IMG/VR virus record: IMGVR_UViG_3300045988_062034
Direction: 5' to 3' (one strand)
Origin: a virus
Length of the DNA: 43,961 bases
The notes below the pieces were generated by a model. That model had not been told where the DNA came from. It was given only the letters and a program-made list of their open reading frames with translations, and searched no databases. Below, in pieces: positions 1 to 43,961 of the stretch; the stretch's first letter is position 1, and each line of letters starts with the position of its first letter. The position numbers were made by a program, and so were the translations under genes.

Positions 1-152
1 TACCGGCGCTGGGCCTCGGCGATCTCCTCCCTGTGGGCCTCGCGGTACCGGCGCTTGCCCTCGGCGATCTCCTCCCTGTGGGCCTCGCGGTACCGGCGCT
101 GGGCCTCGGCGATCTCCTCCCTGTGGGCCTCGCGGTACCGGCGCTGGGCCTC
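1..152. repeat. 45-bp tandem repeat, about 3.4 copies, in frame within the CDS above
   Basis: Units at 1-45, 46-90 and 91-135, plus a partial unit at 136-152. The second unit differs (cttgccc versus ctgggcc). Confidence 0.95.
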
Positions 153-158
153 CACCAT
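1..158 (-). CDS. 5' part of a coiled-coil-repeat plus HTH protein. The ORF runs off the window start and continues in frame at 43961 (see 43715-43961).
   Basis: ATG at 158-156. Reads MVEAQRRY, then 15-aa units REAHREEIAE(A/G)(Q/K)RRY. The frame is continuous across the 54-nt end overlap. Confidence 0.6.
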   Translation of the reverse strand, partial: MVEAQRRYREAHREEIAEAQRRYREAHREEIAEGKRRYREAHREEIAEAQRR

Positions 159-177
159 ACACCCACCGTCCACGGCC

Positions 178-711
178 TCAACTCTCACGATTTTGTTCAC
201 GGTACACCTCCATTTCCCGCACGCCAAACCTCAGCGCGTCCTCGTGACTGTCCATGTAGATATCCAGGGCTTGTCCATCGATCCCCGCCCCGGTGTCCTC
301 AACAACTCGCCAGCCGACGCCATCTATGTAGAGCTCCGTCCCTGCCGGCAGCACGTCCCAATCCGCCGCCACCGTGCGCCCCTCCTCCGGGACCGTGCCG
401 GAGGCCGTCAGCCCGCCGGACCACTGCCCGCAGCACTTTGCGCATGGGCAATAGGCATACACGGCGTATGTGCCCAGGCTCTCAAGCTCCGGCGTATCTG
501 CCTCCATCAGCTCCCGCGCCAGCACAGGCCCGCCGGAGTGCTTGTCCAGCGTGTGGGCGATGGATGGGCCAGCATCCAGCGCGTGGACTCCGCAGCAGGC
601 CGCAAGACAAATCCCAGTGGCAATACCGGTAAGGACGAGGTCTCGCACTGCGCTTGACGGCACCCACCGCCTTGTGGTATAATTCCTACTGTGTGATGGT
701 ATGCGATCCAT
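178..711 (-). CDS. Membrane-anchored 3D-domain (MltA/RlpA-like) cell-wall-binding or hydrolase protein
   Basis: N-terminal hydrophobic anchor (LVLTGIATGICLAACC). C-terminal motif TVAADWDVLPAGTELYIDGVGWRVVEDTGAGIDGQALDIY is typical of 3D domains. ATG 711 has SD gaagagg. The track start at 750 lies inside a hairpin. Confidence 0.7.
   Translation of the reverse strand: MDRIPSHSRNYTTRRWVPSSAVRDLVLTGIATGICLAACCGVHALDAGPSIAHTLDKHSGGPVLARELMEADTPELESLGTYAVYAYCPCAKCCGQWSGGLTASGTVPEEGRTVAADWDVLPAGTELYIDGVGWRVVEDTGAGIDGQALDIYMDSHEDALRFGVREMEVYREQNRES
654..683 (+). promoter_or_regulatory. Strong sigma70-type promoter on the plus strand, inside the 5' end of the minus-strand 3D gene
   Basis: TTGACG (654-659), 18-nt spacer, extended -10 TGgTATAAT (675-683). 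Confidence 0.6.
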
Positions 712-765
712 TTCGTGTACCTCTTCCGTGCCACGCTTGGTGCCAGACAAGCGTGGCTTTCTTAT
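690..765 (+). ncRNA. Candidate cis-antisense small RNA (about 75 nt) covering the SD and start codon of the 3D-domain gene
   Basis: Promoter at 654-683. Perfect 10-bp hairpin gccacgcttg/caagcgtggc (730-757) followed by tttctt. It overlaps the start codon (709-711) and SD (720-726) on the opposite strand. Confidence 0.45.
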
Positions 766-887
766 GCAACATAGGTTTTTTTGATCTCTACAGCGGTTTC
801 ATTGTGGTATTTCAGCCACAATTCGATTAGGTAATCCAAGTGCTCTTCTTTGAGGATCTTCTTCTCTACTTTTTTCTCGGACTCCAT
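762..887 (-). CDS. Small hypothetical protein (41 aa)
   Basis: SD aaggaggg lies 7 nt upstream of ATG 887. Tightly follows the stop of the upstream gene. Confidence 0.5.
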   Translation of the reverse strand: MESEKKVEKKILKEEHLDYLIELWLKYHNETAVEIKKTYVA

Positions 888-900
888 ATGTGCGCCCTCC

Positions 901-1092
901 TTACTGTTTTTTGTTGTCGCGTGCGTCTTGGTTAAGCTTGTTTCCATCTTCTTTCACCTCATTTCTGTTACCTATTGCTTCAAGGAACCATTCCAGCGGT
1001 TTCCCAGTCAGGGCCTCCACGGCCTCGCTGGTCAGTTTGCGAGAATTATGATTCTGCCGGACTAAATCAGAAACCTTGTCATTTTCGTTCAC
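901..1092 (-). CDS. Small hypothetical protein (63 aa), possibly a Cro-like DNA binder, first gene of the leftward operon
   Basis: GTG 1092 is preceded by aaaggagga. The segment KLTSEAVEALTGKPLEWFLEAI looks HTH-like. Confidence 0.4.
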   Translation of the reverse strand: MNENDKVSDLVRQNHNSRKLTSEAVEALTGKPLEWFLEAIGNRNEVKEDGNKLNQDARDNKKQ

Positions 1093-1113
1093 GATTAAAA
1101 ATCCTCCTTTTAC

Positions 1114-1142
1114 TTGCGGCTTGAAGGAGGATGTGGTATAAT
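1114..1142 (+). promoter_or_regulatory. Plus-strand promoter with extended -10
   Basis: TTGCGG (1114-1119), 17-nt spacer, TGgTATAAT (1134-1142). The 11-mer tgtggtataat is identical to the one at 673-683. Confidence 0.5.
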
Positions 1143-1148
1143 CTTCCT

Positions 1149-1226
1149 GCAAGCCTGATTGGCGTAATCAATTAGGTTTGCTGCCTCGCTGGGTGGTCTC
1201 AACACCTGGCGGGGCGCTTTTTGTTG
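1149..1226 (+). ncRNA. Candidate small RNA or terminated leader (about 75 nt, two hairpins)
   Basis: Hairpin 1154-1176. Terminator stem 1183-1215 (13 bp including G-U pairs) followed by cTTTTTgTT. No ORF. Confidence 0.4.
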
Positions 1227-1252
1227 TGGCCCCCACTCTTCCGTGGTATACT
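1224..1252 (+). promoter_or_regulatory. Promoter for the 1275 gene
   Basis: TTGTGG, 17-nt spacer, TGgTATACT (1244-1252). Confidence 0.45.
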
Positions 1253-1274
1253 GGAAAGGAAAGGATGGGATGAT

Positions 1275-1847
1275 ATGTCTTTTATAGAAAGTTTTTTGGA
1301 AGAACATGGCATCGAATACACGATTAACAGAAATGGAAGTATCCACACTGAAATCGGTTTGCCAAACTCGATTGACGGCGATAAATGTATTTGCTTTTAC
1401 CCAGATGCAGACATAAGACCTTTAGATGTGCTCACTAATCCTGCCGGTGACGAATATTTCATTTCCGAAGTGGAAACTGTATTCCAAGGAAACAATCCTG
1501 CATACTTGAAATCTACATATAAGACCCAAGCGCAAAGGGTAAAAAATGAGCAAACCATTTTTCACATTCAAAACGCCTATGGTTCGGTCATCGGAACAGG
1601 AAACCAAGCGACCATCAACTACAATTCAGCAGTAAGCGAATTAAGGCAAGCCGTTGCCTCCGATACATCTGCGGACAAAGAACAGCTTGAAAAAATCGTT
1701 GATCTGCTGGAAATGGTGGTCAATGAACAAGTTCCACCTTCTAAAGGCCTGTTTTCGAAGTTCAGCGCCGTTATGGAACGTCATTCTTGGATCTCAAGCT
1801 CTGTGGCTGGAACGATTCTTTCTTGGCTCCTATCCCAAATTCCGTAA
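1275..1847 (+). CDS. Hypothetical protein (190 aa) with a hydrophobic C-terminal tail. Candidate for a lysogen-expressed moron.
   Basis: SD ggaaaggaaagga upstream of ATG 1275. AT-rich. C-terminal WISSSVAGTILSWLLSQIP. No domain recognised. Confidence 0.6.
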   Translation: MSFIESFLEEHGIEYTINRNGSIHTEIGLPNSIDGDKCICFYPDADIRPLDVLTNPAGDEYFISEVETVFQGNNPAYLKSTYKTQAQRVKNEQTIFHIQNAYGSVIGTGNQATINYNSAVSELRQAVASDTSADKEQLEKIVDLLEMVVNEQVPPSKGLFSKFSAVMERHSWISSSVAGTILSWLLSQIP

Positions 1848-2001
1848 TCTCACACTCTTCAATTTGAAAAGTCACTTCAAGCTCCGTGCAGCCCCGCATG
1901 GAGCTTGAAATTTTGTAGTCCTGAACTTCTACGTTTTTGTCTCCAATCACTAAAAAAGAGCGCCCACCAAATTTGTGTATGGAGACTGTCTGTAAATCCA
2001 T
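1771..2001 (-). CDS. Hypothetical small protein (76 aa)
   Basis: SD gaaggggtgagag upstream of ATG 2001. The 3' 77 nt overlap the convergent gene 1275-1847, which lowers confidence. Confidence 0.35.
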   Translation of the reverse strand: MDLQTVSIHKFGGRSFLVIGDKNVEVQDYKISSSMRGCTELEVTFQIEECEITEFGIGAKKESFQPQSLRSKNDVP

Positions 2002-2021
2002 CTCTCACCCCTTCTTTCACT

Positions 2022-2050
2022 CCCGCCCCGTCAGGGGCGGGCTTCTTTTT
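2022..2050. terminator. Bidirectional hairpin terminator
   Basis: cccgcccc gtca ggggcggg followed by cttcttttt on the plus strand, with an A-rich flank on the other side. Confidence 0.6.
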
Positions 2051-2207
2051 CTTCATTGGACTTCTGCTGGACCTTTTTTCGGCGTTTAGGCTTGTCCCGA
2101 ACGCCCTCGGCATATCCAGCGATATAAAGTAACGCTTCTTTGGGGAGACCTACTAGGCGATCCGCTATAATCTGTGCATCGGATACTCTATCAAGGTTTA
2201 TGCTCAT
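2031..2207 (-). CDS. Small hypothetical protein (58 aa) with a basic C-terminus
   Basis: SD ggaggtg upstream of ATG 2207. Driven by the promoter at 2271-2299. Confidence 0.55.
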   Translation of the reverse strand: MSINLDRVSDAQIIADRLVGLPKEALLYIAGYAEGVRDKPKRRKKVQQKSNEEKEARP

Positions 2208-2270
2208 TGGTTCACCTCCATTTTCGTTTTGACCTTGGTATAACGCGTCAAAAGCTAACCTTGTGAGATT

Positions 2271-2299
2271 ATGATAGCACATAAATAAAACTATGTCAA
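2271..2299 (-). promoter_or_regulatory. Minus-strand sigma70-type promoter
   Basis: TTGACA (reverse complement of 2294-2299), 17-nt spacer, TATCAT (reverse complement of 2271-2276). Confidence 0.6.
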
Positions 2300-2339
2300 T
2301 CACTTTTTCTGAAACAGAAGAAAAAAGATTGACATAGTT
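2289..2339. repeat. Perfect 13-bp inverted repeat (aactatgtcaatc / gattgacatagtt). Each arm carries the -35 of one of two back-to-back promoters. Putative operator pair.
   Basis: Arms at 2289-2301 and 2327-2339. Confidence 0.8.
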
Positions 2340-2357
2340 AGATTTTAGTGGTATTCT
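2329..2357 (+). promoter_or_regulatory. Plus-strand sigma70-type promoter
   Basis: TTGACA (2329-2334), 17-nt spacer, TGgTATTCT (2349-2357). Confidence 0.65.
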
Positions 2358-2368
2358 TTTTGCAAGAG

Positions 2369-2887
2369 GTGATTTACATAGACCACAGAAAGAGATTAAA
2401 AAATATATGGTACGGAATGAAGCGAAGATGTAGTCGACCAACTCCGAGCGATTACATATATGGAATAGCTGACCACTATTATTCTAAGGGCATTCATGTT
2501 TGCGATGAGTGGAACGATAGTTTTGAGGCATTCTACACATGGGCTGTTTCACATGGTTATAAAGATGGTCTAACGATTGATAGAATAGACTCAAACGGAG
2601 ATTATGATCCATCAAATTGTCACTGGATTACTCGAAGTGAAAATTGCAAAAAAGCTGCATTAAGCAAAAGCGGTAACAAACGAGGATGCCATAGCAGAAG
2701 ATATTTTGTAATAAAGCGTATCTGCGGATATGATTGGGGAAAAGTGTTAGCAATAAGACTGAGTTACTCAGACGCAATTCGTTTTATCAGAAAAACACCA
2801 ACGAAACCAGGTGTTGTTTGTGTCATTAAGAAGTATTCTAGAGAAACTATTGGGATAGACCAAGGTGATTTTATAATGGGGGGGTGA
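2369..2887 (+). CDS. Homing-endonuclease-associated or AP2-like DNA-binding family protein (start uncertain)
   Basis: Motifs LKNIWYGMKRRC, GIHVCDEW, FYTWAVSHGY and LTIDRIDSNGDYDPSNCHW. The track start at 2348 overlaps the promoter. Possible in-frame starts are GTG 2369, ATT 2372 and ATA 2378, after SD agaggtga. Confidence 0.55.
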   Translation: MIYIDHRKRLKNIWYGMKRRCSRPTPSDYIYGIADHYYSKGIHVCDEWNDSFEAFYTWAVSHGYKDGLTIDRIDSNGDYDPSNCHWITRSENCKKAALSKSGNKRGCHSRRYFVIKRICGYDWGKVLAIRLSYSDAIRFIRKTPTKPGVVCVIKKYSRETIGIDQGDFIMGG

Positions 2888-2891
2888 GTAT

Positions 2892-3254
2892 GTGAACGAG
2901 CGAATTGCAAAAATTCGAAAAGATGCGAATTTAACTCAAGAAGAATTTGGTGAAAAGATTGGAAAATTAAGCAAAAATTACATTTGGATGCTGGAAAAAG
3001 GCGATAGAAAACCCAGCGACCGCACCATTGCCGATATCTGCCGAGAATTTAATATCTCTGAGCTTTGGCTACGTACCGGAGAAGGCGAGCCTCATACCCA
3101 GAAGGACGAGGACGAAGAGTTCCTTGAAGTTATGGAACGGATTCATATGTCAGACGATGATCTAATTAAGCGGATTATAAAGGCGTATTGGCTTATGGAT
3201 GACGACGAAAAAGCCGCCATCAGAAAACTGATAGACGGCTTCACAAAAAAATAA
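2892..3254 (+). CDS. XRE-family HTH transcriptional regulator (candidate phage repressor)
   Basis: IRKDANLTQEEFGEKIGKLSKNYIWMLEKGDRKPS is a classic HTH_XRE motif. GTG start follows SD ggggggtgag. Confidence 0.8.
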   Translation: MNERIAKIRKDANLTQEEFGEKIGKLSKNYIWMLEKGDRKPSDRTIADICREFNISELWLRTGEGEPHTQKDEDEEFLEVMERIHMSDDDLIKRIIKAYWLMDDDEKAAIRKLIDGFTKK

Positions 3255-3278
3255 GGCCCCGGTTCCCCGGGGCCTTAT
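3251..3278. terminator. Perfect 12-bp hairpin between convergent genes
   Basis: ataaggccccgg ttcc ccggggccttat. Confidence 0.65.
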
Positions 3279-3281
3279 TGA

Positions 3282-3416
3282 TTATTCCTTATGTAGTTTT
3301 TCAAGGATAAGGGCACGCGTGAGGAGAGCTTTTAAATAGTTTTCATTTTTATTCCGAGCAAGGACAAGTTCAATTTCTTTCCTGAGTGTATCAACAGTTT
3401 CTTTCCTCGGCGTCAT
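3282..3416 (-). CDS. Small hypothetical helical protein (44 aa). Below the ORF-track length cut-off.
   Basis: SD aaaggaggg is 6 nt upstream of ATG 3416. Reads MTPRKETVDTLRKEIELVLARNKNENYLKALLTRALILEKLHKE. Confidence 0.5.
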   Translation of the reverse strand: MTPRKETVDTLRKEIELVLARNKNENYLKALLTRALILEKLHKE

Positions 3417-3481
3417 GTTGCGCCCTCCTTTAATTGTTTTTCCGGGCGGAATGCCCTATTTTATATTTGGAGGATTGGAAA

Positions 3482-3910
3482 ATGAAAAAAGGTTTCATTG
3501 CCGGTGTTTTGACAGCACTGCTTGTTCTGGCGATGGTAGGCAGCGCTGGGGCTACCAATGGCAAAGTTCAAAAGGAAATCGAATACCGGGATATCAAGGT
3601 TTCTCTGGACGGAGAAGTTCTTGATCTGCGAGATGCAAAGGGGAATGCCGTGGAGCCGTTCATGTTCGGCGGCACCAACTATATCCCCGCCCGCGCTCTG
3701 GCGGAGTCTCTTGGCCTTGAAGTAGCATGGGAAGAGGCCAACAGCACCGTTGTCCTCACGCATCCAGAATCATCAAAGCCCACATATATCACTCGCACAG
3801 GTTCAAAATTTCACAACGATTCAAGTTGTAATGGTGGAACTTATTGGGAAGTCCCATATTCTACTGCCATTGGAATGGGATTGACCCCCTGCGAAAAATG
3901 CGTCCATTGA
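3482..3910 (+). CDS. Secreted protein with a signal peptide, a copper-amine-oxidase-N-terminal-like (stalk) domain and a C-terminal Cys motif
   Basis: MKKGFIAGVLTALLVLAMVGSAGA signal. Motif TNYIPARALAESLGLEVAWEE. C-terminal KFHNDSSC...PCEKC. SD ggagg upstream of ATG 3482. Confidence 0.65.
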   Translation: MKKGFIAGVLTALLVLAMVGSAGATNGKVQKEIEYRDIKVSLDGEVLDLRDAKGNAVEPFMFGGTNYIPARALAESLGLEVAWEEANSTVVLTHPESSKPTYITRTGSKFHNDSSCNGGTYWEVPYSTAIGMGLTPCEKCVH

Positions 3911-3918
3911 GGTGAGAT

Positions 3919-4083
3919 ATGGCAAAGAAGAAAAGCAGCTTGAAAATCCCCGGCCTATCTTTTAGCTGGAAACGTGCAACAGGCATTACAGCGGCAAAAC
4001 GTAAAATCGCAAAGGCCACAGGAATACCTACAACCAAATCCGGCAGGCGAAACAAAATTGGGAAAATCTTTGGCATAAAATAA
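3919..4083 (+). CDS. Small, very basic hypothetical protein (54 aa). Below the ORF-track cut-off.
   Basis: SD ggtgag upstream of ATG 3919. Reads MAKKKSSLKIPGLSFSWKRATGITAAKRKIAKATGIPTTKSGRRNKIGKIFGIK. Followed by a hairpin. Confidence 0.45.
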   Translation: MAKKKSSLKIPGLSFSWKRATGITAAKRKIAKATGIPTTKSGRRNKIGKIFGIK

Positions 4084-4088
4084 AAGAT

Positions 4089-4121
4089 GGCCCCGTCGCC
4101 TATGCGACAGGTGACGGGGCC
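4089..4121 (+). terminator. Hairpin terminator
   Basis: ggccccgtc ... gacggggcc followed by ttat. Confidence 0.5.
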
Positions 4122-4200
4122 TTATAGCAGACCCACAACTTTACAGACCGATCTGCTATGGGTCTATCTTAGCAGATTGAAAGGTGCTGCGTCTATAATC

Positions 4201-4276
4201 AAGCCTTGTTATTTCAACACCAAAGTTTGTAATGCGGCTATCCAAACCTTGTAATTTTAAAACCAAACCTTAGAAT
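4201..4276 (+). promoter_or_regulatory. Four phased direct repeats (consensus CCAAACCTTGTAAT) overlapping a promoter
   Basis: Repeats at 4201-4213 (degenerate), 4220-4233, 4242-4255 and 4263-4276, period 21-22 bp. TTGTAA (4249-4254), 16-nt spacer, TAGAAT (4271-4276). Confidence 0.6.
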
Positions 4277-4296
4277 CTGCTTATTGGAGGCCCCAA

Positions 4297-4701
4297 ATGG
4301 AGGTATTAATTAAAGATTTATGTAAGGAGAAAAAAGACTCTTTAAACTTAACAAACCAAAACATAGCAGATAGAGCAAATTTATCTGCGTCTACTGTTAA
4401 CAACTATTTTTCAGAATCATCCAAGGCCCCGTCTGTCTATACAGTTGGTCCGATCTGCGCGGCTCTCGGTGTATCGCTTGACAGTTACTTCGGGATCAAG
4501 TCCAAAAAAGAATCGGATAGGGATGAGGATAACCTAGAGCTTCGCTTGAAGTATGAACAGGAAAAATATTCTCTTCTGCGGAAAGGGATCATACATAGAA
4601 ACAGGGTCATTACTGCTTTGTTTGTCTTGTGCGCAGTGCTACTTTGCTATGCAATAATTATTGACTTTTTGAATCCAGCCATCGGTCTTATTAGACGATA
4701 A
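4297..4701 (+). CDS. Membrane-anchored XRE-family HTH protein
   Basis: N-terminal LTNQNIADRANLSASTVNNYFSE HTH. C-terminal transmembrane segment VITALFVLCAVLLCYAIIIDFL. Confidence 0.7.
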   Translation: MEVLIKDLCKEKKDSLNLTNQNIADRANLSASTVNNYFSESSKAPSVYTVGPICAALGVSLDSYFGIKSKKESDRDEDNLELRLKYEQEKYSLLRKGIIHRNRVITALFVLCAVLLCYAIIIDFLNPAIGLIRR

Positions 4702-4851
4702 TTTTGAACCACATGCGTCGTGTGGATAAATTATAGAACATTAGTTCCATTAAAGCAATAGCCACACCTCCCAATTAAATTCTATCTATTTTGTTAAGCC
4801 TGTAGAATTTGTCTGGCGAAAACAAAAGAGACGTTTATTGGACTTTTAGTG

Positions 4852-4860
4852 TGGTATTAT
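4852..4860 (+). promoter_or_regulatory. Extended -10 element (TGgTATTAT). Possible start of a plus-strand non-coding transcript ending at 5143.
   Basis: Same tgtggtat motif as at 673, 1132, 1242 and 2348. No good -35. Confidence 0.35.
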
Positions 4861-4959
4861 ATAGCATCTTTGGTGCAGGGCGAGGTATTAGCCCATCAGG
4901 ACAAGTCTTACCCCACTTGAAAATCTCACACAAGGCGGTTATACTGGAAACAGAAAAGA

Positions 4960-5137
4960 GGCGCTACCGGCAGACGGTTAGCCCCTCGCTGTGTTACAAG
5001 AAGTAACTGCCAGGTTGGGAGCCGGGGCGGTTACTTCCCAAAAAAGTATAAGGCGGCGCTACCGGCAGACGGTCAGCCCCTTATGCTTGAGCTACAAGAA
5101 GTAACCGCGCAGTTGGGGAACTGGGGCGGTTACTTCT
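4960..5137 (+). repeat. Two direct copies (78 and 82 nt, period 95) of a hairpin-rich unit. A third partial copy is inverted at 5277-5296.
   Basis: Each unit starts ggcgctaccggcagacggt and ends with the stem gaagtaac(t/c)gc...ggcggttacttc. Confidence 0.85.
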
Positions 5138-5220
5138 TTTTTTGCCTGAAAGAACAGGACAATAATGCCGATGATCACAAGGCAGAACTGAAACAGCTCT
5201 GAACATGTAAGCATAAGCAT
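5092..5220 (-). CDS. Small hydrophobic peptide (40-42 aa), holin-like or type I toxin-like
   Basis: M(LM)LTCSELFQFCLVIIGIIVLFFQAKKEVTAPVPQLRGYFL has one transmembrane helix followed by KK. The SD ggggg is buried in the hairpin ccccctc cgaaa gaggggg. ATG at 5220 or 5214. Confidence 0.45.
   Translation of the reverse strand: MLMLTCSELFQFCLVIIGIIVLFFQAKKEVTAPVPQLRGYFL
5097..5143 (+). terminator. Rho-independent terminator oriented for the plus strand, overlapping the 3' end of the minus-strand small ORF
   Basis: 12-bp stem agaagtaaccgc / gcggttacttct followed by TTTTTT. Confidence 0.7.
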
Positions 5221-5302
5221 CACCCCCTCTTTCGGAGGGGGCAAGAAGTCCCCTCCGGGATGGAGGGGCCAACCGCCTACCGTTGCAGGTAGCGCCGAAT
5301 TG

Positions 5303-5331
5303 AGGATAGCATATTGTGGCGGGAAATGCAA
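5303..5331 (-). promoter_or_regulatory. Promoter for the small hydrophobic ORF
   Basis: TTGCAT, 17-nt spacer, TGcTATCCT, read on the minus strand. Confidence 0.5.
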
Positions 5332-5415
5332 GGGGAAGCCCAGCCTAGCACTCGATGTTAAGCAGAGGGTGGGAAAGCTATATTGTTCGCTGTCAGGGGG
5401 AAAGGGGCAGGAGTT

Positions 5416-13191: not shown

Positions 13192-14415
13192 CTACCTCAC
13201 CCAAATCTTTACTTGTCCGCTATATATCTGGTAGTCCTGTACGGCGCTTTGAGCAAACTGGATCGTTTGGGCTTTACCATCTCCCATATTTGCGCCAGTG
13301 GGCGATGCCGTATTATTTAGCGAGGACGCAGACATCGCGTCATAGTCATAGGTGGATATCCGTGTGATCCAATGGGCTCCGGCAAATATGGCATGTATGA
13401 TTTGATGCTTGATGCCATCCGTGTTGCGGACGGCCACGTTATTTGTGAGGCTTACCCCATTGACTTTAAGCTGCCACCCCATCGTTTGATTTGACTGTAG
13501 CCCCCAGGTCCTGACTGATATCTCTGTTATGTCGGTTACATTCCATTCCCAGTATGCCGTACCCACGTCAGATTCCGAAAATGTATGCTCCCATAGCAGT
13601 GTCCACTCTCCGCTCCCACCCGGCGCGCTCACCTTGCCCCACGCTCCGTCCACCACGCCCGCATACATGCCGTTGTCCTCTACGGTCACCGTGGGGAGGC
13701 CGACGCCATCCGCACCTGCGGGACCCTGCGGGCCGGTGTCTCCGGTGTCACCTTTTGGCCCCTGCGGGCCTTGCCCCCCGGTGTCTCCCTTGGGCCCCGC
13801 TGGTCCCTGCTCTCCTTCCGTGCCAGGCGGCCCTTGAGGTCCTTCCGGTCCTTGCACACCATCCGCGCCCACTACATGCCCCGCGTTGATGGTGGTGCCG
13901 TCTGACAGGGTGATGATAAGGTCGCCGTCCTCATTTACTTGGGCATCTGTAACGGACTTTCCGCCGCCGCCTGCTTGGTATATCTCATTGATTGCCGCAA
14001 CCAAAGAGGACTTGTCCGTGGTTTTAAGGGCCGCTGTGTCTCCGATCATGCTCAATAGCTGATCATACTCTGTGGGGCTCGGGGGCTGAGATGGGTTTGC
14101 GGGCAATGCACCCTCAAAGACCCTGAGACCGTTCGCTGTGTAAATCGTCGGATATCGCTTGTCCCCATTTACTCCATATATGCCTATATGGATATACTTG
14201 CCCGCCCGAAGGATTTCCCATGGGACTGTGCATGTATTATCTGTCAATGCAATCTCAGCGCTGCGGCCCATATCGTCTGTAAACACCGCTGTTTTTGCAT
14301 ATCCATCCCAGGCTGCGTCAAACTCAAATGCTGCCGTATAGATTTCTACCGACCCGGAGACCAGTCGTTCAGACTCTACTAACTCCAGCGTTTGGCCTGT
14401 TGCTCTTAGTCTCAT
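13192..14415 (-). CDS. Tail fibre or baseplate upper protein with a collagen-like triple-helix segment
   Basis: BppU-like N-terminus. About 19 G-X-Y triplets ([57 protein letters not shown]). Confidence 0.8.
13699..13869 (-). repeat. Collagen-like G-X-Y coding repeat
   Basis: Residues about 183-239 of the tail-fibre protein. Confidence 0.85.
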
Positions 14416-14762
14416 GTGGATAGCCCTCTCTCAATTGCTGCTGTGATCTCCTCTAGTGCTTCTACGCGAGCCGTGAGGTCAGATAGACCTGGCTTTGGCA
14501 GCGCTGCACGGTCTGCCTCGATCTCCTCATCGGTACGTGCTACTGCCTGTACGTCCTCCAGCTTATACCGGGGGATACCGTCGTCGGTGCAAAGTCCAAC
14601 ACCAAAATAGTGCGTCTGGGCCAAATTGAGGCGGTCACAGGGCGGTCCCTCCTCGATAAGCACCCACCCGTCCAAATTGCTTGGCAGGGTGTATTCGCCC
14701 TCGCATCGGATAATCCGGCCCTGGTCATCTGTTTTGATATAGACTCTTGATGTATTGTCCAT
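14412..14762 (-). CDS. Hypothetical tail-fibre-associated protein
   Basis: SD gaggagg is 7 nt upstream of ATG 14762. C-terminal coiled coil. Confidence 0.55.
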
Positions 14763-14772
14763 TTTGGCCTCC

Positions 14773-15537
14773 TCAAAGTTCTGCACTAGCTGTATAATAC
14801 GTTGTGCTGCCGATTGTAATTGTGCTAAGCGCAGGGGTTGTCCTCATTACAGGCCTAAAATCGTCCTTGTTTGTCGGTCTAACCGACTGAGTCGCGAAAA
14901 TTTGATAGTACCTCTGACACCGTGCCAGTTGCTCCCCGTAATCCGGGATTTCGTTCAGCATCCAATTTCCTGCTATGTCCTGATGGGCAATGGTTTGACT
15001 TGAACCAAGTTCAAGCTTGATTGCTTTCATATTCAACCGCTTGCCAGCATCCAATCTGATGTTCAGACTCTTAGCGTCGCCCTGATAAATATAAATCCCA
15101 TCGCCATATACCCAGTTAATACCATTGGAGTTTGTGCTGGACCTCACAACCCCGTCTTTGTCCATAATGCTTACTGTCCGTGAAACGCCAGCTGGCGTGA
15201 TTTCATACTCAAAATATTGGGCGATATAGATATAATTACCTGGCGTTGTATTCGCATTCACAATAGCCACATAACCATCATTAACTTCAACGTAGCAAAA
15301 ATTTGAAAGCCCTGAAAGTATCTTCCACCTATCAATACCATAGAGTCCACTACTATTTGCATAGCTATCCAGACCACGTTGGTTAATAGGATTCACAAAA
15401 TACCAATTGTCCAGCAGATTACGCCCTGTGAGCTGAGATGTTTTTGTTATGGAGTCATCAATATCTTGGGCGGAGTGTTCGAGCTGTATTACGTCGCTCA
15501 AAATCCCGTTGATCAGTTTTTTTATAATACTTGCCAC
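14773..15537 (-). CDS. Receptor-binding or tail-fibre protein, visibly AT-richer than its neighbours
   Basis: GTG start after SD gaggtga. N-terminal helical adaptor, then a beta-rich domain. Lies between the Tal-like protein and the collagen fibre. Confidence 0.6.
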   Translation of the reverse strand: MASIIKKLINGILSDVIQLEHSAQDIDDSITKTSQLTGRNLLDNWYFVNPINQRGLDSYANSSGLYGIDRWKILSGLSNFCYVEVNDGYVAIVNANTTPGNYIYIAQYFEYEITPAGVSRTVSIMDKDGVVRSSTNSNGINWVYGDGIYIYQGDAKSLNIRLDAGKRLNMKAIKLELGSSQTIAHQDIAGNWMLNEIPDYGEQLARCQRYYQIFATQSVRPTNKDDFRPVMRTTPALSTITIGSTTYYTASAEL

Positions 15538-15546
15538 GCTATCACC

Positions 15547-17670
15547 TCAATAATACAAAAAGGCAATTCCGAGCCCTCCAGTACCACCACGGCTTCCTGC
15601 ACCGCCGATACCGTTCTCGCCATCCCATTTATTTTTTGTTACATTGTTATTCGACGCGCCGCCCGCTGCACCGCCACCGCCGCCGCCGTTGCCGCCCGTT
15701 CCGCCTCTGCCACGGTACTGAGTAGTGGCTGGAGCGTCCGCATCCGCGCCAGCGCCGCCGTCGCCGCCGGTGCCGTATCCATCTCCGCCGTTATAAGTAG
15801 CGGAGCCTGAGTCGCCGTCTTTTCCGTTGTGACCTGCTGCTGCACCGCCGCCATAGCCGCCAATACCTACAACGGTCATTTTGCTGCTCTCGTATCTCGC
15901 GGTTTCTCCCTGTGCGCCGGGTGTGTATGTAACGCCATTATATACGACGCTTTCTCCTTCGCCGTCTTCTCCACTGCCGCTGCCGCCATTCACACCGTCA
16001 TCACCGGGCAGCCCGTATGCGACCCCGCTGAACATTTCGACAAATCCGGTCTCAGACGCACGGCCATTTGCGGTAGAGTATTCTCCAAAAGTGGTGTCCC
16101 CGCCAAGCGAACCCTCTTGTGATCCCTCTTCTGAGTAGGCACCGAAGACTCCGCCTCGTCCAATTTTCACCACAAAGGTTTGTCCCGGAGTTACCGAGAT
16201 CGTAGCAATGTAAATACGGCCTCCGGAACCGCCCTTACCAGCTTTACCACCCGCACCAGGCTTACCGCCGTTTCCATCGCTTTTACTTTCGTTGGTGCCG
16301 TCTGCGCCTTTTTCGCCTGATGCACCGCCTTGGCCGCCTGAGATGAGGACAAGGCGCGCCTTACCCTTTGCCTCTGCCGGGATTGTGATCGTCTCATCTT
16401 CGGTGAAGATACGCAGGTGCTCATAATAATTGCCAATTCCGGTGGGTGTGTACCCCTCCACAAATTCGGTTTGCGCTCTGAGCAAATTGGATATATTGAT
16501 ATCCATGGACTTTATAATGCCCGTTATTGGATCGCCAAACGGGTCATCCATGCTTATTGGGTCGCCTGGACGTTCCGTACCGACCACAAGATCATTGGAG
16601 ACAGTGCGCGCGTTGCTGTAGTAAGCAAGTACGCGCTCGGCCACATTTTCGGAATTTGCCAGATTTACAAGCGTCGCGTCCGTAACAGTAGCGGTGTTGT
16701 CCTTGCTGGCCCCGGCCTCGCCGCGTAAAATTTCCCGTACAATGTGCGTATACTTTTGACCGGTGAGGAGGCAATCTGAGCTCTGTGCCAGTACGGCGTA
16801 GTTTACGCCGCTCTCTAAAATTTCCCCGTTGTCAATCCGAAGATCATGTATCGGGTCATCAAACGGCACAAGCACACCAGATACATTGAATCCATTGGGA
16901 GTAATGATATCTTCCGCCGCCGCCTCGCCCGAAAACAACGTGGCCGTCTCGTCGGATGCAAATGCTATGTATGTGTGCTCCGCAACCGAAACCGCTGTGG
17001 ACGGTGTGTTGTAATCAATGCTGCCGCCCGAAAACAAACGGCTCTCTTCGATTTCCGCTGGATCGCTGTCTGTGAGAGCTGTGATCCGTATCATTCCGTT
17101 CGCGTCTTTTTTCAGTGCGAGCCCCATCACAAACAAAAGCTGGTGGAGGTTTTCTCTCCGCGTCCCGATGGGCAGCCAGTTATAGACGGGGATGCTTTGA
17201 TATGCCTCGTCTATGCTGTACTCTACCGTGCCGGAAATAATATCTGCGACTACATCGGACAGGGCTTGTCCCGTGTACATGCCGCCGTAATGCTGGGTAT
17301 TATCCAGCAGACCGACCCCTGAAATGCAGGAGAGCTTATAATGGATTAGCCCCACCCGCATCACAGATGACAAGAAAAACTTACCGATCAGCACATCGTC
17401 ATGGTAGTAATATACTGGCTCGCCATAGACATACTGTGTCAGATCATCCAGTCTGGGCCTGGCCACAAGGAAGTGCCCATTTGAATCACACAGGAGATAC
17501 CCGTCCGAGTCCGTCAGCGGGAAAAACTGCGTGTCGAAGCTTTTGACCGTCACATCCAAGGTATCAATTGTGAGCTCATCTCCAGCAATGGAATTGCCGA
17601 TGAAACAATGTCCCTCCTTGATATCCTTGGCTGTGAAGGTCCGGTCCCCATATATAATTTTATAGCTCAT
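15547..17670 (-). CDS. Tail-associated (Tal-like) baseplate protein with a glycine-rich C-terminal domain
   Basis: 707 aa, immediately downstream of the Dit-like gene. C-terminal third is GG-rich (GGTGGNGGGGGGAAGG). Confidence 0.7.
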   Translation of the reverse strand: MSYKIIYGDRTFTAKDIKEGHCFIGNSIAGDELTIDTLDVTVKSFDTQFFPLTDSDGYLLCDSNGHFLVARPRLDDLTQYVYGEPVYYYHDDVLIGKFFLSSVMRVGLIHYKLSCISGVGLLDNTQHYGGMYTGQALSDVVADIISGTVEYSIDEAYQSIPVYNWLPIGTRRENLHQLLFVMGLALKKDANGMIRITALTDSDPAEIEESRLFSGGSIDYNTPSTAVSVAEHTYIAFASDETATLFSGEAAAEDIITPNGFNVSGVLVPFDDPIHDLRIDNGEILESGVNYAVLAQSSDCLLTGQKYTHIVREILRGEAGASKDNTATVTDATLVNLANSENVAERVLAYYSNARTVSNDLVVGTERPGDPISMDDPFGDPITGIIKSMDINISNLLRAQTEFVEGYTPTGIGNYYEHLRIFTEDETITIPAEAKGKARLVLISGGQGGASGEKGADGTNESKSDGNGGKPGAGGKAGKGGSGGRIYIATISVTPGQTFVVKIGRGGVFGAYSEEGSQEGSLGGDTTFGEYSTANGRASETGFVEMFSGVAYGLPGDDGVNGGSGSGEDGEGESVVYNGVTYTPGAQGETARYESSKMTVVGIGGYGGGAAAGHNGKDGDSGSATYNGGDGYGTGGDGGAGADADAPATTQYRGRGGTGGNGGGGGGAAGGASNNNVTKNKWDGENGIGGAGSRGGTGGLGIAFLYY

Positions 17671-18065
17671 GGCGTCACCTGCGGGTTAACTGGGACAAAA
17701 TTGACTTCTATTTCGTCCCAGTAATTTACGCCGTCCTGCACCGTTCGTATTTTTCTTTTGCCGGATGTATAATATGCTTCGTATATAATGGTGCTTTGCC
17801 CATCGGCGGCTTCAAGTGTTACAAAGTCGTCCACAGAGTGCTGCACCAGGTAATCCCATAGGGCATCGAACCCTTCTGCGTTGCTTGCGCTGAAAAAAGT
17901 GATTTTATGTCCAATATATGTACCGATGACATCCCTGACCATGCTCCCATTCTTTACTCGCCCTGCATTTTCTCCATCCAGCACGTTAAAGTTTTCTTCG
18001 TAGTCTGAGATCGCTACTTTGGCGTCGAAGGACTGACCATTGATTTTGATATAATTTGCGCTCAT
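17667..18065 (-). CDS. Distal tail protein (Dit-like)
   Basis: Position immediately after the tape measure gene. SD gaaggtga upstream of ATG 18065. Confidence 0.55.
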   Translation of the reverse strand: MSANYIKINGQSFDAKVAISDYEENFNVLDGENAGRVKNGSMVRDVIGTYIGHKITFFSASNAEGFDALWDYLVQHSVDDFVTLEAADGQSTIIYEAYYTSGKRKIRTVQDGVNYWDEIEVNFVPVNPQVTP

Positions 18066-18076
18066 ATGTATCACCT

Positions 18077-20578
18077 TCAAGCCTTGACTAATTTATATCC
18101 ACGCCGCTTTGACTCGTCGTCCAGCTCGTAACTCAGGTATCGCGTTAACCCGGATGCGGGCTTTATAGTAATCGTGAGCTGGCCGCCGTAAACCCCACTG
18201 CCCGACTGCATTCCGCGAGCAACGGCAGCTTCAATTTCAGATGCGGGGGCCTCGATATTGGTCCCGCTCTTTTGATCACCCAGAATAGCCAAAAACTCCC
18301 GGTTGGGCGGAATGACGGCGCCACGGGCCAGAGCCGGAATGCTTTTTGTGCTAATAGCAGCAGACATTCTGGTTGAGGAAGAATTTATTGTTGGCGCAGA
18401 ATTTTTTGCGTCTGTGAATTGGCCTGTTATCCAGCCGACTTTTTCTGACACCCAGTTTGTTACACTCGACCAAACGCTTTTAAGCCCGTTAAGCAAACCA
18501 TTGAGTATGTCTTCCCCGAGGTTTGCCCAATAATCCAGCGTAAAGAATTTGGCTGGCCCAGCATCCCACCAGGATACAAAGCTGTCCCAGGCCCCAGAAA
18601 TTGCATCCTGAATGAAATTCCAGTTTGGCGTGATTGCGAGAACAAGCCCGGCAGCTCCTACGGCGATCAGCCCAAGTCCTAGCGGTATACCGGCCCCGGT
18701 AAACAGCAAAACCACGCCAAGCACAAGCAAAGCGCCGCTAACTATTGCAGTCACCGCCCCGATGGGGCCTTGCATTGCCGTTTGAATTGTTTCCCAATTA
18801 ACAACTGCCGTTGTTGCAAGTCCTACGGCCCCCACGATCAAAAGGCCAATCCCAAGAGGGAGGTTTGTGCCAGTAAAAACGAAAACCGCGCCAAGAACAA
18901 GAAGTGCTGCGCTGACAGCGGCGATAATAGCTCCAATAGGGCCTTGTAAAGCCGCCTGAACGGTTTCCCAGTTTAAGGCGGCGGCAGAAGCCAGCCCAAC
19001 GGCTCCAGCTACCATAAGCCCGATGCCAAGAGGAAGATTTGCGCCAGAAAATATAAGAACCGCGCCAATCACCAGAAAAGCTGTTCCCACCAAAAGCAAA
19101 ATGTCTGTGACTACCTGTTTAATACTTGTGGTCGCGCCATCCCAATTAAGCGCAATGGCCGCTGCAAGAGCCACGGCCCCAGCCACCAGTAACCCAATGC
19201 CAAGGGGGATATTGGCACCAGAAAATGTAAAGACAGCGCCCAGAACCAAAAGCGCACCACTTACGATTTCCAAAATGCCGGTAATGGTGTTTCTCACTTC
19301 GGCATCCATTGACCCCCAGTTTATGGCCGCCGCCGCTGCAAGAGCCGCGGCTCCAGCCGCAATAAGCCCGATGCCAAGAGGAAGATTTGCACCGGAAAAC
19401 GCCAATACTGCACCAATTACCAAAGCTGCCGTGCCAAGAATTACAAGGACTCTTGTAATGGCCGTTTGCAAAGGGCCATCAAGAGCGCCCCAGTTTTCAG
19501 CGAGCACAGAAACAAGGCCGATTGCTCCCGCCGCCATAAGTGCAAGGCCGAGAGGGACATTGACGCCAGAAAAGGCAAGAAGAGCGCCAAGTGCAAGTAG
19601 TGCACCAGAAACGTACACCGTCAGCTCGTCAATTTTCCGCTTGTATTCTTCTGTGTTAAAATCCTCAAAAATCGGGCTGATTCCCTCCGAAGCAGCCGCT
19701 CCAGCGCCTCTCCCTTGTTCGTTTTCAGACAGCTTGTTGATGGTGTCAAAGCTGGCAAGCGACTTCTCCGCGTCTTTTGCCGCGTTCCCTACACCGTTCA
19801 GGGCTTCTGTTTCCTTATACAGTCCCTCCGCCGCCTCTGCCGCCTGCTCTTGCGTCATGCCAAACATAGCGGATACAACGCTCGATATGGCGGTGACGAT
19901 TCGATTCAGAATATTTACAAATGTTGTGAAGGCTGGTATAATGACGTTGAAAAGCGGCTGAACCATCGTCAGTAAAGCGCCCTTGAACCGTCCAACGGCT
20001 TCCGACGCTTCATCGTTTACCTTGATGATTTTCCCCATCCACTCTGTAAACGCAGTCACCGCCCGGAACGCAAAGCTGAACATAAGGCTCATTCCGATTG
20101 CCCGCCCGATATTGTCGGCAAAACGAGACGCCTGTTTTCTGGCCTGGTTCATCGAATTAGCCAGTTTTTCCACATTAGCGCTTCCGGTAGCAAGATGTGC
20201 CTGAATGGCTCCGGCCCGCTCTTCTGACAGGTTAAGCTCTAAGCTTGCCTTACTGATTGCGTTGTTGTAGCTTTCAACCTGACCTTGTACCTTGTTCCAT
20301 TCGTTTTGAAGCAGACGTACCTGCTCCTTTTGCTCCTGGATTTCCGCTTTACCTACACCGCCGTAGCTTGTGCTTTGGAGAGAAGTCAACTTTGCCTTTG
20401 CAGCGTCAAGCCGCGCACCCAGTTCCTTTGACTGTTCCACCAAAGGCATTTTCTGCTGTTGCTTGACATAAATTTGGTCGTTGAGCGTTTGAATCTTCCG
20501 GTTAAGTCGATTTAGTTCCTGTTGCGCTTTTTTATCATCAATTCTGGTTTCAATGATGATTGAACCATCTGCTGCCAT
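18077..20578 (-). CDS. Tape measure protein
   Basis: 833 aa. N-terminal coiled coil, then six hydrophobic 58-aa repeats. Canonical position downstream of the chaperones. Confidence 0.85.
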   Translation of the reverse strand: MAADGSIIIETRIDDKKAQQELNRLNRKIQTLNDQIYVKQQQKMPLVEQSKELGARLDAAKAKLTSLQSTSYGGVGKAEIQEQKEQVRLLQNEWNKVQGQVESYNNAISKASLELNLSEERAGAIQAHLATGSANVEKLANSMNQARKQASRFADNIGRAIGMSLMFSFAFRAVTAFTEWMGKIIKVNDEASEAVGRFKGALLTMVQPLFNVIIPAFTTFVNILNRIVTAISSVVSAMFGMTQEQAAEAAEGLYKETEALNGVGNAAKDAEKSLASFDTINKLSENEQGRGAGAAASEGISPIFEDFNTEEYKRKIDELTVYVSGALLALGALLAFSGVNVPLGLALMAAGAIGLVSVLAENWGALDGPLQTAITRVLVILGTAALVIGAVLAFSGANLPLGIGLIAAGAAALAAAAAINWGSMDAEVRNTITGILEIVSGALLVLGAVFTFSGANIPLGIGLLVAGAVALAAAIALNWDGATTSIKQVVTDILLLVGTAFLVIGAVLIFSGANLPLGIGLMVAGAVGLASAAALNWETVQAALQGPIGAIIAAVSAALLVLGAVFVFTGTNLPLGIGLLIVGAVGLATTAVVNWETIQTAMQGPIGAVTAIVSGALLVLGVVLLFTGAGIPLGLGLIAVGAAGLVLAITPNWNFIQDAISGAWDSFVSWWDAGPAKFFTLDYWANLGEDILNGLLNGLKSVWSSVTNWVSEKVGWITGQFTDAKNSAPTINSSSTRMSAAISTKSIPALARGAVIPPNREFLAILGDQKSGTNIEAPASEIEAAVARGMQSGSGVYGGQLTITIKPASGLTRYLSYELDDESKRRGYKLVKA
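18614..19621 (-). repeat. Six tandem 58-aa (174-nt) hydrophobic repeats inside the tape measure protein
   Basis: F(S/T)G(A/V/T)N(L/I/V)PLG(I/L)GL recurs at residues 336, 394, 452, 510, 568 and 626. Confidence 0.8.
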
Positions 20579-20607
20579 AAAATCATCACCTTTGGAGGGG
20601 AATTGAA

Positions 20608-21171
20608 ATGGGAAAACTGATGAAATGTAAGACTTGCGGGGCGGAAATCACAAAGTCGGAAAAAGCATGCCCCCTCTGCGGGGCGAAGCAGCACAAGGGC
20701 GTCTATGTTGCCTGCGCGGTGGTAGCGGCGATCGCCGTCATTGGCTGTGTGGCCGTCGTGGCCGGTTCCATGGGCGGTAGAACGTCCAGCACCCAGAACA
20801 CTCAGGGCGACCACACAGCCAAAACCTTGACATTTTCCGGTGATGGCTTCGAGGCGGAGTACAAGGGCTGCTCCAGCTCCGACTTAGTGGACGGGTGCTT
20901 TTATGTCTCCCTCTCCGTGAACAACACAGGCGACGTAGAGCAAATGTACGTGCTCGATGATGTCTATGTGGAAAATTCTCACTGTTCCACAGGGACAGGC
21001 TTGCCCGTGACTGCTCTTCCAGGGAAAGGTGTGACTGGATCCTTCATCGTGTCTTGTGAGACGCCGCTTGAAGATGTTGAAAAAGTGGAGTTCCGCCTTT
21101 CTGTCTTAAATAGCGAGACGCTGGACCAATTGACGGAAAGCGATGTGATTACGGTCTACCCAAATGGATGA
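20608..21171 (+). CDS. Moron: a zinc-ribbon, transmembrane-helix and extracellular beta-domain membrane protein
   Basis: CKTCGAEI...CPLCG, transmembrane segment VYVACAVVAAIAVIGCVAVVAG. Opposite strand within the tail module. Has its own SD and terminator. Confidence 0.75.
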   Translation: MGKLMKCKTCGAEITKSEKACPLCGAKQHKGVYVACAVVAAIAVIGCVAVVAGSMGGRTSSTQNTQGDHTAKTLTFSGDGFEAEYKGCSSSDLVDGCFYVSLSVNNTGDVEQMYVLDDVYVENSHCSTGTGLPVTALPGKGVTGSFIVSCETPLEDVEKVEFRLSVLNSETLDQLTESDVITVYPNG

Positions 21172-21173
21172 TC

Positions 21174-21202
21174 AAGGCCGCTCCTTTTGGGGCGGCTTTT
21201 TT
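21174..21202 (+). terminator. Rho-independent terminator of the moron
   Basis: aaggccgctcc tttt ggggcggcttt with a T-run. Confidence 0.75.
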
Positions 21203-21767
21203 ATGTCCACGCCTTGATTAGCGCTTCCTCTGACTCTGTGTAGCGGACCTTTATATCTACAATTTCTTTATTTTTTCTGTAAAATTCTTGTTCGGTTTTA
21301 TCCAGCCTTTTGCCTTTTGCCTTTTTGCTTCTAATTCCAACGATTTGGGCAAACAGGCAATCGCCGATTTCCATGTACGCGGAAAGAAAGGTCCACCAGT
21401 GTACGCCGCCTGTGTTGGACTCCGTGTCGTACTCTAACGCCCTGGTCTCATAGCCCAGCACCCGGTTTACCGGGGCCACGATGTACTGGAAGTCTTGCTC
21501 CCACGCCACAAGCTGAGGTTGCTTTTTTTGCCCCTCCTGCTCCTGGCCGCCGTTGATAAATTTGAAGCACTCTTTTAATGCAACGTCGTAGTCGGTCAGC
21601 ACCTCGAAGTCCACATAGAACATCTGGAGCACGGCAAGGGCACGATCCTCGTCACTTAGTTCCGGGTCGTTTATTGCCTCAAAAATGTCCAGGATGACCC
21701 GGAAGTCATAGCGAACGGCAAATTCCTTCCCGTCTATTTCAACGCTTTTGGGGAGTCTGTAGCCCAT
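21201..21767 (-). CDS. Gp15-family tail assembly chaperone-like protein
   Basis: Position upstream of the tape measure gene. Motifs DFRVILDIFEAINDPELSDEDRALAVLQMFY. Confidence 0.6.
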   Translation of the reverse strand: MGYRLPKSVEIDGKEFAVRYDFRVILDIFEAINDPELSDEDRALAVLQMFYVDFEVLTDYDVALKECFKFINGGQEQEGQKKQPQLVAWEQDFQYIVAPVNRVLGYETRALEYDTESNTGGVHWWTFLSAYMEIGDCLFAQIVGIRSKKAKGKRLDKTEQEFYRKNKEIVDIKVRYTESEEALIKAWT

Positions 21768-21778
21768 GCCGTACTACC

Positions 21779-22207
21779 TCACTTGTGGTACTTCTGATAT
21801 TTTGCAGTGTATTTTGCAATTCGTGGATTTGTTGATTTCTGTTCTCTGGTGTATGTGCTGTCGATTTCGTCCATCACGGCCAGCATCAGGTTGCACCACG
21901 CCGGAAGCCCAGCGGCCACAGCGTAAACGTTCATATCGCCAAAGAGTACATCACTCACCGGAACGCCAAACAGGCCGTCGATGATTCCCCGCATTTCAGC
22001 ATCCCGCTCCCTGGCAAAGTCAAACACCTCTCGTTTGTTTGCCATCTTCTCGACCTGGGCCTTATATCCCTCCTGCTTCTTGTCTAGTTCCTCAAAGGCG
22101 GAGTAAAGGCGCTCCACAAAGTTGCTGTCTGTTGGGTTAAATGTGACCTCACACTTTCCGTTCAGAGAGTAAGTAACAAGGCCCGATTCAAAGTTCAGTT
22201 CCTTCAT
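21779..22207 (-). CDS. Tail assembly chaperone
   Basis: Position between the major tail protein and the Gp15-like gene. Confidence 0.55.
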   Translation of the reverse strand: MKELNFESGLVTYSLNGKCEVTFNPTDSNFVERLYSAFEELDKKQEGYKAQVEKMANKREVFDFARERDAEMRGIIDGLFGVPVSDVLFGDMNVYAVAAGLPAWCNLMLAVMDEIDSTYTREQKSTNPRIAKYTAKYQKYHK

Positions 22208-22210
22208 GTG

Positions 22211-22738
22211 TTACACCACCCCGCCAGGAGTAAAGGTGACCGTGCTGCCGGTTCTCGTTACTGTGCCAAGGGTACGCTCGCCGCCGTAGGTAATCTCTGT
22301 GGAAATTTCCAGGTTGCCTCCGCCCTCGCCGCCAATGCGGGTCACGGCAATGGCGCTCCCGCTGTACCGCTCTGCAAAGGTAGCCTCGCCGGAATCGGCG
22401 TAGAAATGAGCGATCAGCATATCCTGGTTGGCAAGAGACTGGGCGTTCTGGTCCTTTACACCAAGATTCCACAGCTTTACTGCTGCATCGTCTCCAGCGT
22501 CCATAGGGATAGGGTCAAAAGACTGGGTAATGATGGGCTTCTTCATGGTGGTCCAGGTGTTTCCCAGGATGTCCTGCGTGGATTCCTGGCTCCAGTCCAT
22601 TTCCTCATCGGAGTCTTCCACGCGCTTGCCGAACGCACTCCATGTGGGAGTCTCTGCGGTCCCTGTGTTAAGATAGGCGATCAGAAGTTCTCTGGCAATG
22701 GTCTGGCCCGCCGTAGTGTTAAATTCAAGGTCTGCCAT
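22211..22738 (-). CDS. Major tail protein
   Basis: 175 aa and beta-rich. Canonical position. ATG 22738. Confidence 0.7.
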   Translation of the reverse strand: MADLEFNTTAGQTIARELLIAYLNTGTAETPTWSAFGKRVEDSDEEMDWSQESTQDILGNTWTTMKKPIITQSFDPIPMDAGDDAAVKLWNLGVKDQNAQSLANQDMLIAHFYADSGEATFAERYSGSAIAVTRIGGEGGGNLEISTEITYGGERTLGTVTRTGSTVTFTPGGVV

Positions 22739-22752
22739 TATGTTTTCTCCTT

Positions 22753-23223
22753 TCACACGCCAACTTCATAGGTCAGCTTCATCAAAATTTGGTAATCCTC
22801 ATATCCATCCTCATAGGAGGCAAATTTGGAGGACTGAGTGGTGGGCTCTACTCTGAGCGCCCGAATCTCGTCTCCCAAATCAGGGAGATTTTTTCTTGCC
22901 CAGTCACCGAAGTGGTTCAGCCGCTCGTCCGCCTCCAGGCGCTTATCATTGCTGCGCCCCGGCTTGATGCGGTAAATCAGCTTAAATTGGTACTCCGCCT
23001 GATAACCGGCCAAGATAAATCGTTTTGTGATATAGGTCCCCTGAATGGTAGACAGGGCCATACCGGTCTCGTCCCCCTGGTCGGCGGTCAGGAACTCATA
23101 CTTGATGATATCCACCGGCTTCTCCGGGAAGGTGTTGGCCCATACCAGCATTGAGCGGGATATCTTGCCTACTTCCTCTGCCGCCGCCAACATGCGAGGT
23201 TTTTCTTTCTTATCAGAGATCAT
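22753..23223 (-). CDS. Tail terminator or tail completion protein
   Basis: Gene order. Confidence 0.5.
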   Translation of the reverse strand: MISDKKEKPRMLAAAEEVGKISRSMLVWANTFPEKPVDIIKYEFLTADQGDETGMALSTIQGTYITKRFILAGYQAEYQFKLIYRIKPGRSNDKRLEADERLNHFGDWARKNLPDLGDEIRALRVEPTTQSSKFASYEDGYEDYQILMKLTYEVGV

Positions 23224-23623
23224 CTTTCACCGCCTTGTCTGCCACACGGATCCATTTTCCCAAGTTTTCGGCCTTGCTGGCTTCGAACCAGTGGTCCTGG
23301 GCTTGTGCGTGCATCGCCTTGTTGAACACTAGATTTTTGTCCGTCAACACTTTTGTGGTGCCTTTCCGGGCATAACTGCTGCCAGTCTCTGGGTCTACCA
23401 TAAGTTTCCCGTTGTACAGATACCTGGATTGAGGGCCAGGGTAAATAATCAATGGGCCGTCCACTTTCGTTCTTCGGTCAAGGTCTCCGGTCAGAGCCGG
23501 AACAAACGGAGAAGTGTCTTTTTTTACCTGGAGTGCCACAGTATGCTCCGCTTTGGTACATCCCTCAGCCAGTTTGTCCTTGATTGACTCCAAGCCATCG
23601 GTGTGTACCGTGAATTTCGGCAT
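23213..23623 (-). CDS. Head-tail joining (HK97 gp10-like, minor capsid) protein
   Basis: Gene order. SD ggagg upstream of ATG 23623. Confidence 0.5.
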   Translation of the reverse strand: MPKFTVHTDGLESIKDKLAEGCTKAEHTVALQVKKDTSPFVPALTGDLDRRTKVDGPLIIYPGPQSRYLYNGKLMVDPETGSSYARKGTTKVLTDKNLVFNKAMHAQAQDHWFEASKAENLGKWIRVADKAVKDDL

Positions 23624-23624
23624 T

Positions 23625-24077
23625 TCAGACGCCTCCGACTTCCCAATGGGACATATCTCCGCCAAAATTCTTGAAGTCCACCTTGGTCACGTCATACACG
23701 TCATCGGAGGCAGCCTCTATGGTCTGCACTGTCCAGTCCGGGTGTACAGCCTCGCCCTTGACGAAAAAGCAGTTTCGGCCCACAGAGAGGGTCCACAGGG
23801 CGGATTTATCCTCTGTCCTCCAGAACTCAATAGGACCGATATACCGCTTTGCCGCACCGGTCACGCCGTCCACGGCCTCCACACTGACCGGAATATAGAG
23901 GGTTACCGCGTCCGCTCCCTCCAAGCCGCTTTTCGTCACGTTAGAGCCCTTGGAAGCATCTAGGAGGACTCCACGCAGTATGGTGATATGATTGACCATG
24001 GATGGTTCAAAATCGTTCTCCGGGAGCTCTGTGGTCTCTGTGTTATAGACCGTCACAACATGGGGGAACATATCCAC
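23625..24077 (-). CDS. Head closure or head-tail adaptor protein
   Basis: Gene order. GTG start after gggggtg. Confidence 0.5.
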   Translation of the reverse strand: MDMFPHVVTVYNTETTELPENDFEPSMVNHITILRGVLLDASKGSNVTKSGLEGADAVTLYIPVSVEAVDGVTGAAKRYIGPIEFWRTEDKSALWTLSVGRNCFFVKGEAVHPDWTVQTIEAASDDVYDVTKVDFKNFGGDMSHWEVGGV

Positions 24078-24498
24078 AGGAGCACCCCCTTCCCCGGTAT
24101 AGGAGACCGGTGGTCCCTAAATACTGCTGGGCGATCGCCGTAAGGGAAGCCTGCGCCGCCTGTGCGGAGGAAAGGGCCTGTTGAGCGCTGTCCCCGCCGC
24201 TGCGGTAGGTCTTGGACCAGCTTCCTACGCTCTGGCTTTGCAGTTCGCCACCGGAGTTCATGGCGGAAGTCAGAGACTTTTGCGCCAGCGCCTGCGCCGC
24301 GTCAATTGACTGGTACTGCTCCGCAATGGCGCAGCAGGCCATTCTCAGCGCGTCCAACTCGCTGTTTGGGGCCGCCCGGCCCTGCGTGTAGTAATCCAGA
24401 AAGGAACTTGCGCGCAGGGCAAGGCGGGAAAACTCGGCCTCCTGAATGGCTGTTCCCAGGTATACAGTTGTATAATACTCATAGTCTGCGTAAGCCAT
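24043..24498 (-). CDS. Head-tail connector (gp6-like)
   Basis: MAYADYEYYTTVYLG... is a typical connector N-terminus. SD aaaggagg. Confidence 0.55.
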   Translation of the reverse strand: MAYADYEYYTTVYLGTAIQEAEFSRLALRASSFLDYYTQGRAAPNSELDALRMACCAIAEQYQSIDAAQALAQKSLTSAMNSGGELQSQSVGSWSKTYRSGGDSAQQALSSAQAAQASLTAIAQQYLGTTGLLYRGRGCSCGYVPPCCDGL

Positions 24499-24512
24499 TG
24501 CAAAGCCTCCTT

Positions 24513-24794
24513 TTAGGTCGATTTTGTGACGTTTACGGAATAAACCTTCTGGGCCGTCCCGTTTTTCACTGTAATGGTTAGGGTGTTTGCCCCGCCGGTC
24601 CAAGTCGCCGCCGCACCGTTGTCAATAGGTGTCTCGCCATTCAGGATGGTAATGGTCGCTGCCTCATCCTCCGGTGTGGCGGTCACTGTATTTGTCGCAT
24701 TTGTGGTTGTGGCTGTGTACTCCGTCGTGTTTGGGTCAAACGTCGGAGTAAGCGTCAGCGCGCCAATCGTCAGCCCCGAGAGGCGCGCGCTCAT
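24513..24794 (-). CDS. Ig-like or cadherin-like beta-sandwich head decoration protein
   Basis: LSGLTIGALTLTPTFDPNTTEYTATT...TLTITV...YSVNV pattern. Confidence 0.6.
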   Translation of the reverse strand: MSARLSGLTIGALTLTPTFDPNTTEYTATTTNATNTVTATPEDEAATITILNGETPIDNGAAATWTGGANTLTITVKNGTAQKVYSVNVTKST

Positions 24795-25759
24795 TCCCCC
24801 GCCGGTGCGTATACAGCAAACGGGAATGCCTTGGTATTCCCGGCATTATAAGCGTTGATGGGGTTGGGAATCTCCCACCCCAGACGCATGACCGCGCGGA
24901 GCGCCACCATATCGTTTTGCATCAGGTTATAAAGGATGTTACCGGTTGTGGGGTCCTGCACCACGCCGCTGTCGAAGATCTTGAAGGTCATATCCTGACG
25001 GATAGCATAAACCAGTTGGCTCCAATCGCCCACAATAGCGAGGGATTCGTCCGGATCATAAGCGCCGTTTACGGGGAAATACATGGACATACCGTCCAAG
25101 GCATAGCGGGTATCTCCCTGCATATCGGTCTTAAAGATGGGCTGTCCGTTTTTGTCTACCAGCCCGCGCAGCTTGGCGCGCATCTGAATGGCAGCCATTA
25201 CGCCGTTGGGGATATAACCGCTCTCCTCCACTTTGGCGATCACGCCGCCCTCGCCCATGATATCCTTAAAAATATCACTAGTGGCAGTTACAACGGCGCT
25301 TGCAGCGGTGGCCGAAGGTACAAGGCCGTCGCGCCAGGAGGTAGGCTTATCCTTGCCATACATAATAGCGGCGTCGATGACCTTTCCGAATGCCTCCTGG
25401 ATACGAGGCCGCGCCTCACCCCAAATGTCGTAGTCGCTGTCGTCCAGCACTGCCTCGGGGATAGGGACAATGACGGCGATCTCCTCAGCGTAAATTTTCT
25501 TTTTGTCCCACGCCATATTGGTTGTCTTTTTTAGGGACGATTTAGAGTCGGTTGCTCCGGTGGCTGCCTCACCGTTGACAAAATAAGCGGTGGGCAGAGC
25601 GTCCAGTACATTGAGGGCCTGCGTCTTGCTAGTCATGTTGGGCAGCCGTCGGGCCATCCGCAGCACAGCGGACTCCGTTACAGCACCCTGGATAATCTCG
25701 CGGGTCACGGGCTCGGGAATAAGCCCGGAAAGTTTGCTTCTGTCGATAATATCGGCCAT
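24791..25759 (-). CDS. Major capsid protein (HK97 fold)
   Basis: 322 aa, downstream of the scaffold gene. Confidence 0.8.
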   Translation of the reverse strand: MADIIDRSKLSGLIPEPVTREIIQGAVTESAVLRMARRLPNMTSKTQALNVLDALPTAYFVNGEAATGATDSKSSLKKTTNMAWDKKKIYAEEIAVIVPIPEAVLDDSDYDIWGEARPRIQEAFGKVIDAAIMYGKDKPTSWRDGLVPSATAASAVVTATSDIFKDIMGEGGVIAKVEESGYIPNGVMAAIQMRAKLRGLVDKNGQPIFKTDMQGDTRYALDGMSMYFPVNGAYDPDESLAIVGDWSQLVYAIRQDMTFKIFDSGVVQDPTTGNILYNLMQNDMVALRAVMRLGWEIPNPINAYNAGNTKAFPFAVYAPAGE

Positions 25760-25774
25760 TGATAGGCTCCTTTC

Positions 25775-26254
25775 TTACTTGAGTGCGCCCCGGATCAGGG
25801 CATTCATTACGTCGTTTTCTCCTGTTTTTTTACTCCCGCCGCCCACGGGAGCGGTCCAGTCGAAGGTTGTTTTCTTTCGGTCAGCGGTCAGGGCATCCAC
25901 GGCCTGCTCGAAGGTGGTCTTGTCGTCCACCATCTTCCCCGCCTTGAAGGCGATAAACTCTGCCTCCTCGCCGGTGATGCCCTTGGACGCAACGTAATAG
26001 CTTCTTTTGAGCTCCTCTAGTTCAGCCTGGGTCGTGGAAAGCGCGCCGGAAGCAGTTTCGGCCTCCGTAGTTTTGGCCTTCAACTGCTTTGCAAGCGAAG
26101 CTGCCTCTGTTGCCTTTGTGTCAAATACATCCTTTTTCACATATCCAGACAGATCAACGGGGTCGGGGATTTGAAAACTGAGCAGCGCCGTTACTTTTTC
26201 GTCGGCGGTCATGCCGTCAAACCCTTCAATAGTGCTTGTATCAATGTTCGCCAT
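25775..26254 (-). CDS. Scaffolding protein
   Basis: Helical and charged, 159 aa. SD aaaggagaag upstream of ATG 26254. Confidence 0.65.
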   Translation of the reverse strand: MANIDTSTIEGFDGMTADEKVTALLSFQIPDPVDLSGYVKKDVFDTKATEAASLAKQLKAKTTEAETASGALSTTQAELEELKRSYYVASKGITGEEAEFIAFKAGKMVDDKTTFEQAVDALTADRKKTTFDWTAPVGGGSKKTGENDVMNALIRGALK

Positions 26255-26413
26255 AATGCTTCTCCTTTGGGTTTTATAGACTTCTCTGTCTTGTGTTTGG
26301 GATTTTCGGCTTCTCTGCCGTTTGGGTTTTAGCGTCTTCTCTGACAAACAAAAAGAGCCATCAACTGCTGATTGTTCAGCAATCAATGGCTCTTGGCTCA
26401 CAGGCTCTTGGCT

Positions 26414-26563
26414 CTATGCAATATTTACTTCAATGTCGTGCTTACAAGCTTTACATCGAAATGGCATATGTTGTATTTTGGTATCTGTTCGGACTGGGAA
26501 AAGAGACTTTCCGCAATGGGGACAGCAATACCACTTTTTCCCGTAAATATCTTCTTTAATCAT
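26414..26563 (-). CDS. Cysteine-rich KTR-type zinc-ribbon protein (49 aa)
   Basis: WYCCPHCGKSLFPVRTDTKIQHMPFRCKACKH. SD ggaggg. Confidence 0.6.
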   Translation of the reverse strand: MIKEDIYGKKWYCCPHCGKSLFPVRTDTKIQHMPFRCKACKHDIEVNIA

Positions 26564-26732
26564 TTTCCCTCCGAGCAAGGGAAAAGGAAGCCACATCTCT
26601 GCGGCCTCCTTCCCTCGTAGTCTGGTTCTTTGGCAGGCGTGGCGTTCTCCTGCATCTCTCGGGTTTCCCCTGTCAATACCATCGGCGTGTGGATGCCACG
26701 AAATTGTCCACCTCAAAGAACCATTCTATTCT
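26564..26732 (-). promoter_or_regulatory. Structured 5' leader of about 165 nt with mutually exclusive hairpins, one of which sequesters the SD and start codon of the KTR gene
   Basis: 9-bp closing helix (26714-26722 with 26624-26632) around several hairpins, including a GAAA tetraloop. Stem 26579-26614 competes with the sequestor 26563-26570/26578-26585. Confidence 0.45.
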
Positions 26733-26738
26733 ACTTGA

Positions 26739-26767
26739 ATTATAGCCGTTTTATTCAGATTTGTAAA
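26739..26767 (-). promoter_or_regulatory. Strong internal sigma70-type promoter at the end of the MuF gene
   Basis: TTTACA, 17-nt spacer, TATAAT, read on the minus strand. Confidence 0.6.
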
Positions 26768-28334
26768 GCATTTTCTTCGTGCGCAAGTATCTTCTGTAAC
26801 GCTTCTCCTCCACTTTGAGAAATGTAATGATAGAGTTCTTATATCCCGGAATGTCCCCCTCAACAGCAAGTCTCAAAATAAGCTGAAATCTTTCATCCGC
26901 CTCTACAAACTCTTTCAAAAGAAATGCTGTATTTGGCTTATTTGCCTCCAGAATATAGTCAGGTTCTTCAACAATCTGTTTGAGATATTGTGAATACCGT
27001 TCAAAATCATTTGGATGGCGCTCTCTAATGTGCTCGATCCGCTCATCAGTAATAATGACTTCATCGGTCTGGATTTTATCTGCGACTACCTTATATTTCT
27101 CAACATCAATTCTTCCGACAGTATGCACAGGAGAACCCCCGCCGTTCGTTTTCTCTATTGTATCACGAACAGCAGGTTTTTCAACTACTTTTACTTCTTC
27201 ATATACCCTCATCCTCTCCATCTGCATCGGCAACCCCGCTTCCTTGCTGAACGCTTTGTATTCTTTGTTCAGCCGCCGGATGCGGGCAGTCACCGCCTGT
27301 GCGTTCTCTGTCAGCCCTGCGGCCTTATATGCTGTCTGTTCACGTTTCAGCTTGCGGACGGTTCGCTCGATCTGCCGCTGTTTCTGTGTGGCCTCATAAG
27401 CCGTGTAGTGCTTTCCCTCAAAGTCCACGTCGTGCCCATCATCTATGTGGGCCAGCTCCTCGTCGGTATATGTGCGCTCCATCACGCCATCCACAAAAGC
27501 AAATCGTTTATGCCGACAGTTAGCACCCTCCAGGCCGTCCACATAGCCAAGCCCACATACCTCGTAGATGCTCGGATATTTGTCCCCGGCCCTGATGGAG
27601 TAAACCCGGCCCTGCCACGCCTTGTGGTTCTGCCAGCCGACGCCGGTATCTCGCGCCCCGATGTGGGCGGATATTTCAAAATAGGGCGTTTCCAAATACT
27701 CCGCACTTTGCTCTGTGTATTTGGCGCAGAGTTGGGACACGCCTGTCATCACTGCCCGGCGGGCAGCCACATCAATGTGGTCACGGTGGCCGCTCTCATA
27801 GTCAACCTTGCGTATTCCGCTGTCTGCAAGCTGTTTGACGGCGTTTTTGATGGCCTGGTTGTACGAGACGGCCCCGCTCATGACCTGCATTTCTGCATTG
27901 TCCAGCGCCCATTGATAGGCCCTCGCCGGGGCCAGCATTGTCCGGCCATTGTCCACCAGAAAGCCCATAGATCGGGTCAGGTTGCCAATTTCTCTCTGCG
28001 CCTGTGCCATAATGGCGGCGATGTCGGCGGCACTCACCAGCGTCTCAGGAGCAGTCACCCCAGTAAGGTCCATGACCTCTTGGTAATACCTTTGGTTGCG
28101 CTCCACAACATCGTCCAGGAGCTTTTCGAGGTCGCTCTGGCTGATGCTTGCGGTGCGCTGGATCGCCTTTTCGATCTCCGTCAGGTCGATGCCGTGGGAG
28201 CGAAGGGCCCGTATGTCCTGCACCGTGACCTCGTTGAGTTGACCGGACAGCTTCAGGCGGGAGCATATCTCGTCAAGGAGGGTTGCCTCCAGGCTGCGGT
28301 AAAGTCCGGCTATTTCTTCCGGGAGGGCGTCCAA
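26751..28334 (-). CDS. Head morphogenesis protein (SPP1 gp7 / Mu F family) fused to a C-terminal PBECR-like (Barnase-EndoU-ColicinE5/D-RelE-like) nuclease domain
   Basis: MuF motifs GWQNHKAWQGRVYS and EGANCRHKRF. C-terminal about 125 aa has DEVIITDERIEHIRERHPNDFERY...RFQLILRL...YKNSIITF. Confidence 0.8.
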   Translation of the reverse strand: MDALPEEIAGLYRSLEATLLDEICSRLKLSGQLNEVTVQDIRALRSHGIDLTEIEKAIQRTASISQSDLEKLLDDVVERNQRYYQEVMDLTGVTAPETLVSAADIAAIMAQAQREIGNLTRSMGFLVDNGRTMLAPARAYQWALDNAEMQVMSGAVSYNQAIKNAVKQLADSGIRKVDYESGHRDHIDVAARRAVMTGVSQLCAKYTEQSAEYLETPYFEISAHIGARDTGVGWQNHKAWQGRVYSIRAGDKYPSIYEVCGLGYVDGLEGANCRHKRFAFVDGVMERTYTDEELAHIDDGHDVDFEGKHYTAYEATQKQRQIERTVRKLKREQTAYKAAGLTENAQAVTARIRRLNKEYKAFSKEAGLPMQMERMRVYEEVKVVEKPAVRDTIEKTNGGGSPVHTVGRIDVEKYKVVADKIQTDEVIITDERIEHIRERHPNDFERYSQYLKQIVEEPDYILEANKPNTAFLLKEFVEADERFQLILRLAVEGDIPGYKNSIITFLKVEEKRYRRYLRTKKMLYKSE

Positions 28335-28833
28335 TAATTCAGGAGAATGGATATTTCATCCGGGCATCACCCCCTTACAAATTGAAGATAGGAAAAACAA
28401 AATCTTGCGGGTGTCTTAGCGCAGAATTATCGAAAAAACGGGCAACAACTCACGGCGCAACGTCGAACCGAAAGAAAGAACGCATATACGACATTTGGAG
28501 GGCAATGAAAGAACGTTGTTACAACCCAAACAATATCAGTTACAAAAATTACGGAGGCAGAGGTATTTGTGTATGCAAAGAATGGCTTGACGATTACACG
28601 TCGTTTAGGTCATGGGCCTTATCTTCTGGCTACGCCGATAATTTGAGCATAGATCGTATTGATTGCGAAAGGGATTATTCGCCGGACAACTGCCGGTGGG
28701 CGAGTAGGAAACAGCATCGCAATGGTCGGAAGAAACAGGGTTAAGCACGGATGCTATTTCCGCAAGAATAAAAAGGCTAGGTTGGAGTCCCGAAGATTCA
28801 TTGACGAAACCGCTTAGAGGAAAGCAAAAATAA
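28283..28833 (+). pseudogene. Decayed homing-endonuclease-associated or AP2-like gene (no credible start, frameshifted C-terminus)
   Basis: Family motifs IYDIWRAMKERCYNPNNISYKNYGGRGICVCKEW...LSIDRIDCERDYSPDNCRW. The ORF stops at 28744, but the expected C-terminal motif (AISARIKRLGWSPEDSLTKPL) continues in the +2 frame to 28833. Confidence 0.6.
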
Positions 28834-28836
28834 CAC

Positions 28837-30255
28837 TCATTCTACTTCTGTTTGACTTTCCGTGGTTAAGTCCTCCATCCGAGGAAGTGCTTTTTTTGCT
28901 TCGTCCGGGCTTTCATTCATCCATTTGGCCCGAAATTCCCAATCGTTCATGATGCCCGCTTGAAGCAACTGCATATCTCTGGAAAAATCTGTCGCTTTGT
29001 CCTCAATAATGCTGTCATCAAAGTCCACAGAGATCTCAATATCCTCATTCAGTCCGGCGTTCATGGACGCGTTGCCCAGGCGGAGGATAATGCGGCACAG
29101 CTCCACCAGCACTTGCTCCAGAATGATTTCATGTTTTTTGATCGTGCGGAACATGGTGGAGTTTTCGCTGATAACTTGTGTCGCCGTGGTGATGCTCCCA
29201 CCATCAAAGCGATAATAGGTCTCTCCGAAACCGCACTTACTGGACAACAAATTGAGCTGGTCCTGGATGCCTGTATTGTGCTCCTGTGTGCGGAGGGTCA
29301 TATCGATTGGGGTAATAACTGCTCCGTCACTCACATCCTCTGGGAGCACATAATAGGCCAAATCGTCGCTGTCAAAGACCGGCTCTCCGTCTAGGTATTT
29401 CATGGCAGATGGCTTGACCATGATGCGCTTTTTCCCTAGGACAAATTCGTTGACGTAACTGTCATAGGCCACGTCTGCGCCCTTTAAAACATCAATGGAA
29501 TTTGCATAGATGGATATTCCAAGTGGGGAATCGTCAAAATTGTTTGCGATATTGGGCCGGTCAATGACAAACCGCCGCCGGTCAGACCCTGTATGTACCA
29601 CCCGTGGCACCCGTTTAAAGTTTGGCACAGAGGTTAAGCCCACTTCGGTGTCCACATTGTTGTTCCGGTATTTATATAGTCGGTTCTCAATGTCATACAG
29701 CCCGTTGACCTTGTGGTGGATTTGCAGGTAACAGTATTGCTCTCCGTTTACGGTAACAATGCTGTCAAAAGCGCACTCCGTAATGATTCCGTTTTGCCAC
29801 GCCAGCGGCCAGATGTGCTCCACGGTCACATAGTCCATCACAATGCCTCTTGCGCTGCCTGGAACGGGCCCAGTCTCCTTTGCCTCCATTCCCACCACAC
29901 GCGGAATAAAAGCCACTGTCCCAAGAGCAAACGCCTTTTCCTGCATCTCGTTTGCTTTGACCAGGAAATTATTTTCAGTGAACACTCGGTCAACGAACGC
30001 CTGCTCTTTCTGCCCCTCTAAAGTGATTTTTACCTTCTCATTCATCAGGAGGTTTGCCCAGTCCTCCGGGATTTTCTTACCCATGTTGAGAGTGTACCGC
30101 TTGCATCGGACCATGCTCGTTCCGTTTCGGACCTTGTACCGGTGGAAGCCCTTCACATCTCCCACATACCAGGACTTCCACTCCTGCACTTTTGTGTAAA
30201 ACTCCTCCGGCACGGTGGCGTAGCCCAGTTGTTTGAGTTTGTCGATTACGTTCAA
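28837..30255 (-). CDS. Portal protein (SPP1 gp6-like)
   Basis: 472 aa, directly downstream of TerL. Confidence 0.8.
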   Translation of the reverse strand: MNVIDKLKQLGYATVPEEFYTKVQEWKSWYVGDVKGFHRYKVRNGTSMVRCKRYTLNMGKKIPEDWANLLMNEKVKITLEGQKEQAFVDRVFTENNFLVKANEMQEKAFALGTVAFIPRVVGMEAKETGPVPGSARGIVMDYVTVEHIWPLAWQNGIITECAFDSIVTVNGEQYCYLQIHHKVNGLYDIENRLYKYRNNNVDTEVGLTSVPNFKRVPRVVHTGSDRRRFVIDRPNIANNFDDSPLGISIYANSIDVLKGADVAYDSYVNEFVLGKKRIMVKPSAMKYLDGEPVFDSDDLAYYVLPEDVSDGAVITPIDMTLRTQEHNTGIQDQLNLLSSKCGFGETYYRFDGGSITTATQVISENSTMFRTIKKHEIILEQVLVELCRIILRLGNASMNAGLNEDIEISVDFDDSIIEDKATDFSRDMQLLQAGIMNDWEFRAKWMNESPDEAKKALPRMEDLTTESQTEVE

Positions 30256-31493
30256 GCGGTCACCCCCATTCTGCGGAACGCGCGCTCCAGCGCATACCGT
30301 GTCGCGTCGATCAGATGGTTATTCTCGTCAGGATACCCGCTGATGATGTCCCCATCCTTGTTGCGCTCGTATTCGTAGTTTACAAACTCGTCATAGGCAT
30401 TCGGCGTCCTGCGACGGTCAATTACGATCCTCCGGCGCTGAAGCCACTTCATGCTGTATTCCACACTCCCAGGCCCTTTGATTGCCTCTTTGGCCGGGAG
30501 GCCCATCGCCCGATAGTCTGCTGATGATTTAGGCTCTGCGCTGTCGCAGGTAATGTAAGCATCCTTGTATCCTCTGGAAAGAATCAACTTCGCGCTCTCC
30601 TCGTTGGTCAGCTTATTTTGGTATATCTCGTCCATTAGGTATATTGTCTCCCTGGCTCGGTCATAGTGGAGACGGATAAAGGCAAATGGGTCTGGGAACC
30701 AGCCCCAGTCCACACCCTGATAGATGCGGTCAAACCGAGACGTCTCTTCATCCGTGATTTCCCGCAGCTCCAGATTTTCAAACACATTTCCGCCAGTCCC
30801 GACAGCTTCGCCCAAGTACTCATGCCGGTATGCTCGCTCATCTGTTTCCTTTAGGTGTTCGGCCTCTGCTAAAAACTGCGCCCCCAGCCATTCAGGCGGG
30901 GCCTCCAGGTATGTACTCTTGTGGCACAGCCGGTCCGTCCGCTCCTCCAGGCTGTCCTTATTGGCCCAGTTGTCCCGGCTGATCGGCGGGTTGTAGCTCT
31001 CAAAATTCCAAAATTTGGAGCCTCCGCGCATGGTGGATTGTAGGATAGTGCGGATTTCAGCTCGCCCAGCAAACTGGTCTTTTTCCTCAAAGTGTGTGAC
31101 AGCGATATAGCCAAACGGCACCTTGATAGACTTGATCTTCATGGGATCGTCAGCACCACGGAACATAATCTTCTGCCCGGTCGGCCTATAAATCAGCTCC
31201 ATTGGCTGGACTTTGGCATCCCAATACTGCGCCATGCCCAGCTCTCCAATTGCCCAAAGATACTGAGCATACACGCTGTCCCGAATGGTGTTTGCCACCT
31301 TGCGGAGCACCAATGCATGAGTACACGGATTATTTATCAAAAGCAATGGGACCAGCAATGACACACAAGATGATTTCAGGGAGCCACGCCCACCGGAAAG
31401 GTCGTAGTGAGTGTGCCCGTGCTGGAACACGTCACGGGCTAGCAAGTGGAAAGCGGGGCCAATAACAGAAGAAAGCCGCACCTCAGACATCAA
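30252..31493 (-). CDS. terL: Terminase large subunit (PBSX-type)
   Basis: Walker A GGRGSLKS. C-terminal nuclease motifs DWGW...DP and NHLIDATRYA. Confidence 0.9.
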   Translation of the reverse strand: MMSEVRLSSVIGPAFHLLARDVFQHGHTHYDLSGGRGSLKSSCVSLLVPLLLINNPCTHALVLRKVANTIRDSVYAQYLWAIGELGMAQYWDAKVQPMELIYRPTGQKIMFRGADDPMKIKSIKVPFGYIAVTHFEEKDQFAGRAEIRTILQSTMRGGSKFWNFESYNPPISRDNWANKDSLEERTDRLCHKSTYLEAPPEWLGAQFLAEAEHLKETDERAYRHEYLGEAVGTGGNVFENLELREITDEETSRFDRIYQGVDWGWFPDPFAFIRLHYDRARETIYLMDEIYQNKLTNEESAKLILSRGYKDAYITCDSAEPKSSADYRAMGLPAKEAIKGPGSVEYSMKWLQRRRIVIDRRRTPNAYDEFVNYEYERNKDGDIISGYPDENNHLIDATRYALERAFRRMGVTA

Positions 31494-31863
31494 TAATCAC
31501 CTGCACCTTGCCCTCTTCCCCTTCGCTCTTGACGAGCGCCCATTTATCAATCAGCGTCCCGATTGCCGTAGTGACCTCGGAAGCAGTTTTTGCGGTTTGG
31601 ATCTTCTCCGGCAGCACGGCAAGGCCCACCTCGATGATGTCGCAGACCTGCTTTCTCCGGCTGTCCATATAGGCCAGGATGTCGGCGGTGTTCTCCTCTT
31701 TTTTTCGTTTGAGATTTTCGGTGATCCCTTGAGATTCTTCAATAACTCGTCTGACTGTCTGTCCGCAGACTCCATTTTTTTTTGCCGTGGCGTTATAGCT
31801 CTCGGTTTCCAGATAATCAGCCACTATTTTCTTTTTTTGCCTATCCGTCAGCCGTGCAGCCAT
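31483..31863 (-). CDS. terS: Terminase small subunit (HTH type)
   Basis: ARLTDRQKKKIVADYLETESYNATAKKNGVCGQTVRRV. SD gagaggtgg upstream of ATG 31863. Confidence 0.7.
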   Translation of the reverse strand: MAARLTDRQKKKIVADYLETESYNATAKKNGVCGQTVRRVIEESQGITENLKRKKEENTADILAYMDSRRKQVCDIIEVGLAVLPEKIQTAKTASEVTTAIGTLIDKWALVKSEGEEGKVQVIIDV

Positions 31864-32346
31864 GATCGCCACCTCTCATATAGTTTCATTTTATTGAGGA
31901 GAGAGCGGACCCCGCTCCCCGCCCTCTCCTGATTTGCTGTGGGCCACCCGCCGCAGCTCGGGGCACATCCATAGGGCCGCCCATATCCTCATGCAGATAG
32001 GAGCGGCATATATGCGCTGTCCCATTTAGATTGTCACACCTTGCGCCCAAAGCCGACCTACGGCTCTGGATGGTACGCACGGCAGTTTTCAGCGGGATAG
32101 CGCCGCATGGGATAGCCTCTGTCTCCCATCTTCCGCCCCGAGGCAGGAGCGGGCGTCTTGGCCCTTCTCCGGGCCCATCAGACGCTCTAGGGTCACCGGT
32201 ATAGTGTCTTTCCACAGTCAGCCCCGTGTACTTTGGAGCGGTTTGATTTTGCAGGGGCAGCCTCGAAAGGCATCCCTGCGCATTACCCCCAGGTTATACG
32301 CCTAACCCCCGATTGTGGGGAGGCCTCGCAAGGGAGTTGTTTAAGT

Positions 32347-32417
32347 TGCCCTCGTCCGGACTCGAACCGGCGCACACCCATATCTTCGGGCCGCTCTCCC
32401 AACTGAGCTCCAAGGGC
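32347..32417 (-). tRNA. tRNA-like element with intact acceptor, D and T arms but a defective anticodon arm (Ile-GAT-like). Possibly a pseudo-tRNA.
   Basis: GCCCTTG GA GCTC AGTTGGGA GAGC G GCCCG AAGATA TGGGT GTGC GCCGG TTCGAGT CCGGA CGAGGGC A. 71 nt, 6-nt anticodon loop, no U33, G-A mismatch in the T stem, no encoded CCA. Confidence 0.5.
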
Positions 32418-32613
32418 GTATAGCCCTTCCGGGCTATGTTGCAGGTTTACGGCTTTGCCTGCGTGCCGCTGCCGGGAGGGAGGCCCGGCAATGAGAAAGG
32501 AGGAGGAAATGGAAGGGAGCGGGAGGCATTCGCCCCCACGCTCCCATTGTCGCATATGACCCGGTTATTATGCCTCCAAATGGAGGCATGTACAAAATAT
32601 TTTTGCGATATGT

Positions 32614-32841
32614 TTAAAGATTGTGTTCCTGCTCTCCATCATCCCAACAAAGATCGTCCAAACTGACGTAGTAATAATTGGCTATCAGTTTTAGCTCCGT
32701 CAATCCCGGCTCTCGCTCACCGCGCTCATACCGCCTTAGCGCATCGTGGCTTAGACCTATCAACTCAGATGTCACCGCCATACTCCGCACTGGACGCCTG
32801 CTCTCCCTCAGCCTCCTCAACCGCTCCGGGAACTCATTCAA
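32614..32841 (-). CDS. XRE-family HTH regulator (75 aa)
   Basis: ERLRRLRESRRPVRSMAVTSELIGLSHDALRRYERGEREP. TTG start after SD aggagggg. Confidence 0.75.
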   Translation of the reverse strand: MNEFPERLRRLRESRRPVRSMAVTSELIGLSHDALRRYERGEREPGLTELKLIANYYYVSLDDLCWDDGEQEHNL

Positions 32842-32864
32842 CGGCCACCCCTCCTAAAAAATAT

Positions 32865-32893
32865 CAGATAATTTTAGCATTTTGTCTTGACAA
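32865..32893 (-). promoter_or_regulatory. Minus-strand promoter
   Basis: TTGTCA (reverse complement of 32888-32893), 17-nt spacer, TATCTG (reverse complement of 32865-32870). Confidence 0.5.
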
Positions 32894-32915
32894 CTAGGCA
32901 ATATTGGCGTATAAT
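32887..32915 (+). promoter_or_regulatory. Consensus sigma70 promoter for the plus-strand island
   Basis: TTGACA (32887-32892), 17-nt spacer, TATAAT (32910-32915). Its -35 overlaps the -35 of the divergent promoter. Confidence 0.75.
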
Positions 32916-32962
32916 ATAATCACAGCAAGGGACCGGGCAGATCAAAACTAGGAGGAGCAAAA

Positions 32963-33193
32963 ATGGAGAAATACGGATTGACGGACGAAACTATCGAGAT
33001 CCTGACGGGGAAAGCGGAAAAAATTATGAGCTACTATGACAGCTACAAGTTGGACGCGCGCGAGTGGAAAAACTACGGGAAGCACCGGGTATATGTCACG
33101 GTTAGCGGCTATCATGGAGATGACCTCCAGAAGACCTATAAACTTGCTTGGGTCGATATGGATAACGAGCAAAAAATCACCTGGCAATATTAA
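32963..33193 (+). CDS. Small hypothetical protein (76 aa)
   Basis: SD aggaggag. No domain recognised. Confidence 0.65.
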   Translation: MEKYGLTDETIEILTGKAEKIMSYYDSYKLDAREWKNYGKHRVYVTVSGYHGDDLQKTYKLAWVDMDNEQKITWQY

Positions 33194-33242
33194 CGCAGGA
33201 AACGTCCCGCCCCGGAGGTTACGAGGGCAGAAGGAGAAAAAA

Positions 33243-33494
33243 ATGGAAGTAAGAGAAGTTATCAAGATTAAAGAGTGGGTTGACGGAAGCGGATATAACT
33301 ACGAGGAGATATACAGCGACAAGCTTGTAGACGTAGCCGCCGAGGAGGACGTACAAGGAGACTTTGGCTGGGACTGGTGGGAGAAAGTTGAGCCCGCCAC
33401 TGGGACCGGGGACTTGAGGATTGTCGTGGAATATCACAGAGTATCAGATGATACGATGATCGCAAAATTTGAAGCATGGCAAAGCGAAATCTAA
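33243..33494 (+). CDS. Small, strongly acidic hypothetical protein (83 aa)
   Basis: SD gaaggaga. By my count, 21 D/E versus 8 K/R. Trp-rich. Confidence 0.65.
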   Translation: MEVREVIKIKEWVDGSGYNYEEIYSDKLVDVAAEEDVQGDFGWDWWEKVEPATGTGDLRIVVEYHRVSDDTMIAKFEAWQSEI

Positions 33495-33548
33495 AAACAG
33501 AAATCTCACCCCGAAACTCACGATGGCAACAAAAAAGGAGGATGTAAA

Positions 33549-33887
33549 ATGGAAAAAGCCAATGAAATCACTCTTATCGCTATGTCCTACTTCGGCGGGA
33601 AAGCAGTAGTCAAGTTTTCTGAGGACGGATGGGATGTCGTGTCCGATGACCGCAAAGCCCAAGATGGATATCTCCACTTGGACGCTTCCGCGCCTGGCGG
33701 CATCCCGGATGACTTAACCGAGCCTGTCAAAATACAGCTTATGCGTTACCTGTACAAGCATCACCATGACCTCCCCGGCCTGGGAGTTCCACCTCAAATC
33801 AAGTATTTTAGGGGATATAGTCTGGATGACGTGGAGCGGCTCGGTAACGACGGTGAGCACGGATACTACAACCAGGTGATCAAATGA
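33549..33887 (+). CDS. Acidic hypothetical protein (112 aa)
   Basis: SD aaaggagga. By my count, 18 D/E versus 12 K/R. Confidence 0.65.
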   Translation: MEKANEITLIAMSYFGGKAVVKFSEDGWDVVSDDRKAQDGYLHLDASAPGGIPDDLTEPVKIQLMRYLYKHHHDLPGLGVPPQIKYFRGYSLDDVERLGNDGEHGYYNQVIK

Positions 33888-34165
33888 GACGGAAATATGG
33901 AGACTGTATCCGGGCAGACGGCGACTGCACCGTCTGCCCCCTGGTGTCTTACGGACGTGACTGCCGCAATAAGCCAATCACAAATCTGGAGTGGGCCCGC
34001 CGCCGTGAGCACATGAGCCTCGACGAGCTATCAGCGCGGTCCGGCGTCAATAAAAGACAGATCCAGCGCATCGAGCAGGGCGAGGGTAAGATGGGCAACG
34101 TCACCCTCACCAATGCTCTGGCTCTGGCGGACGCGCTGGACGTGGATGTGAGGGAGCTGCTGTAA
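33884..34165 (+). CDS. Cys-rich N-terminus fused to an XRE-family HTH (Aca-like position)
   Basis: CIRADGDCTVCP...C, then LSARSGVNKRQIQRIEQGEGK. ATGA coupling to the upstream gene. Confidence 0.75.
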   Translation: MRRKYGDCIRADGDCTVCPLVSYGRDCRNKPITNLEWARRREHMSLDELSARSGVNKRQIQRIEQGEGKMGNVTLTNALALADALDVDVRELL

Positions 34166-34196
34166 TGTGCGCTCTACCGCGCATCCCCCCCGCGCC

Positions 34197-34226
34197 AAGC
34201 CGCCCCATCACAGGGGCGGCTTTTTT
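34197..34226. terminator. Bidirectional terminator between convergent operons
   Basis: aagccgcccc atcaca ggggcggctt followed by TTTTgTTT. Confidence 0.75.
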
Positions 34227-34432
34227 GTTTCCCCGCCGGGCGGTTCCGGCAGCGGCATCCAGTGAGTCGGTGGTGTGTCGCAGTCGGTATAATACTCCGC
34301 ATCTGTGATGGAGTACCACCCATCATCAAGCTCATATTTCCCGCCAACAGCCATTTGGGAGGTCTCAAAACACAAAAGTACATCTTTGTCTGGCACTGGC
34401 AGTCTATCCACCACGCTGATCCACTCGCTCAC
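34208..34432 (-). CDS. DUF551-like protein
   Basis: WISVVDRLP...THWMPLPEPP. Confidence 0.6.
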   Translation of the reverse strand: MSEWISVVDRLPVPDKDVLLCFETSQMAVGGKYELDDGWYSITDAEYYTDCDTPPTHWMPLPEPPGGETKKPPL

Positions 34433-34767
34433 GTTTCCCCACCCTCCATTTCAATCAAAAACGCCGCATTGCAGGCCAAATGCCACAAATGAGGCAAGCC
34501 GCTCTCCTGATCGTACTGCTCGCCTTTGAGATAGGCCAGCCAGTGCCGGTACAAAGCATCCCTGTAGCGCTGCGGCTCAACCTGATGCCAGTTGTCCGGA
34601 TCGTGGTACTTGGCGCACCCAAACATGCGTACCGCTGCCACGGCCTCAATCAGCGAGACCGGGACCAGCGTGGGGCGCGGCTTCCCGGCGTCGGCTTTGG
34701 CATCTGCTCCGATCCCTCTCGGCCCACGGTTAGGGGACACAGCCTCAGCAACAACCAGGCTATCCAT
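34429..34767 (-). CDS. DUF5664-like (dATP/dGTP diphosphohydrolase-like N-terminal domain) protein
   Basis: KPRPTLVPVSLIEAVAAVRMFGCAKY...RHWLAY...ESGLPHLWHLACNAAFL. Confidence 0.5.
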   Translation of the reverse strand: MDSLVVAEAVSPNRGPRGIGADAKADAGKPRPTLVPVSLIEAVAAVRMFGCAKYHDPDNWHQVEPQRYRDALYRHWLAYLKGEQYDQESGLPHLWHLACNAAFLIEMEGGET

Positions 34768-34963
34768 GCTCGTCCTCCTTATCCCGTTCCATGCAAAACC
34801 GGATATACTCCTCGATAAATTTCATATCATTTTCGGCTCCCTCGATTTTCCCCTTCCAGCCGCAGGAGGGGCAATAAAAAGTATCCCCACGCCCTCCGTT
34901 TCCACAGTTTCCACCACAGTTGGGGCACTCAGCGTCGGCAAAAAACAGGTTATCCACTGTCAT
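34760..34963 (-). CDS. Zinc-ribbon hypothetical protein (67 aa)
   Basis: CPNCGGNC...CPSCG. Confidence 0.5.
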   Translation of the reverse strand: MTVDNLFFADAECPNCGGNCGNGGRGDTFYCPSCGWKGKIEGAENDMKFIEEYIRFCMERDKEDEHG

Positions 34964-35186
34964 CCTCCACAATGTGCCCTTTGCACCCCGTCTGGTAGTC
35001 AAAATTGTCGCAGTCTCCCATAGGCAGTACACGGCGGCCCAGAGCAAGCTGATACCTCAAAGCCTCCTTAACCTCCTCGGTTGTCATCAATGTGCGCCCA
35101 TCTATGGTTATGCACCCCTTAATGTCCTTTGCGTTGCGGATTCCGCCCTCGATATCCAGGCAGCAGTGGATCAATCTTTTAGCCAT
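34950..35186 (-). CDS. Hypothetical protein (78 aa)
   Basis: SD ggaggtgg upstream of ATG 35186. Confidence 0.5.
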   Translation of the reverse strand: MAKRLIHCCLDIEGGIRNAKDIKGCITIDGRTLMTTEEVKEALRYQLALGRRVLPMGDCDNFDYQTGCKGHIVEDDSG

Positions 35187-35187
35187 C

Positions 35188-35763
35188 TCAGCCACCTCCA
35201 AGGGCCTCATCCTTGCTGATCCGCTCAAACTCGATCACCCACACCCACGGGTTGGCCTCCCAGCCATAGAGGTGCAGGTCTGCGGGCTTGATGGTGCTGT
35301 CCCACACTCTGGCAAACTGGCTACAAGAGACGCAGCCCTCGTCTTTCGCCTGCATATTCCCGCAGTCCTGCAACCGCTCCACCCGAATACAGGTGACCAG
35401 CAGGAAGATCCGGGCGGCCTCCCGTGGCATATAGATGGATGGTTTCCACTTCTGACCTGCTCCAGGCACCTCGGTCGGATAGATGTATCCATCCCCGAAC
35501 GGGTTTTTTGCCCAGGTCTCCCGCACCCACAGGATGTCGCCTGCCCAACATGGAGCCTTAATAGTTTCGGCCCAATCGAGGAAAACGCCGCCCTCTCCTC
35601 CATTCCCGCACAGCATATCAAACGTTTGCTCGTAGTCATCACAATCCAAAACAGTATGGGCCCCTTTCGGCTGCGGCTTCACCACCCGCCGTGTGACGGT
35701 CTTCCGCCCCTCCATGATAACCCGCACCATTTCGGTGTTAAACAGGATTTGTTTCATGTTCAT
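35188..35763 (-). CDS. ASCH-like domain protein
   Basis: MKQILFNTEMVRVIMEGRKTVTRRVVKPQP is a typical N-terminus. Confidence 0.55.
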   Translation of the reverse strand: MNMKQILFNTEMVRVIMEGRKTVTRRVVKPQPKGAHTVLDCDDYEQTFDMLCGNGGEGGVFLDWAETIKAPCWAGDILWVRETWAKNPFGDGYIYPTEVPGAGQKWKPSIYMPREAARIFLLVTCIRVERLQDCGNMQAKDEGCVSCSQFARVWDSTIKPADLHLYGWEANPWVWVIEFERISKDEALGGG

Positions 35764-36155
35764 GCCTCTCCTTCCTCCGGATTGCGGCGGTAGGCCAGCC
35801 ACGCCTCTCCATAGTATTTGGATGGCAAATCACAGGCTCTTAACATACCGTTGTATTTCTGGACATACTGCTCCAATTTGCCATAATAGGGGGCGTATTC
35901 ATCATCGAAAAAACCTTTACAGGCTCCGATGTGTTGGATGTAGATTTTATCCCCGTCCATCTCCCGCAGCTCCTCCAGGGTTAGGGGGTCGTTGGGAGGC
36001 GAGATAAGTGCTGCAATTTCTTCCGGCTCCACCCCCATCTCCTCATAGGCGGCGAGGCGGTCAACGTGCAGTCCGCTCTCTTCACGGCCATCAATATTGA
36101 CACGCCATTCTCCGCCGCCCTGGCCATCGTCACACCAGTATGTCAGCCTCTCCAT
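35760..36155 (-). CDS. Hypothetical protein (131 aa)
   Basis: Clean ORF, ATGA-coupled. Confidence 0.55.
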   Translation of the reverse strand: MERLTYWCDDGQGGGEWRVNIDGREESGLHVDRLAAYEEMGVEPEEIAALISPPNDPLTLEELREMDGDKIYIQHIGACKGFFDDEYAPYYGKLEQYVQKYNGMLRACDLPSKYYGEAWLAYRRNPEEGEA

Positions 36156-36157
36156 GC

Positions 36158-36574
36158 TTATCCCTCCCCTAAAGCCAGTTGTCCGCCCTGATAGAGTTGA
36201 TACAGGGTATTGCCTCGACCGTCGGTCATGTAGGGCAGAAATACCTCGTCCATGCTCACCATCCCGGCCTCAATGATCGCCATTTGCGCCAGCACCCAGT
36301 CTCGGATATTGCGCCAGCCTGTCCGCTCCGCCTGTGCCAGGTCTGCCTTGACTTTTTGCCGGTGGAGCACCGCCATCACACCGTTGATGTTAGCCGGGAG
36401 ACGGAACGCCCGCCGCCCGGTCGGGGTCTCGATAGCAAAGGCTACACCGGTGGGACGTCCCTGGTCATCATACTCCACCATAATCTGTCGCGCCCCATGC
36501 GCCGCGAGCGCCCCCTGAATCTCACCCAGGCTCGTGTACACGTCTACCCCGGACGTGTAATTTTTTATGGCCAT
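36158..36574 (-). CDS. Hypothetical protein (138 aa)
   Basis: Clean ORF. Confidence 0.55.
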   Translation of the reverse strand: MAIKNYTSGVDVYTSLGEIQGALAAHGARQIMVEYDDQGRPTGVAFAIETPTGRRAFRLPANINGVMAVLHRQKVKADLAQAERTGWRNIRDWVLAQMAIIEAGMVSMDEVFLPYMTDGRGNTLYQLYQGGQLALGEG

Positions 36575-36577
36575 CGC

Positions 36578-36937
36578 TCATCCCTCCTTCTGCGGCCCGC
36601 GATGCCTGGAACAAAAATCATTCGGCCCATGCGGGTTGTCATCTCCGTCACAGTACCCAATTTGGTACTGTCCCCATCCGTTTCCACCCCAAAGGACACA
36701 GGTCTTACAGGTCTTTGGGGGCTCTCCACCAAGTAGTTTATACGCCGCATCCCTCTCACGCTTCACTTGCTCCAGCTCGGCCCGGAGCGCGGAGAGCGCG
36801 GCGGAGGCATCCGCCGTCATGCGCGGGATGCATCTGCTCATATCCCCGCCCGCATAGTAAGCGTAATTTCTGCACTGCCGGACGTTCGGCTGACTCCCGC
36901 ACAGCCTTATGGCCTCAATCAGCTTATCAATATCCAC
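36578..36937 (-). CDS. Cys-rich hypothetical protein (119 aa)
   Basis: GTG 36937 after SD ggaggagga. The upstream part of the track ORF looks like out-of-frame read-through. Confidence 0.45.
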   Translation of the reverse strand: MDIDKLIEAIRLCGSQPNVRQCRNYAYYAGGDMSRCIPRMTADASAALSALRAELEQVKRERDAAYKLLGGEPPKTCKTCVLWGGNGWGQYQIGYCDGDDNPHGPNDFCSRHRGPQKEG

Positions 36938-37179
36938 TATGTTCCTCCTCCTGCCCGCGCCACCCACTGCCCATACGTCATCCCATGGGCCCGGGCCTCC
37001 GCTGCCACTTGGGCCAGGCTTTGCCCCTGTGGTCTTGATTTCGTCCGTTTCCGTTCTCTCCGCCTGGCCTCCCACTCAATATCCATACACTTTGAGCACA
37101 GGATGCGGCCTTTCCGTTTGTTCCGCCCCGAAAACTCAATCCCGCATCGCTCACAGGTATAAATCAGTATTTTTCTCAT
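36937..37179 (-). CDS. Zinc-ribbon small basic protein (80 aa)
   Basis: CERCG...CSKC, then a basic linker and the motif AHGMTYGQWVA. Confidence 0.5.
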   Translation of the reverse strand: MRKILIYTCERCGIEFSGRNKRKGRILCSKCMDIEWEARRRERKRTKSRPQGQSLAQVAAEARAHGMTYGQWVARAGGGT

Positions 37180-37549
37180 ATTTCCGTACCTCAACCAGGA
37201 TAGCGCCTCCGTCCCAAAACTCGTGGGATACTTTACGCACCCACTTTCGGTTATCATCCGGGAGCAAATAGCCCTTCATGGCGTCTACCACGGCTTTCCC
37301 AATGACGGCGTGGTTATCAATGTCCAGGTTATCGTCCCAGCAAAATCTGACTTCCACCGGTCCCGTCACCATTTTCTTTCTGACCTTCGCCTGTTTCATT
37401 GCCGCCCAGGCGATGGTGTGCAGCTCCTGCGCGTCTTTTTTTCTCACCTGATGGTGTTTCCCGGCGTAGTAGGCATTCAGCCCGTACCGCTTGTTCCACG
37501 CTGTCTTACCCGCTTTGGTGGGCGGATATGGGATCATAAATTTAATCAT
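37151..37549 (-). CDS. RusA-like Holliday junction resolvase (tentative)
   Basis: YPPTKAGKTAWN...NAYYAGKHHQVRKK...DIDNHAVIGKAVVDAM...PDDN. Confidence 0.45.
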   Translation of the reverse strand: MIKFMIPYPPTKAGKTAWNKRYGLNAYYAGKHHQVRKKDAQELHTIAWAAMKQAKVRKKMVTGPVEVRFCWDDNLDIDNHAVIGKAVVDAMKGYLLPDDNRKWVRKVSHEFWDGGAILVEVRKYEKNTDLYL

Positions 37550-37652
37550 GGTCCAGAGCCCTTCCCGCCATTTCCAGCGCCTCCACAAACTGCGCATATA
37601 TCTCGTCAAAATCAGACCCAATGCCGATCATGGCCCGATATTTCATCTCCAT
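37542..37652 (-). CDS. Possible small ORF (36 aa)
   Basis: Fills the gap between dnaB and the RusA-like gene. Weak SD. Confidence 0.25.
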   Translation of the reverse strand: MEMKYRAMIGIGSDFDEIYAQFVEALEMAGRALDHD

Positions 37653-37680
37653 CCCTTTCAGGATCGCCCTTGCCCTTCTC

Positions 37681-38946
37681 CTATCCACGGTGGCGCACCT
37701 CCAGTATTCGTCCGCTCCTCATGTACCAGTTGAGCTCAATTTTCCCCGTCCTACCGTGGCGGTTCTTTGCCACTGTGACCTCCATGGGTGTGGGACCATA
37801 TTCGTCCGCATCCTCTATCGCCGGCCTGTGTATGAGCAGTACACCGTCCGCATCCTGCTCTATGGCTCCGCTGTCCCGCAAATCGGAAAGTCGCGGCTCC
37901 TGGTTTTGCCGCCCCTCTACTCCCCGATTGAGCTGTGCCAGACATAGAACTGGCGTCTCCAGGCCCCGCGCCATCCGCTTGAGCTGATTACTTGTGCCAG
38001 TGACTCGCTCATAAAGACTCTTACCTGCGTCGTGCTTCATCAGTCCCAGGTAGTCGATGATCACCACATCCGCCCGGTTCTGTTTGGCGAGGAACTGAAT
38101 TTCAGAGGTGTTCAGGGAGGCCCTTCTGTTAAAAAACAATGGCCGTTTGGCGAGCTTCACGAGGCTTTCCCCCACGGCTTTCCGCTCCTCCTCCGACAGT
38201 TCTCCCCGCAGGATCTGGGCCGCCGTGGCACGCCCCACATCCGCCGCCACCCTGCGGGCCATGAGCTGCTTTCTTGACATCTCCAGGCTGATAAAAAGGA
38301 TTCGCCTCCCCCTTTCCAGCATCCGTTCCGCCAGCGCTGCGGCCAGCGTGGTTTTTCCGCAGCCAGGCCGGGCGGCCAGGATATACAGTCCCTCCCGGAT
38401 CAGACCGCCCCCCAGGATGCGGTCAAGATCCGAAATTCCGGTCTCCACGAAGGCCCGATACCCCTCATCTACACGGTCCAGGTCCTCCAGAAGTTCCGCA
38501 GCCGCCTCCCGCGCCGATACCACTCCGGCGTCGTAGCTGCCCTCTGCGATGCGCTCCGTCAGCGTCAGCAGCTCCGTCGCCTCTCCCAGCGGGTCATGGC
38601 CCGCCAGCAGGGCGTCCGCCCGCTCCTGTATGCCCGCCAGCAGCTCCCGGCGCAGAAACTCCGTATGCAGCGCCTCACAGTATGCCCCCACATTGGCCGC
38701 CGTCAACGTGATCTCCATGGCCTGCTGCGAGAAGGCGTCGTCCCACTCCGCCGCCCGGCTCCGGATCGTCACGGGGTCTACCGTCGCTCCCTCGTCGGAA
38801 AGCTCGCAGGCGGCCTCGTAGATGGCCCGGCACCGCCGGTCCCCGAACATCTCCGGCGTAATCGTCCGCCGCACCTCATCCAGACACCTGGGGTCGATCA
38901 GGATGGACCCGGCAAGCGATACGTCGGGCGATATGCCCTGTTTCAT
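37681..38946 (-). CDS. dnaB: Replicative DNA helicase (DnaB family)
   Basis: Walker A ARPGCGKT, plus IIDYLGLM and SGAIEQDAD. ATGA coupling to the upstream gene. Confidence 0.9.
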   Translation of the reverse strand: MKQGISPDVSLAGSILIDPRCLDEVRRTITPEMFGDRRCRAIYEAACELSDEGATVDPVTIRSRAAEWDDAFSQQAMEITLTAANVGAYCEALHTEFLRRELLAGIQERADALLAGHDPLGEATELLTLTERIAEGSYDAGVVSAREAAAELLEDLDRVDEGYRAFVETGISDLDRILGGGLIREGLYILAARPGCGKTTLAAALAERMLERGRRILFISLEMSRKQLMARRVAADVGRATAAQILRGELSEEERKAVGESLVKLAKRPLFFNRRASLNTSEIQFLAKQNRADVVIIDYLGLMKHDAGKSLYERVTGTSNQLKRMARGLETPVLCLAQLNRGVEGRQNQEPRLSDLRDSGAIEQDADGVLLIHRPAIEDADEYGPTPMEVTVAKNRHGRTGKIELNWYMRSGRILEVRHRG

Positions 38947-39842
38947 GCTTTCACCTCTACATCTACCAGCTTCCCATCGATCTCCACCGTCTGATATCTC
39001 TTTGCAGGGCGCGGCGGAGCTGTGGGCGGTTCTGTCTGATTTCTCCGCTTCTCCAGCTCGTCCCAGTCCTCCATGCTCTTCACACCCTGCTTCCGCTTGG
39101 CGTCCAGTACGCCTTTTACATATTTCCAAGTCAATACACCGCCCTCGATGGCCTCGTCCATCCCGCGAATGCAGCATTCAGGCCCCATAGCGCTGATATA
39201 TGCCTTCAACTCATCCGCTGCCCTTTGGGTCATCTGGGGGCAGATGTGGTCAAAATAGTAACCAAACACATGAGCGATATCAGGGTCCTTACGCGCGCAC
39301 GCGCGTACCTCCTCTCCTTTACTTTCCTTTACTTTACTTTTATAGGCATTTGCCTGGGGCAAATGACCATCTGCCGGTGGCAAATGCTCATTTGCAGGTG
39401 GAGCATTCTCATATGAGGCGCACTTTTCCAGACCCCTCGATTCTTCATCGTTCAGGAGCCAGTAATCTGATATGACGGCTTTTCTGCGCCGCTCCTGGAT
39501 CGCGGCGTAGAATCGCCTCTGTATACCTCTACTCGTTAAGATGCCCCACCCGTCAAACAGCCCCTGATCAAAGAGACCAATTTGCAAGCAGTATCTCACC
39601 GTCTCCTCAACGGTCCCGGACCCAATGCCGCCCCCCATCCGCCTTGCGGTGGATGCAGAATCGTCATAAGCCCAACGGTAGAAGTATCCGTCAAATTTGT
39701 AAGCCATCTGGCACAGGTAAAAATAAATGCCGAACCCGGTCCAGCCCTGTGCGTCCAGGAGCTTGTCGATCTTTGTGTCGCCGTCAAAGAGATTCACCGA
39801 CCACCCGGCATAGTCAAGCCCGGTCTTCGGTTTTCCCGCCAT
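38943..39842 (-). CDS. Replication initiation or helicase-loading protein (DUF4373-like N-terminus plus DnaD-like C-terminus)
   Basis: FDGDTKIDKLLDAQGWTGFGIYFYLCQMAY; C-terminal YISAMGPECCIRGMDEAIEGGVLTWKYVKGVL. Confidence 0.65.
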   Translation of the reverse strand: MAGKPKTGLDYAGWSVNLFDGDTKIDKLLDAQGWTGFGIYFYLCQMAYKFDGYFYRWAYDDSASTARRMGGGIGSGTVEETVRYCLQIGLFDQGLFDGWGILTSRGIQRRFYAAIQERRRKAVISDYWLLNDEESRGLEKCASYENAPPANEHLPPADGHLPQANAYKSKVKESKGEEVRACARKDPDIAHVFGYYFDHICPQMTQRAADELKAYISAMGPECCIRGMDEAIEGGVLTWKYVKGVLDAKRKQGVKSMEDWDELEKRRNQTEPPTAPPRPAKRYQTVEIDGKLVDVEVKA

Positions 39843-39857
39843 GATCTCGGTACCCCC

Positions 39858-40271
39858 TTAAAAGGGGAGATCGCCGTCATCGTCCTCAAGCTCAGCGAAT
39901 CCGTCTCCAGGCTGTTGAGGCGCGGCATAGCCGCCGCCATCGGCGTCCCGCTTGGAGTCACCAAAATAGACGTTGTCGGCCACTACCTCTGCGGCGGTGC
40001 GCTTATTGCCGTTCCGGTCCGTGTAATCCCGGATCTGGAGACGGCCTTCCACGACGGCCATACGGCCCTTGGTGAAATACCGGGAGACAAACTCGGCGGT
40101 GGAGCGCCAGGCAACCACATTGATGAAGTCCGCCTTCTTCTCCCCGGTCTCCTTGTCCTTGAAGTCCCGGTCCACGGCCAGGGAGAAGGACGCCACGGCG
40201 GTGCCGTTCTGGGTGTTCCGGAGCTCGGGGTTTTTGCAAAGCCGTCCCTGCAAAAATATTTTGTTCAGCAT
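39858..40271 (-). CDS. ssb: Single-stranded DNA-binding protein
   Basis: MLNKIFLQGRLCKNPELR... OB fold. Acidic tail DDDGDLPF. Confidence 0.9.
   Translation of the reverse strand: MLNKIFLQGRLCKNPELRNTQNGTAVASFSLAVDRDFKDKETGEKKADFINVVAWRSTAEFVSRYFTKGRMAVVEGRLQIRDYTDRNGNKRTAAEVVADNVYFGDSKRDADGGGYAAPQQPGDGFAELEDDDGDLPF

Positions 40272-43961: not shown

Follow-up and report, generated by a model that had tools for sequence, protein, structure and literature searches.

The island in a minus-strand phage genome

We examined a window of 43,961 nucleotides of viral DNA (IMG/VR virus record IMGVR_UViG_3300045988_062034) and focused on an island of four plus-strand genes, A to D, together with the divergent gene E (Table 1). 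The sequence-only reading of this window had described the island as a break in a minus-strand genome, and the sign of both GC and AT skew is indeed inverted in the 33- to 34-kb bin only, which fits a plus-strand island within such a genome. The island is located between the 3' end of the early/replication region (DUF551, dNTP diphosphohydrolase-N) and the terminase genes, and a serine recombinase gene and two other XRE genes are found 26 kb away, at 2.9 to 6.7 kb. The phage was found integrated in genomes of Intestinimonas butyriciproducens, for example GCA_024622565.1 with locus L009, and is a temperate phage of Oscillospiraceae (Intestinimonas-type) gut bacteria.

Table 1. Coordinates of the island, its regulatory sites, and selected genes elsewhere in the window
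Feature	Position	Strand	Description
Gene E	32614..32841	-	ORF, 75 aa, XRE-family HTH; divergent neighbor of the island, not an obligatory component
Distal operator-like site	32867..32879	.	GATAATTTTAGCA; inside a 29-nt block invariant across relatives
Island promoter	32887..32915	+	TTGACA-17-TATAAT; perfect sigma-70 consensus
Proximal operator (putative)	32897..32908	.	GGCAATATTGGC; imperfect palindrome within the -35/-10 spacer, abutting the -10
Gene A	32963..33193	+	76 aa, pI 5.6; orphan
Gene B	33243..33494	+	83 aa, pI 4.2; strongly acidic orphan
Gene C	33549..33887	+	112 aa, pI 5.2; uncharacterized domain family
Gene D	33884..34165	+	93 aa; Cys4 module and XRE HTH
Intrinsic terminator	34197..34232	+	Hairpin at 34197-34222 (10-bp stem, 8 GC pairs, 6-nt loop), then TTTTTTGTTT
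DUF551 gene	34208-34432	-	Convergent; ends inside the terminator
CI-type repressor genes	2892-3254 and 4297-4701

Each of the four genes is preceded by a Shine-Dalgarno site, as had been claimed (read from the sequence, AGGAGG for A, GGAG for B, AGGAGG for C, and GGTGA for D), and the start codon of gene B is the ATG at 33243, not 33244. Genes C and D overlap in an ATGA, and D appears to be translationally coupled to C. The strong bidirectional terminator that had been proposed was borne out as a hairpin but not as bidirectional, with a T-run on the plus strand only; on the minus strand, DUF551 simply ends within the hairpin. No Rfam family matched anywhere across 31.7 to 34.4 kb, even at E values of up to 1, and the ORF list, Pfam, and PADLOC revealed no restriction-modification (R-M) genes in the operon or adjoining it in the window. 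All five genes, A to E, are under purifying selection (dN/dS, 0.05 to 0.39).

The divergent minus-strand XRE gene that abuts the island, gene E, was absent from the sequence-only reading. Its product matches HTH_3 (E value of 5.9e-9) and HTH_31 (5e-8), as well as the RstR-like model NF041951 (1.4e-11, below cutoff), and its dN/dS is 0.05 to 0.08. Gene E adjoins the island in loci with the A-B-C or X1-X2 cargo described below, while at Y-type loci the E-like gene is found elsewhere and the divergent neighbor is a Bro-N gene. An obligatory E-D two-repressor switch was rejected because the D unit also exists in relatives without a divergent E.

Small orphan cargo proteins

Gene A encodes a near-neutral protein, gene B a strongly acidic one, and gene C a mildly acidic one. 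A recount reproduced exactly the charges reported earlier for the latter two (21 D/E versus 8 K/R for B and 18 D/E versus 12 K/R for C). None of the three has a hydrophobic or transmembrane segment. They had been described as having no recognizable domain, and we found no Pfam, NCBIfam, or PADLOC family match for any of them; the sole PHROGs match among the three was a weak one between A and phrog_5091 (E value of 0.0012), a family of unknown function. In a search of 5.8 billion proteins, all relatives of A were at least 82% identical to it (dN/dS, 0.11 to 0.30), and an A-like gene of 62 aa lies beside different partner genes at one related locus (L033). For B (dN/dS, 0.10 to 0.39), as in the other searches of PDB sequences with single cargo proteins, there was no match. 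The AF2 models of B (pLDDT of 64) and C (pLDDT of 57) were too poor for fold comparison, and Foldseek against the PDB returned nothing with an E value of <0.3 for either (best for B, 0.38).

Gene C had no tblastn match in 50,697 phage records. A profile of its family (27 sequences) likewise found nothing usable in the PDB, where a match to HigB (E value of 0.32) aligned to the His-tag region. Against 1.84 billion representative sequences, a profile search identified 36 clusters in which the domain is either stand-alone or the C-terminal part of proteins of 160 to 360 aa, with the shared motifs GYLH, LPGLGxTPQxxYF, and ExIGNxGxxxYY. C founds a wider, uncharacterized domain family. One distant C-like protein from a metagenome (P0058) carries an N-terminal Csx16-like domain (PF09652, 62 bits; TIGR02620, 34 bits). 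Csx16 has been shown to act as a cA4 ring nuclease, a type of enzyme that viruses use against type III CRISPR (PMC12409355). This fusion, in a single metagenomic protein, is the only direct hint of an anti-defense role for the cargo.

Promoter and putative operator sites

The perfect consensus promoter that had been placed upstream of gene A scores 12/12 and is the sole perfect TTGACA-17-TATAAT in the 43,961 bases on both strands, where shuffled sequences gave an expectation of 0.02. Every D-family locus examined has a promoter of the form TTGAC[AT]-17-TA[TC]A[AC]T, which is perfect or has one mismatch. A palindrome with the consensus CGCYAATATTRGCG occupies the same position in the spacer of 47 distinct promoter/leader sequences regardless of the cargo that follows, and it is found between the -35 and -10 at all loci whose D protein has the recognition helix SGVNxRQIQR. 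The only D protein with a different recognition helix (SGIHPAQLQKIE, from locus L035) is accompanied by a different spacer palindrome, TAGTCAATTGAGTA, a reverse-complement copy of which is also present upstream. The spacer operator changes together with the recognition helix of D in this one divergent variant, and we infer that the proximal operator in the window is the binding site of D. Like acr-aca operons, the D loci in this way have, over the promoter, an inverted repeat particular to their family of regulators.

The distal operator-like site lies 30 bp from the proximal one, center to center. In an alignment of leaders from related loci, the columns are invariant from AAAAATATCAGATAATTTTAGCATTTTG on, compared with a synonymous divergence of 0.2 to 0.8, and related loci have TGCTAATATTAGCA or GCTAATTTTAGC at the position of the distal site. 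Within the distal site, positions 32871 to 32879 read on the minus strand as an extended -10, TGCTAAAAT. From the sequence, this is likely the promoter of gene E, at a place where the promoter scanner made no call. Further copies of the two operator-like sequences did not occur above chance in the window. Although a GGGG-N4-CCCC hairpin seems to precede the Shine-Dalgarno site in D-family operons, RNAalifold yielded no consensus structure for their conserved 5' leader.

Gene D encodes an HTH protein with an invariant Cys4 module

The last gene of the operon had been read as a Cys-rich XRE regulator coupled to C by an ATGA, and both parts of its product were recovered, an HTH_3 domain at residues 35 to 92 (E value of 9.5e-10) and, N-terminal to it, a Cys4 module (C8, C15, C18, and C27) with the invariant spacing C-x6-C-x2-C-x8-C in the pattern MRRKYGDCxRxDGxCxxCxLVxYGRDC. 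The Cys4 region is the best-conserved part of the D-family alignment, down to 52% overall identity, and is more conserved than the DNA-binding domain itself (dN/dS of the whole gene, 0.08 to 0.29). The module also occurs as a free-standing mini-protein beside integrases in mobile elements of unrelated phyla. No Pfam model covers it, and the peptide had no match in the literature. We suggest that the module binds metal.

The PDB chains nearest to D in a phmmer search were C.AhdI (E value of 0.002) and the HTH domain of AcrIIA15 (E value of 0.03); among the chains returned, none was named Aca. In PADLOC, D matched "Control_protein" models. A tblastn search of 50,697 phage records returned one unannotated metagenomic record, and no plasmid match was found. 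In acr-aca operons, an HTH or ribbon-helix-helix regulator gene is cotranscribed with the small inhibitor genes and is usually downstream of them. Here, likewise, a single promoter and a single terminator serve both D and the cargo, and the same layout recurs in about 76 related units. D would bind DNA as a repressor, and more specifically would act as an autorepressor of its own operon.

Cargo is exchanged while promoter and regulator are kept

To compare loci, we used the set of about 76 non-identical related D units. The promoter, the spacer palindrome, and the D gene are kept in all of them, and the cargo between promoter and D belongs to at least 10 families in at least 8 arrangements. 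For example, at locus L016, E is 93% and D 98% identical to the proteins in the window, and two other genes replace A-B-C, so that the swapping of small genes at this position in related phages, which had been put forward as a check, is what we observed. Cargo that varies beside a conserved regulator is a mark of acr-aca loci. In nearly all cargo families acidic residues outnumber basic ones (strongly acidic examples have 22/5, 26/7, and 30/8 D/E versus K/R), and two families are about balanced.

The gene directly before D varies by locus (C, X2, Y, and others). Cargo family Y, found at 80 loci, adjoins D at 33 of these and elsewhere is accompanied by a second type of HTH regulator, unrelated to D and with its own spacer palindrome, or by no HTH gene. 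This corresponds to the pattern of the same cargo with different regulators seen at acr loci. Family X2 is represented at 36 loci. X1, X2, and Y had no match to anti-defense proteins or to any known family in Pfam, PHROGs, NCBIfam, or PADLOC. About 25 related loci retain A-B-C as an unchanging trio; this counts against the anti-defense reading given below, since the three proteins could just as well work together as one machine.

A candidate anti-defense cassette

We tentatively read the island as a self-contained, autorepressed cassette of accessory genes of the acr-aca type, with cargo that most plausibly counters host anti-phage defense, and consider the probability of this reading to fall somewhat short of even. 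It draws on the unique perfect promoter, kept across D-family loci; on the spacer palindrome, constant whatever genes follow and altered where the D helix is altered; on the exchange of cargo beside a retained promoter and D; on the soluble, orphan nature of A, B, and C and the purifying selection acting on them; and on the distant C-like domain fused to a Csx16-like domain. The same regulatory logic has been reported for Aca proteins (PMC13551039). The proposal in the sequence-only reading of an acr-aca-like anti-defense candidate was partly supported: its architecture (promoter, small and mostly acidic orphans, and a 3' HTH gene) was confirmed and then reinforced by the cargo swapping and the spacer operator, whereas counter-defense is a candidate function, with no cargo protein matching a known anti-defense protein by sequence.

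According to this model, host RNA polymerase alone would fire the consensus promoter once the DNA enters the cell, and A, B, and C would be made, with D produced alongside them by translational coupling. D, presumably dimeric, would then bind the palindrome in the -35/-10 spacer and shut down the operon, and expression would take the form of an early burst followed by shut-off. In this lineage D may also occupy the distal site, which is three helical turns farther upstream and covers part of the likely E promoter. The Cys4 module would be a metal-binding module required for the function of D, in either dimerization or sensing. A, B, and C would be exchangeable, small, soluble cargo that most likely bind and neutralize host proteins; the targets would most plausibly be components of anti-phage defense.

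Several observations count against an anti-defense role. The cargo has no homology to known anti-defense proteins in Pfam, PHROGs, NCBIfam, PADLOC, or PDB sequences, and the fold comparison is uninformative at pLDDT values of 57 to 64. In the search of PDB chains, D did not appear to belong to any Aca family known so far. In the C family, His, Tyr, Glu, and Asn residues are conserved and the domain is also found fused to larger proteins, features that suggest an enzyme or a dedicated binding domain more than a fast-evolving inhibitor. In addition, prophage-expressed genes, too, typically run opposite to the lytic genes and have a promoter and terminator of their own.

Alternative explanations

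That last feature also favors a prophage-expressed moron, in which the cassette would be transcribed in the lysogen and provide a benefit through superinfection exclusion, a small defense system, or another form of lysogenic conversion. The island runs opposite to every lytic gene, has its own strong promoter and terminator, and belongs to a temperate phage found integrated in Intestinimonas butyriciproducens genomes. We nevertheless consider a moron unlikely: apart from a generic HTH there was no match to a PADLOC defense model, the proteins are very small and have neither membrane segments nor enzymatic domains, and a self-limiting autorepressor fits a transient burst better than constitutive protection. 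We see an equally low chance that the island resembles immI of phage P22 and serves as an additional immunity region or as a source of antirepressors. Here the cargo would consist of small antirepressors of the main prophage repressor, or of repressors of co-resident prophages, and would be silenced in the lysogen by D and E, with the loss of D binding leading to induction. E and D, both small genes of repressor type, lie on either side of back-to-back promoters, Y-type relatives have an antirepressor-type Bro-N gene as the divergent neighbor, the island lies between early and late genes much as immI lies apart from the main switch, and the invariant Cys4 module could be a sensor; small acidic antirepressors are, moreover, known from other temperate phages. 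On the other hand, D and E are XRE HTH proteins and not ribbon-helix-helix proteins such as Arc and Mnt, the D unit exists without E, and three cargo genes at once, drawn from at least 10 exchangeable families, exceed what such a role needs. A consensus promoter restrained solely by its own product would also leak antirepressor in the lysogen. The alternative offered by the sequence-only reading, that the island is the immunity side of the genetic switch, was not supported, given the serine recombinase and two XRE genes 26 kb away and the D units that lack E. The main CI/Cro switch was rejected in the same way, since the lysogeny module is elsewhere and the island is misplaced: divergent repressors of such a switch would be expected to separate the integrase/lysogeny genes from the early lytic operon that they control, whereas the island has the 3' end of the early region on one side and the terminase genes on the other.

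The evidence from architecture is shared by the anti-defense reading and a general early host-takeover cassette, whose cargo would inhibit housekeeping targets (RNA polymerase, replication, division, or nucleases) in place of dedicated immunity. Lytic phages typically take over the host by means of small acidic immediate-early proteins made from strong host-type promoters, and the conserved polar residues of the C-like family are compatible with such a function. Housekeeping targets are conserved, however, so extensive swapping among close relatives is less expected than with variable defenses, and the Csx16 fusion points to CRISPR-related biology; we regard takeover as improbable to the same degree as the moron and antirepressor alternatives. 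A toxin-antitoxin or abortive-infection pair, in which C would be the toxin and D an antitoxin that joins a zinc module to an HTH in the manner of MqsA or HigA, is suggested by a toxin-like gene followed by an overlapping XRE gene with a Cys-rich N terminus, superficially as in mqsR-mqsA and higB-higA. This is very improbable. D has no match to TIGR03830 (MqsA) and its cysteine spacing is unlike CxxC...CxxC; C is acidic and unrelated to RelE, MqsR, and HigB, its only PDB match being the one to the HigB His-tag region; and the gene before D changes between loci, unlike a cognate toxin. The MqsA type was rejected on the misfit of the Cys pattern and models and on the variable upstream gene. An R-M controller was rejected as well, for want of R-M genes.

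Implications

Hardly any anti-defense genes have been explored in phages of strictly anaerobic gut Clostridia, and homology is a poor guide to them. If D proves to be an Aca-like autorepressor, its N-terminal peptide (MRRKYGDC...LVxYGRDC) and the promoter with an operator in the spacer would provide sharp anchors for guilt-by-association mining, and these anchors already flag at least 10 small, mostly acidic candidate families in roughly a hundred gut phage contigs. The Aca repertoire would also gain a regulator with a metal-binding module. If the cargo are instead antirepressors, the island would represent a new induction circuit in abundant gut prophages.

Two more speculative ideas follow from the unusual parts of the island. 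The Cys4 module may turn D into a switch that senses metal or redox state through Zn or Fe-S, and so into a new class of phage and mobile-element regulator. The release of exchangeable anti-defense or antirepressor cargo would then follow a physiological signal, for example oxygen or oxidative stress, in a strictly anaerobic host; we consider this a long shot, slightly less probable than unlikely readings such as the moron. As a second possibility, suggested by the single Csx16 fusion, the C-like domain (GYLH / LPGLGxTPQ / IGN) might be a new family acting on cyclic-oligoadenylate signaling in type III CRISPR.

Comparison with known systems

Antitoxins of the MqsA family combine a CxxC...CxxC zinc domain of about 65 aa with an XRE HTH and follow an MqsR-like toxin gene. 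D resembles them in its small size, in the order of its two parts (Cys4 segment, then XRE HTH), and in the overlap of its gene with the one upstream. It differs in its much shorter module (27 aa), its different Cys spacing, and the lack of a TIGR03830 match, and its upstream gene is variable and not MqsR-like. P22 immI (mnt / arc-ant), like the island, is set apart from the main switch as an additional regulatory region, and its divergent promoters and two small repressors control a small effector gene. In our island, by contrast, the repressors are XRE HTH and not ribbon-helix-helix proteins, the operon ends with the gene for the autoregulator, there are several exchangeable cargo genes, and E is sometimes absent. 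The C proteins of R-M systems, such as C.AhdI, the best PDB match (E value of 0.002), are small XRE-type HTH proteins that control their own operon through palindromic promoter sites, as D is predicted to do. C proteins lack a Cys4 module, and the island has no restriction or methylase genes and has D as the last gene, not the first. The position of its operator, within the -35/-10 spacer of a perfect promoter, also implies repression only, and not a switch between activation and repression.

The island is most similar to acr-aca operons (Aca1 to Aca13 and the ribbon-helix-helix Aca14), which also consist of a strong promoter, one to three small orphan genes, and a conserved downstream HTH gene in one operon. 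In both, the cargo varies beside a conserved regulator and the same cargo can occur with different regulators. An inverted repeat lies over the promoter core, and some operons have another repeat farther upstream, as do about 40% of aca1 operons (PMC13551039), and a divergent promoter may be controlled as well, bidirectional regulation having been reported for Aca11 and Aca13 (PMC12282945). The island departs from these operons in that no cargo is a known Acr, no PDB chain matched by D bears an Aca name, the hosts are strictly anaerobic gut Oscillospiraceae, and the operon is inverted relative to the whole phage genome. The invariant N-terminal Cys4 module of D is not among the features described in the Aca papers cited here, one of which poses zinc-finger regulators as no more than a question (PMC13551039). 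The island has an acr-aca-type architecture with a new kind of regulator.

RESULTS

Setting of the island in the phage genome

The window holds a temperate, siphovirus-type genome, and the plus-strand island (genes A to D) is placed between the early/replication and the structural/packaging blocks (see the table). The gene map and a reversal in the sign of GC and AT skew, confined to the island kilobase in a scan of the window, bear out the sequence-only reading that the island interrupts a minus-strand genome. Its promoter, TTGACA-17-TATAAT, is as perfect as claimed (score 12/12) and is the only such match in the window (1 observed versus 0.02 expected). The earlier description also proved correct for the four genes with their Shine-Dalgarno sites, for the overlap of C with D through ATGA, and for the counts of charged residues; of the strong bidirectional terminator, the hairpin stands but the bidirectionality is not supported, since the T-run is confined to the plus strand. 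Gene E, a divergent XRE gene of 75 aa starting at the island's beginning, was absent from that account. Across A to D and E, dN/dS was 0.05 to 0.39, which corresponds to purifying selection.

Positions 1 to 7000 have a G+C content of 0.39 to 0.50 (∼0.53 elsewhere) and genes on the plus strand, among them those for a serine recombinase, a protein with a Cu-amine-oxidase-N domain, and two XRE proteins. This end also encodes a 3D-domain protein, inside a stretch of 0.60 G+C that could belong to flanking host DNA or else form the other end of the early operon. Where the early region ends, a 112-aa protein corresponding to the dATP/dGTP diphosphohydrolase family's N-terminal domain alone (PF18909, 6.8e-28; phrog_801) adjoins a DUF551 protein; in a 262-aa protein encoded elsewhere in this region, collagen-like triple-helix repeats come after a DUF7666 domain. 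A full-length skipping-rope RNA (RF02924; 53 bits versus a gathering score of 36.7) is situated among head-morphogenesis genes.

Between E and the small terminase gene (terS) is an ORF-poor, GC-rich gap of 741 nt. Its predicted fold is far more stable than those of shuffles (z, -4.57), and Rfam gave no match to it even at E up to 1. The gap is mosaic in relatives (segments 1-267, 374-420, 458-534, and 574-741), and from the version in the Intestinimonas genome ∼200-600 is missing. The gap might represent inserted elements, a pac region, or a structured RNA. Within it is a tRNA-like element with a D-arm, a T-arm, acceptor pairing, and an abnormal anticodon loop. ARAGORN did not call this element in the window; in relatives it was called as "tRNA-???" with a 4-base (aata) or 2-base (ga) anticodon and once as tRNA-Ser(aga). 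Possible readings are a tRNA in decay, one resembling a frameshift suppressor, or an RNA module that is tRNA-like.

Coordinates of features in the window and in related loci (L numbers)
Feature	Sequence	Position	Strand	Remark
3D-domain protein	Window	178-750
Two XRE genes	Window	2892-3254 and 4297-4701		Left-end lysogeny module
Serine recombinase	Window	5383-6720		Left-end lysogeny module
Skipping-rope RNA	Window	26625-26721	Minus
Terminase genes	Window	30252-31872	Minus	Structural/packaging block extends to these genes, also minus strand
E-to-terS gap	Window	31873-32613	Minus (sense)
tRNA-like element	Window	∼32345-32415	Minus
Gene E	Window	32614-32841	Minus
Distal operator-like copy	Window	32867-32879		GATAATTTTAGCA
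Island promoter	Window	32887-32915	Plus
Proximal operator-like site	Window	32897-32908		Spacer palindrome; 30 bp centre to centre from distal copy
Early/replication genes	Window	∼43.7 kb down to 34208	Minus	ERF, SSB, DnaB, dATP/dGTP diphosphohydrolase N-domain protein, DUF551 protein
Diphosphohydrolase N-domain protein	Window	34429-34767	Minus
DUF7666/collagen-like protein	Window	42895-43683	Minus
tRNA-like element	Relatives	L001 4795-4872; L002 4800-4872; L010 5085-5162; L013 3450-3523; L019 3463-3535
Free-standing Cys4 ORFs	Relatives	L049 3962-4261; L051 3968-4114; L052 1538-1924 and 511-861; L053 910-1185
Basic zinc-ribbon-like gene 3' of D	Relatives	L028 5282-5692; L030 1351-1761; L033 5279-5704; L034 5279-5692
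Y with alternative HTH/palindrome	Relatives	L090 2425-3177; L105 2501-3177; L127 2438-2827 and 4181-4657

Candidate regulator D and its promoter

As the earlier reading held, the last gene encodes a Cys-rich segment plus an XRE HTH: in D, an HTH_3 domain (9.5e-10) follows an N-terminal MRRKYGDCxRxDGxCxxCxLVxYGRDC. Down to an overall identity of 52%, this peptide stays invariant at its four Cys and over most of its length, and the Cys4 part is thus more conserved than the HTH. In MAGs of Spirochaetales, Desulfobacterota, and Planctomycetota, the motif also occurs in tiny ORFs that adjoin genes for integrases. Because no Pfam model covers the module, it seems to represent a small mobile-element domain not described before. 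A free-standing form with the spacing of D, YCxQNxGxCxTCSLVNYGRDC, was seen in ORFs of 45 to 130 aa beside tyrosine-integrase-like genes (MAGs of Spirochaetales, Thermodesulfobacteriota, Chitinivibrionales, and Desulfobacteraceae). In loci with the alternative cargo family Y, D is not last, and its 3' end shows translational coupling to a gene for a basic protein of 136 to 141 aa that has two CxxC pairs resembling zinc ribbons; larger Cys-rich proteins were seen in L029, L035, and L091.

Every D-family unit opens with TTGAC[AT]-17-TA[TC]A[AC]T, and the palindrome CGCYAATATTRGCG lies in the spacer, flush with the -10, in 47 distinct promoter/leader sequences irrespective of cargo. The sole D with a different recognition helix (SGIHPAQLQKIE replacing SGVNxRQIQR[IV]E), that of L035, has the palindrome TAGTCAATTGAGTA at the same place and its reverse complement upstream. 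An operator placed between the -35 and -10 of a consensus promoter implies that repression works by occlusion. Several lineages, the window included, have a second operator-like copy just upstream of the -35. A 29-nt block around this distal copy is invariant although synonymous sites diverged by 0.2 to 0.8; read on the minus strand, it contains TGCTAAAAT, an extended -10 whose position suits gene E and which we infer to be the promoter of E.

The leader motif CAT(N)TAAACAAGAGAGGGG-N4-CCCC, which resembles a small hairpin, is kept directly 5' of the AGGAGG Shine-Dalgarno in many loci with differing cargo (e.g., L111, L138, and L161). RNAalifold found no consensus structure in the conserved D-family 5' leaders, and the window leader (32916-32962) lacks this hairpin-like GGGG/CCCC element.

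Cargo exchange and cargo proteins

We compared ∼76 non-identical units, obtained from contigs encoding the same proteins and from scans anchored on D. In ∼25 loci, the E/A-B-C-D set retains its place between early genes and terminase despite differing terminase type or replication module, with alleles shuffled. L016 has two other genes, X1 and X2, between its E (93%) and its D (98%), X2 being very acidic (22 D/E versus 5 K/R). More distant D proteins (49 to 68% identity) are preceded by family Y (26/7 acidic/basic residues), by X2 alone, by families F5, F7, or F9, or by an A-like gene with a 30/8 protein. The total is at least 10 cargo families in at least 8 arrangements, so that the swapping of small genes among related phages, proposed earlier as a check, does occur.

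Y was found in 80 viral contigs and adjoins D in 33 of them; otherwise it has no HTH beside it or is next to one of another type, whose own perfect promoter carries a separate palindrome in the spacer. The spacer palindromes there include CCACCAATTTAGTGG and GCACCAAATCGGTGC, and the paired HTH protein (112 to 158 aa, ending ...RTxxNWESGxSxxPEYV) may constitute a second family of candidate regulators for Y cargo. In the cultured Blautia phage Montmirail, a Y homologue is an inverted, unannotated gene. The divergent neighbour in Y-type loci is a Bro-N gene rather than E, which indicates that E is part of the phage backbone and not of the unit.

The claimed lack of recognizable domains in A, B, and C was upheld, with no match in Pfam, NCBIfam, PADLOC, or among PDB sequences; a PHROG search gave a single weak match, of A to a family of unknown function. 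None has a hydrophobic segment. The only relatives among 5.8 billion proteins were close ones, which came from genomes of Intestinimonas butyriciproducens and from metagenomes of the human gut. The structural comparison suggested earlier was run on B and C. Their models had low confidence (pLDDT of 64 for B and 57 for C), and a Foldseek search with these gave no match.

When 1.84 billion cluster representatives were searched with a profile, C proved to belong to a wider uncharacterized domain family of 36 clusters (motifs GYLH, LPGLGxTPQxxYF, and ExIGNxGxxxYY), occurring stand-alone or C-terminally in proteins of 160 to 360 aa. One metagenomic protein, P0058 (288 aa), joins a Csx16-like N-terminal domain to a C-like C-terminal part and is the single such protein. 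Csx16, a protein of type III CRISPR loci, has proven cA4 ring nuclease activity, and viruses too make use of ring nucleases (PMC12409355). The C-like domain is also the C-terminal part of P0054, P0056, P0060, P0065, P0080, P0082, and P0083, and several fusions other than P0058 have in common an unannotated middle motif, YNxxxNEGGxGY[IV]P.

DISCUSSION

The evidence best supports a cassette that is expressed in a burst and represses itself: host RNA polymerase would fire the island promoter, cargo and D would then be produced, and D would shut the promoter. On strong comparative evidence, this regulatory logic is probable. The full statement, in which the cargo serves host interference and specifically anti-defence, is plausible at somewhat below an even chance. 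It is favoured by the cargo being small, soluble, exchangeable, mostly acidic orphans, by the several cargo genes per operon, by the same cargo under different regulators, and by the Csx16 fusion of a C-like domain.

Other roles for the unit are each unlikely, and to a similar degree: an antirepressor module resembling immI (the second immunity region of phage P22), a moron expressed from the prophage, or a general host takeover cassette. A toxin-antitoxin pair is very improbable. The immunity side of the main genetic switch, which the earlier reading had offered as its alternative, is at odds with the island's location and with the existence of D units without E.

Judged by its sequence, the proposed autorepressed cassette has an architecture of a known kind, that of acr-aca (anti-CRISPR genes with an HTH autorepressor, Aca). 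Aca proteins repress through an operator at the promoter, with an optional upstream repeat (PMC13551039), and bidirectional control is reported (PMC12282945); the island resembles them in its promoter-overlapping operator with an optional upstream copy and in its candidate bidirectional control. Zinc-finger regulators of acr operons are raised as an open question only (PMC13551039). Nothing in the searches assigned the island's proteins to a described Aca or Acr family, and we therefore class the island as working like acr-aca rather than as a member of it. What appears undescribed is the family of regulators with the invariant Cys4 module, together with its operator, the families of cargo, and the group of hosts.
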